In this document: positions 1 to 62,806 of the stretch, piece after piece
How positions within the stretch are numbered: the stretch's first letter is position 1
Layout: every line of letters starts with the position of its first letter
Source: a virus
Taxonomy: Duplodnaviria > Caudoviricetes
DNA: 62,806 bases
Reading direction: 5' to 3' (one strand)
Virus record (IMG/VR): IMGVR_UViG_3300028840_002499
Coordinates: 1 to 62,806 of that record
Made by a program: the position numbers and the translations under genes
The notes under the pieces: model-generated
What the model saw: the letters and a program-made list of their open reading frames with translations, nothing else
What the model was told of the DNA's origin: nothing
The model's database searches: none

Positions 1-144
1 ACATTGCTTGTCTTGTAGTTCGCAAACATGTACCAAGGCAAGTTCGGTGCAGTTCCAGCCATATAAGGGTCTTTGATGGGGATGAAGTTGACCACGTTTT
101 CAGCATTCGTAGCTAACTCTGGCACGAGTTGAGAATTGAGAATT
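1..144. repeat. Terminal direct repeat (copy 1), circular assembly overlap
   Basis: 1-144 is identical to 62663-62806, and the capsid ORF reads in frame across the join. Confidence 0.95.
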
Positions 145-899
145 GTCAACACAGTGTCATGCAGTCCACGATGGTAAACCAAGTAGATGGCCTCAACTTC
201 AATAGGTTGGTTACGAGCATCCACACGTTGACCAAAGGCCATTCGTGCCTCAGAAACACGAGCAGTTGTCAACCGTCCGTTCTGAGAATAGAGCGCACCC
301 AACCCAACCAAACGGGCAATACTCGTAGCATTGGTGTAAAAACGGGAAACGTATTTACCCAAAGTGCGTCGAGCAGCATCACCCATTAGAGTGGCTTGAT
401 CTGCGAAGTACCCAAGATCATCATTGATGAGTGCCTCGTGGGAAAAGTCGAATTCCTTTTTCCATCGCCAAACCTGATTCGTGCGTTTGGTAGCATCGTC
501 TTTCGACCCTGCACGAGGACGTGCCTTCTCGCCAACTAGCTCAAGATCATCCAAGGATGAACGATGTTGATACCGATAAACAGGAAGGTAATTCGGAACT
601 GTGTCAGGTTTTACCAAGGGTTCCCAAGCAAAGTCCATCATCTTGTACCCATCGAGGGCAAGACGCTGAACAAATTCCTGAATAGCGAAAGTGAAATCAG
701 CAGAAACCATAACCTCTTGCAGAGGTTCAGTGTTTCCCTGATGACCGATAAAGTTCAAGTTTGAATTGAACTCTTTGAACATTGCGTCAACTTCTGAAAT
801 CCGTTTGTTGTAACTTTCGGACATCGAAGGATTGGCAAGTGCCATTGTTCGCAATTGTTCTTGACGAATTCGGCTCATTTTAGAAATTATATTACGCAT
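1..899 (-). CDS. Major capsid protein, 5' part (continues at 62662..62416; about 381 aa in total)
   Basis: Not in the ORF track. ATG at 899 follows a GGAGG RBS; MRNIISKMSRIRQEQ...FDFSHEALINDDLGYF... is open to base 1 and in frame with 62416..62787. The 'E.LINDDLG' motif is typical of HK97-fold/Mu-gpT-like capsids; the gene lies downstream of protease and decoration genes. Confidence 0.8.
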   Translation of the reverse strand, partial: MRNIISKMSRIRQEQLRTMALANPSMSESYNKRISEVDAMFKEFNSNLNFIGHQGNTEPLQEVMVSADFTFAIQEFVQRLALDGYKMMDFAWEPLVKPDTVPNYLPVYRYQHRSSLDDLELVGEKARPRAGSKDDATKRTNQVWRWKKEFDFSHEALINDDLGYFADQATLMGDAARRTLGKYVSRFYTNATSIARLVGLGALYSQNGRLTTARVSEARMAFGQRVDARNQPIEVEAIYLVYHRGLHDTVLTILNSQLVPELATNAENVVNFIPIKDPYMAGTAPNLPWYMFANYKTSN

Positions 900-910
900 A
901 ATTAAGCCTC

Positions 911-1528
911 CTACGCCAGTTCACGAGTTGGAGCACATAACAAGACACAAAACTCTTGTTGCACCAACGAGTTAGCTAAAGATGTGTCAAACGTATAGGT
1001 TTCGTTGGGGCCACCTTGTCCGCTATCAGCCATCTCGTCCTGACAATACCAGAGAACACCGGCTTGCGGATTTTTTACACCCGCATCGTTCAATGGTGAC
1101 ATTGACAGGGTAACACCTTCTCCAAGATCGTCCGAATCGTCAACGTAAACGGGCTGACCAACAATAGGTGCTTGTTCAAATGTCGCTGGAACTCCAGCAG
1201 CATAAGTGAGAACATTGGCAACCCACTGATGAACCACAAACCCATCAGCGATGTTGAGAATCACACGACCTAGCGATGTGGTAAGTCCAGGAATTGCACT
1301 AACCACAACACCAACAACATTAAGCGGACGACCATCAGCAGCAGTACGTCCACCAACTGCAACCACCGGATGAACACCGGCATAGTCACCGTTTGCGTCA
1401 AAAATGGAGTCTTTTGTGCCTGATCCTGAATTATCATCTACAGGCCAAATGTCCTTTTCGTGAACGTCAACGGTGACGAAAGGCCCACTGGTATCTTCCC
1501 AGGGAGCGAGTTGAAATACATCACTCAT
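911..1528 (-). CDS. Putative capsid decoration/cement protein
   Basis: Lies between scaffold and MCP; GGAGG RBS; beta-rich 205 aa. Confidence 0.55.
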   Translation of the reverse strand: MSDVFQLAPWEDTSGPFVTVDVHEKDIWPVDDNSGSGTKDSIFDANGDYAGVHPVVAVGGRTAADGRPLNVVGVVVSAIPGLTTSLGRVILNIADGFVVHQWVANVLTYAAGVPATFEQAPIVGQPVYVDDSDDLGEGVTLSMSPLNDAGVKNPQAGVLWYCQDEMADSGQGGPNETYTFDTSLANSLVQQEFCVLLCAPTRELA

Positions 1529-1543
1529 AGAAAACCTCCTATG

Positions 1544-3043
1544 CTAACCCCGAATGATCGCATCCATGCGTTTATTGTGATCTTCAATTATCTCTTGTTC
1601 AGATAACTGTTTGACAGCGGAACCAGTTTCACCTAGTTCACGAGGTTGCCCAGACCCAATCAAAGCTGTGATGTGATCAATTTCGGCTTTAATGTCATTT
1701 TCCAATTCAGCAACAGTTGTATACTGAATCTTTGCTAAACGAGATTTAGTGAATTCGTCTAGCTTTGAACTATCCAAAACTTCCGAAACTTCTGCTTCTG
1801 TCAACAAAGTCGGCTCATCTTTGCTAACCTCTTCCACCGTTTCATCTTCTGATTCATCGGTTTCAGATGTTTCCACTTCGGTTTCATCCATCTCGGTTGA
1901 TTCCTCTTCGGTTGATTCGTCTTGTTCGTGCAGAATTACTTCTTCAAGTTCTTCTTTTTCGGTGGTTTCATCAACCTTGTCATCTTCTTGTACATCCATT
2001 TCATGTACCTCCTTTTCCATTTCGACTAGTTGCAAGGCATGACCACCTGCACCAGCGTTAGTCACGAAATCAACGTTTGTACGTGTTGACGGCAAAATAG
2101 CCTCAACAATGTTAGCATCCCTGTCATCGATCTTGCCTTTTTTAGCACGACCCATTGCAAGGATAGAACATTTCAAAGTATCGAGTTCCCCCATTTTGTC
2201 ACGGTTCCGAATATCTTCTGCAAAATCTGGGTTCCAAACCTTCACACGAGCGATTGGTGCGCCGGTTTCTGAGAACTTTATGATCTTTTCAACTTTTGCA
2301 ACTTCGGTTCTTACGCTTTTCTCTTCTTGACGGTGATCTGTAGCATACATCTTTGCACCCTCAAAGATATGTGCATCACGCCTTAGAACTTCGGCGGGGT
2401 AATAGTGATTGTCCTTCGGGTTTCCCCATCCTGGTTCAATCACAACAATGTCCATCTTGAGAGGAGCGCGATTGTCAGCGTTTGATTTATCTGATTCGCT
2501 AATGTTTATCACGGAACCAGTGTTGAATTCCATTTCCTCAAACTCTGCCATAGCATTTGCTTCTACAGCCATTTCTGTATTGAAAGCGTCAAAGAAGTCA
2601 TCAACAAGTGCTCTCCAGGCAGAAGTTTTCTCACTCATTGGAACATCACTGTCACGCCAGATACGCCAGAAAAGAGTATAGAAAACGGAAGTGTGACCTT
2701 CAAGCCTCTCCATCATTTGAGTTGCTTCACGAGCAGCAGCGACATCAGCAAACGAAGTAGCACCCCAAGGAACATTCGCTTTGTCCATCATATCGTATGC
2801 AGGATATGACTCCTCAGCGGTTGTACCAACTGTAGTTTCTACTTCTGGAAGTGGCTCAGTGTGATCAGTCTGAATAAAATTTTCCATAATTCCCTCGGTT
2901 ACACTTGCGTTTAACGCTGCAAGTTGCTTATTCGCAGCACCAACAGTTGGATGACACCCCAAAGTTGGCCCAGTTTTTTCACCATCAGAGTTTTCTTTGT
3001 AAACACAGTGTTTGTTACCTTGTTTGACTATTAGATACGGCAT
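1544..3043 (-). CDS. Prohead protease/scaffold fusion
   Basis: Central 'IEPGWG..NHYYP.EVL...MYATDH...VDFVTNAGAGG' phage protease-like motifs; acidic C-terminal scaffold. Confidence 0.75.
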   Translation of the reverse strand: MPYLIVKQGNKHCVYKENSDGEKTGPTLGCHPTVGAANKQLAALNASVTEGIMENFIQTDHTEPLPEVETTVGTTAEESYPAYDMMDKANVPWGATSFADVAAAREATQMMERLEGHTSVFYTLFWRIWRDSDVPMSEKTSAWRALVDDFFDAFNTEMAVEANAMAEFEEMEFNTGSVINISESDKSNADNRAPLKMDIVVIEPGWGNPKDNHYYPAEVLRRDAHIFEGAKMYATDHRQEEKSVRTEVAKVEKIIKFSETGAPIARVKVWNPDFAEDIRNRDKMGELDTLKCSILAMGRAKKGKIDDRDANIVEAILPSTRTNVDFVTNAGAGGHALQLVEMEKEVHEMDVQEDDKVDETTEKEELEEVILHEQDESTEEESTEMDETEVETSETDESEDETVEEVSKDEPTLLTEAEVSEVLDSSKLDEFTKSRLAKIQYTTVAELENDIKAEIDHITALIGSGQPRELGETGSAVKQLSEQEIIEDHNKRMDAIIRG

Positions 3044-3047
3044 AGTG

Positions 3048-4385
3048 CTACCTCAAATTCGTTCCCACATCGAACCAAACTTTTATAGTTACATTTCTCC
3101 AGTAAGTTTGAGCATTCGGTCCAAAGTGTACATCCAGCCAGAATCCATCTGTTGAACCATCAAGAGTTTTCCCAACATTTCCTTTACGCAAGCGATAAGC
3201 CAAGTTAGCAGCAGTTTCACCAACAGGAAGTTCAAGTGACACTTCTCTACTAATGTCGCAAAGTTGATTTGATCCAACTTCCACAACATATAAGTAACCG
3301 TAAAACCATGCTGAATTGTTTGTGGCTAACATGGTTGCATCAAGTGTAGTAAGTTCTAATCTGTCCGAATCGTTCACCTGTTCAAAAGCAATATTCCACA
3401 CATCTACATCAGTAAAGTTTGTATCCGCTGTAGTGATTGCAACTGCACCTTTGAACCATTTGGTAGAAATCAAACCGTTTACAAATGCGTGTCTGACATT
3501 TCCCTCTGCATCGTTAGACGAGTTGTCAGTTGTCAAAGTGGAAACAGTCAGCACATCTGTATCGCCTGGAGTTTCTACTCCTGTGTTTCGATTTACAGAT
3601 GTTCCAGTAATTGTGATTGACCCAGTAAAATCCGCACCGGCATTGAAAACGAAAAACAGTTTTCCAAGTCCATTTGTTACGTTGATAGGTGCACCATTGT
3701 TAAGAGCAGAACCGTTTACAATTTGCTCAAAAATACCATGAATTGCCTCGTCAAGGTTTCTGGTATTCTGTTCAATGAAGTTTGTAAACACTACAGGAGT
3801 GTCAACCTCCAGCGCACCTGTATGAGTGATAATTACTGTTCCATCAGTTGCACTGTCCAAACCAACTACACCAATCTTCACAACAAAGTCAGGAATGGAT
3901 GGTTCTACGTTTGTCATCCCACCAGCAACGGAAGGATCAAGATAAATGTCATCGCCAGCCGACCAAGCTAAAGTGTTCAACCCACGAACAACACCCTCAG
4001 TTGTAATAAGTCCCTCTGTGCCATCAAGAATGTCAGACGTTGCAACTCCAGCAACTAATGAAGTTGCAAAAGTATCGGCCTGTGCAAGTTCAATAGTAGG
4101 ATGACCAGTAACAGCCTCAGCACCAGAAATATAGACAACATCACCGTCATCGATGTCTGCCCCAGAATCGTTGTAAACTCGCAAGTATGACTCTTGTCCA
4201 ACCTGCAAAACAACATCAGTGATGTCTGCCATAACAGACAAAGTTCCATTGTCTGCATCCCAATAAACAAGTCCAGGACTATGAGCCCCAGGCCCAGCAT
4301 ATCCAGTGTCAAACTGTGCGCTCTCAATTGGTGACGGCAACTCAGCAGTAACAACTTGATTAGTTAGTCCACGAATACCAAACAT
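3048..4385 (-). CDS. Putative virion structural protein
   Basis: 445 aa, Gly/Thr/Asp/Val-rich, in the head module. Confidence 0.5.
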   Translation of the reverse strand: MFGIRGLTNQVVTAELPSPIESAQFDTGYAGPGAHSPGLVYWDADNGTLSVMADITDVVLQVGQESYLRVYNDSGADIDDGDVVYISGAEAVTGHPTIELAQADTFATSLVAGVATSDILDGTEGLITTEGVVRGLNTLAWSAGDDIYLDPSVAGGMTNVEPSIPDFVVKIGVVGLDSATDGTVIITHTGALEVDTPVVFTNFIEQNTRNLDEAIHGIFEQIVNGSALNNGAPINVTNGLGKLFFVFNAGADFTGSITITGTSVNRNTGVETPGDTDVLTVSTLTTDNSSNDAEGNVRHAFVNGLISTKWFKGAVAITTADTNFTDVDVWNIAFEQVNDSDRLELTTLDATMLATNNSAWFYGYLYVVEVGSNQLCDISREVSLELPVGETAANLAYRLRKGNVGKTLDGSTDGFWLDVHFGPNAQTYWRNVTIKVWFDVGTNLR

Positions 4386-4387
4386 GT

Positions 4388-4867
4388 TTACTCCGAGTTC
4401 GCAACACCTATAATCTGAAACGTTCCAGGATTAGCAACGTCACCAGACTCACGAGCAAAAATCCGTATTCTCTCAACAGTCTGTTTCAGTTGCAACGGCC
4501 CATAACCAAAAGTTTCAACAGTTGCCCCAACAGAATCGTATGAAACTATTTCTCTCTGAACATTGCTAGTGATGTCCGTTCCGGCAGCCATAACGCCAGC
4601 AGCGTATAGCGACATTCTAAACCAGTTTTCAACACCAACTAAGTCTGCAGAGTATGGCGAGTATTCGATATAAAAATCTACAACACCGTTTCCAGCAACG
4701 GCAGCATCTTCATCGTATGCGAGATAAAGTGAAAGTTGGTCAAAGGCAATAACGGGGATTTCTTCTGGAGTGCCATCCCAAGCACCAGCAGCAGGGAGAA
4801 TGGCATCAGCACGAAAAGTTATTGGATTGGCTTGACCAGTAGGGTGAGGGTGAGAGAGTGGAAACAT
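4388..4867 (-). CDS. Hypothetical (probable virion) protein
   Basis: ORF with GGAG RBS, first gene after a minus-strand promoter. Confidence 0.55.
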   Translation of the reverse strand: MFPLSHPHPTGQANPITFRADAILPAAGAWDGTPEEIPVIAFDQLSLYLAYDEDAAVAGNGVVDFYIEYSPYSADLVGVENWFRMSLYAAGVMAAGTDITSNVQREIVSYDSVGATVETFGYGPLQLKQTVERIRIFARESGDVANPGTFQIIGVANSE

Positions 4868-4877
4868 AATTTCTCCA

Positions 4878-4915
4878 AAAGAAAAAGACCGTGAAGTATA
4901 GAATCCTCACGGCCT
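4878..4915 (-). terminator. Hairpin plus U-tract in the leader of the head operon (attenuator-like)
   Basis: Minus strand AGGCCGTGAGG-loop-CTTCACGGTCTTTTTCTTT. Confidence 0.5.
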
Positions 4916-4947
4916 CCCAATGCGTTTTGGTATGCCTAGTTGTCAAC

Positions 4948-4989
4948 AGTGTAGCACAGCTTGATTTTTCTTGTCAAGTGCGATAGAAT
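4948..4989. promoter_or_regulatory. Overlapping divergent sigma70-like promoters
   Basis: Minus: TTGACA-18-(TGC)TACACT; plus: TTGATT-17-TAGAAT. Confidence 0.55.
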
Positions 4990-4995
4990 AGTTCA

Positions 4996-5062
4996 TATGG
5001 AAACCTTCGGTTTCCATCCCCCCCAAAAAGACCCCAGACGCACCCCCCGTTTGGGGTTTTTC
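4996..5062 (+). ncRNA. Candidate small RNA and/or terminator hairpins
   Basis: ATGGAAAC-CTTCGG-TTTCCAT hairpin (cUUCGg loop), then AAAAGACCCCAGACG/CGTTTGGGGTTTTT hairpin, just after the plus-strand promoter. Confidence 0.35.
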
Positions 5063-6113
5063 ATGGGAAAGCATCGCATTCGATCATTTCGTTATAGTAG
5101 CAACAGACTGGCTTGCAGCGACTTCTCCGCATCATTCCGGAGTATCGCCATCCGGAGTCTTCCAAAGTGAACCAGTTAAAACCCGACAATCTGGCATCTC
5201 GCTCAACAATTTTATACAGGTCTACTTGCATTTGTTCTACTTCTGGGGAGTTCTCATAACAGAAACTGTCCTCATTTGTTGAGGTAATTACAGACACTTC
5301 GGATAGCCACAACGGTTTACCGCCCGTTCTAACAGTCAATTGCTCAATACGTCTATCAAACCCACCATAGTTGAAATCTGAACACGACATATAGCCATGA
5401 AAAGCGACTCCATCGTAAATATCAACAGTATCTAAGAAACCTTGAAAGAAGTCCCAATCAGGGGTAGAAATTTCACCAGCCAAAATTTGAACATCTGGAA
5501 ATCTCGGCTTAACTTGAGAATACACGTAATTGTAAAATTCGGCATACTCCACACCATTTTCGTGATTCCACCCCAAGCAACCATAATAGTAAGCACTTCC
5601 TGTGTTTGGACTGTCTGGTTCTGTCCAAACAGAAATGTAATTCAAATCGTATCGTTCAATCCCTTCGATAACAAAGGAAACCCATAGTTCCCAAAACTCA
5701 GGTAACGGCAACTTACAAGTAGGCTGACCTCCATTCATCCAATAGGGTGAACCATGAAACCCTCCGTACCTTAGATCATCGTTTTGAAATACACCATCAG
5801 CTTTTGTCCAATCTGGGAGGGTGAGTGGTTCTGGAATAATGTCAACCATATGTGTTGTGTATTTCAGAATGTCACCATTGTAATATTGACCCCAAATATC
5901 AAATCTAGGGCTATAAACTTCTACTCCCTTAATTGGTAGTTTTGGCTTAAACAGTATTGGTATGAAAACTTGCCTATCCACACCAAAAAAAGAAACGTTT
6001 TCCTTGTTTATGGTAATTGTACTTATCGAAAGCATTATTACATAAATTGTCAGCAACACACCAAGCGAAACAATATGCACAACCCTTTTCTTGTTCTTAT
6101 CCATCTTTGCCAC
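5061..6113 (-). CDS. Membrane-anchored glycoside hydrolase-like protein (clan GH-A TIM barrel)
   Basis: N-terminal TM helix; 'ISVWTEPD' acid/base-like, 'AFHGY' and 'KPLWLSE' nucleophile-like motifs. Confidence 0.6.
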   Translation of the reverse strand: MAKMDKNKKRVVHIVSLGVLLTIYVIMLSISTITINKENVSFFGVDRQVFIPILFKPKLPIKGVEVYSPRFDIWGQYYNGDILKYTTHMVDIIPEPLTLPDWTKADGVFQNDDLRYGGFHGSPYWMNGGQPTCKLPLPEFWELWVSFVIEGIERYDLNYISVWTEPDSPNTGSAYYYGCLGWNHENGVEYAEFYNYVYSQVKPRFPDVQILAGEISTPDWDFFQGFLDTVDIYDGVAFHGYMSCSDFNYGGFDRRIEQLTVRTGGKPLWLSEVSVITSTNEDSFCYENSPEVEQMQVDLYKIVERDARLSGFNWFTLEDSGWRYSGMMRRSRCKPVCCYYNEMIECDAFP

Positions 6114-6345
6114 TCCCTATTCTCATTTCGGTTTTAGCCCACCTTCGAATCTCTGCAGTAGTTGGGGAAATACCAAGTGCCCTCTCAATAGCATCGATTT
6201 TAGCAAGTTCAGCATTCCTGATCGACAAGAGCAAATTAGTTTTGCTGTCTGAATCTGATCCAGCTAAACAGGCAATGGTTTCTATATATGAGAGAGTGAG
6301 ATTTCCAGCGAATTGGAATATAAGTTTCTCGGTATCGTTGCTCAT
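6097..6345 (-). CDS. Hypothetical protein
   Basis: Overlaps neighbouring genes in the operon. Confidence 0.5.
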   Translation of the reverse strand: MSNDTEKLIFQFAGNLTLSYIETIACLAGSDSDSKTNLLLSIRNAELAKIDAIERALGISPTTAEIRRWAKTEMRIGSGKDG

Positions 6346-6923
6346 GGCACGTTTGGCATTCTCCCTCTCGACATTGGTTCATCTGTTGGGTCAAGAGTAC
6401 ACCCACATTTCCACCCACCGCAAGCTAAGTTCGGGTTTGGTGGTTGTTGGGGCATTACATATGAATCCCAATAGCTAGCCCGTTTCACCTTTCCAGCCAA
6501 TTTTTGACAAGTCTCGCAGTTATCCTTAGTTCTGCCTAAATTCCACATCAACTTAGGGTCTTTTTCTGCTGCAACTTTGGCTTGATTTTTTGTATCAAGG
6601 TATCGATTAATCCAGACTTCTAAACGGACGTAAATTTTTGACAGACTTCCTTTGACTCCCTTTGGGTTTTCCAGGATGAATCCGGCAAGCCTACCAACAT
6701 AGGAGTATTCACGAAATATGATAGTTGCTAGTGCAATCTGTTCTGCGTTTGAGATTTCATCGGGTGCAATCCCAACCTGTCTAGCACCATCAGACCATGC
6801 CTTTGTTAGACCTCGGTCAATAGTGCTATACATAAGATCAAAAAATTGATCCTGTGACCATACTCCAGACCAGAAACCACGAGCAATTGCACGAAGTTCT
6901 CGGCGGTATAGTGTTGTGCTCAT
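6342..6923 (-). CDS. Head morphogenesis protein-like (gp7/gpF-type)
   Basis: Downstream of portal; C-terminal 'C..C....G....W....P.....C...CGC.L.P' motif. Confidence 0.6.
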   Translation of the reverse strand: MSTTLYRRELRAIARGFWSGVWSQDQFFDLMYSTIDRGLTKAWSDGARQVGIAPDEISNAEQIALATIIFREYSYVGRLAGFILENPKGVKGSLSKIYVRLEVWINRYLDTKNQAKVAAEKDPKLMWNLGRTKDNCETCQKLAGKVKRASYWDSYVMPQQPPNPNLACGGWKCGCTLDPTDEPMSRGRMPNVP

Positions 6924-7138
6924 TCTAATGCAGTCCCTTTGATCTTGTTTGATTCAACAGTATAGCCATGATTAGCCAAGAACCCCAACAAAGAGTGAAA
7001 ACAGAAATAGCACAAGTCTATGCACACATGCTCTCCTTCGTCCGTCTTATAAATCCACCGGAAATAAGATTGACCAGAATTATGAGCAGCCATATGTTCA
7101 CAAATAATTGGCTTTACGGATTCCGTTTTGTTAGTCAT
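6920..7138 (-). CDS. Small Cys/His-rich hypothetical protein
   Basis: Coupled ORF; CxxC motif. Confidence 0.5.
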   Translation of the reverse strand: MTNKTESVKPIICEHMAAHNSGQSYFRWIYKTDEGEHVCIDLCYFCFHSLLGFLANHGYTVESNKIKGTALE

Positions 7139-7331
7139 CTAGCCAGCCTCCATGAATCGGGCATTCTCGATCAACAGTTGGAATAGCCAAAAAATCGAAA
7201 TCGCAAGTGCAACCACGTTTCTTCATTTCTCGTATTTGCGACTCAGTGACATCCCTAATGAAATAGTACATCACTCCAATAAGAGATCCAAGCACCAAGA
7301 CACCAATTAAAAACTGTTCAAGGTAGCTCAT
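7131..7331 (-). CDS. Small membrane protein with CTC..CPIHG motif
   Basis: N-terminal TM; coupled to the portal stop. Confidence 0.55.
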   Translation of the reverse strand: MSYLEQFLIGVLVLGSLIGVMYYFIRDVTESQIREMKKRGCTCDFDFLAIPTVDRECPIHGGWLDD

Positions 7332-9097
7332 TAGATTGTTCCAAGTTCTTCTGCAAATTGACCAGTCAACATGAGTTCTACAACTTCCTCAACGTTACCA
7401 TCTTTGAATTTCTCTTTTGCATCTCTCAGTAGCAACTGTTGATTTTTGGTCAAGTTGGCTAAGTCACTTTCCTGAATTTCAAAAGCATCTTTACTAGCAA
7501 TCTCACTACTTGTCTGCAGTCCAAGTGCTTGCAGCATGATCAACCAGAGTTCACGAAGGATCAGTTTACCTGTTTTCTCTGGGATAATTCCACTCTCCAA
7601 GTAAGGTTCCAGCATATCCCGAGTGGCCTGTGAAAGAGACTTGACAACATCAGGAAAGTCCACCAGTGAGAGAGTATCGATACTCACATTTGCACCATAG
7701 TCGGCCTGGTCACCTTCGGTCACGAAACTCTCGCCACCGTACTCTTCGGCAAACTGCAAAACGATAGTTACAATACGTTGAAACTGTGCAGTCCAGAAAG
7801 TCTGATACCTTGACCACTGCATAGCCAGTGTTTTATCCATCGCAAGAGCAGTTGCCCATCTCTGAGTGTCCATCCCTGCAGTTTGTGGAAACAGACCACC
7901 ACCAAGTAATGCTATCCATGAAAACATCTCACCATCTGTTTTAGCATCACTAGCACCGGTTGTCATTGGTTTCTCAGTGGTAGTGATTGCAGTGTTATCA
8001 AGTTCAACACTTCCAGCAGGAGCAGCAGGGTTTCTCTCCGAATATCCACCACTGGCAAGAGTTGACGCAAGTGTACTTTTCACATCAGCAATAGCACGAC
8101 TACCCCCCACTATTTTCTTGTTCCTTGTGTACATTGCTTTACTAGCTGCAACTGTCAAACGATCTTCGAGGAATCTCTTGTGAGATTTTATGTACGGGCT
8201 TGCGGATGTCAGAATAGGCCACCCCCACAATGATTTCCTTTCCTTGCGGTTATGCGCAATGTGCATCACTACAACATCAGTGCCTAGTTCTTCTTTGAGA
8301 TCGTTTATGAGTTCTGTATCCCCAACTTCGACATCAGCCCTCTCAGCATCTTCTGGCAGGATGTCACCAACAGCATCCAATCGACCTGATAATTTAGCTT
8401 TGTAATCTGGATAGTAGATTGTTCGAGTAGAGTCACCACTCTTGAACACCCTTTTGTAGAACAACTTTTCAGTACTTCGCATGGGGTTTGTGATAATCTC
8501 GACAATTTCATCACATGGTATTTCATCAACAGTCACCATCCCATCAGCTTTTGATGCAAAGAATACCAAAAAAGTGTTTCCATCTTGCAGGGTAAATTGA
8601 CTAAGATACTGCAAGTTGTCATCAGCGAGAACATCGGAGTTTCGTTCTGCATTCCAGAACTCATCAAACACAACTTTTGCATCATCGTTATTCGGAGTGA
8701 TCCTAACGCTATCACCCATACCATAATTAGTCCACACAGCCAGTATCCAAGTTGCTAATGGAGAGTAAGTAGCGAGGTATCTTGAATCCCGAATAGCCCT
8801 ATCCCGAACCTGATCATAGTCAGTGTACAAGTTCATTCCCAACCCACCAATAGCATCCCATTGGCGTAGGTTGATAAGTTCATCTACAAACTGACTGTCA
8901 TACTCTCCAAGTCTAGCAACAAGTTCTTCTGGCTGTATTGGCATTGCCCCCTCGTACATAGCATCTTCAACTAAAAACTGAACTGCTCCCTGTATTCTCG
9001 CAAGTTCAGCTTGAAAATTCTCTTCGAGTTCTTTGCGTTCAGATTGAAACTCTTCTCTTAGCGCAGTCTTTCCTGTTAGATTATCGAAAATCGACAT
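7331..9097 (-). CDS. Portal protein
   Basis: 588 aa between terL and head morphogenesis; 'DGNTF', 'EIVEIITNP', 'WGWP' portal-like motifs. Confidence 0.8.
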   Translation of the reverse strand: MSIFDNLTGKTALREEFQSERKELEENFQAELARIQGAVQFLVEDAMYEGAMPIQPEELVARLGEYDSQFVDELINLRQWDAIGGLGMNLYTDYDQVRDRAIRDSRYLATYSPLATWILAVWTNYGMGDSVRITPNNDDAKVVFDEFWNAERNSDVLADDNLQYLSQFTLQDGNTFLVFFASKADGMVTVDEIPCDEIVEIITNPMRSTEKLFYKRVFKSGDSTRTIYYPDYKAKLSGRLDAVGDILPEDAERADVEVGDTELINDLKEELGTDVVVMHIAHNRKERKSLWGWPILTSASPYIKSHKRFLEDRLTVAASKAMYTRNKKIVGGSRAIADVKSTLASTLASGGYSERNPAAPAGSVELDNTAITTTEKPMTTGASDAKTDGEMFSWIALLGGGLFPQTAGMDTQRWATALAMDKTLAMQWSRYQTFWTAQFQRIVTIVLQFAEEYGGESFVTEGDQADYGANVSIDTLSLVDFPDVVKSLSQATRDMLEPYLESGIIPEKTGKLILRELWLIMLQALGLQTSSEIASKDAFEIQESDLANLTKNQQLLLRDAKEKFKDGNVEEVVELMLTGQFAEELGTI

Positions 9098-9135
9098 ACG
9101 TCACTTCTCCTTGCTCCCAATGCAAGTTTGATTAA

Positions 9136-9393
9136 TCACTCTTCTTTTTCATCGCCTTTACTCTCGTACACATCCAGTGATTGAAAGTGCATCACAAACA
9201 CGAGCCCAAAATAATCGGCAATCTTCATCAGATCATCCACCGTAATGAAATTGTAGTTATTCTGCATCACTGCAGTGTACAAACTATCACCCAACAACTC
9301 CATAAAATCATCGTCCGTAGCACCAAACTTTTGCTTGAGTGCTTTTATCGATGCTGCAATTCCAACTTTATCATCTAGTTCTAGGTCTGACAT
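9136..9393 (-). CDS. Hypothetical protein, possible XRE-like HTH
   Basis: 'TVDDLMKIADYFG' resembles an XRE C-terminal helix. Confidence 0.45.
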   Translation of the reverse strand: MSDLELDDKVGIAASIKALKQKFGATDDDFMELLGDSLYTAVMQNNYNFITVDDLMKIADYFGLVFVMHFQSLDVYESKGDEKEE

Positions 9394-9734
9394 AGTTCAT
9401 CCGTCCTAACCCTCACTGGAACACCAGGAGCAAACACAGAATCAGGTTCAACCCTGATACCATCTGTAAGTGTATTTCTGTGAGGAGAACACATGGCCCA
9501 CGAGCCATAATACTCACGCATAAAGTCACCATCCGATAACGCCATTCGCTCTGTAGCAAGAGAAAGTAAACTCTCTCTAACAGCAACACCCCCCACCCCC
9601 ATAGCATGTGCTGCTAAATTTGCAAGAGTTGACTGAACACGATTCCCCAGCTTCTCTCTCACTTCATCCGAAACTTCAACAGGTACAATCATGCACCTGC
9701 ATCTCAATTCAACACTGTAACCCTTCTCACTCAT
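9381..9734 (-). CDS. Hypothetical protein
   Basis: ORF in the operon; start taken at MSEKG. Confidence 0.45.
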   Translation of the reverse strand: MSEKGYSVELRCRCMIVPVEVSDEVREKLGNRVQSTLANLAAHAMGVGGVAVRESLLSLATERMALSDGDFMREYYGSWAMCSPHRNTLTDGIRVEPDSVFAPGVPVRVRTDELCQT

Positions 9735-10006
9735 TCTATCGGCCCTCCACAATAGCTACACGCAGTTTTCCTTGCTCCCCACTGATTGCACCACTGGCAC
9801 GTAACCAACACATCACCACAAAAAAGATCAGCCACGTTTTCGCTGTCGAATACTTTTCTGTCAACGCTGGATGGAACTTGCAACTCAAGTTCAACAGTTG
9901 AAAACTCATTCCTAGGTTCCTCTAGGCGATTGTCCGCTCCAACAAGGACACTTGCCCCTGCATCCACCATCTCGGTCACACTTGTTACAATTACCCTGTT
10001 ATCCAT
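9731..10006 (-). CDS. Zinc-ribbon hypothetical protein
   Basis: C-terminal CQWC..CSYCGGP. Confidence 0.5.
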   Translation of the reverse strand: MDNRVIVTSVTEMVDAGASVLVGADNRLEEPRNEFSTVELELQVPSSVDRKVFDSENVADLFCGDVLVTCQWCNQWGARKTACSYCGGPIE

Positions 10007-10161
10007 TCTCAAATACCTCCGATTTCACTACACGCAACACCGTACAACTCCAACACAGCCTAAAACACTTTTGATTTTTTCTGGCTGCAGTGTTAATGGG
10101 GACTTTTCTATATATAGCACATCGTTTCCTTTTGAAAAAGTTAGTGGGACTGGCATTGTGC

Positions 10162-11652
10162 CTAGTGGATGCTGATACGATTATACACCACCTCTTGAAC
10201 ATCATCACCAGTAGTGAGCCAACCAATGAGATAGCGGAGTGCATCGGGCAAGTGCCATATATCCTTGTCCTCGATCTTGTCGGTGAGATTACCATGCCGA
10301 TCTTCTAATCTCTTCATCACACCCAGGTCAGCGATGAGCCGAGGGCAAGAGTCATGGATGACCATCGACTCTTCTTTGAACAGTGCGTATACCTTTCTGA
10401 TCTGTGACCATACATCACTAACAGGGCAAGCACCCATCGGGAGGCCAGCACCAGTCCAGTCAACCCTTGCTTGTCTCTCACTTGGGCCACCACCAATGAC
10501 CCGAAGGATTTCCCCATCCTCAGCGCAAGCACGAAGGATTTCTACAACATGACCACGAGTGGTGCGACCGAAGGGCTGTTCATACTCACGGTACACATGC
10601 AATCGCTCTGTATCAGGATCAAAGGCAACCCATATAGCTGCGGTCATCTGTCCGATTGGATCAACACCAATAAGACCCTTGGGCCATTCCTTGGGGATGG
10701 GATGGGATGGGATAACATGAGTGGTACTGTCGAATACATCATAGATGAGGGAGCGAAGTTTGGCAGTGATGCCCCTGTAGAACATATCAAACTCATCAGC
10801 GGCTAGTTTACTCCTAGCATCCTCGAACTCTTCGATTGAGAACATGGGGTTGAGTACTGAATCGTATTGAACTAGGGTGACACTCTGATCCTCATTCTCA
10901 GTATGGGTCAATTCGGCGTGACCAACAGTATGCTTGTGAACCTTGCCGCCTTTCCTAGCAGGGTCAATGATCTGAGACTTCACCCACCCCAGATTGTAGA
11001 GAGTGGTGGTTAGGAGTTGACGGCCCCTGAACAGGGACAAGCGGCGAATGATAGCTTGGTATGCCTTGAGGGTGAATTCGTCTTGACCAGCCTCGTCCAA
11101 CCATGCAGCACGAGCAGTTGCAGATTCCAACCCGCCCATAGCACTAGCGGAGCGGAGAATGATCCTGCCCCACATTTTGTCTGTTGACTTGCTTGCCCAG
11201 AACTCGCCAGTTTCAGGATCGCATAGCTCAATGATCTTGTCACCTAACCAATAGCGACCACGGCCCAAGATGTTCTCAAAAACTCGTAACATCTCTGGCA
11301 GCATTTTCAGCTTGAACAAGTCGTATGATGAAGTGACGGCAATGTAGTCGTTTCCTCCATCTGGAGATGCAGTTCTGTCAATTTCGGAGTTCAACCACCA
11401 CGGCCCCCAGGATGTCTTACCAGATTGAGTTCCAGCGATTAGTGCAATGATGCGACTGGTGCTGTCGTACCCAATATTCTGCGCCAAGTGAAACGGTACA
11501 GGATCACCATCAAGCCCGATCAAGTGACGTTCAGGCCACTGTTTGACCTTAGCCTTCATCCTGGTCTTGTTCGCAGTGGCAGTCCGGTACTTGCTGACGG
11601 CCCTCCGATAGCGTGCCCCATCAAGTGTACTCAAATCAGGTTGCTGAGTCAT
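10162..11652 (-). CDS. terL: Terminase large subunit
   Basis: Walker A 'AGTQSGKT', Walker B 'AWLDEAG', nuclease 'GVDP' and 'HLPDALRY'. Confidence 0.93.
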   Translation of the reverse strand: MTQQPDLSTLDGARYRRAVSKYRTATANKTRMKAKVKQWPERHLIGLDGDPVPFHLAQNIGYDSTSRIIALIAGTQSGKTSWGPWWLNSEIDRTASPDGGNDYIAVTSSYDLFKLKMLPEMLRVFENILGRGRYWLGDKIIELCDPETGEFWASKSTDKMWGRIILRSASAMGGLESATARAAWLDEAGQDEFTLKAYQAIIRRLSLFRGRQLLTTTLYNLGWVKSQIIDPARKGGKVHKHTVGHAELTHTENEDQSVTLVQYDSVLNPMFSIEEFEDARSKLAADEFDMFYRGITAKLRSLIYDVFDSTTHVIPSHPIPKEWPKGLIGVDPIGQMTAAIWVAFDPDTERLHVYREYEQPFGRTTRGHVVEILRACAEDGEILRVIGGGPSERQARVDWTGAGLPMGACPVSDVWSQIRKVYALFKEESMVIHDSCPRLIADLGVMKRLEDRHGNLTDKIEDKDIWHLPDALRYLIGWLTTGDDVQEVVYNRISIH

Positions 11653-12220
11653 CGCCCACCCACACCCCAGCTCTCTCGATTAGTTCAATAGCAACACCCT
11701 CGCCGAAGTCATTACGTACATTGTCGGGCGTGATTGCACCAGTACGAAGCAGGTCGATGATCTCGTCCTTCCAGGAGAACACCACTTCTTGTGGCGAGTC
11801 CAGCCCAAGTATCTCACACCGTTTGTCAATACACCACTGTATGCCAGCCAAGAACCTGGGGTCACCAGCAAGTTTGTCCTTGGTGATAGTCTTTTCCAAC
11901 TTCTCAGCACTCCCTTTTGCTGGCCCACTCAGTTTGCTGGTTTCCCGCACACTCTCGCCCACTGACCTGCTCCAGGCCTCCCAGTACTCTAGCTCCAGTG
12001 CATCGATCTTGCCCAGTTCCATTGCCTTCGCAGTGTTGATGTCCACGAGTGCACTAGCCATCCACTGATCACGAAGTTCAGCCAAGTCACGACTCACAGT
12101 TGACTGTGAACACCCGATTTCACTCGCTATTTCCATCTGTTCAAGCCCCTGCATGTACAGCCGACTCACCTCACGGCGGCGCAGCTTCATGTCAGCGATT
12201 TGGTCCCGATTTAGTGCCAT
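11636..12220 (-). CDS. terS: Terminase small subunit (HTH)
   Basis: N-terminal HTH 'QMEIASEIGCSQSTVSRDL'; directly upstream of terL. Confidence 0.8.
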   Translation of the reverse strand: MALNRDQIADMKLRRREVSRLYMQGLEQMEIASEIGCSQSTVSRDLAELRDQWMASALVDINTAKAMELGKIDALELEYWEAWSRSVGESVRETSKLSGPAKGSAEKLEKTITKDKLAGDPRFLAGIQWCIDKRCEILGLDSPQEVVFSWKDEIIDLLRTGAITPDNVRNDFGEGVAIELIERAGVWVGDDSAT

Positions 12221-12286
12221 ATTTTTACCTAAGAGTTGTATATAGTTGTATGGTGTGGTACAGTGCGTTGTTAAACTAGTTAATAG

Positions 12287-12317
12287 TGTTGTAGCATAGG
12301 TGTGGTGGGAGTGTCAA
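12287..12317 (-). promoter_or_regulatory. Promoter of the packaging operon
   Basis: Minus strand TTGACA-18-(TGC)TACAAC. Confidence 0.5.
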
Positions 12318-12343
12318 GAGTGGGAGGGGGTGTTTGGGGAGTT

Positions 12344-12372
12344 TTGACGAATTTAATCCTATATGATATAAT
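12344..12372 (+). promoter_or_regulatory. sigma70-like promoter
   Basis: TTGACG-17-TATAAT with TG extension; shares AATCCTATATG with the promoter at 33489. Confidence 0.65.
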
Positions 12373-12442
12373 CTAGGTTAGATTATGATGAATACGAGAA
12401 GTGTGATTTTAGCGTGATTTTTAGTACTTTAGGAGAGTTAAT

Positions 12443-12991
12443 ATGAGTTATAAATTTGTAACGAAGAGAGGATATGCACTGTTGGATGTGAGTAGTGCAT
12501 TGCAGAAGAGTATTCGAAGAGGGGATGCAAAGATGGCGGGATATATGGCGATTGAGTTGTTTGAGAGTGGGTATGCGGCGTATGCTTGGAGGCGGTTGTT
12601 GACCATTAGTGCGGAGGATTGTTGGGGGGTGATAACGCATGAGGTGGAGGCGTTGTATCGGAGTTGGATGGTGATACATAAGAAAAAGAAGGGTGCGGGG
12701 AGAGTGTTTCTGGCAAAGGCAACTATTTTGTTGGCGCAGTGCAAGAAATCCAGGGATGCTGATCATCTTACGAATTTAGTCTATGATCCTGATGGGATGG
12801 ATGAGGAAGTGCAAGTGGCGTTGGATCAACCGAATTTGCCTAAGTTGGAAATTCCAGAGTACGCTTATGATGTGCATACAAAGAGAGGGAGAATTTTAGG
12901 GAAAACAAAAAAGGATTTCATGGTTGACGAGCAAGATGCCTTGAAACCCTTTCAGCCTGGGTTGTTTGATGATCTAGTGGAAAGAGATTAG
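12443..12991 (+). CDS. RarA/MgsA C-terminal-like helical domain protein
   Basis: 'SALQKSIRRGD...AWRRLLTISAED...LAQCKKSR' matches the RarA C-terminal domain; no AAA+ domain. Confidence 0.7.
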   Translation: MSYKFVTKRGYALLDVSSALQKSIRRGDAKMAGYMAIELFESGYAAYAWRRLLTISAEDCWGVITHEVEALYRSWMVIHKKKKGAGRVFLAKATILLAQCKKSRDADHLTNLVYDPDGMDEEVQVALDQPNLPKLEIPEYAYDVHTKRGRILGKTKKDFMVDEQDALKPFQPGLFDDLVERD

Positions 12992-13719
12992 TCCAGTTTT
13001 ATTTTCAAAGTTCTCTCGATATTCAAAGTCAGTCGAATAGAGTTCCTCTTAGTTACTACAATATTCAGGTACTTACCCCATTTTCGGAGTAGGCACTTGA
13101 TTTCGTCTTTGTCAGTAATCTTACTTCGGAACTCACTGTTGCCACCCTTCATGCTAAACAGATTGGCAATGAGTGAGTACCTGCTGTCAACGAATATGAT
13201 CCTGTCGTGTAGTATAGATTCAATGCAATAGTCTATATCTGCCCTAAGTTTGTTGTCTGAGTATCGATAGTCCCTACGACCGACAAACCCGATAGCGCCA
13301 CCCAACCAGGAACAGAGAGTGAATGGTTTAGTGGGAACATACTTTCTGTTATCAGCCATTGGATTGAAACCGAATACATGTAACCCCAAATCATAGGCAC
13401 AGTTAGCAGTGTTGGCAATGATATTCATGATTTCATGAGGATCAGTGATGTGGTATCCAGAAATCCCCATATTGCACCATAAGTCTTTTATGTCATCATC
13501 CGAAATGAACAAAACATCATCAGAATAGTTGTCTAATATCCATTGACGAACAGGCCCAACACCAGTAACACTGTCAGGGTGAGTAGTAACATTCTCACAT
13601 CCAACTTTCAAGTAAGCGTCGTACTCAGACTCGGCAACACACATGTCGGAGTTCACATAAAGACCTTGAGTTTTCTTGGCAGCATCAGGTCTGTTCTTTG
13701 ACATTATGACCACTTTCAT
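12988..13719 (-). CDS. GT-A fold glycosyltransferase, TAGT/GREB1-like (DNA base modification)
   Basis: 'VVIMSKNR', 'RQWILD', 'ISDDDI' DxD motif, 'DIDY', C-terminal 'GGNS...L.RKWGKY'. Confidence 0.7.
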   Translation of the reverse strand: MKVVIMSKNRPDAAKKTQGLYVNSDMCVAESEYDAYLKVGCENVTTHPDSVTGVGPVRQWILDNYSDDVLFISDDDIKDLWCNMGISGYHITDPHEIMNIIANTANCAYDLGLHVFGFNPMADNRKYVPTKPFTLCSWLGGAIGFVGRRDYRYSDNKLRADIDYCIESILHDRIIFVDSRYSLIANLFSMKGGNSEFRSKITDKDEIKCLLRKWGKYLNIVVTKRNSIRLTLNIERTLKIKLD

Positions 13720-14402
13720 TGATCGTCACCCTCTAGTAGTTCAGTCACACGTTCACCGAAGATCGCACGACCTATGCCAACCTTTTCAACCTTGTCACTC
13801 AGGGTGACTTTAGCTTTACCAATGTCGAGTAGTTCTATAATTCTCAACCAGTCCAAACGATTTCTGAATACCAGAACAAGATAGTCATACGACTCGTAAG
13901 GCTGCAGTTCCATCTCTGGGATTTCAATTTCTGTTTTTTCCTCTAGTATTTCATCGATGTCAGTGAATTCAGTACTAGATTCCTTGAACCCTTGGTCGAT
14001 TAGTTCCTGAGACTCAAACCCCCATCCGACAAGTTCATCGTACTCGTAAAGTTTTTTCATGTCATCCCAATTCCAGTCACCCATAGCGGAATTGTGCTTC
14101 ATGACAATGTACTTTTTTCTCTCTTCTTTAGTCAATTTGCGATTGGAGACTCTCACTTCGATTTCTATGTCAGCACCGAATTCATCCATTCGTAGCATCA
14201 CTTCGTCACGCTGATGACCGTCAACGATAGTGTTATCCGGCTCGATCTCATAAAGCTGCGAGTATCCAAAGTCGATGATAGACTGTTTCAGTCTTTTGGC
14301 TTGATCCTTGCTAAGATGTCTGGGGTTTTCATCCCATTTTATCAAGTCACCAAGTCTACGTTTTTCAGTTTTCCATTCGAGGGGAGGAAGATTTTCAGTC
14401 AT
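13716..14402 (-). CDS. ParB/Srx N-terminal domain protein
   Basis: 'W.ENPR....L..SI..FGY....IVDGHQR'; start at 14402 lies 7 nt after TGC-TATAAT (leaderless). Confidence 0.8.
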   Translation of the reverse strand: MTENLPPLEWKTEKRRLGDLIKWDENPRHLSKDQAKRLKQSIIDFGYSQLYEIEPDNTIVDGHQRDEVMLRMDEFGADIEIEVRVSNRKLTKEERKKYIVMKHNSAMGDWNWDDMKKLYEYDELVGWGFESQELIDQGFKESSTEFTDIDEILEEKTEIEIPEMELQPYESYDYLVLVFRNRLDWLRIIELLDIGKAKVTLSDKVEKVGIGRAIFGERVTELLEGDDQ

Positions 14403-14420
14403 ACTGTACATTATAGCATA

Positions 14421-14500
14421 AAATTAGTACTTGACATAAACCTATACTATTTGATATAATATTTATATCAGATAATCACTTTTTGAAATCGGAGAAAATT
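14421..14500 (+). promoter_or_regulatory. Promoter-operator-RBS module 1
   Basis: AAATTAGTAC-TTGACA-18-TATAAT, TATCAGATAA, TCGGAGAAAA. Confidence 0.8.
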
Positions 14501-15163
14501 ATGAACTACAAAGATTTACCCAAGAATGAACAACCCATCAACCGAGTTTGTGAATTAGGTGCAACTGCAGTTACCATTTCGGAGTTGTTTTCGGTCGTTC
14601 TCAAGAAACACGATAGAGACATCACCGACCAGTTAGCAGAGTTGTATCACAAGCGAGGTTCGTTAGCAAATATCACTGATAAAGACCTGACAGACATCAA
14701 AGGCATTAGTACAGCCAATGTTGCTACAGTTCGAGCCATCATTGAATTCGGTCGAAGAGAAACAGTTGAAAAGGAACCTCGCCCGAAAATTAGTTCTCCC
14801 GCCGATGCAGCCAATTTAGTAATGTACGAGATGGGTTCACTACAACGGGAAGAATTGTGGGTAATGATCCTGAATACCAGAAATGAAGTTCTGGAAATCG
14901 ACAAGGTTTACAAGGGATGTGTGAATGCTTGCACTGTCAGAGTTGGTGAATTATTCAAAAAAGCTATTGAGTTGAATGCTCCGGCAATGATCGTCCTACA
15001 TAATCACCCATCAGGTGATCCAACACCCTCCCCAGACGATGTTGGCATAACACGAGCCATTGTTGAATCTGGCAATTTGCTGGACATCCAAATACTAGAC
15101 CACTTAGTTGTCGGACAGGGACGGTTCGTGAGCATGAAGGAACGAAGATTGGGATTTAACTAG
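14501..15163 (+). CDS. radC: RadC-like JAB domain protein
   Basis: 'HNHPSGDPTPS.DD..IT....LLDI.ILDHLVVG' with N-terminal HhH. Confidence 0.93.
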   Translation: MNYKDLPKNEQPINRVCELGATAVTISELFSVVLKKHDRDITDQLAELYHKRGSLANITDKDLTDIKGISTANVATVRAIIEFGRRETVEKEPRPKISSPADAANLVMYEMGSLQREELWVMILNTRNEVLEIDKVYKGCVNACTVRVGELFKKAIELNAPAMIVLHNHPSGDPTPSPDDVGITRAIVESGNLLDIQILDHLVVGQGRFVSMKERRLGFN

Positions 15164-15189
15164 TTTTTAATTTAGTTCGATTTTAGTCC

Positions 15190-15259
15190 AAATTAGTACT
15201 TGACAAAACCTATACCATTTGATATAATATTATTAAATCGAGATCAAATGGAGAAAAAA
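15190..15259 (+). promoter_or_regulatory. Promoter-RBS module 2
   Basis: AAATTAGTAC-TTGACA-17-TATAAT ... GGAGAAAA. Confidence 0.8.
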
Positions 15260-15463
15260 ATGACCTACCATCAAATTATTGACCAACTTTCACAAGAAAT
15301 TGATTACAGTCTGCACTCATACAGTGCATACGATTTTGCAAGTGCCTTGGCACACGATCTACAATTTTATGGATTTTCCAAGGCTGGGTCAATCGGGATT
15401 TTATCGGATTTCTGCAGTGTTTCAAAAGATGACATTTTAGAAATCGTTTCACGAGTATTCTAA
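15260..15463 (+). CDS. Hypothetical protein
   Basis: ATG after the RBS of module 2. Confidence 0.6.
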   Translation: MTYHQIIDQLSQEIDYSLHSYSAYDFASALAHDLQFYGFSKAGSIGILSDFCSVSKDDILEIVSRVF

Positions 15464-15486
15464 TTAGTTACTTAAAGGAGTATGAA

Positions 15487-15735
15487 ATGCAAAAGGCAAA
15501 TGAGTTAGAAATTGGAATGAAGTTGATTTGCGGTAGAGTAAAGTACTTGGTAATGGAAGTGGAACTGGACACTGATACAGTTGTACTCAGGAATGAGAAC
15601 ACCAAAGCGGCCCATGACCACACTTTTCAATCACTAGATGAGATGTTCAACAGTGGGTTGGCATATGTAGAAAAACCATTCACCCAAAGCGACATTGACA
15701 ACGATGTAGCAAGTATTCTCGGAGGAATGTTCTAA
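15487..15735 (+). CDS. Hypothetical protein
   Basis: AAGGAG RBS. Confidence 0.6.
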   Translation: MQKANELEIGMKLICGRVKYLVMEVELDTDTVVLRNENTKAAHDHTFQSLDEMFNSGLAYVEKPFTQSDIDNDVASILGGMF

Positions 15736-15740
15736 TGTCC

Positions 15741-15819
15741 CAAAAGTTGAACAAAAGTTGATAACACGATTATACTATCTGGAACAGTCTATACAAAACT
15801 AATACCAGATAGTATAATC
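15741..15819. repeat. Direct repeat CAAAAGTTGA x2 plus perfect 15-bp inverted repeat with 22-bp spacer
   Basis: GATTATACTATCTGG (15768-82) / CCAGATAGTATAATC (15805-19). Confidence 0.85.
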
Positions 15820-15839
15820 AGTTTAAAAGGAGTTCATCT

Positions 15840-16049
15840 ATGAAAAAGAAAAAGAAGGAACCAGTGTACGGAACAGTCCAGGCTGCAGAGTTCCTTGGAT
15901 TGGCACATTCAACGGTCAAGTATCATATCTATGTGTCAAAGACACTAGTTCCAGATTTCACAGTGGGTAATCGGTTGATCTTCACTTGGGAAACACTGAA
16001 ACAGTTCCAACAGGATAAACGGCCTCAGGGTAGACCACAGGTGAGGTAA
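15840..16049 (+). CDS. Excisionase/MerR-like HTH DNA-binding protein
   Basis: 'YGTVQAAEFLGL...TVKYH....GNRLIF...L..F...R.QGRP'. Confidence 0.7.
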   Translation: MKKKKKEPVYGTVQAAEFLGLAHSTVKYHIYVSKTLVPDFTVGNRLIFTWETLKQFQQDKRPQGRPQVR

Positions 16050-16873
16050 TGGGTAAAACGAAAATTGAGTGGACAGATTACACATTCAATCCCTGGGTGG
16101 GATGTCATAAGATCAGCGAGGGGTGTGCGAACTGTTATGCTGAAAGACAGATGACACGGAACACCACATGGAGTAACACATGGGGGCCAGAAGTCCTTAC
16201 TCAGAGAATACCAACAGCAGACTCCAACTGGAGGAAACCAGTGCGATGGAACACCCAAGCGAAGGCACAAGGGAAACCACTATTCGTTTTTTCTGGCAGT
16301 CTTTGTGACATATTCGAGGAACATAGAGATGTAACAGATTCCAGGTCGCGTTTAATTGAGTTAATAGATTCTACTCCCCATCTCATATGGTTACTTCTTA
16401 CTAAGCGGCCAGAGAATGTGAACGATATGGTTCCCCCACATTGGCGTATGGTTCCACCAGAAAACCTTTGGATCGGCACGAGTGTTGAAAACCAGAAGAA
16501 TGCCGTCAATCGCCTAAGGCACTTTCGACACATCAACGCAGTTGTGAAATTCGTCAGCTATGAACCGGCAATTGGGCCAGTGAGTTGGAGTGGATGGGAA
16601 CCTTACCTGCAGTGGATGATTTTCGGTGGTGAGAGTGGCGCAAGATCAAGAGATGCAAACTCACGTTGGGCAATCATGGCAAAGAATTGGTGCGAGAGAA
16701 ATGGTATCCCGTTCTTCATGAAACAGATGGGAACAGCGTGGGCAGTGGAAATGCAAATGAGTAAGCAATACCCGAAAGGTGAAAACTTTGATGCGTTTCC
16801 AAAAGAGTTACAAGTAAGGGAAGTACCAGAAGTAGTGTATCAACCGAAAGGATCGGTGGCGGGCTTGTCTTAG
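16049..16873 (+). CDS. Phage Gp37/Gp68 family (DUF5131) protein
   Basis: 'TKIEWTD.TFNPWVGC.KIS.GCANCYAE', 'LLLTKRPEN', 'GGESG', 'FFMKQ'. Confidence 0.92.
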   Translation: MGKTKIEWTDYTFNPWVGCHKISEGCANCYAERQMTRNTTWSNTWGPEVLTQRIPTADSNWRKPVRWNTQAKAQGKPLFVFSGSLCDIFEEHRDVTDSRSRLIELIDSTPHLIWLLLTKRPENVNDMVPPHWRMVPPENLWIGTSVENQKNAVNRLRHFRHINAVVKFVSYEPAIGPVSWSGWEPYLQWMIFGGESGARSRDANSRWAIMAKNWCERNGIPFFMKQMGTAWAVEMQMSKQYPKGENFDAFPKELQVREVPEVVYQPKGSVAGLS

Positions 16874-16966
16874 CTTAACGGAACGGTAGAACAGGTCAAG
16901 GGTTGCTCGCTTTGCTCGCAAGTCCTTCGGACAAACCCTTGACAAGTCCTCCCTTATCCGTTGCTC
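16873..16966. repeat. Branched palindromic element (GTCAAGGG...CCCTTGAC), copy 1
   Basis: AACGGA..GTCAAGGGTT / AACCCTTGAC..TCCGTT enclosing a GTCC-TTCG-GAC hairpin. Confidence 0.6.
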
Positions 16967-17021
16967 GACAAACAAGCCCTACCCCCTCCCCAGGAACATC
17001 CATCGAAGTGCGAGAGTTGCC

Positions 17022-17222
17022 ATGAAACCATTCGACATCACATGCAATCAGTGCGGAAGTCAGGAAGTGTCATTCAGCATCCCAGACAGAAGTAACAAGA
17101 TGACAATCTTTTGTGACCACTGTCCAGCGAATTACACGATCCAACTGTTTTCAAATGTAGTCAAAAAGGTGAAACCGGCAGAGCCCCAACAAACGAGTTT
17201 TAAATTGGTACTTGACAACTGA
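17022..17222 (+). CDS. Zinc-ribbon protein
   Basis: CNQC..CDHC. Confidence 0.55.
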   Translation: MKPFDITCNQCGSQEVSFSIPDRSNKMTIFCDHCPANYTIQLFSNVVKKVKPAEPQQTSFKLVLDN

Positions 17223-17240
17223 TACCGAATAGACTAAGAT
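17202..17240 (+). promoter_or_regulatory. Promoter (variant module)
   Basis: AAATTGGTAC-TTGACA-17-TAAGAT; TAGAC before the -10, as at 22065. Confidence 0.65.
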
Positions 17241-17267
17241 AGAAAACGTAAGATAACAACTGAACGG

Positions 17268-17390
17268 GCGTGGCTGCCCGATATGCAACGAACAGGAAAA
17301 TTCTTTTTTCACTGGTCTTGAGTTCTACCCTATTCGTTGCAGGGAACAGCCACACAAGACCAAGACCGGTGAAAAGAGAATTTTTTTTGA
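17268..17390 (+). promoter_or_regulatory. Leader with two interleaved helices and a U-tract (attenuator-like)
   Basis: GTGGCTG..GCAACGAA pairs with TTCGTTGC..CAGCCAC; AAAATTCT..TCACTGGTCTTG pairs with CAAGACCGGTGA..AGAATTTT, followed by T8. Confidence 0.55.
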
Positions 17391-17536
17391 TTGTATCGGT
17401 TGGGTGCGAACATTGCGATTTATCGCTTACCGAGATGCCTTGTACAAATGGTAGATTTCCTGGCATAAATAACGCACAAAGAAAAATGGTTGGTGGGGTA
17501 CTCGACTGCTCCACCAACCAAAGGAAGTTAAGAATT

Positions 17537-18307
17537 ATGAAAATCGAAAGAGTTGTAATTTGGTTTAGTGCTGGAATTACATCTGCAGTTGCAGCCAAGA
17601 TTGCTACTATAGAATATTATAATGTTCATCCAGTACATTTAGTCAATACTGACACTGGAAGTGAAGATATTGACAACTATAGATTCATGGATGATGTTTC
17701 AAAGTGGGTTGGCGTAAATCTTGAAGTAATTAGAAATGAGAAATTTAACAATACATTTGAAGTATACGACAAGTTCAAGTTTTTTAAGAATCGATATGGA
17801 GCCCGTTGTACACTTGAATTGAAAAAGAATGTTCGTAGAAATTACGAGAACTTAGAAACGGATTTACAAATTTTTGGATATAGTTCGGATGAAGAAAAAA
17901 GAGCGCAGTTGTTTTGTGAAAACAATCCAGAAGTAAACACGTATTTTCCATTGATTGAACATGGAATTACAAAAGAGATGTGTCGCGAAGTTATTTTCAA
18001 ACAAGGAATATCAGAACCAAGAACTTATGGTTTAGGATTTAAAAATGCAAATTGTTTAGCTTTTGGATGCGTAAAGGGTGGAATGGGGTACTGGAATCAT
18101 ATAAGAGAAGTGTTCCCAGATGTTTTTTGGAAAATGGCAGAAAAGGAACGAGAGTTATCTTTTTCAATTAACGCAAAAGAAAAAGTTGAAAACGGAAGGC
18201 GAGTAAAAATTCCTATCTTTTTAGATCAGCTTGATAAAAGCGATGGCAATTATAAATTTGAAAAAGAAATACAATGTGGATTGTTTTGTCAAGACTACAG
18301 TCTGTAA
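17537..18307 (+). CDS. PAPS-reductase/adenine nucleotide alpha-hydrolase-like protein
   Basis: 'VIWFSAGITSAVA', 'DTGSED.DN.RF', 'CT.ELK', 'NC..GCVKGG.GYW', 'CGLFC'. Confidence 0.75.
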   Translation: MKIERVVIWFSAGITSAVAAKIATIEYYNVHPVHLVNTDTGSEDIDNYRFMDDVSKWVGVNLEVIRNEKFNNTFEVYDKFKFFKNRYGARCTLELKKNVRRNYENLETDLQIFGYSSDEEKRAQLFCENNPEVNTYFPLIEHGITKEMCREVIFKQGISEPRTYGLGFKNANCLAFGCVKGGMGYWNHIREVFPDVFWKMAEKERELSFSINAKEKVENGRRVKIPIFLDQLDKSDGNYKFEKEIQCGLFCQDYSL

Positions 18308-18314
18308 GGGAACG

Positions 18315-18395
18315 ATGAAGAGAAACCTAGCTTGTATACTAATAATTGCAATATTTATAGCTATATTCATTATTGTTGCCAATGGAGGGATTTAA
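18315..18395 (+). CDS. Hydrophobic micropeptide (26 aa)
   Basis: MKRNLACILIIAIFIAIFIIVANGGI*; below the ORF-track cutoff. Confidence 0.35.
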   Translation: MKRNLACILIIAIFIAIFIIVANGGI

Positions 18396-18449
18396 CTTGC
18401 ATTATAAACACATTTTTGTTATAGTTGAAATCACTGGAGAAAAACAGTT

Positions 18450-19313
18450 ATGACATTGACACAAGTAGACATTAGGGCATTTGAAGTATCAGTACTTGAT
18501 GCAGAAATTGAAAAGCAGAACTGGAAAAAAGAACAGCACGAAACTAGACTAGCGAATTGTGGGAAATTCAGAAGTTATCGGCTCAATCCTCAATCAGGTA
18601 ATTATTACTTGCAAACGATGTATTGTGGAGATCACAACGGATGTCCAGTATGTGCCAAACGCAGGGGTGAAAAACTCAAGAAAATGATAACCGGATACTC
18701 AGATGATACGTGGGACAGTCGAGTAGCAGAATTTGAAAGCGATGATCAAGCAAAAGAATATTGTAAGTTACTGGAAGGAAAACAGAACTACCTGTTGTAC
18801 CCTCAGTCGGATGGAACAGCGATAGTATTCTTTGATGACGATCCTGTTGACGAAACGCAGCCAGGAGAACTTCTAACAAACGAACTAGCTGAGTCCATGG
18901 ACTGGACACAGATTTCAAAGACTCCAAAAGGCAGAAGGTCATCCGGCTCATATGCTAAACCATCGAGGAGCAAAAAGGAAACGGAAGAGATAGCAGTAAT
19001 CTATCACAACCGTCCAACCTCCAATGCCCCGAGACGGTACGAGGAAAAAGCTGCACAATTAGCCTACGATCAAACCAGTCATCTAAACCCAGAAAATGCA
19101 ATACAGGCAGAGTTGGCAATGGAAGAGCGAACTAATGCCTACATTGCAATTCTCGCCTATTGGGGGTTCGAGATCATCACCCTGGAATACGTCACTTTGA
19201 GAGTAAAAATAAAACGTATACAATGGGTTAAAGATGATAAACCATTCATCAAATTTACTCCAGATGAAGAAAAAAGGTATCCAATCCCACCAGAGTCGTG
19301 GTTTCATCAATAG
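18450..19313 (+). CDS. Hypothetical protein with Rep-like zinc finger (possible replication initiator)
   Basis: 'RLANCG...YCG....CPVCAKRR' resembles the N-terminus of rolling-circle Rep proteins; own promoter and RBS. Confidence 0.35.
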   Translation: MTLTQVDIRAFEVSVLDAEIEKQNWKKEQHETRLANCGKFRSYRLNPQSGNYYLQTMYCGDHNGCPVCAKRRGEKLKKMITGYSDDTWDSRVAEFESDDQAKEYCKLLEGKQNYLLYPQSDGTAIVFFDDDPVDETQPGELLTNELAESMDWTQISKTPKGRRSSGSYAKPSRSKKETEEIAVIYHNRPTSNAPRRYEEKAAQLAYDQTSHLNPENAIQAELAMEERTNAYIAILAYWGFEIITLEYVTLRVKIKRIQWVKDDKPFIKFTPDEEKRYPIPPESWFHQ

Positions 19314-19406
19314 AAATCACGAAAATCTGGCAGAAAAATAACAAAGTTTGATAAAGTTCCCAAGTTGGGAGAATTCACTATACAAATTCCAATGTTTCCA
19401 GATCAA

Positions 19407-19793
19407 GTTGGTTGGACTCTTTCAGGAGAAAGCAATGAGCAATAAATATGCTGAAATGAAATGTGAAGGTGCTTGCGAAAAACACGTTGGAGAAATTGTC
19501 CACGTGCAGGTTATTAGCCCAAAAGGATACGACTGGGGTGATTTTTTGTACTGCGAAGAAGCGGTAGCCGAAGACAGGCGGCGTGATTTCACTGTGCGCC
19601 ACCTAACCACCAATGCAACGGAATTGACTAAACGCTGCGTGCAACCCTAGAATTATGGCGGTGTTTCATGTGGCCGAGAAAGCTATAGAAAAAATGATGG
19701 CTACTTGCTCGCCGTACGGTCATCAGGTTGGCGAAGATGCATTGCAAGAAATCAAAGATTTACTAACACCGCCAAGCCGGTGATTATAGTTCG
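19407..19793 (+). mobile_element. Solo gene cassette (locus 2)
   Basis: Begins GTTGGTTGGACTC (identical to the cassette start at 31569), carries an ORF, ends in an attC-like site. Confidence 0.6.
19435..19650 (+). CDS. Cassette-borne small Cys-containing protein
   Basis: AGGAG RBS; MSNKYAEMKCEGAC... Confidence 0.6.
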   Translation: MSNKYAEMKCEGACEKHVGEIVHVQVISPKGYDWGDFLYCEEAVAEDRRRDFTVRHLTTNATELTKRCVQP

Positions 19794-19799
19794 TTAGAG
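19601..19799 (+). other. attC-like recombination site (long)
   Basis: R'' ACCTAAC, L'' AAT(G)CA / L' TGATT, ATAGTTC spacer, R' GTTAGAG; inner stem TGGCGGTGTT/AACACCGCCA. Confidence 0.7.
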
Positions 19800-19807
19800 A
19801 ACCAGGA

Positions 19808-19987
19808 ATGAAACAAATCGTAGTTCATGTTTACAAGTACAATGGCGTAGATGGAACTCAGAAGTTTTCAGCATCAATTGGAAACGGGTGGTGGTTTGCA
19901 ACTTCCAACGATCCAAACGCAGCAGTCAAAGCTGCAATCAAACGATACGAGAATGAAACCGGCAAGAAGGTGACAAGTAGCAAGTAG
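19808..19987 (+). CDS. Hypothetical protein (59 aa) after attC
   Basis: MKQIVVHVYKYNGVDG...KVTSSK*; AGGA RBS. Confidence 0.5.
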   Translation: MKQIVVHVYKYNGVDGTQKFSASIGNGWWFATSNDPNAAVKAAIKRYENETGKKVTSSK

Positions 19988-19996
19988 TATTTTTTT

Positions 19997-20071
19997 AATT
20001 TAGTACTTGACATTTTACGATAAATGTATATAATTAGGTTATCAGATAATCACATTCAATCGGAGAAAAAA
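19997..20071 (+). promoter_or_regulatory. Promoter-operator-RBS module 3
   Basis: AATTTAGTAC-TTGACA-16-TATAAT, GTTATCAGATAAT, TCGGAGAAAA. Confidence 0.8.
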
Positions 20072-20617
20072 ATGTCTAAAAAATGTACAAACCCTTTTCT
20101 TGAATCAGATGGATTTTGCACAAGATGTAGTGAGTACCATTTCAAAACAAATAAAAGAGGGGACGTTTTGACCACAAGGAAACCCACAATAAATAAACGA
20201 GAAAAATTACAAGCTGAAAAATCAGCCAGCATTCAGAGAACCATTGAAAATACTCCTCAGTATAAAGTAGCCAAAGAGACGGTTGAAATGTTGTCTGAAA
20301 TTTATGACATCCAAGTGAAAATTGTTTTTACGAATTTACAAGCTAGTTATCACATTAAAAGGAAAACTGGACACGTAATTAAATTTGGTTATCAGTCTTT
20401 GGATCGATCTTTTGAAAATGGGTTTGACGAGTACAAAATCTTACAATGGATGATCAACTACAAGAAAATTGATGGTATTGAAGGTGCAAGGCAAGAGGCA
20501 ATGCACGAGTTTTCACACGTTTTACAAACTGAAATCCCAGGTGGCAGAACTTACGGTTCATGCCACAACGAAACTTTCATCAAGTGCTACCAGGAAGTTA
20601 TGGAGTTGGTGAACTAA
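20072..20617 (+). CDS. Zincin/SprT-like metalloprotease
   Basis: HEFSH (HExxH) plus downstream 'H...F'. Confidence 0.6.
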   Translation: MSKKCTNPFLESDGFCTRCSEYHFKTNKRGDVLTTRKPTINKREKLQAEKSASIQRTIENTPQYKVAKETVEMLSEIYDIQVKIVFTNLQASYHIKRKTGHVIKFGYQSLDRSFENGFDEYKILQWMINYKKIDGIEGARQEAMHEFSHVLQTEIPGGRTYGSCHNETFIKCYQEVMELVN

Positions 20618-20643
20618 TTTAGTTAGATGACTGGAGAAATATA

Positions 20644-20877
20644 ATGGACGAAACAGAAGTTAAATCACAAATGAGTGAAAAAGAAGTTGCATTGAGGTTG
20701 GCAGGATTATTGAACGAATTCTTTTATGATGGTGAACTGCTTGAAGAGTTTTCCGTTCAAGAGTTTGAAGATGCGGAAGTCCTCACCTACGATGATGTTG
20801 GAATGTTGACCATGAATAGCGGGATCGTTATCCGTCTGGAGAATGGGCAAGAAATCAGAATGACGGTTCACGCATAG
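20644..20877 (+). CDS. Hypothetical protein
   Basis: GGAG RBS. Confidence 0.6.
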   Translation: MDETEVKSQMSEKEVALRLAGLLNEFFYDGELLEEFSVQEFEDAEVLTYDDVGMLTMNSGIVIRLENGQEIRMTVHA

Positions 20878-20885
20878 GAGTTGCA

Positions 20886-21137
20886 ATGGCTGGAAAAGTG
20901 ATAGTGAAAGCGAAATGCAGATGTAGCATTTGTGGGTGTAACCTAAGACGGCAAAAGACCATCAAAGTTGCTGCAAGCACTCCAAAAGATGCACAAAGAG
21001 AGATCAGTGGAGTAGTTGAAGAGTGGAAAACAACTCTAACAGATCAACAGTGCAAAATTTGCAATGACATTCTAATGGCAACAGTTAGTGGAGTTGTCAA
21101 CCAAAGAAAACGAAAGGAGCAAGATCATGCCAAGTGA
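20886..21137 (+). CDS. Zinc-finger hypothetical protein
   Basis: CSIC..CKIC. Confidence 0.55.
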   Translation: MAGKVIVKAKCRCSICGCNLRRQKTIKVAASTPKDAQREISGVVEEWKTTLTDQQCKICNDILMATVSGVVNQRKRKEQDHAK

Positions 21138-21297
21138 AAAGGACAAACCAAAGGGAATGAGTAAGTACGGCAAGAAAGTTCAACGCCGTAAACGATTAGC
21201 ACGAACGTTGGGTGTAAGCCCTGACACACCGTATCCAGTTCTTCGTCAGATACAGTCTAGCCAGGATGAAGATGGAAAACAAGAGAGTGAAAACTAG
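21127..21297 (+). CDS. Small basic hypothetical protein
   Basis: AAGGAG RBS before MPSEKD. Confidence 0.5.
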   Translation: MPSEKDKPKGMSKYGKKVQRRKRLARTLGVSPDTPYPVLRQIQSSQDEDGKQESEN

Positions 21298-21378
21298 CTA
21301 GTGATCCTTGATAATGTTTTGGTGGCAATCTGGAGAATTGCCATCAAAGCACAGTCAATGAACACGAAGGAGCAGAAA

Positions 21379-21624
21379 ATGTCTGAAAAAGATGTTGGGT
21401 CTTTTGAGATGAAGCACAGGAACGGGGATACAATTTTCACTCAAGAAGAAGTTTCAGTTAGAACGGCAATACTACATCATGTAAAAGATGTTGATAAAGC
21501 AATAGAAAGAATGAAAAAGTATCCCGAAATATGGATGATTTCAACTCCTCATGCTCTGTATAGATGGAGTGAGATTGGAGTCTATATGGATGTTCAAATT
21601 CGAGTTTCAACAAGGAATAAATAA
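21379..21624 (+). CDS. Hypothetical protein
   Basis: AAGGAG RBS before MSEKDV. Confidence 0.5.
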   Translation: MSEKDVGSFEMKHRNGDTIFTQEEVSVRTAILHHVKDVDKAIERMKKYPEIWMISTPHALYRWSEIGVYMDVQIRVSTRNK

Positions 21625-22055
21625 TGGAAATCTCAGAAGTAAAGTTGGATCATATCTACCCAATTACAATTAGAAAAATATTTAGTACCCGTGATGAAGA
21701 GTACGAAGCTGCACAATTACAATTTGAATTGAATTATGTAAGTTCTGATACAGGAACAGACTACGACAGGCCATCAGTTTTAGATATAGAAAGTCACTCG
21801 GTTACTGTTACCTTTGATAACAAGGGTAAGGCTACATATCCAATTAATTCACAACTGTCACGAATGGGTGCATCTGTGGCGATCTTCGGAAAACTGCTGT
21901 CTGTTGTTCCTACGATAATTTGCATGTATCAATTCTACTGGATGTGCATTGGTGATTCCTCGATTATATCTCAACTGGAGGACGAAGTTGACAAAGTTCT
22001 TGGTGATGGAACTGCTCAGAAAATTGTGAACGCATTTAGTGAATTGAACTCCTAA
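21624..22055 (+). CDS. Hypothetical protein
   Basis: Coupled ORF. Confidence 0.55.
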   Translation: MEISEVKLDHIYPITIRKIFSTRDEEYEAAQLQFELNYVSSDTGTDYDRPSVLDIESHSVTVTFDNKGKATYPINSQLSRMGASVAIFGKLLSVVPTIICMYQFYWMCIGDSSIISQLEDEVDKVLGDGTAQKIVNAFSELNS

Positions 22056-22060
22056 AACCT

Positions 22061-22093
22061 GTACTTGACAATACAGTTGGCGTAGACTAAAAT
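22061..22093 (+). promoter_or_regulatory. Promoter (variant module)
   Basis: GTAC-TTGACA-17-TAAAAT. Confidence 0.7.
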
Positions 22094-22139
22094 TATTGTA
22101 TCATATTACACAATTCGACAAACTGGAGTGAATAGAAAT

Positions 22140-23819
22140 ATGAACGATGTTCTTGTTGCAATAAAAGCTAGTGATCAAGATTTTGAGTGGTATCCCACTA
22201 CAGATGAAATGATTTCTGTGGTGGCTCGTAAAATTCCTATGAACGCTGAATCAATCATGGACATAGGAGCGGGTGACGGTCGGGTACTGATGGCACTTGC
22301 TAAGAAGTGCGAGGATGCTGAATTGTATGGCATTGAGAAATCCCTTGGATTAGTTCAGGTGCAGGATAAAAGGATCATTCCAGTAGGAACGGAAATGTAC
22401 GAACAGAACCTGTCTGCCCTACCAGTGCAGTATATCTTCTGCAATCCTCCGTACTCAGATTATGAGGAGTGGACAAGAAAAATCATTTCTGAGGGTTATG
22501 CTAGGAAAGCATACTTGGTAATTCCTCAGAGATGGTCAGAGTCTAATCTGATAGCCGATGCACTACATAGTCGGGAGGCCACCGCAAATGTCATCTATTC
22601 GGGTGACTTCTCTGCTGGTGATCGGCAATCAAGGGCAAAAATAGATATTGTTGAAATTGTATATAAAAGTGATAATAGTTACCGTAGGGACTGGAAGAGT
22701 TGCGTTGCTGATCCTTTTGACCAGTGGTTTGATCAGAACATTGATATGTTTGACAAGGTAAAGGAAAAGCGCGATCCTGATGAGTCCAAAAACTTTGCAG
22801 AACGCATTGCGCTCAAGTTGCGGGGAACTGACATCGAGGAAATGGTTGAAAGTTACCAGGAGCATTACAACAAACTGGAGAAAAATTATCGAGCCATTTT
22901 TCAGCTTGACGGTGAACTCTTACTAGAAGTTGGAGTTAACAAAGATACAGTCAGGCAGGGATTAAAGAAAAAGTTGCGAGGACTAAAGGTAACATACTGG
23001 GGCATACTATTTGATCGATTGGATTCCATTACAAGTCGATTGACCACCAAAAGTCGCAAACAGTTGTTAGATAAACTGGTAGCAAATAACACCATCGATT
23101 TCACAGTCAAGAATGCTCTTGCAATAGGGTTGTGGGCAATCAACAACGTCAATGAATACCTGGATGATCAGCTAGTGGAGTTGTTCAAAGAGTTAGCTAC
23201 TTTTGAAGGTGCAAGTAATTACAAGAGTAATCAGAAAACTTGGGTAAAACATTACTGGAGATACAACGCTGATGATCATTCGCATTTCAAGTTGGATTAC
23301 CGAATTGTCACTAGCAAATGGAAAGCGATGTACGATGGTGGTTATAGCCAGTACGAATACCCAGGTGATCTACACAGCAATTGTCACGATATGATTGCAG
23401 ATATGACAGCAGTATTCTCAAATCTAGGTTTCAAAGTGTTTGACCTCCATTCAAAGTCTCGCGAATGGAAGCGTGGAAAATGGCAGAACTTCACAGACAT
23501 CAGCGGGGAAACAGTGTTCCAGGTGAAGGGTTTCCTGAATGGGAACCTACATATAAGAGTAATGCCATCAGCAATGCAGGCCTTGAACATCAAGGCAGCG
23601 CAGTTGTTGAAGTGGGTTGGCAGTATCGAGGAAATTGTAGAAGAGATGGACATTGACAAGCCCACTGCTGAGAAGTATTTCAACTGGAACCAGTACATCA
23701 CTGTGAATAACTTGCCATTGCTGCAGGGCAGTGTTGAAGTTCCAAGCGAACTACCAGAACCGGATGAAGATACTGTAAGCATTGCAAGTGCGGAACTATC
23801 ACAGATCGAGATGTTTTAG
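22140..23819 (+). CDS. Amino-DNA methyltransferase with DUF4942-like C-terminus
   Basis: 'FEWYPT', motif I 'DIGAGDG', motif IV 'CNPPY', C-terminal 'VKGFLNGNLH'. Confidence 0.8.
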   Translation: MNDVLVAIKASDQDFEWYPTTDEMISVVARKIPMNAESIMDIGAGDGRVLMALAKKCEDAELYGIEKSLGLVQVQDKRIIPVGTEMYEQNLSALPVQYIFCNPPYSDYEEWTRKIISEGYARKAYLVIPQRWSESNLIADALHSREATANVIYSGDFSAGDRQSRAKIDIVEIVYKSDNSYRRDWKSCVADPFDQWFDQNIDMFDKVKEKRDPDESKNFAERIALKLRGTDIEEMVESYQEHYNKLEKNYRAIFQLDGELLLEVGVNKDTVRQGLKKKLRGLKVTYWGILFDRLDSITSRLTTKSRKQLLDKLVANNTIDFTVKNALAIGLWAINNVNEYLDDQLVELFKELATFEGASNYKSNQKTWVKHYWRYNADDHSHFKLDYRIVTSKWKAMYDGGYSQYEYPGDLHSNCHDMIADMTAVFSNLGFKVFDLHSKSREWKRGKWQNFTDISGETVFQVKGFLNGNLHIRVMPSAMQALNIKAAQLLKWVGSIEEIVEEMDIDKPTAEKYFNWNQYITVNNLPLLQGSVEVPSELPEPDEDTVSIASAELSQIEMF

Positions 23820-23837
23820 TACAGGAGAATTAGTGCA

Positions 23838-24104
23838 ATGAGATGTGAAGTTTGCAAATCGAAAATAGTTGGTTACATTGACTCCGATGGTCGTTTTATC
23901 TATGAGGAAATATACAAGTGTGAAAATTGCAATATGTACTGTTATGAAACGATCACAGGAAATACAAGTATCTGGTTGCGACCTTTCAGATTTCCGGCAC
24001 TAGCTTTTAGTTACAATATAAAACCAACACGATTAGATGAGTTTCTATTTAGCTTGAAACTGTTGGTAACGAGAACTATTTGGATGATTAGGAGTTTACA
24101 GTGA
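23838..24104 (+). CDS. Zinc-ribbon hypothetical protein
   Basis: CEVC..CENC. Confidence 0.55.
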   Translation: MRCEVCKSKIVGYIDSDGRFIYEEIYKCENCNMYCYETITGNTSIWLRPFRFPALAFSYNIKPTRLDEFLFSLKLLVTRTIWMIRSLQ

Positions 24105-24199
24105 AAGACGAAAACGGAATGAACAAGTGGAGTTGTGCAATATTCGCATTCGGAATTGCGATGTTAGTTGGATATGGAATATCAACACTATTTTTTTAG
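24101..24199 (+). CDS. TM micropeptide (32 aa)
   Basis: AGGAG RBS; GTG overlaps the previous stop; hydrophobic stretch. Confidence 0.4.
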   Translation: MKDENGMNKWSCAIFAFGIAMLVGYGISTLFF

Positions 24200-24221
24200 A
24201 TGAAAATCTACAGACCAGCAA

Positions 24222-24250
24222 TTGACAAATTATGCAATATGTGATAGACT
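24222..24250 (+). promoter_or_regulatory. Promoter of the recombination/partition operon
   Basis: TTGACA-17-(TG)TAGACT. Confidence 0.6.
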
Positions 24251-24338
24251 AAACAAGATGAAATTTGAAAGGAGTGTGACGTATGGCACGTTGAAATGTT
24301 GAAATCTGTCGGCAGTCAAATTCTAGTAGGAGAGTGAA

Positions 24339-24701
24339 ATGGAAGTTTTACAAACAGAAGTTGCAGAACAACTTGCGGGACTTTCCCAGGAATACAAAGA
24401 GTTGTACGCAAAGAGAGCGGGACTGAATAAGGATGCTAGGGCAGTTACATCCCTCTTGAACGGCATTCAAGATGAAGTCTCAGACATCTTTGCTGAAAAC
24501 GAAATCGTTGAACTGGATGGAGTTGGCAAGGAAGTTCAGACGAAACCGAGGGTATCTTGTAAGGATGCCTTGAGTTTATTCCAGAATGCTCAAATCTGGG
24601 CTGGCTCTGAAAACTCGGAGATCAAGTTGCTAGGTGATATGGTGTTGAACCACCTCACCTACATTAAACCCCAGACCAAATTAAGTCTGGACACGAAGTA
24701 A
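24339..24701 (+). CDS. Hypothetical coiled-coil protein
   Basis: AGGAG RBS. Confidence 0.6.
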   Translation: MEVLQTEVAEQLAGLSQEYKELYAKRAGLNKDARAVTSLLNGIQDEVSDIFAENEIVELDGVGKEVQTKPRVSCKDALSLFQNAQIWAGSENSEIKLLGDMVLNHLTYIKPQTKLSLDTK

Positions 24702-24711
24702 GGAGTGAATC

Positions 24712-25452
24712 ATGGCAAATCAAGCAAAAACTCAATCAGATTTCGATGCACTAGCAGCAGCGGCAGAGGCTGCAGTTGAAGATGCAGAAAAATCGCAAGT
24801 GAAGTCGCAGTTCGGGAAGTTAGCCATTGAACCACGTTATTTGAAGTGGGAAGATGGAGTACCGGAAGAGTGCGATGTGAAAGAGTACATGGCAACCGCT
24901 GGTCGATCCCGCACAATGGAAATCGAGTTTGGTATCGACATTCAAGAGTTCAATCCTGATCTTGAGTGGACTTATGAACGCCGAGTTCGAGTTGGATCAA
25001 CCGACTGGTGGAAGATTCTCAAACCGGCTTTGGAAGAGATTCCAGGTTTCGAGAACGGGTTGTCAAAAGGGAACATGGCAGAAACCCTTGGGAAGTTGAA
25101 CGGTTCTTATGTTCATGCCCATGATGTTTTGCAGTCACCCACTAAGAAACAACCTGATCCCGAATACAAGACCATCAAGATTGTCCACGTATTCGAGAGC
25201 CGTGATGAGTGCTATGCAGAATGGAAATCCATTTTCGGTGACAGTGTTGGCGGTGGTTCTGTGTCCGTTGATGCTCCTCCAGGATGGGACGAAACTTGGG
25301 CCGATGTCTCCGGTGATTTCTACAATCAACTGAGCGAACTTGTTGGGGCCAAAGGGCCACAGCGGGTGAAAGGCATTGCTGCATTAGCCAAAGATTTCGT
25401 AACTGAGAAGGATTGGGTTACGAGCGAGTTGGAAGATTTAGAGAACGCCTAA
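24712..25452 (+). CDS. Hypothetical acidic protein (possible SSB-like)
   Basis: AAGGAG RBS; upstream of nuclease and recombinase; function inferred from position only. Confidence 0.5.
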   Translation: MANQAKTQSDFDALAAAAEAAVEDAEKSQVKSQFGKLAIEPRYLKWEDGVPEECDVKEYMATAGRSRTMEIEFGIDIQEFNPDLEWTYERRVRVGSTDWWKILKPALEEIPGFENGLSKGNMAETLGKLNGSYVHAHDVLQSPTKKQPDPEYKTIKIVHVFESRDECYAEWKSIFGDSVGGGSVSVDAPPGWDETWADVSGDFYNQLSELVGAKGPQRVKGIAALAKDFVTEKDWVTSELEDLENA

Positions 25453-25476
25453 TCGGAAACTTCGCAGGAGTAGTGA

Positions 25477-25507
25477 GAGAGGGTGACGAAAGTTGCCCTC
25501 TCTCTTG
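25477..25507 (+). terminator. Intergenic hairpin
   Basis: GAGAGAGGGTGAC-GAAA-GTTGCCCTCTCTC (GNRA loop), weak U-tail. Confidence 0.5.
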
Positions 25508-25520
25508 TAAGTAGGGAAAT

Positions 25521-26411
25521 ATGATAATTATTGATAGTTCAGAAAAGAGGCAGGGGAGTCGAATGCCAGCAGTGGAAGGATCAGTTGAATCTACAGTCCT
25601 TGAATCTCTTACTGGTGCTGACATCATGGTAAGTGCTAAGAACTATCCACCGAAAAGTAAAGCGATGATCGAAAAGCACATCAAAGAAGGTGCAATACTC
25701 ATTCAAAGAAAAAGTGGCAGGGATTTAGCATCCAGTATTGGCCCCAGGCTGAACTCGTCACTTGCCAAGATGTTTGAAATTGAAACATTTTTCTCAGGGC
25801 AAAGAGTATTGTTGACCACTGGACTCTTTGCGGAGGATAGTTATGGAAACTGCATTGTTGGGGAATGCACTACCAAGTCTGAAACCCCATATGTTCTTTG
25901 GCACAAAACAGGAAAACCGTACAAGGCAGTCAGAAGTGCAATCCAGTACTGGAATATTCGCGGTGGAGTGTCAACAGTCACACTGTCTGCAGACTTTGAG
26001 ATCGGTGAGTGGCTGATGGCACTTGATAAGAACATCGAGAGCATACAGGGTGAGCCCATCAAAGAAGTGCTGAATTCAGTTGATTTTCCAGATGACCCAC
26101 CGAAAGAGGATGACATTCTGCAGTTGCCCAGACGAGTTGTTGATTTTCGTAGGGTGTTAGTTGCTCATGAGAACATCGGCGTGAAGAGTGCTAATTCTCT
26201 CTGGGAGTACACGGAAGGTAATCCCTGGGGTTGCATCGAGATCATAACAGGTTGCACGACCGGCAAAGTAAAAGGAATTGGCAAGAAAACTGTAGAACGA
26301 AATAGAGAGTTATGGGGTCTTGAACCTGGAATGAAACTAGTTGTTATGTACGAGAGCGATTTCCTGGGTGAAGAGTTCAAATCTCAATTGAACTTAGGCG
26401 GTGACGAATGA
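25521..26411 (+). CDS. ERCC4/XPF-like nuclease with HhH motifs
   Basis: 'IIIDSSE', 'GADI', 'IQRKS..DLASSI', C-terminal 'VKGIGKKT'. Confidence 0.7.
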   Translation: MIIIDSSEKRQGSRMPAVEGSVESTVLESLTGADIMVSAKNYPPKSKAMIEKHIKEGAILIQRKSGRDLASSIGPRLNSSLAKMFEIETFFSGQRVLLTTGLFAEDSYGNCIVGECTTKSETPYVLWHKTGKPYKAVRSAIQYWNIRGGVSTVTLSADFEIGEWLMALDKNIESIQGEPIKEVLNSVDFPDDPPKEDDILQLPRRVVDFRRVLVAHENIGVKSANSLWEYTEGNPWGCIEIITGCTTGKVKGIGKKTVERNRELWGLEPGMKLVVMYESDFLGEEFKSQLNLGGDE

Positions 26412-27169
26412 CAGAAGAAACAGAAGTAATAGAAGGTGATGTTGTGAGTGATAGGCAGATTGAGAGTGAAATCATCGTAAGTGCGTTTGACAAGATTGTT
26501 GCGTCAACCATTACGGATGCTCAGTTTGCTATCATCTCAGGCAGAACCCCATCGAATGTGATTAAAAAACGTCCTGGAAAGGGCGGTAAGATTTTTAGTT
26601 ATGTTCCTCATGGGTATGTCATAGCCGTGTTGAACAGGGCATTCGGTTTTGATTGGGATATAGAAACCATTCCACAAAAAGATGGTCAAATGTTTTTGTA
26701 CATGGATGAAGTGTACGGGCCAAACCCGAAAAGACCGGAAAAAGAAGTCTTGTATCGTGGTGCAAGTGTCCTGGTAAATGTCCGGTTGACGGTAAGGATC
26801 AGAAACCCAGAAGCTCCACAAGATGTCTTAGCAACCATCACAAAGACGGCAACTGGAGAGAAAGAAGTCATTCGTGGTATGTCATGGGGTGGCTTGATCA
26901 AAAGTGCTGAAAGTGATGGTTTCAAGAAAGCTGCGAGTAAACTTGGTGTTGCTCTTGATCTTTACTGGAAGGATGAAGATAACGAGTACATGCCAATGTC
27001 ACAAGAGCAGATCGAAGAGGAAAAGGATAAGTTGGCTGCTGCAGAGTTGAGGGCAGAGCGCAGAGATGAAATTGTTACACTGTCCGAAAGTCTGTCACCA
27101 TCTGAGATAGCCGAAAGGTTTGATGATATGAGTGCGATGGATGTTGTACTCACACTGAAAGGAAAATAG
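26408..27169 (+). CDS. Rad52/Rad22-like (Sak) single-strand annealing protein
   Basis: 'KRPGKGG..FSYV....LNRAFGFDW', 'KSAESDGFKKAAS.LGVALDLY'. Confidence 0.85.
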   Translation: MTEETEVIEGDVVSDRQIESEIIVSAFDKIVASTITDAQFAIISGRTPSNVIKKRPGKGGKIFSYVPHGYVIAVLNRAFGFDWDIETIPQKDGQMFLYMDEVYGPNPKRPEKEVLYRGASVLVNVRLTVRIRNPEAPQDVLATITKTATGEKEVIRGMSWGGLIKSAESDGFKKAASKLGVALDLYWKDEDNEYMPMSQEQIEEEKDKLAAAELRAERRDEIVTLSESLSPSEIAERFDDMSAMDVVLTLKGK

Positions 27170-27170
27170 T

Positions 27171-28151
27171 ATGAAAACGATTGGAGTGGATATTGGCTAT
27201 TATGCGACAAAGGCAGTATGTGGAAAAAAGGTAGTCACCTTCCCATCTGTTGCTGGAACGCCGAATGTATCACAGTTAGTTCATGGTGTTGGTGATGGAG
27301 AGACTATCATCAATCTTGGTATCGGTGATAGTTACAAGTATATTGTTGGTCGGGATGCTATTTTGAAATCCAGATCAACAGAGCGAAGAGAGGAGCGGGA
27401 GTGGATCACATCTCACCTCTGGAAAGTTCTTTTTTATCACGCTATTAGTCAGCTTGAGCCGGAAGGTGGGGAGTTCAGAATTGTTACTGGACTTCCAGTT
27501 GACTATTTCAGTTCAGATCATGTGATGCTCAAAAAGATTGTTGAAGGGTTGCACAAGTTCGCAGTGAACGACAAGAGACTGGAACTCCGTCTTTCGTCAA
27601 TAGTCACGATGCAACCATTCGGAGCAGTCTGCAATGAAATTCTGTCATTCGATGGAAACCTGAAAAATAAGTCATTGTCTCAGTCCAGTATTGGTGTTAT
27701 CGATATTGGCGGGAAAACGACAAACATCTTAACGGTTGACCAGATGGCAGATATTGGAGCGCAGTCATTCAGTACCGATACTGGAGGATGGGATATTGTT
27801 CGTGCTGTGAAAACATCCATCCAAGAAAAGTTCTTTGACTACGAATTGAAAGATCATGAAGTTGCAGAGATTGTCGCATCGAAAACCATGAAACGGTTTG
27901 GTAAGGATGTTGACGTTTCTGATCTAGTTGAGCCGGTGACAGATTCAATCACCAGAGAGATAGTTGCACTCACGACCCAGGTATGGGGTAATGCGAGTGG
28001 ACTGGACAAGATTTTCATCTCTGGTGGCGGTGCAAACCTGATCGGTGAAACCATTGCTGATGAATTTCCTCATGCAGTTGTAGTCAGTGATCCAGAAGTT
28101 GCTAATGCGAAAGGGTATTACAAGTATGGGAAATTCATCGAAAAAATCTAG
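27171..28151 (+). CDS. parM: ParM/StbA-family actin-like ATPase
   Basis: 'GVDIGYYATK', 'VTGLP', 'QPFGA', 'VIDIGGKTT', 'SGGGA', 'ANAKGY'. Confidence 0.88.
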   Translation: MKTIGVDIGYYATKAVCGKKVVTFPSVAGTPNVSQLVHGVGDGETIINLGIGDSYKYIVGRDAILKSRSTERREEREWITSHLWKVLFYHAISQLEPEGGEFRIVTGLPVDYFSSDHVMLKKIVEGLHKFAVNDKRLELRLSSIVTMQPFGAVCNEILSFDGNLKNKSLSQSSIGVIDIGGKTTNILTVDQMADIGAQSFSTDTGGWDIVRAVKTSIQEKFFDYELKDHEVAEIVASKTMKRFGKDVDVSDLVEPVTDSITREIVALTTQVWGNASGLDKIFISGGGANLIGETIADEFPHAVVVSDPEVANAKGYYKYGKFIEKI

Positions 28152-28329
28152 TCAGAAACCGGATGCACTGGCAGTTGCTCAAGTTTTCATTGACGAACTG
28201 AGAACGGCAAGAGAACAGTTAGACAGGATCGAGTCGAAACTTGATAAACTGTTGGATAGTGAACCGGAAGTGGAAAAAGTTAGCGTGGATGAAGAAGTTT
28301 TGAGTAATATGCTGAAAGCAGGAGTGTGA
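28126..28329 (+). CDS. Small coiled-coil protein downstream of ParM (possible adaptor)
   Basis: Overlaps the parM 3' end. Confidence 0.45.
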   Translation: MGNSSKKSSQKPDALAVAQVFIDELRTAREQLDRIESKLDKLLDSEPEVEKVSVDEEVLSNMLKAGV

Positions 28330-28808
28330 TTATGGATGACAAAAGAATAGTAGAAGAGATTTCGTTTGATGAACCAGTTGTTCCCGAACCGGATGTACCA
28401 GCAGAGAGTGAACCGGAATTCTACACAATTTCAGAGGCAGCGACATTGTTGGATATGACCTACGATGCAGTTTATCGGAGGGTGAACAGGAAGTCACTCA
28501 GAGCCGAAATGGTAGACGGTGTTTGGTTGATTTCATCTGTTGACCTTCACGAAATACGGCACGTGAGATCAACCAACGGAATCAACCGAGTGACAGCAAA
28601 TGTGTCCAACGAACTCTATGCGGTGCTGAAAGCGCATGGTCACAAGATCAACCAGAGCGCATTGTTTGAGGCTGGAATGTGGATGCTGTTAGCAGAGTTT
28701 GTTCCAGATGTTTCCTATGAGTATGCAACTAATCAAGCAAGAAAATCGATTGGTCAATCTGAGATCATCAATAGTGCATCCGAAACACTGACAGCAATTC
28801 TGGGTTAG
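28326..28808 (+). CDS. HTH DNA-binding protein
   Basis: 'YTISEAATLL....AVYRRV...L.A....G.WLI' HTH_17-like; possible RHH-like second half. Confidence 0.65.
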   Translation: MIMDDKRIVEEISFDEPVVPEPDVPAESEPEFYTISEAATLLDMTYDAVYRRVNRKSLRAEMVDGVWLISSVDLHEIRHVRSTNGINRVTANVSNELYAVLKAHGHKINQSALFEAGMWMLLAEFVPDVSYEYATNQARKSIGQSEIINSASETLTAILG

Positions 28809-28811
28809 TCT

Positions 28812-28843
28812 GGTGGGGTGGGGAAATCTCACCCCACTTTCCT
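28812..28843 (+). terminator. Rho-independent terminator
   Basis: GTGGGGTG/CACCCCAC followed by TTTCCTT. Confidence 0.6.
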
Positions 28844-28845
28844 TG

Positions 28846-28920
28846 AAATTAGTGCTTGACATTTTACCCAATTTGTATATAATATAAGTATCAGATAACC
28901 TTATTTTTTCGGAGAGAAAA
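28846..28920 (+). promoter_or_regulatory. Promoter-operator-RBS module 4
   Basis: AAATTAGTGC-TTGACA-16-TATAAT, TATCAGATAAC, TCGGAGAGAAAA. Confidence 0.8.
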
Positions 28921-29328
28921 ATGTCAGAAACCTATGTTATAGCAAAAGATAAATCAATCAGGGCAAGAGTTTATGCCCGTTACTGCATGGCAGCCTACAA
29001 TCGGGCGAAATCGTGCGGGAAATTTGAGATCAAAAGAGTGCATCGTGCTTTTGGGTTGGCATTCAAAGAGTTGACCACTGGTGAAACTCCAGATTACCAG
29101 ACCACCATGAAGTCATGCACTTGCAAGGATTACCAACTAGGAAAGCGGTGGAATCGTGGTTTCTGCAAGCACATGATTGCAAAGATGATTGTTCGCAGGG
29201 CAAAAGATTATATGCACGATGAGCACATGAAAGTTATTCGTGAGAAAAAAGCGGAAGAGGAAAAGGAACGGAAGAGGCTAGTTGCCTTTCAAATTGAACT
29301 ACGGCGAAAAGCATTGGAGTTGGGATAA
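28921..29328 (+). CDS. SWIM zinc-finger protein
   Basis: CTC.D......CKH. Confidence 0.75.
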   Translation: MSETYVIAKDKSIRARVYARYCMAAYNRAKSCGKFEIKRVHRAFGLAFKELTTGETPDYQTTMKSCTCKDYQLGKRWNRGFCKHMIAKMIVRRAKDYMHDEHMKVIREKKAEEEKERKRLVAFQIELRRKALELG

Positions 29329-29362
29329 TTAGAACTGGCAACCAAGTTGCTAACTGGAGAGA

Positions 29363-29836
29363 TTGAAAATGCTATACGATAGACTTGTAAAAAGTACAGA
29401 AGATGACCTGAAAATGAGTCTGATAAGGATCGAGAAAAAGTCAAAGTTTTTCAAGGCAGTTACAAGGAAATTGCCACCGTATTTCCCTCATTCGTTGGAT
29501 GATTTTGAAAATCTAGATGGTTATTCGTTTTTCTGGAACTGCTATGTAGATGAAGTTTCCTTGTACATTATCATGCCTTGGATACCAAAAAAGTTTGATG
29601 AAATATGTCTTTTACTAGAACTCTTTGGTTGGGAGTTCGAAAGTGAGCGCAAGGAAACAAACGGTTATCCTGAGTACTATCGATACTACCGTCACCCTGC
29701 AGTTCCAAAAGTGAAAGTCACTGTAAACATGGAAAGTGAAAAAGAGCAGTCAACCTGCGAGTTAGTTGTTGATCGAATTGAACTAGTTGAAAAACCAGTG
29801 TATAAAGTTCAGTGTTCGGATAGCACTGACATATAA
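29363..29836 (+). CDS. Hypothetical protein
   Basis: GGAG RBS. Confidence 0.6.
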   Translation: MKMLYDRLVKSTEDDLKMSLIRIEKKSKFFKAVTRKLPPYFPHSLDDFENLDGYSFFWNCYVDEVSLYIIMPWIPKKFDEICLLLELFGWEFESERKETNGYPEYYRYYRHPAVPKVKVTVNMESEKEQSTCELVVDRIELVEKPVYKVQCSDSTDI

Positions 29837-29852
29837 AAGGAGATTTTGAAAT

Positions 29853-30260
29853 ATGATTGACAGGGAGAACAATTGTAAGAGTTGTGAAATCAAGTTCCGT
29901 TATTACATGCTCCAACCTGGGGATGCAACACGGTACGAGATCGGGATTGCCCCATTACCGGCAAGTGCGAGTGGAGTTGTAAGGGGAACTGGCAATGAAA
30001 AGACCACACAAGAGTACGTTATGATCCTTGTGTCAATGCCAAGTGGCAGTGGAGTGACTATAGTCTCAAAAACCGCTTTGAAGCACGATGTTGATACGGG
30101 ACATTTACTTGGTTACGCAATGTCTCACGGATTCGCTGATGTCCACGAATGGACGGCCTGTGCAGCCTTACTTGCTGCGAGTGTCTTGACATTCGATCCT
30201 GATGACATCAACGGTGCTTGCGAGGCAATGCTAAAAACAGTGGAGGTTCTAGCACAATGA
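29853..30260 (+). CDS. Hypothetical protein
   Basis: AAGGAG RBS. Confidence 0.6.
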   Translation: MIDRENNCKSCEIKFRYYMLQPGDATRYEIGIAPLPASASGVVRGTGNEKTTQEYVMILVSMPSGSGVTIVSKTALKHDVDTGHLLGYAMSHGFADVHEWTACAALLAASVLTFDPDDINGACEAMLKTVEVLAQ

Positions 30261-30400
30261 AAACGACACGGCACAAACTAACAGTGATAATTGTCATAGT
30301 CCTCATGCTGTTGACAGGGTGTAAAATAAAGAAAACACCTCACAACGGGCTAGGTACTCCGTTCCCAACATTGGAACCATCAGTAGTGGAAGGATTGTAA
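30257..30400 (+). CDS. Small lipoprotein
   Basis: Signal peptide with lipobox LTGC; GGAGG RBS. Confidence 0.55.
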   Translation: MKTTRHKLTVIIVIVLMLLTGCKIKKTPHNGLGTPFPTLEPSVVEGL

Positions 30401-30636
30401 TGACAGAAAACGGTAAAGGTCTTTACAGACTCACCAACCGGCAAGAGCAAGTTATCAAGCTAATGTGCGAAGGATCAACACAAACGGAAGTTGCAAAGAC
30501 CCTGTGCGTCACATACGGTACAATAAAAAATCACCTGCAGCTTGCTAAAAAGAGAACCGGTATCAAGACATCTTGGCAGTTGTGTGCAGAGTGGGCAAGA
30601 TGGGACGAGCGCAAGAAACTGAGAATCACGGCATGA
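30400..30636 (+). CDS. LuxR C-terminal HTH regulator
   Basis: 'LTNRQEQVIKL..EG....EVA..L.V...TIKNHL....K'. Confidence 0.85.
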   Translation: MTENGKGLYRLTNRQEQVIKLMCEGSTQTEVAKTLCVTYGTIKNHLQLAKKRTGIKTSWQLCAEWARWDERKKLRITA

Positions 30637-30649
30637 ACCGGAGGCGGGT

Positions 30650-30777
30650 GGCTGGCGTTTTTTGCCAGAGCAGATAAGGGACGAGTGTCAAGGGCATGTT
30701 CCGTAGGAATTTTTAGCCGAAGGCTAAAAACCCTTGCACACTCTAAGTCCCGCTCTGCTATACTGGCAGAGCCAGCC
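30650..30777. repeat. Long branched palindromic element (GTCAAGGG...CCCTTGCAC), copy 2
   Basis: Nested pairs GGCTGGC/GCCAGCC, TGCCAG/CTGGCA, AGCAGA/TCTGCT, GGGAC/GTCCC, GAGTGT/ACACTC, with two apical hairpins. Confidence 0.7.
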
Positions 30778-30854
30778 TTGAGCCGATGAAGGGTTGAACC
30801 GATATATATCGGTTCGCTTAAATCATAGTTAGAAAGAATTGCTAGGAGAATACC

Positions 30855-31187
30855 ATGCAATCAATAGAGCAAGCAAAGTGGCTTTCGTTGGCAGTCTCAG
30901 CTGCACTAAAAGAGTTGCGAAAAGATTGGCCCACAAAGCAGATAGACGAAAGTGAAGTTTCATTCCGGTTCAAATCCGTTGAAGGTGTGCTAATCATGGC
31001 ACTAAATGAAGCACATGCCTTGGTAGAAGAATGGGAAGCAATAGAGAGCAGCCCAACTACGTGTGAAACAGACTCACCTAACGCGGTGCAAAAAATCAAC
31101 ACGGTTTGCCAGGGTTCCAATCATAGTCGGCGGGCTTGTGAGTTCAATCGTTGGGCGGACGCGTTCTGCAAGGAGTTGAAATGCTAA
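30855..31187 (+). CDS. Cassette ORF 1 (reads through the attC-like hairpin)
   Basis: AGGAG RBS after GTTAGAA at 30828. Confidence 0.55.
   Translation: MQSIEQAKWLSLAVSAALKELRKDWPTKQIDESEVSFRFKSVEGVLIMALNEAHALVEEWEAIESSPTTCETDSPNAVQKINTVCQGSNHSRRACEFNRWADAFCKELKC
31051..31156 (+). other. attC-like site (ambiguous right end; alternative R' GTTCTGC at 31163)
   Basis: GCCCAAC/GTTGGGC, TGAA/TTCA, ACTCAC/GTGAGT. Confidence 0.45.
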
Positions 31188-31408
31188 AAGACAGAATTCA
31201 AACATGGGAAAATGCAGTCATAAGAACAGAAGAAAGAATATCTAAACTTTCCGAACTCTTAGAATCTATTGGCAAATCTCACATAAACGAACTTACCCCG
31301 CAAGAATTGTTCGCCGCCCAACTCCAAGTGCAGGGGAATAGCTACGCTATGGGAAACGCAGCCGATGTAGACGAATCAAATTGGACTGCAAATAATGTCA
31401 CGGGTTAG
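31181..31408 (+). CDS. Cassette ORF 2
   Basis: AGGAGTTGAAATG start (same as at 32290); stops 13 nt before R''. Confidence 0.6.
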   Translation: MLKDRIQTWENAVIRTEERISKLSELLESIGKSHINELTPQELFAAQLQVQGNSYAMGNAADVDESNWTANNVTG

Positions 31409-31420
31409 CAACGCCATACC

Positions 31421-31575
31421 CCTGAACATCGTTAGTTAACTCGGAATGGTGATGAGCGGGGCCGAGTCGACGGTAACGGGTAGTTGGCGCTTCAGTGTTA
31501 GGTCGAACACCGGCAAGATCGCGTAACTACCGGCCCCGCTCAAAACTCACCATCCGGTTATGCTCAACGTTGGTT
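31421..31575 (+). other. attC-like site (long family A)
   Basis: CCTGAAC...GTTGGTT; stems TGGTGA/TCACCA, GAGCGGGGCC/GGCCCCGCTC, GGTAGTT/AACTACC. Confidence 0.7.
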
Positions 31576-31599
31576 GGACTCGTTGGAAAGGATCGCAAC

Positions 31600-31890
31600 A
31601 TGCACACTAAAGTACAAATAATTTGCAAAAATAATAAGCCCTACGGTATCCGAGATGATGCTGGCTTCTTATTCTTCTTTACGAAAGTGAGTAAATTTCA
31701 AGGACAAGAAGAAAGATACCGCCAGGAACTTGAAGAACAGTTTACCCTTGCTGATTATCTTTTGACAGCATTGCAAGAAAGGGGCCAACCAACACCAAAT
31801 GCAGCTTATACGCCACGGCAGAAATTGGACGGTACAAATAATTCTAGTGTCCCAAACAACGGCGGCACTAATGACACGCCAACCCCCTGA
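31600..31890 (+). CDS. Cassette ORF 3 (stop codon in the attC L' box)
   Basis: AAGGA RBS; MHTKVQ...; TGA of CTGATT. Confidence 0.6.
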   Translation: MHTKVQIICKNNKPYGIRDDAGFLFFFTKVSKFQGQEERYRQELEEQFTLADYLLTALQERGQPTPNAAYTPRQKLDGTNNSSVPNNGGTNDTPTP

Positions 31891-31906
31891 TTATAGTTCG
31901 TTATGC
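31787..31906 (+). other. attC-like site (TGATTATAGTTCGTT family)
   Basis: AACCAAC-ACCA-AAT(G)CAG ... CTGATT-ATAGTTC-GTTATGC. Confidence 0.75.
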
Positions 31907-31938
31907 ACTCTATTCGCTAGAAATGAAAGGAAAAAGAG

Positions 31939-32109
31939 ATGATAAACAAGAAAAGATACGCATTCAATATTGTATTTATGCTAGTGTCAGCCATAACAAT
32001 TTTATGGGCGTATATGTTTTTTAGCCTGCCTGATCTATGGCTTGTGGTTGTGTCTATTGGTGTAGGTGGATTTATGGCATTCCTAGACCATGTGTTTTTT
32101 AATAATTAG
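31939..32109 (+). CDS. Cassette ORF 4, 2-TM membrane micro-protein (56 aa)
   Basis: MINKKRYAFNIVFMLVSAITILW...DHVFFNN*; stop is 4 nt before R''. Confidence 0.6.
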   Translation: MINKKRYAFNIVFMLVSAITILWAYMFFSLPDLWLVVVSIGVGGFMAFLDHVFFNN

Positions 32110-32112
32110 AGT

Positions 32113-32264
32113 GCATAACAAATCACAGCACACGGAATGTTGATGAACGGGGCCGAGCCGACGGTAATGGGTAGACACGACACAGGTCTAGGTCGGACGA
32201 CAGAAATCCGCGTACCTACCAGCCCCGTTCAAAACTCACCATCTGGTGTGTTCAACCGTTAAGT
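32113..32264 (+). other. attC-like site (long family A)
   Basis: GCATAAC...GTTAAGT; homologous to 31421-31575 with compensatory changes. Confidence 0.75.
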
Positions 32265-32289
32265 GTCATGTTGCCTGATAGGAGTTGAA

Positions 32290-32589
32290 ATGTACGGATA
32301 CATATTTTTGTATTTTATTCTCTGTGTGTCGTTTGCAATCGGTATGTTTGTGGGTGAATACAGGCATGAGAAGGTCAGCAAATCAACGGTCTTTTTATAC
32401 ATTGTTTTTTGTGCACTCGCAGCCCCCATTTTATTCTTTGCGTTGTTGGGTGAGTTTCTTGTTTTACAATCAAAAGTCCACCCAACCACAAATGCAGTTG
32501 ACACGCCTGCGCTGCACCGTTGCGTTGATTGTGGATCTGATTTACAACTGGTGTGCCCTGGCAAATATCAATGTCCGGCGTGCCACTGA
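32290..32589 (+). CDS. Cassette ORF 5, 2-TM protein with an attC-encoded zinc ribbon
   Basis: AGGAG RBS; C-terminus CVDC..CPAC lies inside the attC loop; stop at L' TGA. Confidence 0.6.
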   Translation: MYGYIFLYFILCVSFAIGMFVGEYRHEKVSKSTVFLYIVFCALAAPILFFALLGEFLVLQSKVHPTTNAVDTPALHRCVDCGSDLQLVCPGKYQCPACH

Positions 32590-32605
32590 TTATAGTTCGT
32601 TATAT
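32480..32605 (+). other. attC-like site (TGATTATAGTTCGTT family)
   Basis: ACCCAAC-CACA-AAT(G)CAGT..CACGCC / GGCGTG..ACTGATT-ATAGTTC-GTTATAT. Confidence 0.8.
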
Positions 32606-32617
32606 GGCAAAGCTATT

Positions 32618-32968
32618 ATGAACACCTACGAAGAGTGGAAAGTTTTTGCAAATAAACCGGGCGCAATCACAACCGTCATGTATCAAGATTGGTTGCTACA
32701 GGGTTGCCCGAAGTGCGATGGTAAAGAGTGGGAACTCACCAACGACGGTTGGGCATATTGCTGTGGGTGCAGTAAAGGCTATTCAACCAATGGTATATGG
32801 GTTCATGCGCCCTTAGTTTTCTACGACAAGAACGGGTATCACTGTTTTATGTGTCGTGGATATGGCAAGCGAGATGGGGCAACCTGTGAAGATTGCTGTG
32901 GTAGATTTACGCAACCAGAAACGCTTTGCGCTTCTAACAAATCGTTAGAGACAGACCCGCCGCAATAG
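32618..32968 (+). CDS. Cassette ORF 6, Cys-rich zinc-finger protein
   Basis: MNTYEEW...; several CxxC motifs; stops inside the attC. Confidence 0.6.
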   Translation: MNTYEEWKVFANKPGAITTVMYQDWLLQGCPKCDGKEWELTNDGWAYCCGCSKGYSTNGIWVHAPLVFYDKNGYHCFMCRGYGKRDGATCEDCCGRFTQPETLCASNKSLETDPPQ

Positions 32969-32999
32969 CGGCTTGAATAGCTCAACTCAACCGTTAGGG
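32932..32999 (+). other. Canonical-size attC site (68 bp)
   Basis: R'' TTCTAAC, 5-nt spacer, L'' GTT(A)GAG, inner GCCGC/GCGGC hairpin, L' CTCAAC, 6-nt spacer, R' GTTAGGG. Confidence 0.85.
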
Positions 33000-33008
33000 T
33001 GAATACCT

Positions 33009-33248
33009 ATGAAAATACATTACAGCACATGGAATGGCTACTACAATACAATCGCTTGTGGCAAAAAAGCGGTTGAAGCGCGAGCCGATAAATCTCTAGT
33101 CACTTGTGGCCTTTGCAAGAAAACCAATGTATTCACCCTAACTATCAATGCAAGCGACTTTGATAAATCTCGCGCAAGAAATGAATATTGCAAGCATGGC
33201 ATTGTTTTCCCGCATTGTATAACTTGCAATAGCACTCAAAGCGCTTGA
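33009..33248 (+). CDS. Cys-rich small protein (last cassette-like ORF)
   Basis: ATG 16 nt after R'; CxxC motifs. Confidence 0.6.
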   Translation: MKIHYSTWNGYYNTIACGKKAVEARADKSLVTCGLCKKTNVFTLTINASDFDKSRARNEYCKHGIVFPHCITCNSTQSA

Positions 33249-33255
33249 GTCTAAA

Positions 33256-33492
33256 ATGAGATATTTCGTCAAATGTCAATGTGGCCTCAGATCGTTTGCA
33301 TTCAATGATCGTTGTTTGCATTGCAACTATAAATTTGAGAAGTGTGATGAGTGCGAAAAGTCAATCTCTCATGATGCTGGTCACTATCCACACGATAAGG
33401 ACTGTAATCAAAAGGATGACGACATTTTACAGTGTGATTGTGACAACACAACTTGTGAACAGTGCTGTTGGGAGTGTGCCAAATTAACTTGA
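33256..33492 (+). CDS. Cys-rich small protein
   Basis: Multiple CxxC motifs. Confidence 0.55.
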   Translation: MRYFVKCQCGLRSFAFNDRCLHCNYKFEKCDECEKSISHDAGHYPHDKDCNQKDDDILQCDCDNTTCEQCCWECAKLT

Positions 33493-33517
33493 CTCTAAAA
33501 ATCCTATATGCTACAAT
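33489..33517 (+). promoter_or_regulatory. sigma70-like promoter
   Basis: TTGACT-17-(TGC)TACAAT. Confidence 0.65.
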
Positions 33518-33522
33518 GCAGT

Positions 33523-33660
33523 AGAGTTCTAGTTTTCAAGCTAGTTTCACTCCAGGTAATTTGACGATCTCTGGAGCGGGTGAGAACCTAAAGTGGTAGT
33601 TCTCCGACTATCACGTGGTTATCTGATAACTCTCCCTCTCCCAAGATCGTCAAATTATTT
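33523..33660 (+). ncRNA. Candidate structured ncRNA
   Basis: 14-bp perfect closing stem TAATTTGACGATCT/AGATCGTCAAATTA, inner GGAG.GGG.GAG/CTC.CCC.CTCC, two apical hairpins, no ORF, own promoter. Confidence 0.5.
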
Positions 33661-33740
33661 AAATTTACTCTTGACAAATTACTGAAAATGTATATAATTA
33701 TAGCTATCAGATAACCTATTTTTTTGATCGGAGAAAACCT
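33661..33740 (+). promoter_or_regulatory. Promoter-operator-RBS module 5
   Basis: TTGACA-16-TATAAT, TATCAGATAAC, TCGGAGAAAA. Confidence 0.8.
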
Positions 33741-35333
33741 ATGAAATGCCCAAACTGTGGAAAAGAAATGAAATTGCGACATCGAAGGTCAGACGGCAAT
33801 CCGTTCTGGGGATGCAGTGGATTTCCTAAATGTCGTGGAACTGCACGATACATCGAAACTCAGGAAAGACTAGATGTCAATTGGTCAGAGTACCAAGTGG
33901 CAGTTTTTGACTTCATTAAAAACGAAACTGGGAACGCAGTAGTTGAGGCGGTTGCAGGATCAGGAAAAACCACCACCATCGTTGAGGGATTGAATTACAC
34001 CCCCAAAGATAAGAGAGTTGCCTTTGTAGCTTTCAATCGGAGAATCGCAAACGAACTTGGAAAACGAGCACCAGCGCATGTTCACGTTAGCACTCTCCAC
34101 TCACTTGGTCTAAAAAACATCCGTGAACACTACGGAAAGATCAAAATTGAAAATCGGAAGTTCTGGCTAATCTGGAAGGATTACATTGCCACTGTTGACC
34201 ATCTCACCAAAGACAAACTGGATGACAACGCAGTTGTAGTCCGAGATTTAGTTGGCAAGATCAAGGCAACATTGCTTGAGCCTACTCACGATAACTTGAA
34301 TTACATTTGTGATCATTTCGGAATTCATGTAAATGGGTCAGCTAACCTGATCTTCAACGCAGTAAAAGCGGTCTTTGAAATCTCAGTCCAGATGATTGAT
34401 CAGATGGTTGATTTCGATGACATGATTTATGCTCCAGCCAGCGGGATGGTTCCTTGCCAGGAATTCGATTTCCTTTTCGTTGACGAAGCTCAAGACCTGA
34501 ATGCAGCGCAAATCTCATTTGTTCTAAACTCCCAGGCCAACGGTGGCAGAATCATTGCAGTAGGCGATAGAGCGCAGAGCATCTACGGTTTTCGGGGTGC
34601 AGATACCCAGGCAATTCCCAATCTAATTAGTGCCTTGAATGCGAAAGTTCTTCCCTTATCTATCTGCTACCGATGCCCTAAGTCTCACATCGAAATGGCA
34701 CAAGAGTTGGTTCCCACAATTGAACCATTTGAGGGCAAGGAAGTTGGTACAATCGGCAACATCTCATTTTCACAACTAATGGAAACAGTAAAACCTGGGG
34801 ATTTAGTAATGTGCAGAATCAATGCTCCATTGGTTGCACCGGCATTTGAACTCATTCGACAAGGGATTAAGGCAGTAGTTCTTGGTAGGGACATCGGTAA
34901 GGGACTGGAAACTTTGATCAAGAAAATTGCAAAGAAGGGTGGCAGCAATTCTTTACTCGATCTACTTCACGATATGAGCGAGTATCGAGATCGAGAAGTC
35001 AGCAAGTTAGTTGCTGCTAAGAAAATGGGGAGAGCCGCTAGTTTAGATGATCAAATTGAAACCATCATAGCTCTAGCAAGTGGCTGCGACACAGTTGATG
35101 AACTCTTCACCAAAATTGAAACAGTGTTTGATGATCGAGAACAGGGAGTTGTCTTTTCATCAGTTCACAAGGCAAAAGGAACTGAGGCTGATCGTACATT
35201 CATCCTACGAAATGACTTAATGCCTCACCCAATGGCAACAAGCGGGTGGCAGATTGAACAGGAACTAAATTGCCAGTATGTAGCTTATACCAGGGCAAAA
35301 GAGGAAATGTACTTTGTGAGTGGGGGCTTTTAG
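33741..35333 (+). CDS. UvrD/Rep-like SF1 helicase with N-terminal topoisomerase-type Zn ribbon
   Basis: 'CPNCG..M..R.....FWGCSGFPKC', 'AVAGSGKT', 'VDEAQD', 'VGD..QSIYGFRGA', 'HKAKG.E', 'YVAYTRAK'. Confidence 0.9.
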   Translation: MKCPNCGKEMKLRHRRSDGNPFWGCSGFPKCRGTARYIETQERLDVNWSEYQVAVFDFIKNETGNAVVEAVAGSGKTTTIVEGLNYTPKDKRVAFVAFNRRIANELGKRAPAHVHVSTLHSLGLKNIREHYGKIKIENRKFWLIWKDYIATVDHLTKDKLDDNAVVVRDLVGKIKATLLEPTHDNLNYICDHFGIHVNGSANLIFNAVKAVFEISVQMIDQMVDFDDMIYAPASGMVPCQEFDFLFVDEAQDLNAAQISFVLNSQANGGRIIAVGDRAQSIYGFRGADTQAIPNLISALNAKVLPLSICYRCPKSHIEMAQELVPTIEPFEGKEVGTIGNISFSQLMETVKPGDLVMCRINAPLVAPAFELIRQGIKAVVLGRDIGKGLETLIKKIAKKGGSNSLLDLLHDMSEYRDREVSKLVAAKKMGRAASLDDQIETIIALASGCDTVDELFTKIETVFDDREQGVVFSSVHKAKGTEADRTFILRNDLMPHPMATSGWQIEQELNCQYVAYTRAKEEMYFVSGGF

Positions 35334-35359
35334 CCCCTACTCCAGATTGGAGTAATAAG

Positions 35360-35821
35360 ATGATCGAAAAATTTGATGGTGACTATGCTTTTTTGTCTAA
35401 TTTCTATCCTGCGAATATTGAGTTTCTTGGTGATGTCTATGCAACTTCTGAACATTTGTATCAAGCTATGAAAACATTAGACTCTGCAAAGCGAAGGTTT
35501 ATTCGAGGGCAACAAACTCCAGGCAAGGCAAAAAGAGTTGGTCAAAAAATTGTATCAAGATCAGATTGGAACGAAGTCAAAGAAGAAGTAATGTTGCAAG
35601 TTATGAGAATGAAGTTTTTCCAGAACTATGATGCTGCTGTCAAATTGCTTGAAACTGGAAGTAAAATTTTAGTAGAGGGCAATAACTGGCATGATAATTT
35701 TTGGGGAATATGTGATTGCAATTATGGGAGTTGTGTTTCTTGGGAACATCCACAAAACAAACTTGGAAAAATTCTAATGCAAGTTCGCGATGAAATCAAA
35801 GTTTTTGGAATTGAAAACTAA
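35360..35821 (+). CDS. NADAR family protein
   Basis: 'FLSNFY', 'SEH.YQA.K', 'AKR.G', 'KF.Q....LL.TG...LVEGN.W.D.FWG', 'N.LG.ILM.VR'. Confidence 0.9.
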   Translation: MIEKFDGDYAFLSNFYPANIEFLGDVYATSEHLYQAMKTLDSAKRRFIRGQQTPGKAKRVGQKIVSRSDWNEVKEEVMLQVMRMKFFQNYDAAVKLLETGSKILVEGNNWHDNFWGICDCNYGSCVSWEHPQNKLGKILMQVRDEIKVFGIEN

Positions 35822-35850
35822 AGCATCCAAAAGTAATCTAAGGTGAAATT

Positions 35851-36381
35851 ATGGCTATCGATATATTCACAACCGAAGAGTTTGAAAACGCTTTACCCAG
35901 AGACAAGTCAACTAATGAACCGTTGTGGATCAAACTAGGTTGCATTTCAGGTGAATATTCTTATCTAATCCCCATCGATGACAAAGTTAGTATCATGGTT
36001 CGTTCATCGATTAGTAAGAGCGGTACAAGTGCTGACACTGGAGATGATAGTATTCGTGCATGGTTAGTTACTTATGAAACAATCGAGAAAATCACAGGAG
36101 TTGTTTACCGGAATTTCAAACCACTTGGCAGTAAGGTTTCAGAGTACACAACACGAGTACCAGGATGGGGCAAGAGATTAGTAAGTAATGAGAATTCAGT
36201 TGTTAGAACTCTTTGGAGATGGCGAAAGAAAGCGGGTGACTGCAAGCACTGTGGAACTCCTCAGGGAGTTTACAAGGTGAAAAAGAATAACCAGAATAAG
36301 GGTAGACTATTCACCAAGTGCAATCATCCAGCTTGTGCAATGAGATCGAAAACTTTTGAGTGGTTGACGGAGGTGAAGTGA
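35851..36381 (+). CDS. Protein with C-terminal GRF-type zinc finger
   Basis: 'C..C......VKK...NKGRLF.KC....C....FEW'. Confidence 0.6.
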   Translation: MAIDIFTTEEFENALPRDKSTNEPLWIKLGCISGEYSYLIPIDDKVSIMVRSSISKSGTSADTGDDSIRAWLVTYETIEKITGVVYRNFKPLGSKVSEYTTRVPGWGKRLVSNENSVVRTLWRWRKKAGDCKHCGTPQGVYKVKKNNQNKGRLFTKCNHPACAMRSKTFEWLTEVK

Positions 36382-37019
36382 TGAAAGAAAAGCCAATTCT
36401 GTTCAGTGGTGAAATGGTACGGGCAATTCTCAATGGAAGGAAAACCCAGACGCGACGAGTTGTCAAACCACAGCCAAGAACTCTTGAGAAAAACGAGCCA
36501 TATCCCAGATTTTGGTATGCAGCTCCAGGTGTTAAAAATTCTTTTCAAGATAGATTTTATGCTCCTAAGTTTCCATACGGTCAAGTGGGTGATCGATTGT
36601 GGGTGCGGGAAACTTGGCACGCTGGTAGTAAGTACGATAAAGTTCGTCCATTGGAGTTGCCAAAGAGTGCTGATATTTGGTATCGTACGCGGTTCAATGA
36701 AAAGTTTGATCCAAAAAACAGTGTTCCAATTGGTAAAACTCGTCCATCGATTTTCATGCCTCGTTGGGCAAGTAGGATCGATCTACTGGTTACGGGAGTG
36801 AAAGTAGAACAGTTACAAGATATTACTCAGGATGATGCAAAAGCAGAGGGAGTGCAACCGAAAAGCTGGATAGGAAATCATCAACTGAAAGATTATCGTC
36901 AGGGTTTTATAGAGTTGTGGAACTTGATCAACGGCAAACCCCGCAAGGATGGAGTTGACATTTCGTGGAATGCTAACCCTTGGGTATGGGTAGTTGAGTT
37001 TGAACTAATAGAACAGTAA
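36381..37019 (+). CDS. ASCH/PUA-like phage protein
   Basis: 'PILFS.EMVRAIL.GRKTQTRR', 'GDRLWVRETW', 'PSIFMPRWASRI', 'W.ANPWVWVVEF'. Confidence 0.8.
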   Translation: MKEKPILFSGEMVRAILNGRKTQTRRVVKPQPRTLEKNEPYPRFWYAAPGVKNSFQDRFYAPKFPYGQVGDRLWVRETWHAGSKYDKVRPLELPKSADIWYRTRFNEKFDPKNSVPIGKTRPSIFMPRWASRIDLLVTGVKVEQLQDITQDDAKAEGVQPKSWIGNHQLKDYRQGFIELWNLINGKPRKDGVDISWNANPWVWVVEFELIEQ

Positions 37020-37072
37020 CAATGTGATACAATACAGTATAACAATATTTTGTTTTACACTGGAGAAAATAG

Positions 37073-38698
37073 ATGAAACTACCTAGCAGAATGGCAAGTC
37101 CACGAATGGTTGGTGTTGATCACGATTTTTGGTATGAAAATCAGGAACAGGCATTAATTCAAGCAGTCAATAATGAGAATAAGTTCATGTTTTTTGAGAT
37201 GCCGACAGGTAGTGGGAAGTCAGCCTTGCCAACAGCATTGTCATCTCAGGATGATGTTCTTGTAACAGTTGGAACTTTGAACCTACTTAGCCAGTACGAA
37301 AGTGAGTACGGGTTTGATGTGATCAGGGGTAGAACTTCATACCCTTGTGAACTACCGTCTAAACTTGAAAAGTGGAGAAACAAAACTAGACTGCCGAATG
37401 CAGGTGACTGTCATTACTCGCCAATGCACGACTGTCCGATTTCTGAAACTTGTGCCTACTTGGTTGCAAAAGAAAAGGGTAAGGCAAGCAACAAACTGGC
37501 AGTAACTTACAAGTATGCGTTCTTGTCAAGAATGATTAGGAAACGATTGGGCATCATAGCCTGTGACGAGGCGCACGAGGCTGCAGAGCAGATTATAGGA
37601 TTTGCAACCTTCGAGGTAGCAGAGTACGAAAGAGCAACATGGGATTTACCGACATTGCCACTGTTGAACTTTGGCCCAGGTGGAAAGGGTGACTTGTTAT
37701 CAGCAAAAACTACTATGATAGTAGTAAGTTGGATTGACAGTTGTTTGGAGAGACTAAACAGCACTTTGTCAATGATAGATGAAAGTACAGAGGAGGGAAC
37801 GAAGTGCAAGAGAATGATCATGAAGTTTCAAGGCATGTTGGACAACCTTCACACATCGGCATCGCAATGGTTCTTTGAATGTAAGAGTGATCTAATCTAT
37901 TTTAAGGGTTCAACTTCTCCAGGATTGAAAATACGTCCTCTTGATCCATCTATTATTGCTAATCGTTTGTGGGAGAATAAACAACAGGCAATCTTTATGA
38001 GTGCGACAATCGGTGATCCTGCTCCATTAGCGCAAGCCTTGGGAGTTAATCATTATTTCCACCAGTCTTACCCTCACCCTATACCAATATCAGCAAGGCC
38101 AGTTCTTGACCTTGGGTTCCCAAAGATGACCTGGGGCAACATCAAAAAAGACCCAAGTATATTTCTCAGACAGGCTATAAAGATTTCAAGTTGGGTGAAA
38201 ACAGTTGATCCGTCTTGGCGGGGAATCGTCCTCACTAGCTCATATGCCAAGATCAAAGGGTTAGGTGAGCAACTAAGTGACAGAATGACAGGTCGAAGGA
38301 TCATTGTTCAGCAGCCAGGAGTACCATTAGCTGACATCACAAAACAGTTTATCGAAGATCAAAGAGATGGTGACATCCTGTTAGCATCCATCCAAGGGTT
38401 CGGACAAGGATTAAACCTCAGAGGTGACTTAGCTAGATTTGCAGTGATAGCCGGTGTTCCATTTGACAACTACACTGACAGATACGAGCGACTTCGTAAG
38501 AAAATGAACGGCAAGTACGGGTGGTGGAAGTCTTACAACTCAGTACCACAAGGCTGTGGGCGAGTTTCGAGGGGAAGTAAAACAGATAAAGGGAACCATC
38601 TTATAAACTACGGAATTCTAGCCGATGGGAGTGCTACAACGGCACAGGCATTCAAGTATTATTCGGATTGGTTCAAGAATGCAATCCAGCGAGTGTAA
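37073..38698 (+). CDS. DinG/XPD-like SF2 helicase
   Basis: 'EMPTGSGKS', Cys cluster, 'CDEAH', 'FMSATI', 'SY', 'GLNL.GD..RF..I.GVPF', 'QGCGRVSR'. Confidence 0.82.
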   Translation: MKLPSRMASPRMVGVDHDFWYENQEQALIQAVNNENKFMFFEMPTGSGKSALPTALSSQDDVLVTVGTLNLLSQYESEYGFDVIRGRTSYPCELPSKLEKWRNKTRLPNAGDCHYSPMHDCPISETCAYLVAKEKGKASNKLAVTYKYAFLSRMIRKRLGIIACDEAHEAAEQIIGFATFEVAEYERATWDLPTLPLLNFGPGGKGDLLSAKTTMIVVSWIDSCLERLNSTLSMIDESTEEGTKCKRMIMKFQGMLDNLHTSASQWFFECKSDLIYFKGSTSPGLKIRPLDPSIIANRLWENKQQAIFMSATIGDPAPLAQALGVNHYFHQSYPHPIPISARPVLDLGFPKMTWGNIKKDPSIFLRQAIKISSWVKTVDPSWRGIVLTSSYAKIKGLGEQLSDRMTGRRIIVQQPGVPLADITKQFIEDQRDGDILLASIQGFGQGLNLRGDLARFAVIAGVPFDNYTDRYERLRKKMNGKYGWWKSYNSVPQGCGRVSRGSKTDKGNHLINYGILADGSATTAQAFKYYSDWFKNAIQRV

Positions 38699-38790
38699 AA
38701 ATTCAGGCAAGGTGATGCAGATTTCACTGGAAACGGGTCAAAATGGCTTGTTACCAAAAGTAACAGAAATCTAGCATAAAGGATACGAAA

Positions 38791-39216
38791 ATGAAGTTGG
38801 ACATCGTAGAACTAAGGTTGCTACTTACCGAACAGTATGGTATATTAAGAACATGGGAACGAGTTGCAGAGGAACTATACCAGGATCGAGTTTCTAAAAC
38901 TCTATTGTGGAAAATAGTTGAACGTGACCACATTCCCACTAGAAAGCACATTGTTGAAATTTTAAATCTCAAGACCTTGATAGAAGTTGAGCCGTGTCCA
39001 AGTTGTGGTGGTGCTTGCACTTACGATTGTGGAACTAAGAAGGTAATAAGAAAATCAGGCACTACCAGGAAACGAGCCCCAAGGATTGAGATAGCCCTAA
39101 GTGATCCAGTAAAGGCAGTAGAAAGACTAGAGAAGGCATTGGTACAAGTTCATGGCAAGGAAGTCCAACAACACTTACTTAGACTATCAGGCGTTTGTAA
39201 CAAAGAAAAAACGTAA
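38791..39216 (+). CDS. Hypothetical protein (HTH-like plus CxxC)
   Basis: AAGGA RBS. Confidence 0.55.
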   Translation: MKLDIVELRLLLTEQYGILRTWERVAEELYQDRVSKTLLWKIVERDHIPTRKHIVEILNLKTLIEVEPCPSCGGACTYDCGTKKVIRKSGTTRKRAPRIEIALSDPVKAVERLEKALVQVHGKEVQQHLLRLSGVCNKEKT

Positions 39217-40288
39217 TCAGATATTCACTGTAATTGTTGTATGTCTGTCCTTGTGTCCATTTGCATTGACAGTAGCGTGGGCAATAAACGAAGAAATTGA
39301 AAACCCAACAGTTGCACCAACTCATGTATCAGACAAGAACATGGTAGTCGCCAACTCAGAGAGCGCAGAAAATAAACAGAGCTCAAGTGGCCCAAACTAT
39401 CAGAAAACAATTCAAGCACTTAATAATGAGAAGTTGAACATTAGCAACGAAATGGCAAAAGCTACATCTGAGGCTTATTATTGGGAAGTGAAGGTTGCCA
39501 AGGAAAAAGCAGAAAACGAGATCGAGGACTTGGAGTTAGCGCAGTCAGTGTCCCACACTCAGACGGCAATTGCATTAGGAGCGCAGGAAACACTAGCAGT
39601 AGCCACTGTGCAACACGGCAAACAACTCATGGCAAACGAACTTGCTGCAAGTTCCGATAGGTTGCAATCTGAAAAGGAAAAGAACGACATAGATGTTGCG
39701 AACCATGAGTACGTTCAAAAGATCAAACATTATTCGATCATCTCTATAATTGTTGGATGTTCCGTTATTTTCTTGCTATTTATCGCTATTACGCTCTATA
39801 GAGCACAGAAAAATCAAAAATGGACTATGAATCAAGCACAAGTATTAAAACGTGAGAGAACGAAACTGGAAGTTGCAGAATCTGTCTCAGCCATTATAAA
39901 TCAAGAGGAAACCGAAAGAGAACTTGTGAAAATGTTAGTGGATGCAATTGCAACGTCAACTCACAAAGATGTCAGACTTGATAACCATTTTGTTCCTCGC
40001 TTCGATAAAATTCAAGATGGAATTTCCCAACCTGACAGGGACAAGGCAGTTGAAATTCTTGTGAAGTACGGATATTGTTTACCAGTCCAGCAGGGTAAGG
40101 CAACACAATTAACTAAGGGAACATTTGTAGAATTGCGTGAAGAAATTAAGTATCGTGACTTCCCACCCACTTCTCTTGTAAATCAGCGATTGCGAAAAAC
40201 GTACCTTCAACAGTCAACAGTTCCAAACAGTTCTCAACAGTTATCAACAGTTCGCGAGATAGGTAATGGCGTACTTGTTGGAAAGTAA
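39152..40288 (+). CDS. Two-TM coiled-coil membrane protein
   Basis: Hydrophobic segments near residues 23-44 and 195-216. Confidence 0.6.
   Translation: MARKSNNTYLDYQAFVTKKKRNQIFTVIVVCLSLCPFALTVAWAINEEIENPTVAPTHVSDKNMVVANSESAENKQSSSGPNYQKTIQALNNEKLNISNEMAKATSEAYYWEVKVAKEKAENEIEDLELAQSVSHTQTAIALGAQETLAVATVQHGKQLMANELAASSDRLQSEKEKNDIDVANHEYVQKIKHYSIISIIVGCSVIFLLFIAITLYRAQKNQKWTMNQAQVLKRERTKLEVAESVSAIINQEETERELVKMLVDAIATSTHKDVRLDNHFVPRFDKIQDGISQPDRDKAVEILVKYGYCLPVQQGKATQLTKGTFVELREEIKYRDFPPTSLVNQRLRKTYLQQSTVPNSSQQLSTVREIGNGVLVGK
40207..40252. repeat. Phased 10-bp direct repeats (consensus (T)CAACAGTT)
   Basis: AACAG ends at 40213, 40220, 40230, 40240 and 40250. Confidence 0.8.
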
Positions 40289-40314
40289 ATCAATAAAAAA
40301 ATAAGGAGAGTAAT

Positions 40315-40539
40315 ATGTCATTTGTAAATTGGGTAATCGATTCACTCGCCAGTGAGGATGTAATCGACTTGTATTTTGTTCTTTCAGATTTAGTAGATAT
40401 CGATTTGAGTCCAGAACAAATTGCTGAACAGGGCATAGGTGATGCGCTCTCACAAAGCAATCCAAGTGGATTTCGCTGCAATAGTCGAGGAGAAATTTAT
40501 CTTGAATCAGATGTTGATTTTGGTAAACAGGTGTACTGA
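40315..40539 (+). CDS. Hypothetical acidic protein
   Basis: AAGGAG RBS. Confidence 0.55.
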   Translation: MSFVNWVIDSLASEDVIDLYFVLSDLVDIDLSPEQIAEQGIGDALSQSNPSGFRCNSRGEIYLESDVDFGKQVY

Positions 40540-40555
40540 TTAAATTCGATTGGCA

Positions 40556-40594
40556 ACAAAAAAGTCCCTCCAGTGTGAGGGACTTTTCTTTTTA
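40556..40594. terminator. Bidirectional terminator between the convergent genome arms
   Basis: AAAAAAGTCCCTC-loop-GAGGGACTTTTCTTTTT. Confidence 0.85.
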
Positions 40595-40609
40595 TACGTT
40601 GTAACTCTT

Positions 40610-41014
40610 TTATGCAAACTCGTCTTTTTTGAATTTCGGAGCAAGCAAGAAAGCACCCTGACTTCCAATAGCAGCCAGAATAAAATACTCCACCATCAAC
40701 CATGCGCCAGCAGTAGTGCATGGCACTAGATTGTAAATGTTAGCACACGACAATCCGTAAATCGCTCCTGCAGCAACTAATAGAGATAGTAACATAATTA
40801 ATCGTTTGTAATCACCATCGAGAGCATCGTAAGCGGTTTTCAACTTTGGTACATATGAGAATATAAGCGATATGCCAATACCAGCGACAAAAGAAATCAT
40901 CTCAGGTGATGGGGTTGACAAGTCCGGCACTTCTTGACCAACACCAGCAGCAAGCGCAGGGGTAGCAAGCACCAGAAGTAAAGCGACTATAACAAATACA
41001 GTTATTTTTTTCAT
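40610..41014 (-). CDS. Holin-like membrane protein
   Basis: Signal-like N-terminus plus 3 TM; follows the endolysin. Confidence 0.6.
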   Translation of the reverse strand: MKKITVFVIVALLLVLATPALAAGVGQEVPDLSTPSPEMISFVAGIGISLIFSYVPKLKTAYDALDGDYKRLIMLLSLLVAAGAIYGLSCANIYNLVPCTTAGAWLMVEYFILAAIGSQGAFLLAPKFKKDEFA

Positions 41015-41025
41015 TTGAACTCTCC

Positions 41026-42099
41026 TTACAGTTTTTCGTAGAATTTAGTTCCCCAATGGACTAATGCAGTGTAGTAGGTTTTTTCGTCTTCTTCAAACTC
41101 AAGCCACACTTCATAGCCATTCGGAATAACAACAGATTTAGCCTCAACAGTTTGTCCAGGGTCTTTGAACCCATACTCATACTGAGGTTGTGTAATTGGT
41201 TGAGTGCGATAACGCACCCTTTTTACGCATTCAAAATTCCATAAGCACTCTCCGTTTTCTGGTGGGTCGATAGGGGGTACATCGATCAAACCATAATGAA
41301 TTAGTAAATCGTTCCAAGTTCCTCTGAATAAGTTTAGGTCTATTGAAATTGCACCACTGGAACCGAAGTACGAACCTAGTCCGTTTCCATCGGCTAAATA
41401 TTGCCAGTGATAATCATCAAAGTCATCAAGAGTATATTGCCAGTCTGCAGGTCGATAGTATCCATCAGACCAGGGAGAACTTAAGCCCAGGTGGTATCGA
41501 GCTGAATTCAAGCCAATACTGTTCCTGTGCCAAAAGGATGATCTAGCAACGGCAGTGGTAAAAAATGAGTGACGAGTATAGACTTCGATCATCCTGTCAT
41601 CGATAGACTTGTAAGCATCGTGCCAACGAATAAGATAGTTTAGCAACCCTTGTGCGTCAAGGTTGCCTCTCCATTCTACATCCATCCACATTGACAGATG
41701 TCCAACACCTTTAGTCAGTCTTGCAGCTTGTTCTGCTGCTTCTTCTGGGGATACACTGGTTTGAGTAGGGTCAATAAAATGATAGAAACCAACAAGCATT
41801 CCAGCGTCAATTGCAGCCTGAACTAGCTGGTAGAACCTACTGTCAACCCATGCACCTTGTGAAACCTTGATAAAGACAATCCGAATGCCTCGTGCATAGG
41901 CAACCGCAAAGTCCATAGGCCAGTTCCACTTTGACAAGTCCAAGTATAGAACAGTGTCACCCAGAACAGGTGGCAATGGAACTGGAGACGCATTCGGTAA
42001 AACACTTAGTAACTGGTTTTTTCTTTTCAGATACCAGGGAGTTTCATCTGGGAAAGCGCCTCGACCGTGTTGTTCTCTTAGGTTGATCATTATAGACAT
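41026..42099 (-). CDS. Endolysin, GH25 muramidase
   Basis: 'DLSKWN', 'IKVSQG...D', 'GFYHF', 'DVE', 'WQY', 'IDLNLF.G'. Confidence 0.88.
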   Translation of the reverse strand: MSIMINLREQHGRGAFPDETPWYLKRKNQLLSVLPNASPVPLPPVLGDTVLYLDLSKWNWPMDFAVAYARGIRIVFIKVSQGAWVDSRFYQLVQAAIDAGMLVGFYHFIDPTQTSVSPEEAAEQAARLTKGVGHLSMWMDVEWRGNLDAQGLLNYLIRWHDAYKSIDDRMIEVYTRHSFFTTAVARSSFWHRNSIGLNSARYHLGLSSPWSDGYYRPADWQYTLDDFDDYHWQYLADGNGLGSYFGSSGAISIDLNLFRGTWNDLLIHYGLIDVPPIDPPENGECLWNFECVKRVRYRTQPITQPQYEYGFKDPGQTVEAKSVVIPNGYEVWLEFEEDEKTYYTALVHWGTKFYEKL

Positions 42100-42368
42100 C
42101 CTTCAAAAATAACGTCAACGGTAGGAAGTACAATGAAAACTGTAAGTCCAGAAAGAAAAGCTAATAGAATAAGTAGTAACAATTTTTCAACTTTGTCACC
42201 ATTGAAAATGATAGACAGAATAGGAGTTATCCAGTCCAAGTTAGCAATGAGATCAAGACCTTCGTCAAGTCTATCCCAATTGCATTTACAAACGTCCCAA
42301 CGTGGGCCAGTAATCAGATGACCACAGGTATTGCATCTCATTTCGTCAATACTACTTTTGATCATCAT
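42090..42368 (-). CDS. Small Cys-containing membrane protein
   Basis: CNTC motif, C-terminal TM; coupled start at 42368. Confidence 0.45.
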   Translation of the reverse strand: MMIKSSIDEMRCNTCGHLITGPRWDVCKCNWDRLDEGLDLIANLDWITPILSIIFNGDKVEKLLLLILLAFLSGLTVFIVLPTVDVIFEGCL

Positions 42369-43009
42369 TTCACCCCATAAAGTGAAATCACTGTACCAGC
42401 ACCAAAGGAACCAGTAGGGTGATTGCATCCAATGTCTAGTAGAGTGACATTATCTGTACTCTTGAAAAATCCAACAACGTTGAATTCCATAAGGTGTGAA
42501 AAGTTTCTAATTCCAGAACTTCCAGATGCAAAGTAATACTTGTACATACCAGGAATATTGTTGATTTCAATTTTTATGGAGTATGGATAGTTTCGATCTT
42601 CCGGTCGCATTGTTCCAGGCAAATACATGCGATCGAAGAGATTGTCATCGCTATCTGGCTGTTCATCAGTCAAGTAAAGCGAACTTTTTTGTTCGTATAC
42701 CTTGTTTTTATTCCTATTGATAAGAACATGTGGAGCCCAAAATAATCCATTACCAACCATTCGTGCTGTAATTTCAATAATGTACTTTTGACACTTTGGA
42801 AAATCTGTAAATGTAAATCCTGGTGCTATCTGCCCAAAAGGGACTGAATACTCATTCAGTTTGAGATAATCACCGGAACCACAACTTGATACAGTTGGAA
42901 GGTAGACGGTATATTCGTCTGGTTTTGGTTGACCACGCTTACTAGATAACAGCCCCATTCCAAACACCCCTAGTGAACCCAAAAAGTCACGCCTTGAAAT
43001 CTTAGTCAT
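42365..43009 (-). CDS. Protein with twin-arginine (Tat) signal
   Basis: N-terminal 'ISRRDFLG.LG'. Confidence 0.6.
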   Translation of the reverse strand: MTKISRRDFLGSLGVFGMGLLSSKRGQPKPDEYTVYLPTVSSCGSGDYLKLNEYSVPFGQIAPGFTFTDFPKCQKYIIEITARMVGNGLFWAPHVLINRNKNKVYEQKSSLYLTDEQPDSDDNLFDRMYLPGTMRPEDRNYPYSIKIEINNIPGMYKYYFASGSSGIRNFSHLMEFNVVGFFKSTDNVTLLDIGCNHPTGSFGAGTVISLYGVK

Positions 43010-43059
43010 ATAGTTGCTCCCTTACTACATGATGTTTATAACACTATTGTTGAATTTAT

Positions 43060-43494
43060 TCAAGTACTCCTAGCTTCAAGTTCACTGATACGTTGTCTCA
43101 ATCTGGCAGTCAATTGCTTCTCTTGGGAGTAGGCTTGACTTAGTTTGTTGTGTTTATTTGCCAAAACATTGTGTTCCAATTTGAGAGTGTTATAAGACTT
43201 TTGCAGTTCATTATACTTTTCAACAAGATCATTGTATTTTTCATCTAATCTCTGGTACTCATTATCAAGTCTGTCAAAATGCTTCTGACTTTCTTCAAGT
43301 TGTTCTTTTGCACTCTCCAGAACTAATTGACGGATTTCCTCAGTGAGTTTATCACTTTCATTTTCAGTTTTATCTACTTCGGCTAACTTCTGTTTTCGAT
43401 GTTCACGTAAAACAAATAGTCCAGGAATGGCGCCAAGGAAAGCGATGAAAATCGATGCAATGATTGGTAGCAAATTCCAAAATGTGTCAGACAT
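43060..43494 (-). CDS. TM plus coiled-coil protein (lysis region)
   Basis: Single TM followed by long heptad repeats. Confidence 0.6.
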   Translation of the reverse strand: MSDTFWNLLPIIASIFIAFLGAIPGLFVLREHRKQKLAEVDKTENESDKLTEEIRQLVLESAKEQLEESQKHFDRLDNEYQRLDEKYNDLVEKYNELQKSYNTLKLEHNVLANKHNKLSQAYSQEKQLTARLRQRISELEARST

Positions 43495-43496
43495 AT

Positions 43497-43772
43497 TTAC
43501 CCATCCAGAAGTCGAGAAACCGCAAGGGATAAAAACCCCATTGTAATAACACCGTGAGTTACTAGGCCAGCAGACCAGATCATGACAAACGAACCTAAGT
43601 CACCACAGAAAACGAAAGCGTAGAAAGTAATTACATGAGCAAGCCATAGTAGAGGAGCAATCAGAATTTTATGGTAACGTCTTTTTAGTTTTGTCCGCTG
43701 AACGAACATTCCAGCAGCAATAACTATCGAGAGCATCACACTCACAATTTGAATTATCTTTCTGTCTATCAT
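43497..43772 (-). CDS. Three-TM membrane protein
   Basis: Three hydrophobic segments. Confidence 0.55.
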   Translation of the reverse strand: MIDRKIIQIVSVMLSIVIAAGMFVQRTKLKRRYHKILIAPLLWLAHVITFYAFVFCGDLGSFVMIWSAGLVTHGVITMGFLSLAVSRLLDG

Positions 43773-43776
43773 TGTA

Positions 43777-44574
43777 TCACTTCCCGAATAAAGCTCTGCT
43801 AATATGATACAGGGATAAAATGTAGGAATCTCTTAACGTTGCAGCTGCATAAAAACATAATGTTGCACGTCCACCAAACTTGAAACCACCACCAGATAGT
43901 GCTCCAATTGTAAAATCAGCAGTAGAGTTAAAAATAGCAGCTGGAACACCTGCAGCCAGAGTTTCAATCGTATCATCAATAAATATCTTAATTTGCCCTA
44001 AAAGTGGATTAAATGTTCCAACAATAAAATACCATGTACTATCTGAAACCACAGTAGTGCCTACCGTTGCCGCGCCGCCGCCACCACCAGCCGCATATAC
44101 ACTAAATGTAACAACATTGAGCGCACTCTTTGCAAGTAAAAATGATTGTTGTGCACCTGCATCGCTCTTTGCCATCAAAATATCCGTTGATCCAAGAGAA
44201 GAAAATCGAAACCAGCCACCCACAGTCATTCCACGATGCCCAGGCCCAATATATGCCTCAGTGCCAAGGATATCAAGAGCAGCCTCATCTGGTCGCGAGT
44301 GCCAATCATTTACCCCATCATAATCAGCATACTGCACGAGAGCAGCAGACCTAAAAACCGGAGTGCCATTTGCCGTTAGTGTGCGTGCATTATGAGAATG
44401 ATCAATCGCATTGGCAGAAGTAAATACACTGCTCATAGGCCAAAAACAACGTAATCCAAGAATTGCAGAATATGCAGAAATTGCATCAGCCCAGGCATAG
44501 GTGGGTGAGTATGTACGCCTATACTGAGAGTCTATTTGTTGTGAAAGTGGATCGTTCTTTTTATTTTCTGGCAT
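43777..44574 (-). CDS. LamG/concanavalin-A domain tail protein
   Basis: 'TVGGWF', 'WYFIVGTF', 'KIFID', 'FTIGA'. Confidence 0.75.
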   Translation of the reverse strand: MPENKKNDPLSQQIDSQYRRTYSPTYAWADAISAYSAILGLRCFWPMSSVFTSANAIDHSHNARTLTANGTPVFRSAALVQYADYDGVNDWHSRPDEAALDILGTEAYIGPGHRGMTVGGWFRFSSLGSTDILMAKSDAGAQQSFLLAKSALNVVTFSVYAAGGGGGAATVGTTVVSDSTWYFIVGTFNPLLGQIKIFIDDTIETLAAGVPAAIFNSTADFTIGALSGGGFKFGGRATLCFYAAATLRDSYILSLYHISRALFGK

Positions 44575-45797
44575 TAGCTAACACCTAACTTAGCAAGATA
44601 TTGTGGAAGTTCACTAATTCCAACGCCATTCATCGACAATCCGTATGGAGCATTAAAAGTAACATCCTCCAGAAACATAGCTCTTGGATCATCTTTTTTA
44701 TTGACTGTGCTTGTAAATCGTCCAGGCAACCAATCGCCAAGGAATAACCACTTGCCAGCCTCAACGTCCCAAGGGTCAACTACATTTCCAACTGAGTTAC
44801 CAGTAGAGTACCGTCTAATCTTTTGATCTCTACTCGATATCCTATACAAGTAATCAAACTCATCAGGAATACTCTTATAAACAACTTTTTGTTCATCGAA
44901 AACACCGAAAATACGCCTTGTATCATCTGTGTCGTTTCCTCTTTCAACCATCTTTTCTATGATGGTTTGTGCAGTTCTATTGTCGTTATCGTAAACTGGA
45001 GTTAGCAAACTATTTGTTTCGATACCGGAATAATTTGTGCTAAAAATTCCAGTAGGATCAGCGCCCAGAACAGATTGCATTTTAGCAGAAACTGTTGTGG
45101 TTCCAGTTAGGATTGTAGAATAAATATAAAGATTGAGCCAAGCGTAATAGCCTAAAACTTCAAGCTGTATAGTTGCTTCTCCAGCATTCCCAAGACTCAA
45201 CCCTTTGTCGCCGGTTCCAGGTTCCCTGTTCTCATCCAAGTACCTATCTCGATAATCTTCCGCTTCATCAGTAGTACCATCATCTAGCAGTTGACCACCG
45301 GAAAGTACCTTTTCGATAATACCGTACTTTTCTTGACTGGAACTATCCTCTGCAATTACGGTGCTTTTCTCTGCACCTGTTAGTGGTGGAGAAACTGACA
45401 CGTCGATGATTGGAGTATAAATCACACTGCAACGGTTACACAGATCAACCAGTGGCCCTCTGCTAGCGGACAAAGTTCCAGACGATAAGGTAACTCGATT
45501 GACAAAACCAGCCATGATAACCCCACCAGCCTTGTTGTAAACTTCGATATGAACTCCAAGTCCTTCATCGTACCACTTATCGAGGTATCCCATTATTGGG
45601 CCAGTTATCGAAATACCAACAGACTTGTACCCCCATTTCGAGTTTTTAGAATGTGAATAACTGACAAGTCTATTTATCATCGACTTATCAAACTCTTGCC
45701 CACGTGGTTCATAAGAACCCGCAGATGGATTTACTGTAGGTTTGAAAGCGGAAATAGAAATACCGTTTTGAGTAAAGAAACTACCAATTTGACTCAC
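44574..45797 (-). CDS. Tail/baseplate hub protein
   Basis: Second gene after the tape measure; 'SQEKYGIIEK' Tal-like motif. Confidence 0.6.
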   Translation of the reverse strand: MSQIGSFFTQNGISISAFKPTVNPSAGSYEPRGQEFDKSMINRLVSYSHSKNSKWGYKSVGISITGPIMGYLDKWYDEGLGVHIEVYNKAGGVIMAGFVNRVTLSSGTLSASRGPLVDLCNRCSVIYTPIIDVSVSPPLTGAEKSTVIAEDSSSQEKYGIIEKVLSGGQLLDDGTTDEAEDYRDRYLDENREPGTGDKGLSLGNAGEATIQLEVLGYYAWLNLYIYSTILTGTTTVSAKMQSVLGADPTGIFSTNYSGIETNSLLTPVYDNDNRTAQTIIEKMVERGNDTDDTRRIFGVFDEQKVVYKSIPDEFDYLYRISSRDQKIRRYSTGNSVGNVVDPWDVEAGKWLFLGDWLPGRFTSTVNKKDDPRAMFLEDVTFNAPYGLSMNGVGISELPQYLAKLGVS

Positions 45798-47824
45798 TGT
45801 TCCCCTCTAAGTGTTTTGTATCTCTGATTGCGCCATGCCCTTGCAGTAACAGCAGAGTGGAAGATACCGGAATACTCGATTTCACCACCAGTGAAGTAGT
45901 TGTAATTATATAACAGGAAAAACCACAATCGTTGGGCTTTTCCATGTTGCCAGTAAATTTCACCAGGAGTTCGAGTTTGCCAAGCAGTAATGTATTTTTT
46001 GCTAGTTCCATCTAACAACTCGGACAACAGCACTGTTTCAACGTCAACCTTCGGTCTTGTAATACTATCTGGATTTAGCAGATCGTTGATGTTGAATAAG
46101 TCCTCAATTGGAGTGGCATTAACAACTTGAGTGTCAAACAAGCACTCATCGATTGGTATTAGAACCAGATCGTAAACTGACACGTTACTAGCACCACCGT
46201 CATCTACACCCCAAACAGTGATGAACACATCATAGTCATAATCGCTATACTCTGAGCTTGCAGGTGGAATATCTACAATTCCCATATCAAGTGTTTGAAA
46301 CAGTGCGACATTAGCAGTAGTTGAACATCGTTTCCATTCTGTAAAATAAGAGATCGAGCCAAAAGCACCAGAGCCAAAACCTAACCTAAGTTCCATATCA
46401 CCAAGAGTTCCAGCTTGTGTCACTCTTAGGAAAGCACGATACTTTCCAGAGTACTGCCTTGATGTTGGATCAGAAAGTGTCCAGTACCCGATAGTAGACC
46501 CAGGTCGAGGTACAACACCACCGGATGACCAACGAGAAAAGCGATAGAACGGCACATAAATATTTGTTTGTGTAGCTCCAGAAACATTTGTCCAACTAAT
46601 ACCAGATGGAGTTGCGCTATTGTAAGTGTTTAGAAATGCTTGAAAACCAGAGCCGCGATCAAGAGAGCGAGTTCCAGCAACTACTTGAGTTCCTTGCACT
46701 ATGAACGCAGTATTGAAACTATTAGTTGAATCTCTTCTCCAGAATTCCAATTTCGATTGAGCGGGATAAGTACCGGCAATCTGGTCATCATCCAATTCTA
46801 TAAACGAATTGTTATTGGTATAAATTGCATCCGTTTGTTGCGTTGGGGAAATCGGAGCAGCAACGCCTGTAATCCTAAACCTAATCCACCAAGCAGTAAC
46901 ACCGTTGATAGCTCGACTTTGCCAAGGAGTTGCACCACCAACAGGATCAAATACAATTATGTTTCTACCGGAGTTAGTAAAAAAGCTAGTATTGTCTTGA
47001 TACCCATAACCTACAACTGGCAAAGCAGAAAAGCCAATTGCAGTTGAGTATTCAGCAACAATTGTCAACCCACTAGCAACAGTTCCAATATTGAACACCA
47101 TGTTACTAAATGGTGAATTAACCCCATCATCTTCAACACCGATATAAAGTATATCGCCAGCAGCAGGTACAGCGGGGAACAGGTTCACTCCATATGATCC
47201 TGTTATATTAGTCCAAGTGACCGGAGCAGCATCATAAACAAAGATATGCGTCAACTCGCAGTTGTCATAGTAATTCGATAACCACACATCTTTTCTACTT
47301 GTACTTGCTGCTATCGCTGAATTCCCACCAGTAATTTCAATAGAACTGGCTGTCCCAGGTTCATTCTCCAGCCATAATCCATGTTCAATGATTAAGGATA
47401 TATCCTGTAGTGTTCCAGAGCCGGAGAAAAGTCCTGCAAATATCTCACTAACTCCAGGAATGGAGTAATCCATTACAAGGGCGTATTGTGACTCGTCTTG
47501 GCATTCTGGACGAACTTCGAGCCATACCATTTCGTCACTTTCATCAGCAGTCCAATAGTCAACACCCTTATCCAACAACTTGATTAACAAGTTCAGTGTT
47601 GCAACGGTATCCGTTTGATTGCCAGTGGCAATATTGAGAATGAAGGTATCGATGATATTGTCGAACTGTTTATCGTACAATTGACGACCTTGAGTAAAAG
47701 ATGAGCCAGTCCAGAAACCACCATCCTTTGCGGTAGCAAGTTGTGGCAACCATTCTTTCAACATCCAAAGGATGTCAATAGTTCCAGCCTTAGTTCCATC
47801 TGTGATGATAAACTTTGACCACAT
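45794..47824 (-). CDS. Distal tail protein-like with inserted domain
   Basis: Immediately after the tape measure gene. Confidence 0.6.
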   Translation of the reverse strand: MWSKFIITDGTKAGTIDILWMLKEWLPQLATAKDGGFWTGSSFTQGRQLYDKQFDNIIDTFILNIATGNQTDTVATLNLLIKLLDKGVDYWTADESDEMVWLEVRPECQDESQYALVMDYSIPGVSEIFAGLFSGSGTLQDISLIIEHGLWLENEPGTASSIEITGGNSAIAASTSRKDVWLSNYYDNCELTHIFVYDAAPVTWTNITGSYGVNLFPAVPAAGDILYIGVEDDGVNSPFSNMVFNIGTVASGLTIVAEYSTAIGFSALPVVGYGYQDNTSFFTNSGRNIIVFDPVGGATPWQSRAINGVTAWWIRFRITGVAAPISPTQQTDAIYTNNNSFIELDDDQIAGTYPAQSKLEFWRRDSTNSFNTAFIVQGTQVVAGTRSLDRGSGFQAFLNTYNSATPSGISWTNVSGATQTNIYVPFYRFSRWSSGGVVPRPGSTIGYWTLSDPTSRQYSGKYRAFLRVTQAGTLGDMELRLGFGSGAFGSISYFTEWKRCSTTANVALFQTLDMGIVDIPPASSEYSDYDYDVFITVWGVDDGGASNVSVYDLVLIPIDECLFDTQVVNATPIEDLFNINDLLNPDSITRPKVDVETVLLSELLDGTSKKYITAWQTRTPGEIYWQHGKAQRLWFFLLYNYNYFTGGEIEYSGIFHSAVTARAWRNQRYKTLRGEQ

Positions 47825-47826
47825 TT

Positions 47827-50637
47827 CTACACTCCCGCAAACTGTTCTTGTATGACTTGATTGAACATGACCCTAAATGTTGCCATGTCCATAGGTGATT
47901 GAATATTGTTTTGCTGATTGACATTCATAACTCGATTGTGCGATGGTGCAATAATCGATTGTCCTCGACTGGCATTGAATACATTTGATGAACTAAGCCC
48001 GTTCAATTCGGCAACAGCCATTCTTGTACCAATCAAGTTCCTTTGAAATTCTTTCATCTGTGCATTGACAAGTTTCAATCCTTCTGCCATCGGAACAGGT
48101 GATTGTTTTGTGACATCCTTGTAAGATGGCATCTCAAGAATACGCTTTTTAATAGCATCCAATAAATCTCTAAACCTTCGTAGTTGGTCAAGTATAAATA
48201 CAAGGCCAATTCTCAGACCAATCATAGCGAGTTTCCAAAGATTAGTAGCATATTCAACAAGGTCAATCTTAGTTTTAACTTCATCAAGTTTCTTGATAAA
48301 AAATGTCTTGATAAACAAGTATAACAAACCCATTGTTTGATGGTAGAGTTCCCAAGCGGGGGTGGCAGACAAAGTTAGAAGTTCCCAAATATCATTAATT
48401 GCACCCCATACTTCTACCAAAACAGGAGTAAACAATGCTTTTAGAAATGTCCACACTGCAGTAAGGTTTGTTGTAAATGTAGTCCATGCAGCAGGTAGTG
48501 TCTCAGAAACCCATACTTTTATATTCTCAAATACTGGTGCTAATTTTTCATCATAAAATTGTTTTGCAATCCCAATAAAGTTTTGCCATGCAGCACTAAC
48601 CTCTTGAATAGCAGGCCCAAACGCTTCTTGGAACTGTTGTTTTACAGTAGCCTTTACTTCTTCCCACTTTTGCAGGAATGCTTGTTTAGCAGCTTCGACT
48701 GCCTCCCTCATTTTATCCTTGATAGCATCTGTGTCAATTTCAAATCCAGCACCAGTCGGAGGTTCACCACCAGCACCGACACCAGCACCACCAGTGCCAG
48801 CTGTAGTTCCAGGGACAATAGCCATTTTTGCAAGATCAAGCAATTGTTTTACCATCTCGCCTTGCAGTTTGACCTGTTCTTGCATAATTGCAAGAGTATC
48901 CTGTTTTTCTGCTAAATCTGCCTCTGCTGCAGTTTTTTGTTCACGTGCTAAAACAGCCTGTTCTTCTGCAGCATTAATCTGTGCAAGTTGATTTTTTAGA
49001 AGTTCGTCACTAGCTCCACCCCTCAACATTGCATTATATTCGTTAGTTAGATTTCTGACAGACTGTTCTGCACCTTTTTGATCTTCTAGTGCTTCGTTCA
49101 ATCTCTCCTGTGCATCGGCAACTTCGTTAGTAGCACCAGCAAGTTCAACCTCACCACGAACTAAATCTGCAATCTCATTGCCAAACTGTCCAGCCTGTTT
49201 AGCAATTCTATTAAACAATCCATCACCGGCAGAGTCCCCAGAAAGTGCCTTTGCAATGTCTTCCGAAAGACCAAGGAACACCTCACTTGCTTCAAGTCTT
49301 GTCTTTTGACCAGTGCTAACCATTAGATCAAAAGCAGATTTCAAAGGTGATTGAATACTCTTCAAAATTCCAAAGTCAGCGGACGTAAACCCTTTTAGGT
49401 ATTCCGTCATTGCACCAATACCCCACTTGATAATATCTGGTGCAACTCGTGGTGGTGATCCTGGAGCAAGCCATCCAGCTAGAACACTACCCAGGTAATT
49501 TATTGCTTGTACTAAAACACTCGCAGCCGCATCTATAATACCCTGTGCAAAGTTGACAACCAACTCATAGCCCCATTCAAAAGCGGATTGAACAGAGTCA
49601 CCAAACGTTGTCTGTAAACTGGCTAAGAAGTTGATAACGGCGTTAGTTCCTTTTGTGGCTAGACTGGCAAGTGCCTCAGTAATAATATCGGCAATTGCAC
49701 CCAATTTGACCATAGTAGGATAGAGCGCACCACCCTCAGAGATAGCAGCAGTAAAACTCTTGACCACTTCACGTGCAGCCTTGGCAACATTCAAAAACGC
49801 TCCTTGGAATGGTGCGCCAATGGCATTCTTAAGTGTTGGAATTTCACGGCCCGACAGAGAGCGCATTTGCTTACCTGCGCTCTCCATCGCAGTTTCGTAA
49901 ACTCCAGCAACCATAGCACCCTCTTCAATGACTGCATTGTAAGCGGCTTGTTGTTTTTCAACTTGTGTAAGTTCCCTTCCAACAATCCCCATCGATGCAG
50001 CATATTTTTCGTAAGACGTACTAAGATCAACATTAGCACCGGCATATCGGAGGGTGACAGGTGACAATCTTTGAATACCAAGCATCAAACGATCCAGGGT
50101 TTCAGACGAATCAGCACCGTCTTGAGAGATTACAGCTAAGTTCTGTGCAACTTTACCTAGCTCCAGACCAAGCGCAGGGTCCATCTCCATTCTCACTAAC
50201 TGTGCAATAGTTTTGTTGGCAACGTCAGCACGAATACCAGCATCTTGCATTTCTTGACCTAATGCGTGTACTTCATCAGATGTCATTCCAACTCTTTGTC
50301 CCATGAGTTGAGCAACCATATCTAATTCTTGCCAACGTGACGCAAGTACAACAGACTCGGCAATGAAGTCTCTCGTTGCAGTAATCATTCCCATGAAAAC
50401 TTCGATAACTTTTTTACCGATTGCCACAACACCAAGTAGAGCAGCACCAGCCGCGATTGCACCCCCAGAAACACCAGTGCCAAGAATGCCACCAAGTTCT
50501 TTTCCGGCACTCGTCATTTGAGTACTAGAATCCTTTGTGGCACTTAGGGCATCTTGCATTCCCTGTTTGTAAATTTGCAATCCAGCTTTGAACTCTTTAG
50601 TTTCAAATACTGCTTGTAAACCAGTCTTTTCTACCAT
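47827..50637 (-). CDS. Tape measure protein
   Basis: 936 aa, Ala-rich helical with periodic Trp/Phe; follows the chaperones. Confidence 0.9.
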   Translation of the reverse strand: MVEKTGLQAVFETKEFKAGLQIYKQGMQDALSATKDSSTQMTSAGKELGGILGTGVSGGAIAAGAALLGVVAIGKKVIEVFMGMITATRDFIAESVVLASRWQELDMVAQLMGQRVGMTSDEVHALGQEMQDAGIRADVANKTIAQLVRMEMDPALGLELGKVAQNLAVISQDGADSSETLDRLMLGIQRLSPVTLRYAGANVDLSTSYEKYAASMGIVGRELTQVEKQQAAYNAVIEEGAMVAGVYETAMESAGKQMRSLSGREIPTLKNAIGAPFQGAFLNVAKAAREVVKSFTAAISEGGALYPTMVKLGAIADIITEALASLATKGTNAVINFLASLQTTFGDSVQSAFEWGYELVVNFAQGIIDAAASVLVQAINYLGSVLAGWLAPGSPPRVAPDIIKWGIGAMTEYLKGFTSADFGILKSIQSPLKSAFDLMVSTGQKTRLEASEVFLGLSEDIAKALSGDSAGDGLFNRIAKQAGQFGNEIADLVRGEVELAGATNEVADAQERLNEALEDQKGAEQSVRNLTNEYNAMLRGGASDELLKNQLAQINAAEEQAVLAREQKTAAEADLAEKQDTLAIMQEQVKLQGEMVKQLLDLAKMAIVPGTTAGTGGAGVGAGGEPPTGAGFEIDTDAIKDKMREAVEAAKQAFLQKWEEVKATVKQQFQEAFGPAIQEVSAAWQNFIGIAKQFYDEKLAPVFENIKVWVSETLPAAWTTFTTNLTAVWTFLKALFTPVLVEVWGAINDIWELLTLSATPAWELYHQTMGLLYLFIKTFFIKKLDEVKTKIDLVEYATNLWKLAMIGLRIGLVFILDQLRRFRDLLDAIKKRILEMPSYKDVTKQSPVPMAEGLKLVNAQMKEFQRNLIGTRMAVAELNGLSSSNVFNASRGQSIIAPSHNRVMNVNQQNNIQSPMDMATFRVMFNQVIQEQFAGV

Positions 50638-50640
50638 TGC

Positions 50641-50925
50641 CTATCTGCCTCTAAACTGTCGTCCTGATTGTGACGAACTTCGCCTAGTTGATCTTCTCAT
50701 TTCCTCTTCTTGAATCTGTGCATCGTAGATTTGTATTTCTGCTTTAGCTTGCAAGAGTGCCATCGCATAAGCCTTATCAATTTCACTCCATTTTGTCCAA
50801 AACTCAGTGGGTCTTACTTGCCATTGCAATGCCACTTCCATTTCTGTAAATCTTTGATTATGACTCCATTTCCCCTGTTTCAACTTCAAGTTCTTTAAGG
50901 GTGTTCCCTGATACAGCAAGCCGAA
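50641..50925 (-). CDS. Tail assembly chaperone, frameshift extension (gpT-like)
   Basis: +1 frame open across TCA-TTT-CGG of the upstream gene; ends 3 nt before the TMP start. Confidence 0.55.
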   Translation of the reverse strand, partial: FGLLYQGTPLKNLKLKQGKWSHNQRFTEMEVALQWQVRPTEFWTKWSEIDKAYAMALLQAKAEIQIYDAQIQEEEMRRSTRRSSSQSGRQFRGR

Positions 50926-51433
50926 ATGATTCTTTCGCGTCTTGCACGACCTCTGGAGAAACACCACTAGCTTCGATTACCTTACTCATGATTTCAATGA
51001 TGTCCTCATTGTCACCAAGGATTTCAGTTTCGATGTAATGAACTTTCAGTGCGGGTTTACTGGTTGGCAATTCAATTCCAAGATACTCCTGTTCCTCTTT
51101 CCAGTCCTCGAATTTCTTACCTTTCAGCTCAATGTCAATCCCTTTGAGCAGGATAACTTTCATCATTCTTTCGTTTTCGTCATCCTGTGCTTTTTCTAGT
51201 GCAGTCTGATAATCTGCCCACGCTTTTTTATCTTCTGGAGTTTCTAGCGTGGTTTCATCATGAGGGTGATACTCGATTTCACCACCAGCAGTTTCAGTTT
51301 CATACATGGGTATTTCAGGCCATTCAATACTCTTACTTGCCTTGTCCATAAGGTGAGGTGGAATTGACTTAATTTTTAATTTGTAACCGTTTCTTGTAGT
51401 ATGAAAAATATCCTTACTTTTTTCTTGTGCCAT
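50858..51433 (-). CDS. Tail assembly chaperone (gpG-like)
   Basis: Between tail tube and TMP; GGGAG RBS before MAQEKS. Confidence 0.7.
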   Translation of the reverse strand: MAQEKSKDIFHTTRNGYKLKIKSIPPHLMDKASKSIEWPEIPMYETETAGGEIEYHPHDETTLETPEDKKAWADYQTALEKAQDDENERMMKVILLKGIDIELKGKKFEDWKEEQEYLGIELPTSKPALKVHYIETEILGDNEDIIEIMSKVIEASGVSPEVVQDAKESFRLAVSGNTLKELEVETGEMES

Positions 51434-51554
51434 GATATTTGCTCCCTTGCAAATTGTGAGGCAGCCATCAAACGGGTCAGGGAGCAACCCCCGTTCAATG
51501 GCTGGCTCTCTATTCAAATCGCAGTAACTTGCTCCCTAGCGATTAGAACACAAC

Positions 51555-53009
51555 TTAGAAATCTCCTACAGTGTAAATCTTATTGCAGTTGCAAACGTGG
51601 ACATCATAGAGAGGCCCAACGCCAGGAGGTAAACTCTGAGTAACCCAAGTCCACCCACCGTTTATGGTTCTGAACAAACTGCCAACAGTTCCACCGGTAG
51701 AGATGTGAGTTATGTAACCGACATAATCGTTGCAGAATTTTATTGATTGAATCTCACCAGTTGCAGAACCTGGGTAAGATCGTTCAAACCAGGAATCACC
51801 TCCATCGTTAGTGAAATACAAGTTCCCATTGTCATAACCAATCCAAACTCGATTACGATCTAGTGCAAACACAGCTTGTACAGTGTTCAATGTTTCTGCA
51901 GGTGGAGCAGTAATTGAACTCCAGTTCTCCCCATCAGTAGTTTTCAAGATTGTATTGTTAGCACCAACGGCATAACCAACCTTGTCTGATGAAAAGTGAA
52001 CAGCGTACAAGTCTTGAGTTGTTGTTGCACCACTCTCTTGTGCAGTCCAAGTTAGTCCAGCGTCATCTGAGAAGTAGATATATCCACCAGTAGTGACAAG
52101 CCAGATGTTTGAACTATTCCAAGCAAACATCGGATTTCCACGACCGATTGCATATTGACCATTTACAGAACCAACGTCTACATTAGTCCACGTTGCGCCT
52201 CTATCATCACTGTAACCAATTTCAGCGGGGTTCAATCCATCCAAAACACCACGAGCGGCAATAACACGAAACGAGTTCTTAGCAATCTGAACGTCAACAA
52301 TTCCAGAAACATCCTCATGTGACTGGAACGGATTAGTTGCAGTTGGATACCAGACAAGGCCAGCGTCATCAGTGTAATAGACATTCGTTGGAGAACCAAC
52401 AAGTCCAGTTACACCAATGTACCCATCCTGACAGGCAGAGTGAATATTTCCACATTGACCATAGCATTTTCTTGAGCCGGAGAAAGCAACAGTCAATGCA
52501 ATTTGACCGACAACACTAACAATGTTCTGTTTACCGGTTGCCATTGGAAAGACACGATGCATGGTCTTTGCAGCCACATCAAACGACTGCATAGACCGAT
52601 CTTGATCATCTGGAGTCATTATCGCAACAGATGACATTGTATCGTTTGTGATCATAGCCTTGTCGAGGATTACTGTCCTATCCCAATTGTCAAAAACATC
52701 TTTGCGCCCACAAAGTACTTGATGGACATAAATTGGAACTGGACAGTCTACAACCTCAAGCCAATCGGCACTTGATCTAAGTACAGACTGTATAGAAGTC
52801 TCGACCGGACTAGGGCCACCGGATGAGTAAATATCCAATGGTATGAATTTATTTGGATGTTCAACATCAGGAATCAGAACAAGGTTAGCATCACCTCTTG
52901 ACCTTCCGATTTCTCCTAACGTATGGCATCCTAGATAGTAGGGCTGAGTGTTGGGGCCGTCTGGTTGTAACCAGATAGCCCCCGCACCAGCAAGAAAACT
53001 CTTAGCCAT
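51555..53009 (-). CDS. Tail-tube-like protein 2 with BNR/Ycf48-type beta-propeller
   Basis: Paralog of 53035..54483; repeated S/T.D.G.TW Asp-boxes. Confidence 0.65.
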   Translation of the reverse strand: MAKSFLAGAGAIWLQPDGPNTQPYYLGCHTLGEIGRSRGDANLVLIPDVEHPNKFIPLDIYSSGGPSPVETSIQSVLRSSADWLEVVDCPVPIYVHQVLCGRKDVFDNWDRTVILDKAMITNDTMSSVAIMTPDDQDRSMQSFDVAAKTMHRVFPMATGKQNIVSVVGQIALTVAFSGSRKCYGQCGNIHSACQDGYIGVTGLVGSPTNVYYTDDAGLVWYPTATNPFQSHEDVSGIVDVQIAKNSFRVIAARGVLDGLNPAEIGYSDDRGATWTNVDVGSVNGQYAIGRGNPMFAWNSSNIWLVTTGGYIYFSDDAGLTWTAQESGATTTQDLYAVHFSSDKVGYAVGANNTILKTTDGENWSSITAPPAETLNTVQAVFALDRNRVWIGYDNGNLYFTNDGGDSWFERSYPGSATGEIQSIKFCNDYVGYITHISTGGTVGSLFRTINGGWTWVTQSLPPGVGPLYDVHVCNCNKIYTVGDF

Positions 53010-53034
53010 TTATGCCTCCTTCTGGCACGAATGA

Positions 53035-54483
53035 CTAGTTCGATGCCTTGACAATCATTGCGGTTCCACCTTGCAGTTCACCAACTGAAAACAGTTCGTT
53101 ATCACCGCAAACTTGAATCGCATTCAACCCACTATTGGTAGGCGTAGTAATGGTTTGCCAAGAGTAGCCACCATCGATAGTTCGGTACAGAACGTCAGCA
53201 GAACTTCCACCGACTAAGAAAGCATAAAGTTCATTTGCGAACTCAATACTAGGAACGGAAGAGCCAAAGTCCTGTCGAAGTGTCCAAGTTGTTCCACCAT
53301 CAAGAGAGTAATACAACTCCCCATCATCGGTTCCAACCCAGATACGGTTACGATCAACCATAGCGATAGATTGAATATCACCACCGCCACCGGTAGCAGT
53401 CACAACAGACCAAGTGTCACCACCGTCAACGGTTTTCAAAATCACATCACCAGCACCACCAGCAAACCCAACATTTGCATCAATGAAAAACACAGCGTAG
53501 AGATCAGCGGCAGTAGCAGTGCCATCTTCTTGCAGTGTCCATGTTGCACCACCATTGGATGAATAACCAATGTTGCCACCTTCGAGGACTACCCAGATGT
53601 TGTTAGGATCAAGAGCAAACAAGGCATTGCCACCGAGCGCACCAATGTTGTTCGCAGTGGGAATGTCAGATAACGTCCAAGTTGCACCATTATCATCCGA
53701 ATACGCAGCCTCCGCATTATCAGCAGCGTCCGACTCACGAACACAAAGAATGCGAGTGGTATCCTTGTCAATCGGGAAACAGACTACAGATAGAATGTCC
53801 TCATCAGCTGCGAATGGGTCAGCAGCAGTAGCAGCGAAACTTGCACCACGATCAGTTGACCGTAGAATGTGGGCAGTAACACCAGCACCAGCATCGTGAG
53901 CAGTAACCATGACATCACAAACGTCTGATCCCTCTCCACAATCACCAGCACACGCTTCATCGGAACAACTAGCAATACTGTTAGCAGCAACAGCCTCAGT
54001 TGTTGCCTTTCGTTGTCCTACAACTTCAAACCCTTTGAACAAGTCCTCACTAGCCATTGAGAATGTGTCGAGTACCTCATCCTGATTGTCTGGAGTACGA
54101 GCCGAAAGATTGGCAATTGCCTCAGTTGTGATGTAGGTTGCAGGAAGTGAATAGGCCCGTTCAAACACAAAAGTGTCTTTCCTTCCACATTTGTTCATAA
54201 GTACGTGAACTGGAACAGGACATTTCACCTTTTCTAGCCAATCGGCAGTTCTACCGACCTTCATCTCAATGTCAAAAGTGACAGCACCAGGAGCGGCTTG
54301 AGATGAGTTTTCAACCACGAACTTGTTTGGAGCAGATGGGTCAGGGCAATAGTAAAGAGTTACATCGCCCTTGGGAACATCGATACCTAATAGTTGGTGA
54401 CAACCAAGGTAACGAGGTTTGGTGTTAGCGCCATCTGGTTGAATAAAAATTGCGCCTTCACCTGCTAAATAAAAATCACTCAT
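53035..54483 (-). CDS. Tail-tube-like protein 1 with BNR/Ycf48-type beta-propeller
   Basis: At the major-tail position; shared 'LAG.GAI..QPDG.NT.P.YLGCH'; Asp-boxes. Confidence 0.65.
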   Translation of the reverse strand: MSDFYLAGEGAIFIQPDGANTKPRYLGCHQLLGIDVPKGDVTLYYCPDPSAPNKFVVENSSQAAPGAVTFDIEMKVGRTADWLEKVKCPVPVHVLMNKCGRKDTFVFERAYSLPATYITTEAIANLSARTPDNQDEVLDTFSMASEDLFKGFEVVGQRKATTEAVAANSIASCSDEACAGDCGEGSDVCDVMVTAHDAGAGVTAHILRSTDRGASFAATAADPFAADEDILSVVCFPIDKDTTRILCVRESDAADNAEAAYSDDNGATWTLSDIPTANNIGALGGNALFALDPNNIWVVLEGGNIGYSSNGGATWTLQEDGTATAADLYAVFFIDANVGFAGGAGDVILKTVDGGDTWSVVTATGGGGDIQSIAMVDRNRIWVGTDDGELYYSLDGGTTWTLRQDFGSSVPSIEFANELYAFLVGGSSADVLYRTIDGGYSWQTITTPTNSGLNAIQVCGDNELFSVGELQGGTAMIVKASN

Positions 54484-54498
54484 AGGAACCTCCTATTT

Positions 54499-55005
54499 TT
54501 ATCGTTTGTACGAATGTCCAGATTTTTTATTTGCGCGAGATATAGCTTGTTCAATCCTGCGCTTGTAAATGGGTTTCCATTTCTTTGAAATCACCTTGGA
54601 AAAGTTTCTAGCTTTTGTGCCAGGATGAATAACCCATTTTGCAAAAACGGTATCACCGGATGAGCCACCCGATCTTGAGCCGATCATGTTCGGAATAGTT
54701 TTCGGTCTATACCGTGATTTGAATGCTAGAACACCATCAGGTTTCTTTGGCTGAATAAGATGTTCTTTAGTTCCTCTGTCTACATATCCATAAACCTCGT
54801 TATCAGTTGCAACTAAGATGTCAACCGACTTGGGGCCAACGGCAATAATAGTTTCAAACTTTACTTTAGTATCCCAAGTAGCAACAGTTTTCTTGAAATC
54901 CTTTTCGATGTCTTTTGCGGTTTTCTTAGCAACTTTTTCAAATTCATCAAAAAACACCTTGTCGTTGAACTTCTTGGGTTGAATAGGCTTGACAACTAGA
55001 ACCAT
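54499..55005 (-). CDS. HK97 gp10-like neck/tail completion protein
   Basis: 'YVDRGTKEH.I.PK...L.F...V.HPGTKA'. Confidence 0.7.
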   Translation of the reverse strand: MVLVVKPIQPKKFNDKVFFDEFEKVAKKTAKDIEKDFKKTVATWDTKVKFETIIAVGPKSVDILVATDNEVYGYVDRGTKEHLIQPKKPDGVLAFKSRYRPKTIPNMIGSRSGGSSGDTVFAKWVIHPGTKARNFSKVISKKWKPIYKRRIEQAISRANKKSGHSYKR

Positions 55006-55550
55006 TATGCGTCCGGTGCTGCTAAGATTGAAAAGTTGCGAACATCGAATTTTTCACCAGCAAATAGCTGGATAATTCGAGTGACCACCTTTCCGTAAGT
55101 CCAAGTTCCAGGAATTGTAGGCAATCCTTGATTGGTGAAAAATGTATTTATCCTACTCACAACTTGTGATGAAATCCTAACGTTGAATCTTACTTCTTGA
55201 TTTTCATCGTAACTGATAGAAACTAATGGTACTAACTGATCACCAGCTTGAGTGTTAATGGTTTGCAGTCTTGATGTGGAACTTGCCACTAACAGACAGA
55301 ACCAGTTCCCAAGTCTACCGATCTTTACATAACCACCGGCACGTAATGGAACTTCTATGTCGTATGGTTCACCAAACCCAACAAATGCTTGAATTGTTTC
55401 TCCAGTAGGTTCCCCGTCTTCGTCTAAAATAGGCCGTTCTTCAAAGACTGGATCACGTGCTAGAGTAGTGACTATTTCTCCAGTATCGAAGTCCAGAGCA
55501 TTCACCACATCTTGTGCAATATCTTTATGTACTAGAATGTAAGCTAACAT
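55005..55550 (-). CDS. Hypothetical protein
   Basis: Coupled ORF. Confidence 0.55.
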   Translation of the reverse strand: MLAYILVHKDIAQDVVNALDFDTGEIVTTLARDPVFEERPILDEDGEPTGETIQAFVGFGEPYDIEVPLRAGGYVKIGRLGNWFCLLVASSTSRLQTINTQAGDQLVPLVSISYDENQEVRFNVRISSQVVSRINTFFTNQGLPTIPGTWTYGKVVTRIIQLFAGEKFDVRNFSILAAPDA

Positions 55551-57472
55551 TAGAAACTCTCCAATAATTCATACTCTCCGTTTGTACCGCGGGCATAAAC
55601 AGTAAAATTGTCAACATTGTTATTAATTGACCCAGAATACACCCCATGCTTTGCAGAGACAGGCAAATTGTCATTGATTACTGCTGCTCCAATAAGCACA
55701 TCATCATAATATACACGTGCATTTTGCCCATCAAGAATTAATCTCATTTCTTTACCAGCTCCATAAACTGCACCAACAATAAGCAGATTATTTTGAACAC
55801 CGGCAATTCTCTCAGTGAGTATTACGTTCCCTCCAGAATGATATACAAACAAATAATTCAAAGTATCTGTGTATCTTGCGGTTATTCCAATAGCACCAGC
55901 AGAGCGAGTTAATTCGCCGGTTATAATTACATCATTTGACTTGCAATCAATTGCTGCAATCGATCTACTGCCATCAAGAAATGAGCAATGCAATGTATTT
56001 GCATCATAATCAAATGCTCCAATCATCTGTTCCCATTTCAATCCATCACCGCCAGCTCCAATCCCGCCAGCAATGCCCTCAGCGTGGCCTAACCCATCGC
56101 TTTCAAAGGATTCGTTCATCTTCCACCATGACCACGTTCCTGTACCAAATGTGTCGTTGAGCCATTGCTCTGTCATGGTGCCTGCATCTAAATGAGCGTG
56201 AATATCTGCCATTTGTGCAGGAGTTACCACGATGCCATAAAATAAAAGCGCATTGGAAAGCCAACCAGAAAAACTGTTTAGTGGCGTATTATTAGCTGCA
56301 CCAATAACGGTATTAGCAACATTTAAATTACCAGCCCACACTCCAGCGTTAACTGAGGGAGATCCAGCAATTTCACTACCCTCAATATAAACCCTAGATT
56401 GATTATCTGTGTCCGAACAAGTAATACCAACTGTGAATTCATTTAGTGATCCAGCTAGTATATTAGAAGTGTCTGATGATAGTACACCACCTGCTCGATA
56501 AGCAGCAGATATCGAATTAACAGCATTATTTTTGAAAACATAAATCTCATTATTAGCGTCTACATAGAGTCTAACAATACCCCTAATTACTCCATCGTTC
56601 CAAACCGCAGCAGACGGAATACGACACCGTACAATAATAGACGCTTCCTGTCCATTAAATTTGTTATTAAGATCAGCAGAGTAGATGTCACAATAAGAAT
56701 TAACCCCATCAAAAAACGCTTTCCTGGCATCCCCGCCCAGGCCCACCCGCACGTAATCGCCATCGTTCACGCTCCCATAATCCACCGCATCCGGTTCGTT
56801 CGTGGAGGCAAAGCCATCACTGAGGAGGGGCGCGGGGAGCCAGAGTTTTTGGGGAATGGTAACCTCATCCATACTCATAACATTAATGTTTGAAATAGTA
56901 GGAAAAACAGATGCAGTATTATTTATTGCAGAAATATATAATAATTTCCAACCATTTCCGCTTTCATTATAAAAATGAAATGCACCTGTTTCTCGCAATA
57001 AAACGGCAAATGAATAATAGTATAATGGGTTTACTGTTGCCACATTTTGATTTAATAGACCTCCACTATCGTAGGCCCGAAGATTAATACCTGCTGATCT
57101 AAGACTGTTTACTCCTGGTGTTGATGCCGTATCCAAGTCAAACCCAAAATAACTACTAGATGTAAAATCGCTGATAATATCTTTAAATATAATAAACCGC
57201 CCCGCCTGTCTGGTAATTGCGTCATACCAAATCCCAGGATCGCCATTAATGGCAGTTACACCCAAAGATAATCTGCCATTACCAATATCCATTTTATTGA
57301 TGGTATCCGTGACCGTTCTGGTTCCAGGCCCAGGTTCAGCAGCAGTGCCATTCACCGCACCTGGCAAGCGTGGAGTCAAGAATAAATCTCGCAGCCTATA
57401 GCCAATACGAGGTACACGGTTATGGATGCTCTTGAGTGTGCTTTTAGGTAGATTAGATCTTAAGACACCCAT
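55550..57472 (-). CDS. LamG-domain virion fibre, paralog B
   Basis: Shares conserved blocks with 57475..59388. Confidence 0.65.
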   Translation of the reverse strand: MGVLRSNLPKSTLKSIHNRVPRIGYRLRDLFLTPRLPGAVNGTAAEPGPGTRTVTDTINKMDIGNGRLSLGVTAINGDPGIWYDAITRQAGRFIIFKDIISDFTSSSYFGFDLDTASTPGVNSLRSAGINLRAYDSGGLLNQNVATVNPLYYYSFAVLLRETGAFHFYNESGNGWKLLYISAINNTASVFPTISNINVMSMDEVTIPQKLWLPAPLLSDGFASTNEPDAVDYGSVNDGDYVRVGLGGDARKAFFDGVNSYCDIYSADLNNKFNGQEASIIVRCRIPSAAVWNDGVIRGIVRLYVDANNEIYVFKNNAVNSISAAYRAGGVLSSDTSNILAGSLNEFTVGITCSDTDNQSRVYIEGSEIAGSPSVNAGVWAGNLNVANTVIGAANNTPLNSFSGWLSNALLFYGIVVTPAQMADIHAHLDAGTMTEQWLNDTFGTGTWSWWKMNESFESDGLGHAEGIAGGIGAGGDGLKWEQMIGAFDYDANTLHCSFLDGSRSIAAIDCKSNDVIITGELTRSAGAIGITARYTDTLNYLFVYHSGGNVILTERIAGVQNNLLIVGAVYGAGKEMRLILDGQNARVYYDDVLIGAAVINDNLPVSAKHGVYSGSINNNVDNFTVYARGTNGEYELLESF

Positions 57473-57474
57473 AA

Positions 57475-59388
57475 TTAAAAACTCTCCAAAAGTTCATACT
57501 CACCGTTTGTACCGCGGGCATAAATAGTGAGATCATCAATCGTATTATCTGCTATCGATGAAAAAGCACCGTGTTTTGTGGAACTGGGGATATCCACATC
57601 AATCACTGCGGTTCCAATCAACACATCATTGTAATAAAGTCGTGCTGCTGTTCCGTCTAGGATCAAACGGATTGGATTACCCGCTCCATAAGCTGCCGCA
57701 ACTAACAATAGATTATTCCTTACCCCAGATACGTATTCGTCAAGAAAGGCATTTGCCCCATTGTGATAAGCCGCAACATAGTTTCCACCTGTAGAATATC
57801 TAGCAACAATCCCAACCTCACCAGCGGAGCGGGTTAAGTTTGCCGATATAATAATGTCTTGCTTTTTTATGTCTGATACAGCCAACGCAGCGGGAGAAGC
57901 CACTGGAGCAACTGTTTCAGTGAAAGAACAATGGAATGTATTTGTCAGATAGTCAAACGCGCCCACCGGTTCATCAAATTTCAGCCCATCACCCCCAGAG
58001 CCGATCCCACCCGCGATCCCTTCCGCGTGTCCCTCTCCGTCTGATGTAAAGCTCTCATTCAGTTTCCACCATGACCAATTGTTTATACCAAATTCGCTGT
58101 CCAGGATTTGTTCGGTAAGTGTTCCCGCGTCCAGGTGGGTGTGGATAGTTGCCATTTGAGCAGGGGTTGCGACTACTCCGTAGAGCAAGATGCCATCAGC
58201 AATCCAGCCATCCCAAATTAATCCAGGGCCAATAAAACCAGCCCCAACAACCGTTGAAATAGCCGATAAGTTTCCCGCCCAAACGCCTAGACCATTTTGA
58301 GTTACACCCTCTTGTGAGCCATCTTTAAACGCTTTGAATTCATCAGCAGCAGCAGACCACGTTGAACCGATTGTCATAAATCCTGTGTCTGCGTGTCCAG
58401 CAGTTGCAACAAAATCAACTACGGCCCCAGCCGCATATTGCCATCGCAGAGTACCAGCCGCAGCAGTTTTGTATAATTCCACTGTATTATTTGCATTAAC
58501 TGAAATAGCAAGAATATATCTAGTATTTCCATCAGCCCACACACCAGCAGCAGAAACTCTACCACGAATAATCACTGACCCTTCGGCCCCATCAAATTTA
58601 TTATTCACATCCGCGGAATAAATATCACAATACGAATTCGCCCCATCAAAAAACGCTTTTCTTGCATCACCGCCTAATCCAACTCTAGTTGGCGTTCCAT
58701 CGCTCACACCACCGTAATCGATAACATTCGGAACTGCACCGAAACCGTCCGAGAGTAGGGGAGAGGGCAACCAAAGATCATTTGGAACAATGATATTGTC
58801 AACATTTGAATTTACTGTATTCAAATACCAACCAGGAGTTAAGCTGGCTGTAGAACTATTGTCTGTTATATATTCTAAAACAAAGTTGTTGCTTCCGTTT
58901 GTATCACCTTTCATAAAATGATAAGCACCAGCAGAGCGGAGGAATACCGCCGCGTAATCACTATTTAAAACCGCGGTCGTCAAGATAGAAATCCAACCAG
59001 CAAAATAATTTACAAATACAGATGTACCCGCAATAATAAACCCGTTATTGATATTTCCACTACTGAGCCAGCCTAATGCCAAGACAGTAGGATTAACAAG
59101 ATTTTCAAGTTGAGTAATCATTCCCCTGCCCGGTTCTCTAGTTTGGGCATCATAATAAAAGCTAGAAGCAACGCCAGCATTAAAAAGCTGTAATTTTCCA
59201 TGAATAATACTACAGATATTTAGTAATTCTGATCTTGTGCCAGGCCCAGGTTCTGCGTTTGTACCATTGACTGCCCCTGGTAAGCGAGGAGTTAAGAACA
59301 TATCCCGCAGCTGATAAATGGTGCGAGGTATACGATTGCGAAACCGCTGATCATGCGGTGGTGAGTTTTTACCTTCCAGAATGCCCAT
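57475..59388 (-). CDS. LamG-domain virion fibre, paralog A
   Basis: Identical C-terminus YARGTNGEYELLESF; LamG-like strands. Confidence 0.65.
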   Translation of the reverse strand: MGILEGKNSPPHDQRFRNRIPRTIYQLRDMFLTPRLPGAVNGTNAEPGPGTRSELLNICSIIHGKLQLFNAGVASSFYYDAQTREPGRGMITQLENLVNPTVLALGWLSSGNINNGFIIAGTSVFVNYFAGWISILTTAVLNSDYAAVFLRSAGAYHFMKGDTNGSNNFVLEYITDNSSTASLTPGWYLNTVNSNVDNIIVPNDLWLPSPLLSDGFGAVPNVIDYGGVSDGTPTRVGLGGDARKAFFDGANSYCDIYSADVNNKFDGAEGSVIIRGRVSAAGVWADGNTRYILAISVNANNTVELYKTAAAGTLRWQYAAGAVVDFVATAGHADTGFMTIGSTWSAAADEFKAFKDGSQEGVTQNGLGVWAGNLSAISTVVGAGFIGPGLIWDGWIADGILLYGVVATPAQMATIHTHLDAGTLTEQILDSEFGINNWSWWKLNESFTSDGEGHAEGIAGGIGSGGDGLKFDEPVGAFDYLTNTFHCSFTETVAPVASPAALAVSDIKKQDIIISANLTRSAGEVGIVARYSTGGNYVAAYHNGANAFLDEYVSGVRNNLLLVAAAYGAGNPIRLILDGTAARLYYNDVLIGTAVIDVDIPSSTKHGAFSSIADNTIDDLTIYARGTNGEYELLESF

Positions 59389-59755
59389 TGATAACTCCTA
59401 AGAAAATATAAAGTAGTCCACATCCAGAAAACCAATTGGTAAATGTAAAGCTATCCAAGATCAACAACCAGAGTAAGACAATCCAAGGCCCAAGGCAAAA
59501 GGGACAAGTGACAATCTCACCAGCACTTTTCAAAAGTTTGTTTTTTCTAAGTTCCCATTTCATACGTGTTTCACTGAGGGAGCCAGAAGTAACTAGATTA
59601 GATACATTCTGTGCTTGTTGTCCAGCAGTCTTACCAACTGTCATGCGAAATGCAGAAAAGACCATCAAAGGCCCGTTCTGTTTAGTGACAACATTTGAGA
59701 TGAAGGCACTACCAAGCGATATAAAAATTAGTCGTATTAATAATTCCGAACTCAT
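59369..59755 (-). CDS. DUF1360-like membrane protein
   Basis: 'GP..F..FR', 'TCPFCLG.W'. Confidence 0.7.
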   Translation of the reverse strand: MSSELLIRLIFISLGSAFISNVVTKQNGPLMVFSAFRMTVGKTAGQQAQNVSNLVTSGSLSETRMKWELRKNKLLKSAGEIVTCPFCLGPWIVLLWLLILDSFTFTNWFSGCGLLYIFLGVINGHSGR

Positions 59756-59991
59756 TGTACTTTCGACCTCAAGTCATTTCCATGATCTACATCAGCAAAC
59801 AGTCCAGGTAAATCTTGAAAGTCTACCCAAAATTCTTTTTTGCCAGTTCCAAAACTGTAAACCGTTCCGGTGCCAGTACCAACGAGTTCAACAGTCTTTT
59901 CGTCACCGATGTACTTGACAATATAGAGCCCACCGTTAGACTTGGCTGGCCCTAATTGAGTAGCACCACCTGGACAACTACCACAAGCCAT
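59752..59991 (-). CDS. Hypothetical protein (MACGSC...)
   Basis: Coupled ORF. Confidence 0.55.
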   Translation of the reverse strand: MACGSCPGGATQLGPAKSNGGLYIVKYIGDEKTVELVGTGTGTVYSFGTGKKEFWVDFQDLPGLFADVDHGNDLRSKVQ

Positions 59992-60647
59992 TATCCGTTC
60001 CTTTGTAAATTATTGAAAATCACATCAGCAGCAGCAAATGGAGTTTTAGCTTGTTCTGCCCATCCAGTAACAGGATAATCTTTTCCAGTTTCACCGTCAC
60101 ATGGGTCAAACTCCATAGAGCGAACCCTTTCAAGTTGTTTATCTGCCCACTCAAGTAAAATTTGCATCTGTCCGTCACTTAGCGACGGAGACGCACAAGG
60201 ACATTTGTGAAGTACTGCAGCTTCGATGATATTTATCTTTTTGGCCCATTCGTCAAACTCTGCCCACCATTGGCAATCACAAGCACCAACAGAACGAACA
60301 GCAATAGTGATGTCAACAGCAGTGATATTGAGATAATGCTCTGCAGTCGCAAGTTCACTACCATTCATAGTGCTTATTCTGTACTCATCCAGAGCATTCC
60401 AAGTGACACCATTTCCAGTGATAGTTGTATCTGTAACGGCAGTCACAACTCCATTAGTCCCTTGAGTTATATTGTATAGAACTTGACCGGTTAGAGGTCG
60501 AACACCTTTAGTGATGAAATCCCCATTGACATCGCTTAAAGCAACATCAGCAGGGCCAGCACCCCCATGAACACCTACCAACAAATTGCCAACGCAAAAG
60601 AATGCTCCATACTCCCATGCCTCTGCATACCTCGATTGACAAGTCAT
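59991..60647 (-). CDS. Putative head-tail adaptor
   Basis: Position after the capsid genes; start taken at MTCQSR (GGAG RBS). Confidence 0.5.
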   Translation of the reverse strand: MTCQSRYAEAWEYGAFFCVGNLLVGVHGGAGPADVALSDVNGDFITKGVRPLTGQVLYNITQGTNGVVTAVTDTTITGNGVTWNALDEYRISTMNGSELATAEHYLNITAVDITIAVRSVGACDCQWWAEFDEWAKKINIIEAAVLHKCPCASPSLSDGQMQILLEWADKQLERVRSMEFDPCDGETGKDYPVTGWAEQAKTPFAAADVIFNNLQRNG

Positions 60648-60724
60648 TTTTTGTGCTCCCAAAAAATCTAACCTGTGTTGATCGTGTAGAGTGAAATCGC
60701 CACACGATCAACACAGTAACAAAA

Positions 60725-60934
60725 CTAGTAGCCAACAATACGGTCAGTTGCGTCTGCAATTTCCCGAACCAAAGCATTTTTGACTTCCTGTTTCAACGGA
60801 TGAACATAGTCAGTCAGTTCTTGCATAGATACAAATCCAGCAAGTTCTTTTATGTGCTTTTTTCGAGCAGCATCAGATAAAACGGGTTTATCTTTCTTTT
60901 CAGGTTTCTTTGTAGTTTTCTCTTCTTCTGCCAT
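60725..60934 (-). CDS. Hypothetical protein
   Basis: AGGTG RBS. Confidence 0.55.
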   Translation of the reverse strand: MAEEEKTTKKPEKKDKPVLSDAARKKHIKELAGFVSMQELTDYVHPLKQEVKNALVREIADATDRIVGY

Positions 60935-60944
60935 AATTCACCTA

Positions 60945-61946
60945 CTACGCAGGTCGAGCAATGGTAATACCATTGTCGCCAACTTCTGCCTCGGCAACGT
61001 CCTCAGCCCAATTGCCAACCCAGGAATCAGCAGCACCAGCACGATACCCACCGGCAATGGAATAGTCGCCGGTAAAGGTATTACGATGAACAACGTTGTC
61101 ATCACCAGGGTTAGCAACGATAGAAGTGTTGAGAGTTTGAACCATCGCATAAGCATAGCCTACACTCTGGAACATGCTGTCAACAATTTCAGAACCGTTG
61201 CATGGGAAAATTGCGCCATTGTCACTGTCCCAAAACTTGCAATTCACCACATGATTGCGGTAAGGGATAGCAAGTGGGGTAGTACCAGTGATCAGACCAG
61301 TAGCATCGTTGGCAACATTGTTGAACAACTGGAACGTGCAATTCGTAATCCAAACATCATAGCACCCATGAGTTTCAATCCCATAAAGACCAGTTGTCAG
61401 ACCATCGAAAAGACAATCGTTGATAATAGTGCGTATAGCAATATCATTTGCACCGGTATCAGTGTGACGGAGAACGATACAAGCATCCGTAGTCGGAGCC
61501 AGGAATCGGAAACCTTCAACACGCCAACCAACACAACGAAGGTCAAGACAAGGATCAGTTGCAAGACCGCTATCCCAAGAGATAGCATAGTGAGATGCGC
61601 CAATGCCCTTGATGGTGCAATAGCTTGGCATTTCAGTGTAATCACCAGTGACCACACTTTCAGAGAGACTACCCGACACTATAATAGTCGAGTAGGCCAC
61701 ATCAAGACCAAGTGCCATCCAAGTCTGCAGTTGAGTTACCGCAGCCTGGAGTGTACTAAGTGGATTTTCAGGATCAGTGCCATCTGCTGTTGCACTGGCA
61801 TTAACGTGACCAGGGTCAACGAATAGAACTACACCACCTGCTTGTGAGCGCAATCCTCTTTCGACATCAGACCCAGGTACACCCATTTGACCAGGATACC
61901 AAGGCCGTTGTCTTAATAAAGGAAACGCATTATCAGAATAAACCAT
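60945..61946 (-). CDS. Right-handed beta-helix (pectin-lyase-like) virion protein
   Basis: 'G..PENPL.TLQAAV' cap and Asn/Cys ladders; GGAGG RBS. Confidence 0.65.
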   Translation of the reverse strand: MVYSDNAFPLLRQRPWYPGQMGVPGSDVERGLRSQAGGVVLFVDPGHVNASATADGTDPENPLSTLQAAVTQLQTWMALGLDVAYSTIIVSGSLSESVVTGDYTEMPSYCTIKGIGASHYAISWDSGLATDPCLDLRCVGWRVEGFRFLAPTTDACIVLRHTDTGANDIAIRTIINDCLFDGLTTGLYGIETHGCYDVWITNCTFQLFNNVANDATGLITGTTPLAIPYRNHVVNCKFWDSDNGAIFPCNGSEIVDSMFQSVGYAYAMVQTLNTSIVANPGDDNVVHRNTFTGDYSIAGGYRAGAADSWVGNWAEDVAEAEVGDNGITIARPA

Positions 61947-61957
61947 AGTGCCTCCTG

Positions 61958-62380
61958 TTACAGTCCAACGTTTGATGGTACGAGTAACATAGGTGCAGTG
62001 TCCGGAATCGGAGGTTTGCCACCTTCAAAGGATGAAATCTTTTGACGGAGTACAAGTCTTACAGATTTAGTTGGATCGATAGTTGGATATGCTTGTTGAA
62101 CACCAAGTTCGTCCTCCAGTCTCCAAATTCTTCCTGTAGATGGAGATTCATAGAAAACATAATCCATCAGTTTGGCATCTTCCAGTTCATCTTCGCCAAC
62201 TATTTCTATAAGACCAAGGAAAGCTGCATGTTTTTCACTCCCATGAGGGAAAAAGTCTGCACGTTCCTCAATGTCAACTTCGCCAGATTGAACCTCTAGT
62301 CCAGGTACTAACTTTCGTAGAAGTCGATTCTGTTCCTCTAAATCATTCAAACGTTTTTCTAATTCTTTATTTGTTGCCAT
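61958..62380 (-). CDS. Hypothetical protein
   Basis: GGGAG RBS, after the MCP. Confidence 0.6.
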   Translation of the reverse strand: MATNKELEKRLNDLEEQNRLLRKLVPGLEVQSGEVDIEERADFFPHGSEKHAAFLGLIEIVGEDELEDAKLMDYVFYESPSTGRIWRLEDELGVQQAYPTIDPTKSVRLVLRQKISSFEGGKPPIPDTAPMLLVPSNVGL

Positions 62381-62415
62381 AAGAAGTGCTCCCTTATACT
62401 TGCTACTTCATTAGT

Positions 62416-62806
62416 TTACGGTGCAGTACCAGATGAATAGTACGCCCCACGGAAATCAAATAAGTTACCCTCTGTTCCATCGACATAAGTACCGAAAATG
62501 TCAGACACTTTCAATACAATGTTGCCAGTCTCGAAGTCGCCCACAATCGGGTCAACAGCAGCACCAGCACCAAGCATGGATGTTACAGATTCAACATCTG
62601 ATTTTTTGCGGTAAATCACAGGCCCAGGCATTCCTTGTCGCCGACCCAGAATGAACGGAATCACATTGCTTGTCTTGTAGTTCGCAAACATGTACCAAGG
62701 CAAGTTCGGTGCAGTTCCAGCCATATAAGGGTCTTTGATGGGGATGAAGTTGACCACGTTTTCAGCATTCGTAGCTAACTCTGGCACGAGTTGAGAATTG
62801 AGAATT
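62416..62806 (-). CDS. Major capsid protein, 3' part
   Basis: In frame with 1..899 across the terminal overlap; ends GAYYSSGTAP*. Confidence 0.8.
   Translation of the reverse strand, partial: ILNSQLVPELATNAENVVNFIPIKDPYMAGTAPNLPWYMFANYKTSNVIPFILGRRQGMPGPVIYRKKSDVESVTSMLGAGAAVDPIVGDFETGNIVLKVSDIFGTYVDGTEGNLFDFRGAYYSSGTAP
62663..62806. repeat. Terminal direct repeat (copy 2)
   Basis: Identical to 1-144. Confidence 0.95.

Follow-up and report, generated by a model that had tools for sequence, protein, structure and literature searches.

A run of small same-strand orphan genes in the genome of a lytic-type phage (Caudoviricetes; IMG/VR record IMGVR_UViG_3300028840_002499) probably constitutes a small CALIN, in which two sites, here called B (32113-32264) and S6 (32932-32999), are credible attC sites and hairpin A (31421-31575) is a decayed paralogue of B. 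A first-pass annotation of the window, by which we mean the whole stretch of 62,806 nucleotides, had read the region 30828-33000 as an integron-type cassette array with six attC sites. This was partly confirmed, with two or three of the six holding up; an integrase-less attC cluster is thus supported for two sites and a decayed third, not for six. Separated by 668 nt, B and S6 are both on the coding strand and at the ends of ORFs, and no integron integrase is nearby. This agrees with the definition of a CALIN, which asks for two or more attC sites within about 4 kb, on condition that B is an attC site.

Genome and gene content of the region

The 62.8-kb virus record carries terminal repeats and is complete, as had been claimed. 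No tyrosine, integron-type or serine recombinase is encoded in the whole genome according to profile searches (PF00589, TIGR02249 and PF00239) together with six-frame searches of the entire window for a tyrosine recombinase. This upholds the earlier statement that the genome has no tyrosine recombinase, and the complete integron, defined by intI, attI and a Pc promoter, is absent.

The ORFs and repeats described in that annotation are present where it had placed them. All ORFs discussed here are on the + strand. ORF2 (30855-31187, 110 aa) and ORF3 (31181-31408, 75 aa) are orphans without a Pfam or PHROG family, and ORF4 (31600-31890, 96 aa) is another orphan, whose last ~120 nt form the proposed site 31787-31906, which is not a hairpin. 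ORF5 (31939-32109, 56 aa) is hydrophobic and is the cargo gene in 31901-32258, the cassette-like unit that is best defined. ORF6 (32290-32589, 99 aa) combines a hydrophobic N-terminal part with a CxxC...CxxC tail, and its last ~125 nt correspond to the proposed site 32480-32605, again not a hairpin. The paralogy of ORF4 and ORF6 is weak (BLASTP E 0.003 in a single pairwise comparison). ORF7 (32618-32968, 116 aa) is Cys-rich, and the left half of S6 codes for its C-terminal tail. We found no match to the ORF7 protein in phages or plasmids, and an alignment-based search with it found no viral locus. In its closest homologue, P0002, roughly half of this tail is retained; given this partial conservation, the left part of S6 may be old coding sequence.

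The ORFs had been called promoterless, which is consistent with our promoter scan. One sigma-70-like site, a consensus match only (TGCACA-18-TATACT with TG, 9/12 matches), lies upstream of the ORF run at 30735-30764 on the + strand, preceded by a terminator-like hairpin near 30640-30670, and a perfect sigma-70-like site lies downstream of the run at 33671-33698. The scan found no promoter-like site inside A, B or S6, and the phage's repeated promoter family is located elsewhere than in these three. Scanning the region revealed no T-run 3' of the hairpin stems. Rfam returned no match at the gathering score in the whole window and, at E <= 10, just two chance-level matches (E 6-8) within 30600-33400. 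No tRNA was found.

attC models and site S6

Sites were called with three self-built covariance models (R1, R2 and R3) rather than with IntegronFinder or HattCI. The models derive from class 1 integron attC sites of plasmid records. R3 has 27 training rows, 3/27 of which were found via a pattern derived from the B and S6 ends, making it partly circular for B. On 13 plasmid loci (230,132 bases), R1 gave 20 matches at E < 1e-4, all 20 inside cassette arrays. The best scores in other phage loci, used as negative controls, were 9.9 bits with R2 (72 kb) and 12.5 bits with R3 (about 86 kb).

The 68-nt element S6 (32932-32999, +), to which the first-pass annotation had ascribed attC geometry, is indeed attC-like. 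It scored 30.4 bits with R1 (E 2.1e-5), 24.7 bits with R2 (E 7.5e-4) and 31.7 bits with R3 (E 4.2e-6), the E-values of the three models being rough. Its boxes (TTCTAAC / AAATC / GTT-A-GAG ... CTCAAC / TCAACC / GTTAGGG) stand in the expected order with R''-5 nt-L'' and L'-6 nt-R' spacing, and 6/6 L-box pairs form around a bulged base. The cores TTCTAAC and GTTAGGG each have at most one departure from RYYYAAC / GTTRRRY, at the first position in R'' and at the last in R', and at least 3/4 outer pairs form.

Compared with class 1 attC sites such as those of aadA1 and blaVIM-4, S6 has the same order of boxes and the same spacer lengths (5 and 6 nt), and its ends largely agree in sequence (TCTAAC-AA.TC-GTT.., ..AAC-TCA..C-GTTAG). 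It differs from them in the two off-consensus core bases and in its stem, where a large internal loop interrupts the pairing and the predicted folding into the attC shape is poor. The bottom-strand core-pairing probability of S6 is 0.044; those of 16 real attC sites span 0.038-0.97, with 14/16 at 0.2 or above. The folding z-scores of S6 as single-stranded DNA are -2.9 for the top strand and -2.8 for the bottom strand. The complementarity of its R'' to either candidate cassette start is non-specific, being 5/7 at the D3 junction described below and involving a 7-mer at chance frequency at 30828. This latter 7-mer, GTTAGAA, was considered as the start of one large cassette ending at S6, but with 8 occurrences in the window against 9.6 expected it is no evidence for such a cassette.

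Site B and the ORF5 unit

Site B (32113-32264, +) spans 152 nt and has the complete R''-5-L''(bulged G)...L'-6-R' geometry. R'' GCATAAC is separated by 5 nt from L'' ACA-G-CAC, and L' GTGTGT by 6 nt from R' GTTAAGT, with 6/6 L pairs, at least 3/4 outer pairs and at most one departure from RYYYAAC / GTTRRRY in each core. Its ends are identical to those proposed earlier. B scored 11.1 and 11.2 bits with R1 and R2, respectively (E about 2), as the third-best match of both models, and 27.0 bits with the partly circular R3 (E 8e-5). Shared ends do not account for these 27 bits, because 11 viral loci that agree with it in all 19 of these end bases do not exceed 14.7 bits with R3; R2 does not call these loci attC. 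As single-stranded DNA, B has folding z-scores of -2.1 (top) and -1.9 (bottom) and a moderate bottom-strand core-pairing probability of 0.26, and as RNA it folds weakly (z -1.05). No match to B was found in plasmids.

The start of the ORF5 unit mirrors the beginning of B. The segment 31900-31912 (+), which starts with GTTATGC, is the left arm of a 13-nt perfect inverted repeat and is complementary at 13/13 positions to 32107-32119, which ends in GCATAAC and comprises the R'' of B and its flank, in keeping with the rule that a cassette start (TTRRRY...) is complementary to the R'' of its own attC. The unit 31901-32258, made up of ORF5 and B, accordingly starts with TTATGC..., the complement of its own R'', and ends with ...CAACCG|TT. 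The proposed insertion junction G|TT (31900|31901, +) falls within a D3 motif (31887-31904). The same rule holds in a real cassette array (L015), where the R'' of cmlA5 (GCCCAAC) complements the R' of the preceding arr-3 site (GTTGGGC), and in a viral locus (L036), between two adjacent sites. As far as the letters of the junction can tell, the reading that the ORF5 and B unit bears the signature expected of integrase-mediated insertion is supported.

Palindromes running from AAC to GTT at gene ends might also resemble attC sites by chance. A strict R/L-box grammar, passed by 9/16 real attC control sites (13/16 pass a relaxed version), has exactly two matches in the whole window, B and S6. Taken alone this grammar is not rare, as shuffled sequences carried 0.78 matches on average and at least two in 55/300 cases; the GTTAGAA and GTTATGC 7-mers also occur at chance frequency in the window, and 3/6 of the proposed sites are unstructured. 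We nevertheless consider chance a very improbable explanation. The 24.7-31.7 bits of S6 compare with about 15, at most 15.4, bits for the best other match within the window (B aside) and with a maximum of 12.5 bits in the other phage loci (about 86 kb). Moreover, the two grammar matches lie within 668 nt on one strand, and the perfect 13-nt complement stands at the predicted place.

Hairpin A and the other proposed sites

Hairpin A (31421-31575, +) is a GC-rich imperfect palindrome and a paralogue of B, being 77-89% identical to 32130-32256 within B. It forms a strong hairpin (single-stranded DNA z -5.7 top, -6.2 bottom) and keeps the right half L'-6-R' (GTTATG / CTCAAC / GTTGGTT). Its left end is without canonical R''/L'' boxes, CCTGAAC and GTTGGTT pair solely at AAC/GTT, and the predicted folding into the attC shape is poor (bottom-strand core-pairing probability 0.01-0.02). 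None of the three models matched A at E <= 10. The idea that A is an ORF-less cassette inserted at a D3-like motif was discarded, since its R' and R'' would overlap.

The remaining three proposed sites, 31787-31906 (z +1.5 top, +1.9 bottom), 32480-32605 (+0.7 top, -0.3 bottom) and 31051-31156 (0.0 top, +0.6 bottom), had no model match at E <= 10, lacked the canonical box spacing (R''-5 nt-L'', L'-5 or 6 nt-R') and folded no better than shuffles; 31051-31156 has the R''/R' core pattern by sequence alone. Both 31787-31906 and 32480-32605 are coding 3' ends with two repeated motifs in common. We rejected them as attC sites for lack of a fold and of a model match; a reading of their ends as R''-4-L''(bulged G)/L'-3-R' was considered. 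From the original six, S6 and B are therefore retained, with A as a decayed third, and these three fall away. The attC covariance-model check suggested in the annotation had a correspondingly mixed outcome: it was positive for S6 with every model, was split for B between E about 2 (R1 and R2) and the 27.0 bits of the partly circular R3, and was negative at E <= 10 for the other four.

That A, the best-folding copy, is without attC boxes would fit an alternative in which the hairpins are RNA elements of a polycistronic phage transcript (RNase III sites, mRNA stabilisers or weak terminators) and their likeness to attC is convergent. A and B are long GC-rich stems between ORFs that all lie on one strand and have a single promoter upstream, the nucleotide sequence of the hairpin is conserved whereas the neighbouring ORF4 and ORF6 have almost nothing in common, and attC sites may themselves act as weak terminators, according to a passage in Qi et al. 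(PMC9892861). We regard this alternative as unlikely, however. No Rfam family was found even at E <= 10, the stems have no T-run after them, B is weak as RNA, and of the two outer-stem differences that separate A from B, one disrupts pairing. In addition, an RNA role would leave unexplained both the match of S6 to class 1 attC models, including the spacer sequences, and the 13-nt complement to the start of the ORF5 unit.

Repeated motifs and relatives

Each of the three attC-type units lies immediately downstream of a D3 or D3-like copy. D3 (16-18 nt, ending ...GTTCG|TTA) has three copies in the genome and also occurs in two unrelated viral contigs. The copy at 31887-31904 (+) begins at the TGA stop of ORF4; the copy at 32586-32603 (+) lies directly in front of ORF7 and begins at the stop codon of ORF6, likewise TGA. 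A D3-like motif at 31419-31439 (+), directly upstream of A, is 16/21 identical to the motif at 31884-31904. Scanning with up to 3 mismatches gave 4 matches against 0.03 expected. One might imagine that D3 is a docking site kept by the phage and used in double-stranded form by a host integron integrase, like attI or attG. We consider this quite unlikely; if true, it would provide several cassette entry points, and the phage would tap the host cassette pool for accessory genes.

The hairpin, D2 and D3 recur at near-constant offsets of 691, 693 and 699 nt, which points to a local duplication extending across the presumed point of crossover rather than to shuffling by an integrase. The repeats could then be phage-internal module boundaries, with the duplicated segment and short motifs driving homologous or illegitimate recombination as with PeSLs, and no integron involved. 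The PeSLs of T4-type phages, promoter-terminator composites said to act via homologous recombination, have been proposed to mediate gene shuffling (PMC2839356, PMC4122927). Our region resembles them in that small orphan genes of a variable part of the phage genome are flanked by repeated hairpins and short motifs. Other observations in line with such boundaries are a third D2...D3 module (19598-19797), the D3 copies in the two other viral contigs, a 284-nt contig from sediment/seawater metagenomes that matches only 32491-32603 (89% identity), and relatives that are wholly different upstream of the helicase. On the other hand, module boundaries do not account for the attC-model scores and R/L-box geometry of S6 and B. 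Unlike PeSLs, neither hairpin has a promoter-like site, the elements match attC models, and PeSL-type boundaries were not found here. Duplication and an integron origin are, furthermore, mutually compatible. An origin of the repeats in phage-internal recombination, with no integron, therefore appears improbable to us, and we continue to favour a small CALIN.

The relatives found among the records searched are all distant. The DNA of the region had no match in phage records, TerL had none in phages, and the helicase is only 33-37% identical to those of isolate phages. A helicase-based search retrieved 2 viral and 5 metagenome loci, the two closest being 69% and 66% identical. In the region, these two have only an ORF9 homologue in common with our phage and otherwise differ completely upstream of the helicase, and neither gave an attC-model match. 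Two exact-pattern scans of viral contigs yielded no copies of hairpin A/B. Four A/B-like hits in genome contigs came from high-GC genomes, had only the specified bases in common and were dismissed as chance. No related attC site or donor array was found by these searches in bacterial genomes, plasmids or phage records. Contigs from sediment and seawater metagenomes (apparently one data set, possibly the source sample) that cover 28000-36000 had neither joints nor missing or extra letters; such contigs cannot reveal rare excision. No RNA data set was listed as containing the phage.

Discussion

In the most likely history of the cluster, integron cassettes would have entered the phage genome during replication in an integron-carrying host, whose IntI, acting in trans, would have joined a circular cassette at a G|TT of phage DNA. 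Alternatively, a piece of a host cassette array may have been captured via illegitimate recombination. ORF5 and B would form one unit, and ORF6, ORF7 and S6 the next, with the genes passively transcribed from the phage promoter near 30735.

Sedentary chromosomal integrons carry long, homogeneous attC families, such as the VCRs of Vibrio. A and B are like one such family in their length of about 150 nt and their mutual identity of 77-89%. They are unlike it in that no bacterial member was found and that A is without left boxes.

The region had been proposed to represent a new kind of exchange system, which is not borne out: phage CALINs, together with recombination by IntI1, have already been published. 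Qi et al. 2023 (PMC9892861) described 17 integrase-less attC clusters in 10,705 phage genomes, virulent phages included, and showed that IntI1 recombined 5/6 of the phage attC sites tested. Judged from its sequence, our phage would be a further case of this kind. It shares with the phages of that study at least two attC-type sites on one strand between small ORFs and the absence of an integrase; its marine setting is reminiscent of the Pseudoalteromonas and Polaribacter phages described there, and in both cases cassette traffic through phages is the consequence proposed. In contrast to those isolates, it is uncultivated, is known here from sequence alone and, as seen from the DNA search and the helicase, is remote from recorded phages.

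Cassette insertion outside att sites has also been described (bioRxiv 10.1101/2022.09.11.507474). Like the insertions of that preprint, the ORF5 unit is cassette-like and stands alone, with neither attI nor intI in its vicinity; it is joined at a G|TT and is predicted to be expressed from a neighbouring promoter. Unlike ours, the events reported there took place in bacterial chromosomes, and their right-hand CRGM motif (positions 6-9) is absent from the junctions of the phage.

What the present case would add to the published ones is the complete genome of an uncultivated phage, a pair of long attC sites of chromosomal-integron type and a junction that looks as if an integrase had inserted a cassette directly into phage DNA, at a motif repeated in the phage. 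B and S6 offer a concrete site pair for testing. If these sites are active, a lytic marine phage could acquire, carry and pass on integron cassettes without its own recombinase, and two major routes of gene exchange would be linked, a principle shown in 2023 for isolated phages.

Results

We found that, of the six palindromic attC sites proposed by the first-pass annotation, two are attC-type (S6, 32932-32999, and probably B, 32113-32264) and a third (A, 31421-31575) is a decayed paralogue, while 31787-31906, 32480-32605 and 31051-31156 are not palindromes. The proposal was partly right. Sites were scored with three covariance models. R100 and twelve further plasmid loci with class 1 integrons supplied 16 attC sites, each bounded by constrained folding. 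R1 was trained on nine short sites, R2 on 17 rows (these 16 and one more site that is interrupted) and R3 on 27 rows, for which R2 served as the alignment guide. In a positive control, 230,132 bases of plasmid loci yielded 20 R1 matches at E < 1e-4, every one inside a cassette array. The dfrA1 and dfrA27 sites escaped R1, and the long arr-3 site reached no more than 16.5 bits with it, so that R1 has limited sensitivity towards sites that differ from those it was trained on.

The window was scanned on both strands with filters off, the E-values being rough. S6 reached 30.4 bits (E 2.1e-5) with R1, 24.7 (E 7.5e-4) with R2 and 31.7 (E 4.2e-6) with R3. B obtained 11.1 (E 1.8), 11.2 (E 2) and 27.0 bits (E 8.3e-5), respectively, and every model placed its ends exactly where they had first been drawn. 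A and the three non-palindromic stretches gave no match with any model at E <= 10. R3 is partly circular, since 3 of the 27 rows in it had been picked out of viral contigs by the pattern of ends common to B and S6. Under R3, eleven pattern-matching loci not called attC by R2 scored 9.5-11.6 bits at the pattern positions (maximum 14.7); therefore, these shared ends do not account for B's 27 bits. The rise probably stems mostly from R3 coping better with central inserts that are long and having three additional stem pairs. Among the viral comparison loci, L042 and L033 carry attC-model matches at pattern positions, and L038 has a weak 122-nt match away from its pattern match.

B and S6 share one layout: 5 nt separate a 7-nt R'' from an L'' that holds a bulged base, and 6 nt separate L' from a 7-nt R'. 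In each site 6/6 L-box pairs form, and the layout is the one first noted at 32932. With consensus cores also demanded, a grammar of this layout, passed by just 9 of the 16 real sites, is satisfied only at these two places in the window. The likeness to attC might be fortuitous, as the grammar gives a mean of 0.78 matches in shuffles and at least two in 55 of 300. However, the scores of S6 exceed the best unrelated window matches (15.0, 15.4 and 14.9 bits for R1, R2 and R3) and the maxima in other phage loci (9.9 bits in 71,922 bases with R2; 12.5 bits in 85,965 bases with R3), and we regard chance as highly improbable.

Relative to shuffles, the single-stranded DNA of A folds very strongly (z -5.7 and -6.2), that of B (about -2) and S6 (about -2.9) shows a moderate advantage, and that of the other three shows none (-0.3 to +1.9). 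On the bottom strand, the core AAC/GTT pairing probability is 0.26 in B, 0.044 in S6 and 0.01-0.02 in A; in the 16 real sites it spans 0.038-0.97, with 14 at or above 0.2. The elements might instead be RNA hairpins, which we consider unlikely. We class B as a probable attC site.

The window is an entire IMG/VR virus record (62,806 bp, direct terminal repeats of 144 bp, estimated completeness 100). The reported absence of an integrase was borne out, as six-frame searches of the whole window found no PF00589 (tyrosine recombinase), TIGR02249 (integron integrase) or PF00239 (serine recombinase) at E <= 1. The phage DNA had zero matches among 50,697 phage records; its UvrD-type helicase is 33-37% identical to counterparts in Pseudomonas, Xanthomonas and Brevundimonas phages, and its sequence is present in two metagenomes, one from sediment and one from seawater. 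Two neighbouring minus-strand ORFs of ~640 aa (55549-57472 and 57474-59388) are paralogues, 67-74% identical in nucleotides over several blocks, neither with a PHROG match.

The sites lie in a run of plus-strand small ORFs (ORF2-ORF9), which match no Pfam or PHROG family, downstream of a candidate plus-strand sigma-70-like promoter (30735-30764). The run includes ORF4 (31600-31890), ORF5 (31939-32109), ORF6 (32290-32589) and ORF7 (32618-32968). A perfect plus-strand TTGACA-16-TATAAT promoter (33671-33698) precedes the helicase. Promoter regions 73-95% identical to one another recur at 14421-14463, 15190-15231, 19989-20076, 28843-28925 and 33654-33737, the last of these holding the perfect promoter, and probably mark early transcription units. 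Between the 30735 promoter-like site and ORF2, a perfect 20-nt palindrome (30796-30815) resembles an operator. The gene immediately before (30400-30636) codes for a sigma-70 region 4/LuxR-type HTH protein of 78 aa.

The GC-rich plus-strand cores of A (31439-31568) and B (32130-32256) are 77-89% identical. The ends of ORF4 and ORF6 share two plus-strand motifs, D2 (31771-31814 and 32464-32507) and D3 (31887-31904 and 32586-32603, starting at the stop codons), and a plus-strand D3-like copy (31419-31439) immediately precedes A. The hairpin, D2 and D3 each return after a near-constant distance (691, 693 and 699 nt). This points to a duplication spanning the supposed crossover point and counts against integrase shuffling, as does the fact that ORF4 and ORF6 have little in common outside a short linker.

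D3 (16-18 nt) has a third window copy at 19780-19797, and each copy begins with the TGA that ends a small ORF, 10-35 nt ahead of the next start codon; allowing up to 3 mismatches, we counted 4 matches versus 0.03 expected. Exact copies occur in viral contigs L010 (1713-1730) and L011 (4721-4738), where the gene context differs. D2, also at 19598-19625, encodes the linker ..P/L-T-T/P-N-A.. common to three small ORFs and is in every case followed by a D3 copy 120-200 nt downstream. The interval differs in all three, being low-complexity in one, a CxxC zinc ribbon in another and a distinct ORF of 42 aa in the remaining one. The D2-to-D3 stretch resembles an exchangeable tail module. In the same samples, a 284-nt contig aligns to 32491-32603 only (~89% identity, 12 differences in 113), and its flanks do not match the 8-kb stretch compared; therefore, the ORF6 tail module occurs in another context. 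The repeats could be phage-internal module boundaries, which we hold to be unlikely.

Discussion

In integron arrays, the cassette start TTRRRY complements the R'' of the same cassette's attC, as seen from arr-3 to cmlA5 in plasmid locus L015. In the window, B's R'' and flank (32107-32119) are complementary to 31900-31912 at 13/13 positions, and B's own downstream R' fits more poorly; therefore, the unit 31901-32258 (ORF5 and B) looks like an inserted cassette circle. Such a circle would have been opened at G/TT and joined to G/TT in the D3 motif behind ORF4. No such specific junction signature was found for S6.

Further results count against integrase shuffling. ORF7 has five metagenomic homologues (62-74% identity) whose conserved part stops short of S6, and the closest retains about half of the tail encoded by the left half of S6. 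We found no donor array in a pattern scan of genome contigs or a plasmid search with B, no close relative of the phage in helicase- and ORF7-based searches, and no excision product in contigs, which cannot reveal rare excision.

The kind of element seen here has already been described. Qi et al. 2023 (PMC9892861) screened 10,705 phage genomes and reported 17 such clusters, virulent phages included; of six sites that they tested, taken from three virulent phages, IntI1 recombined five into attI1. Cury et al. 2016 (bioRxiv 10.1101/030866) define CALINs as at least two attC sites without an integrase nearby and count secondary-site insertion among the ways in which they arise. Efficient cassette insertion away from att sites is reported by Loot et al. 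(bioRxiv 10.1101/2022.09.11.507474). L036, likewise a complete virus record (44,643 bp with terminal repeats, without PF00589), carries two adjoining attC-model matches on one strand (10085-10165 and 10319-10406; 25.2 and 22.2 bits), and the first site's R' is an exact complement of the second site's R'', the same start/R'' complementarity as in integron arrays. An integron origin of the sites in our phage is plausible, and we lean towards the view that they are integron-derived attC sites.

Follow-up and report, generated by a model that had tools for sequence, protein, structure and literature searches.

We propose that several small early genes of this uncultured phage are closed by a coding junction repeat private to the phage, the S element, in a cassette-like array in which conserved boxes exchange the cores and tails of proteins. 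We give this reading a probability of about 45%. Under it, an upstream gene would enter the S element through a 5' box, the variable insert would be translated as the tail of that gene (30-odd codons), and a 3' box would give the stop codon and, 9 nt on, a GTTA word that would be the beginning of the next cassette. Phage genomes would trade gene cores and tails with one another at the conserved boxes, so that unrelated proteins would gain, lose and swap short C-terminal tails, sometimes a zinc ribbon, with the stop signal kept. The array is arranged like an integron cassette array, has no integrase, and includes at least one genuinely attC-like site; the S elements lack the hairpin that defines attC. 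Recombination at the boxes, and the identity of the enzyme that would act there, are inferred. A host integron integrase may have built, or may still move, whole cassettes.

S elements and their reading frames

The window, that is, the whole stretch of DNA analysed, is a complete genome record of 62,806 bp with direct terminal repeats of 144 nt. Apart from the hairpin A1, to which no strand is assigned, all features given below are on the + strand. An S element consists of a 22-nt 5' box with a consensus close to GCCACCYAAC-N4-AATGCAR, a variable insert of 80-160 nt (72 nt in S1), and a 27-nt 3' box, CGCCAAnCCnnTGATTATAGTTCGTTA. The window includes four full copies (the 27-nt repeat has four members) and a fifth 5' box. 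TGATTATAGTTCGTTA has exactly three copies in the window, at 19781, 31888 and 32587, and TGATTATAGTTCGTT(A) also has exactly three, at the same positions and all on the + strand. By an arithmetic estimate, each additional exact match to a 16-mer has an expectation of ~3e-5 in a sequence of 62.8 kb, so these repeats are not due to chance. In scans with matrices derived from the very copies that they score, the 5' boxes reach 24.3-33.3 bits against 12.5 for the next best match, and the 3' boxes 38.3-44.4 bits against 6.9. The degenerate fourth copy (31312-31438) and the fifth 5' box (at 33132) extend the earlier list of sites. By eye, the box pairs of the four copies show no compensatory changes.

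Element S1 (31783-31903) has its 5' box at 31783-31804, a 72-nt insert, and its 3' box at 31877-31903, with the TGA at 31888 and the GTTA at 31900. It closes ORF96 (31600-31890; 96 aa from ATG), which has a conserved core of ~62 aa and a 34-aa tail encoded by S1. Element S2 (32476-32602; 5' box 32476-32497, 3' box 32576-32602, TGA 32587) has an insert encoding CVDC...CPAC and closes ORF99 (32290-32589; 99 aa). The N-terminal part of ORF99 has two hydrophobic stretches (Kyte-Doolittle, 19-residue window) and its S2-encoded tail, ...HRCVDCGSDLQLVCPGKYQCPACH followed by the stop, is the zinc ribbon that the preliminary description had seen fused to a two-TM protein. Element S3 (19597-19796) has its 5' box at 19597-19618, a 151-nt insert, and its 3' box at 19770-19796 with the TGA at 19781; the distance from box to TGA, 178 nt, is no multiple of 3. 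ORF71 (19435-19650) translates the S3 5' box as LTTNA and terminates within the insert, at a TAG, and ORF42 (19655-19783; 42 aa), which lies wholly inside the element, starts 4 nt past that stop in another frame and ends at the 3'-box TGA. The coordinates and translations thus bear out the earlier observation that 31600-31890, 32290-32589 and 19655-19783 all end exactly on the TGA of the repeat. In the degenerate copy S4 (31312-31438; 5' box 31312-31333, 3' box 31412-31438), ORF75 reads across the 5' box in a different frame, with its stop at 31408, 15 nt short of the box TGA. The fifth 5' box (33132-33153), in S5 (33132-33248), is inside ORF79, which reads it as LTINA; S5 has no S-type 3' box, and ORF79 stops at the TGA at 33246. 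Two neighbouring ORFs do read into their sites as had been reported: ORF116 (32618-32968), a zinc-finger protein, enters the attC-like site A3 (32932-32999) by 36 nt, its last 12 codons, and ORF110 (30855-31187), the first gene of the array, runs through a weak site at 31051-31156.

Coding capacity of the inserts and tails of homologues

In S1 and S2 the frame stays open between the 5' box and the box TGA, over 99 and 105 nt, and four of the five 5' boxes share one frame, in which they encode (P/L)TxNA. Since CTAAC is free of stops in two frames only, the shared frame is weak evidence. Dinucleotide-shuffled inserts stay open in frame with frequencies of 0.32 (S1), 0.38 (S2) and 0.11 (ORF42) in 5000 trials each; once the 1-in-3 chance of phase is included, the combined probability comes by arithmetic to between about 1e-2 and 1e-3. 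The frame openness of the inserts exceeds chance, if not overwhelmingly. The pattern CxxC-N8-20-CxxC is rare, appearing in 60 of the 32,905 35-aa windows from all six-frame open stretches. Codon log-odds average 0.38 in windows of true genes and -0.74 in windows out of frame; the S1 insert scores 0.29, ORF42 0.19, and the S2 insert a poor -0.24. The inserts appear to be coding, and the repeat elements are used as coding space by the ORFs, with a stop codon built into the conserved 3' box, much as the preliminary description had it.

The ORF96 family includes 53 sequences with a LADYL motif, of which 30 end at most 16 residues past the motif and eight (seven homologues and the window's own ORF96) have an (L/P)TxxA tail; several tails in the family have CxxC pairs. 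The closest homologue of ORF96, P0013 (77% identical), shares its sequence up to GQPTP and then continues into an unrelated CxxC...CxxC tail. In the five ORF116 homologues, TQP marks the end of the core, and the tails past it are 3, 3, 4, 17 and 41 aa long. Variable C-terminal tails on unrelated small proteins, one of them a zinc ribbon, had been suggested, and they are seen both in the reading frames and in these homologues.

A minor contig (runs X1 and X2, depth 3.5 vs 18) matches the window at 32491-32603 only; it carries a 5' box of its own (...GCCACCTAACTTTT) in the frame common to the four boxes above, and its flanks are unrelated on both sides. The contig is 284 nt long and of low depth, comes from samples that are possibly the window's own source, and may be a chimeric assembly. 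Seven of the 11 differences in its S2-like insert are listed; none of the seven removes one of the four Cys codons, and one is a TGT to TGC change. Runs X3 and X4 hold next to no sequence from the stretch. Early stops in homologues and a lack of codon selection in the inserts had been named as evidence that would tell against coding inserts, and the result is mixed: 30 of the 53 ORF96 sequences and three of the five ORF116 homologues stop just past the core, which counts against them, and the seven changes that spare the cysteines count in their favour. Because the close relatives are compared as proteins only, box-to-box exchange rests on protein tails and on one low-depth contig.

A different explanation of these tails places the conservation in the protein. 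The boxes and inserts would encode a linker (HLTxNA) and a small C-terminal zinc-binding domain of paralogues, and the DNA identity would come from recent duplication or gene conversion. The frame common to four of the five 5' boxes and the variant contig agrees with this explanation, as do the (L/P)TxxA tails of the seven homologues, the CxxC pairs in several tails and the retained cysteine codons of the S2-like copy, and the conservation of the 5' box could indeed come from protein rather than DNA constraint. We still consider this explanation unlikely, because the perfectly conserved stretch of the 3' box is downstream of the stop codon, because S4 uses a different frame and S3 is divided between two, and because the inserts of S1, S2 and S3 are mutually unrelated, that of S1 having no cysteine.

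Cassette boundaries and attC-like sites

Four cassettes start with GTT-type words, and the element that closes each of these cassettes at its 3' end opens with the exact complement of that word (9-14 bp). The ORF75 cassette (31150-31322) starts with GTTGGGCGG (31150-31158), and the complement CCGCCCAAC (31314-31322) is in the S4 5' box. The ORF96 cassette (31569-31793) starts with GTTGGTTGG (31569-31577), and the complement CCAACCAAC (31785-31793) is in the S1 5' box. The ORF56 cassette (31900-32119, with the ORF at 31939-32109) has a perfect 13-bp inverted repeat (31900-31912 / 32107-32119), and a perfect 14-bp inverted repeat (32993-33142; arms 32993-33006 / 33129-33142) surrounds the first 40 codons of ORF79. 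These last two are the longest perfect inverted repeats in the window for spacers of 80-400 nt, and they are at cassette boundaries. The region 30600-33600 has 8 perfect GTTNNNN/NNNNAAC pairs against 1.42 in shuffles, and none of 1000 shuffles reaches 8. When the cassettes are made circular in silico, the ends pair for ORF75/S4 (z -5.2), ORF56/A2 (z -5.8) and ORF96/S1 (z -2.0). Complementarity between a site's start and the first bases of its own cassette is 9 bp long in S1 and in S4 and 14 bp in S5; by eye it is 6/8 for S2 and 7/9 for S3, neither of them significant, and the circular forms of these two give z +1.3 and -0.5.

The covariance model R2, trained on 96 sites from 66 integron loci, has its top three matches in the whole window in A3, A2 and S2, all on the + strand and within 900 nt. 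A3, which follows ORF116, is the sole significant match of the real-attC models (26.4 and 27.9 bits, E 4e-4 and 3e-4), A2 (32113-32264), a GC-rich hairpin bounded by GCATAAC and GTTAAGT, is borderline (18.0 bits, E 0.07), and S2 reaches 14.0 bits (E 0.66 for the window), where all E-values are rough because the calibration was shortened. The model gives no match at E<=1 in 84.7 kb from 14 other phage loci. Directly past the S4 3' box is A1 (31440-31565), a strongly folding GC-rich hairpin (z -6.2 and -6.0) and a paralogue of A2. We considered a small protein in the conserved block of A1 and A2 and dropped it, as by eye all four of four differences would be non-synonymous. IntegronFinder calls a CALIN where its model detects two or more attC sites near each other on the same strand and no integrase is present; in the array (30.8-33.3 kb) only A3 is clearly significant. 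The integron idea is not empty and keeps some support, with A3 attC-like and four cassettes following the integron boundary rule. A 13-nt leader, GTTGGTTGGACTC, is found downstream of two different junctions (19407 and 31569), which fits homologous exchange better than a crossover at G|TT.

The preliminary description had taken the three S sites for attC. S elements would then be working attC sites on which a host integron integrase acts, their dispensable hairpin tip replaced by an in-frame coding insert with the stop in the L' box. Several features agree with this: A3 next door is attC-like, S2 is the third-best match to the real-attC model and has the right ends, S1, S4 and S5 follow the cassette-boundary rule, and by eye AAT(G)CAG pairs with CTGATT, with one bulged G, in S1 and S2. 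The inverse core R'' of attC is RYYYAAC, and words of this type are found in the 5' boxes of S2 (ACCCAAC), S3 (ACCTAAC) and S4 (GCCCAAC), with the 3' box ending in GTT words; the S1 word, AACCAAC, does not fit. The core R' is GTTRRRY in the portion of Qi et al. 2023 that we draw on (PMC9892861), and the words GTTATGC, GTTATAT and GTTAGAG all miss it, so that only AAC and GTT are constant. The same portion reports that integrase-less attC clusters are known in virulent phages and that IntI1 recombined 5/6 of the sites tested (PMC9892861).

Fold, end pairing, attC model and absent integrase all argue against attC. As single-stranded DNA, S1 (z +2.24/+1.46) and S2 (z +1.03/+0.24) fold no better than shuffles on either strand. 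The ends of S1-S3 are unpaired in the array form (z +0.87, +0.08 and +0.03), whereas all nine of nine real attC sites pair (z -1.6 to -6.1). The covariance model has no match to S1 or S3 as whole sites, the S L boxes do not have the core-like words present in A3 and in real sites, and S3 is 200 nt long. We found no S-type box in 0.94 Mb from 80 integron loci, and no match to the tyrosine or serine recombinases (PF00589, PF00239) in the complete genome. The attC identity of the S elements is unproven, and we regard it as improbable.

Expression signals at the junctions

The boxes might instead be duplicated expression signals that take no part in recombination: a fixed stop-and-restart junction, a phage promoter or a site of RNA processing. 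The tails would then be accidental read-through. Consistent with this, the next start codon is 28-51 nt past the 3' box in all three exact copies, and most homologues have no tail. In viral contigs, the 16-mer has 110 loci, of which 89 belong to one unrelated promoter family, where it overlaps a TTGACA-N18-TATGAT promoter and leader, and 21 are others; none of the 110 has a 5'-box-like motif upstream. Short ORFs inside attC are also reported to aid translation of the next cassette, in the part of a review used here (PMC8876359). When we look for a sigma-70 promoter and a terminator stem-loop in the S repeats, only S3 is promoter-like (9/12) and there is no stable fold; the 3' box as a promoter was dropped for this reason. 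Expression signals leave unexplained the 5' box 100-180 nt upstream, the boundary inverted repeats, and the S2-like insert between unrelated flanks, and we give them little credence as the sole function of the boxes.

Searches for the repeats and genes elsewhere

Rfam at gathering scores has no matches in the window. Pfam and PHROGs give nothing over the cut-off for 10 small ORFs, and Pfam gives nothing for 54 members of the ORF96 family. In a phage GenBank collection, neither 29000-36000 (as DNA) nor ORF116 (by tblastn) has a match, and A3 has only chance matches of 24-27 nt in a plasmid collection. In viral contigs, the 5'-box pattern has 30 loci, none with a 3' box, the A1/A2 arm pattern has none, and the ORF116 family has no member. 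CCNN followed by the 16-mer has 13 loci in metagenome contigs, none of them related. The 12 viral loci with ORF96 relatives have short forms, with no S boxes in the gene ends examined, and the helicase relatives, 34-36% identical, are without S repeats. We find no homologue of ORF99 in a word-indexed protein search, and none of ORF79 in an exhaustive one, spurious matches to repeat proteins aside.

Other mobile systems were weighed and set aside on descriptive grounds. The inserts are unrelated to each other rather than adenine-mutated copies, as opposed to a diversity-generating retroelement. A shufflon-type inversion is set apart by the absence of reverse-strand ORFs in the inserts, Xer/dif-type modules by boxes without a two-arm palindrome, and TA-duplicating miniature transposons by terminal repeats that differ among units.

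Relation to known cassette junctions

Sedentary chromosomal integrons have homogeneous attC families that are imperfect palindromes over their whole length. S elements resemble them in having conserved ends, more variable centres and unrelated cassette ORFs in one genome, and differ in that the S inserts are not palindromic. Another comparison is with the PeSL regulatory cassettes of T4-type phages, on which Comeau et al. reportedly wrote in 2014 as well. In the part of Arbiol et al. 2010 used here, PeSL cassettes combine a strong promoter with a terminator stem-loop and are non-coding (PMC2839356). Both systems have short conserved motifs between small non-essential early genes, where for PeSL recombination shuffles, deletes and replaces single genes; unlike PeSL as presented there, the S element is partly translated and has no promoter/terminator pair (PMC2839356). 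ORF-11, ORF-17 and ORF-18 of attI1 and the short ORFs within attC are, in the portion of that review on which we rely, separate leader ORFs for translational coupling (PMC8876359). These sites resemble ours in that DNA of a recombination site is translated and the conserved site gives the stop codon; the difference is that S site DNA lengthens the cassette protein itself by 30-35 residues.

The likeness to integron attC sites and the phage CALIN, as far as the sections of Qi et al. 2023 used here describe them (PMC9892861), includes an array of small same-strand ORFs in an integrase-free phage, junctions with ...AAC 5' and GTT... 3' ends, an A3 site that matches the real-attC model, and a cassette-end element whose first bases complement those of the cassette. 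In contrast to the sites described there, S elements have no hairpin and no L-box words, their insert is read as protein, S1-S3 are detected by the attC model weakly or not at all, and the boundary complementarity is 9-14 bp rather than ~7 bp (PMC9892861). Judged from its sequence, the S system would be new within the known cassette-junction systems.

If the boxes are exchange points, the phage would have a compact means to reshuffle whole small genes together with C-terminal tails, and with a stop codon built into the junction, each new combination would still terminate. The proposed reading, if true, joins integron-type cassette arrays in virulent phages with the linker-mediated shuffling of phage early genes, and adds what neither idea has, junction DNA as part of a protein. 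Were the attC variant true, phage integron-type recombination would move genes and would, in addition, pass exon-like C-terminal modules (zinc ribbons, for example) among unrelated proteins. A tail of this kind on a small phage protein should not be annotated as a conserved domain.

Along the array, S-type and hairpin-type junctions alternate strictly, a pattern for which our proposal gives no reason. The composition of the array is ordinary, with a GC content of 0.39-0.49.

The S element and its open reading frames

The 16-mer TGATTATAGTTCGTTA occurs exactly three times in the window, at 19781, 31888 and 32587, always on the + strand. As the preliminary description had noted, an ORF stops on the TGA of each copy: ORF96 (31600-31890, 96 aa), ORF99 (32290-32589, 99 aa) and ORF42 (19655-19783, 42 aa). 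An S element consists of a 5' box, a variable insert and a 3' box. The 3' box (27 nt, repeat family D5) has four members, at 19770, 31412, 31877 and 32576, and a 22-nt 5' box is found 100-180 nt upstream of every one of them, with a fifth copy at 33132 (S5). The full copies are S1 (31783-31903), S2 (32476-32602), S3 (19597-19796) and the degenerate S4 (31312-31438). Position matrices, built from the same copies that they score, give these copies 24-33 bits (5' box) and 38-44 bits (3' box), and the next best places 12.5 and 6.9. The inserts of S1, S2 and S3 (72, 78 and 151 nt) are unrelated to one another in sequence.

The S element closes small early genes and provides their stop codon, and in S1 and S2 it is read through in frame. 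The zinc-ribbon-type tail that had been described on a 2-TM protein is present in ORF99, which has two hydrophobic segments and the C-terminal end CVDC...CPACH; the S2 insert contributes a CxxC-N11-CxxC motif seen in just 60 of 32,905 open 35-aa windows. In 5000 dinucleotide shuffles, the inserts remain open at frequencies of 0.32 (S1), 0.38 (S2) and 0.11 (ORF42), and by our own arithmetic the joint chance of open inserts, including the 1-in-3 phase requirement, comes to roughly 1e-2 to 1e-3. By codon log-odds, the S1 insert (0.29) and ORF42 (0.19) resemble genes and the S2 insert scores poorly (-0.24). Retention of the tails is uneven: S3 is split between two ORFs, and the 5' box of S4 is read in a different frame. 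In S3, with 178 nt from 5' box to TGA and a 1-nt phase difference, the upstream ORF71 (19435-19650) terminates within the element. The ORF42 frame is open from 19628. If the frame shifted by 1 nt between 19628 and 19648, ORF71 and ORF42 would become a single protein ending on the box TGA; this arrangement may represent a tail that has decayed or been frameshifted.

Within the viral contigs, metagenome loci and integron loci searched, the S-element family appears to be private to this phage. None of the 110 viral contigs carrying the 16-mer has the 5' box, and 89 of them (L002 and 88 others) represent a single promoter family unrelated to the S element. In those 89 contigs a conserved TTGACA promoter lies before one gene, and the 16-mer overlaps its -10 region and leader; this overlap seems to be coincidental or a convergent signal. 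The 13 metagenome loci matching the 3'-box pattern are all unrelated to the S element, a 3' box is lacking in all 30 viral loci that match the 5'-box pattern, and 0.94 Mb from 80 integron loci include no S-type boxes.

Variable tails

Protein tails start at the 5' box and differ between homologues. Members of the ORF96 family share a conserved core, about 60 aa long (KNNKPYGIRD...QEERYR...LADYLL; 31600-31785), that is widespread as a small phage protein (in 53 homologues and at 12 viral loci) and has no Pfam family. Amongst 53 sequences with LADYL, 30 end at most 16 residues after the motif and the others carry unrelated tails of 19-81 residues. The tail opening (L/P)TxxA, which is the in-frame 5' box, appears in 8 of the 53 (seven homologues and the window's own ORF96). 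The closest homologue has GQPTP in common with ORF96, followed by its own CxxC...CxxC tail, and the short form is found in 9 of the 12 more distant viral loci. In the ORF116 family (32618-32968 in the window), the core is kept up to TQP, and the tails are 3, 3, 4, 17 and 41 aa long.

A minor contig in two metagenome runs, X1 and X2 (depth 3.5 versus 18), has a match confined to 32491-32603, spanning S2 from just inside the 5' box to GTTAT. Ahead of the match lie a 5' box of the contig's own and unrelated sequence, and the sequence past the match is again unrelated. Of its 11 differences from S2, seven are listed; all four Cys codons survive these seven, one of which changes TGT to TGC. This contig is suggestive rather than proof, because its depth is below 5 and the samples may be the window's source. 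The boxes would be places of exchange between cores and tails, and candidate agents are homologous recombination by the phage over identities of 20-27 nt, a host integron integrase acting at GTT words, or both.

Comparison with attC sites

The preliminary description had taken S1, S2 and S3 for protein-coding attC sites. On all structural tests made, they are not attC sites. Starting from the aadA1 attC of plasmid R100, we collected 80 integron loci by its IntI1, chose natural attC sites from them by ends and fold, and built two covariance models: R1, which detected 96 sites in 66 loci (94 on the cassette strand), and R2, built from those 96 sites. With filters off, R2 gives S2 14.0 bits (E of 0.66 for the window; model E-values are rough) and does not find S1 or S3 as whole sites. 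Folded as single-stranded DNA, neither strand of S1 or S2 outperforms shuffled sequence (z of +2.2, +1.5, +1.0 and +0.2). When the 24 nt at either end of each site are joined through a short linker and folded, end pairing is absent in S1 (z +0.87), S2 (+0.08) and S3 (+0.03); nine real attC sites give z between -1.6 and -6.1, and each forms the two-stem base expected of an attC. The R' words of the S sites do not fit GTTRRRY, and their L boxes are missing the core-like words of real attC L boxes.

An array of integron geometry

The S elements nevertheless sit in an array of integron geometry (30.8-33.3 kb) that holds one attC-like site. This site, A3 (32932-32999, + strand), directly 3' of ORF116 and oriented as the genes, is the top match of both models in the whole window (26.4 and 27.9 bits; rough E of 4e-4 and 3e-4), and the phage's best candidate for a true attC. 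Its end words resemble those of the R100 aadA1 attC. The second match of R2 is the hairpin element A2 (32113-32264, or 32125-32255 as delimited beside A1; + strand; 18.0 bits, rough E of 0.07), and the third is S2. Given the first, the probability that two further random matches fall within 1 kb on its strand is roughly 2.5e-4 by our own arithmetic. At E<=1, R2 has no match in 14 other phage loci totalling 84.7 kb.

Cassette boundaries obey the integron rule in four cassettes. Region 30600-33600 has eight perfect GTTNNNN/NNNNAAC pairs with spacers of 80-400 nt. Shuffles give 1.42, with none of 1000 reaching 8, and the remainder of the window has 2.26 per 3 kb. Four of the eight bracket ORF75 (which ends in S4), ORF96, ORF56 (31939-32109) and the start of ORF79 (which contains the S5 box), with extended lengths of 9, 9, 13 and 14 bp; the 13-bp (ORF56) and 14-bp (ORF79) pairs exceed all other such repeats of the window in length. 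When a site end is joined in silico to the first bases of its own cassette, as in a circle, pairing is good for ORF75/S4 (z -5.2), ORF56/A2 (z -5.8) and ORF96/S1 (z -2.0), and the ends of S2, S3 and A3 do not pair with their own cassette starts. Junction types alternate strictly along the array, S-type and hairpin-type, and an identical 13-nt leader follows two different junctions (19407 and 31569). The strict alternation, the repeated leader and the lack of complementarity in S2 and S3 are awkward points.

A1 (31440-31565), a GC-rich hairpin between small genes and a paralogue of A2, has a very strong fold (z about -6). A 27-nt block of the 5' arm is conserved between A1 and A2 though partly unpaired; neither has an Rfam match or a copy in viral contigs. 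In a distant relative (L213, 2940-2985), CGTTAGTTAACCTGG precedes an ORF96-family gene. It is a near-match to window 31428-31443, where the A1 hairpin comes next and not the ORF96-family gene. A1 is placed as if inserted at the word common to both.

The setting of the array is not new, since attC clusters without an integrase are already known from 17 phages, virulent ones included, and IntI1 recombined five of six tested sites (PMC9892861, in excerpt). Nor are short ORFs internal to att sites new; they help the following cassette to be translated (PMC8876359, in excerpt). T4-type phages shuffle small early genes by recombination at short conserved intergenic motifs (PMC2839356, in excerpt). 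A further paper on T4-type phages (PMC4122927) reportedly treats the same kind of shuffling at conserved intergenic motifs. In our literature search we met no account of junction repeats with a variable centre that becomes, on translation, the C-terminal tail of a cassette protein, which does not imply absence from print.

The phage genome

The virus record is complete (62,806 bp, direct terminal repeats of 144 nt). Among its gene products are a portal, a large terminase and helicases; most large proteins are without a PHROG match. Neither a tyrosine (PF00589) nor a serine recombinase (PF00239) was found in the complete genome; control genomes were positive in 14/14 and 12/14 cases. The stretch is present in two public metagenome runs, one sediment and one seawater, either of which may be its source. 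Minor-variant contigs at 20839-21309 and 25260-25378 in the same runs (depth 3-5 versus 16-22) have many substitutions, so a second strain of the phage coexists there. Paralogous large genes lie side by side on the minus strand (55550-57472 with 57475-59388, and 51555-53009 with 53035-54483; repeat families D2, D6 and D9), and are probably duplicated tail or fibre genes.

Four strong sigma-70-type promoters (19991-20081, 28840-28930, 33655-33737 and 14438-14498) have TTGACA-16-TATAAT, 12 of 12, and 46-88 nt of common context that includes leader and ribosome-binding site. Repeated promoters of this type partition the early region into operons. At 33489-33650, a promoter-like TTGACT-17-TACAAT precedes some 130 nt that contain no ORF, immediately ahead of the strong promoter at 33671; this segment might encode a small RNA.
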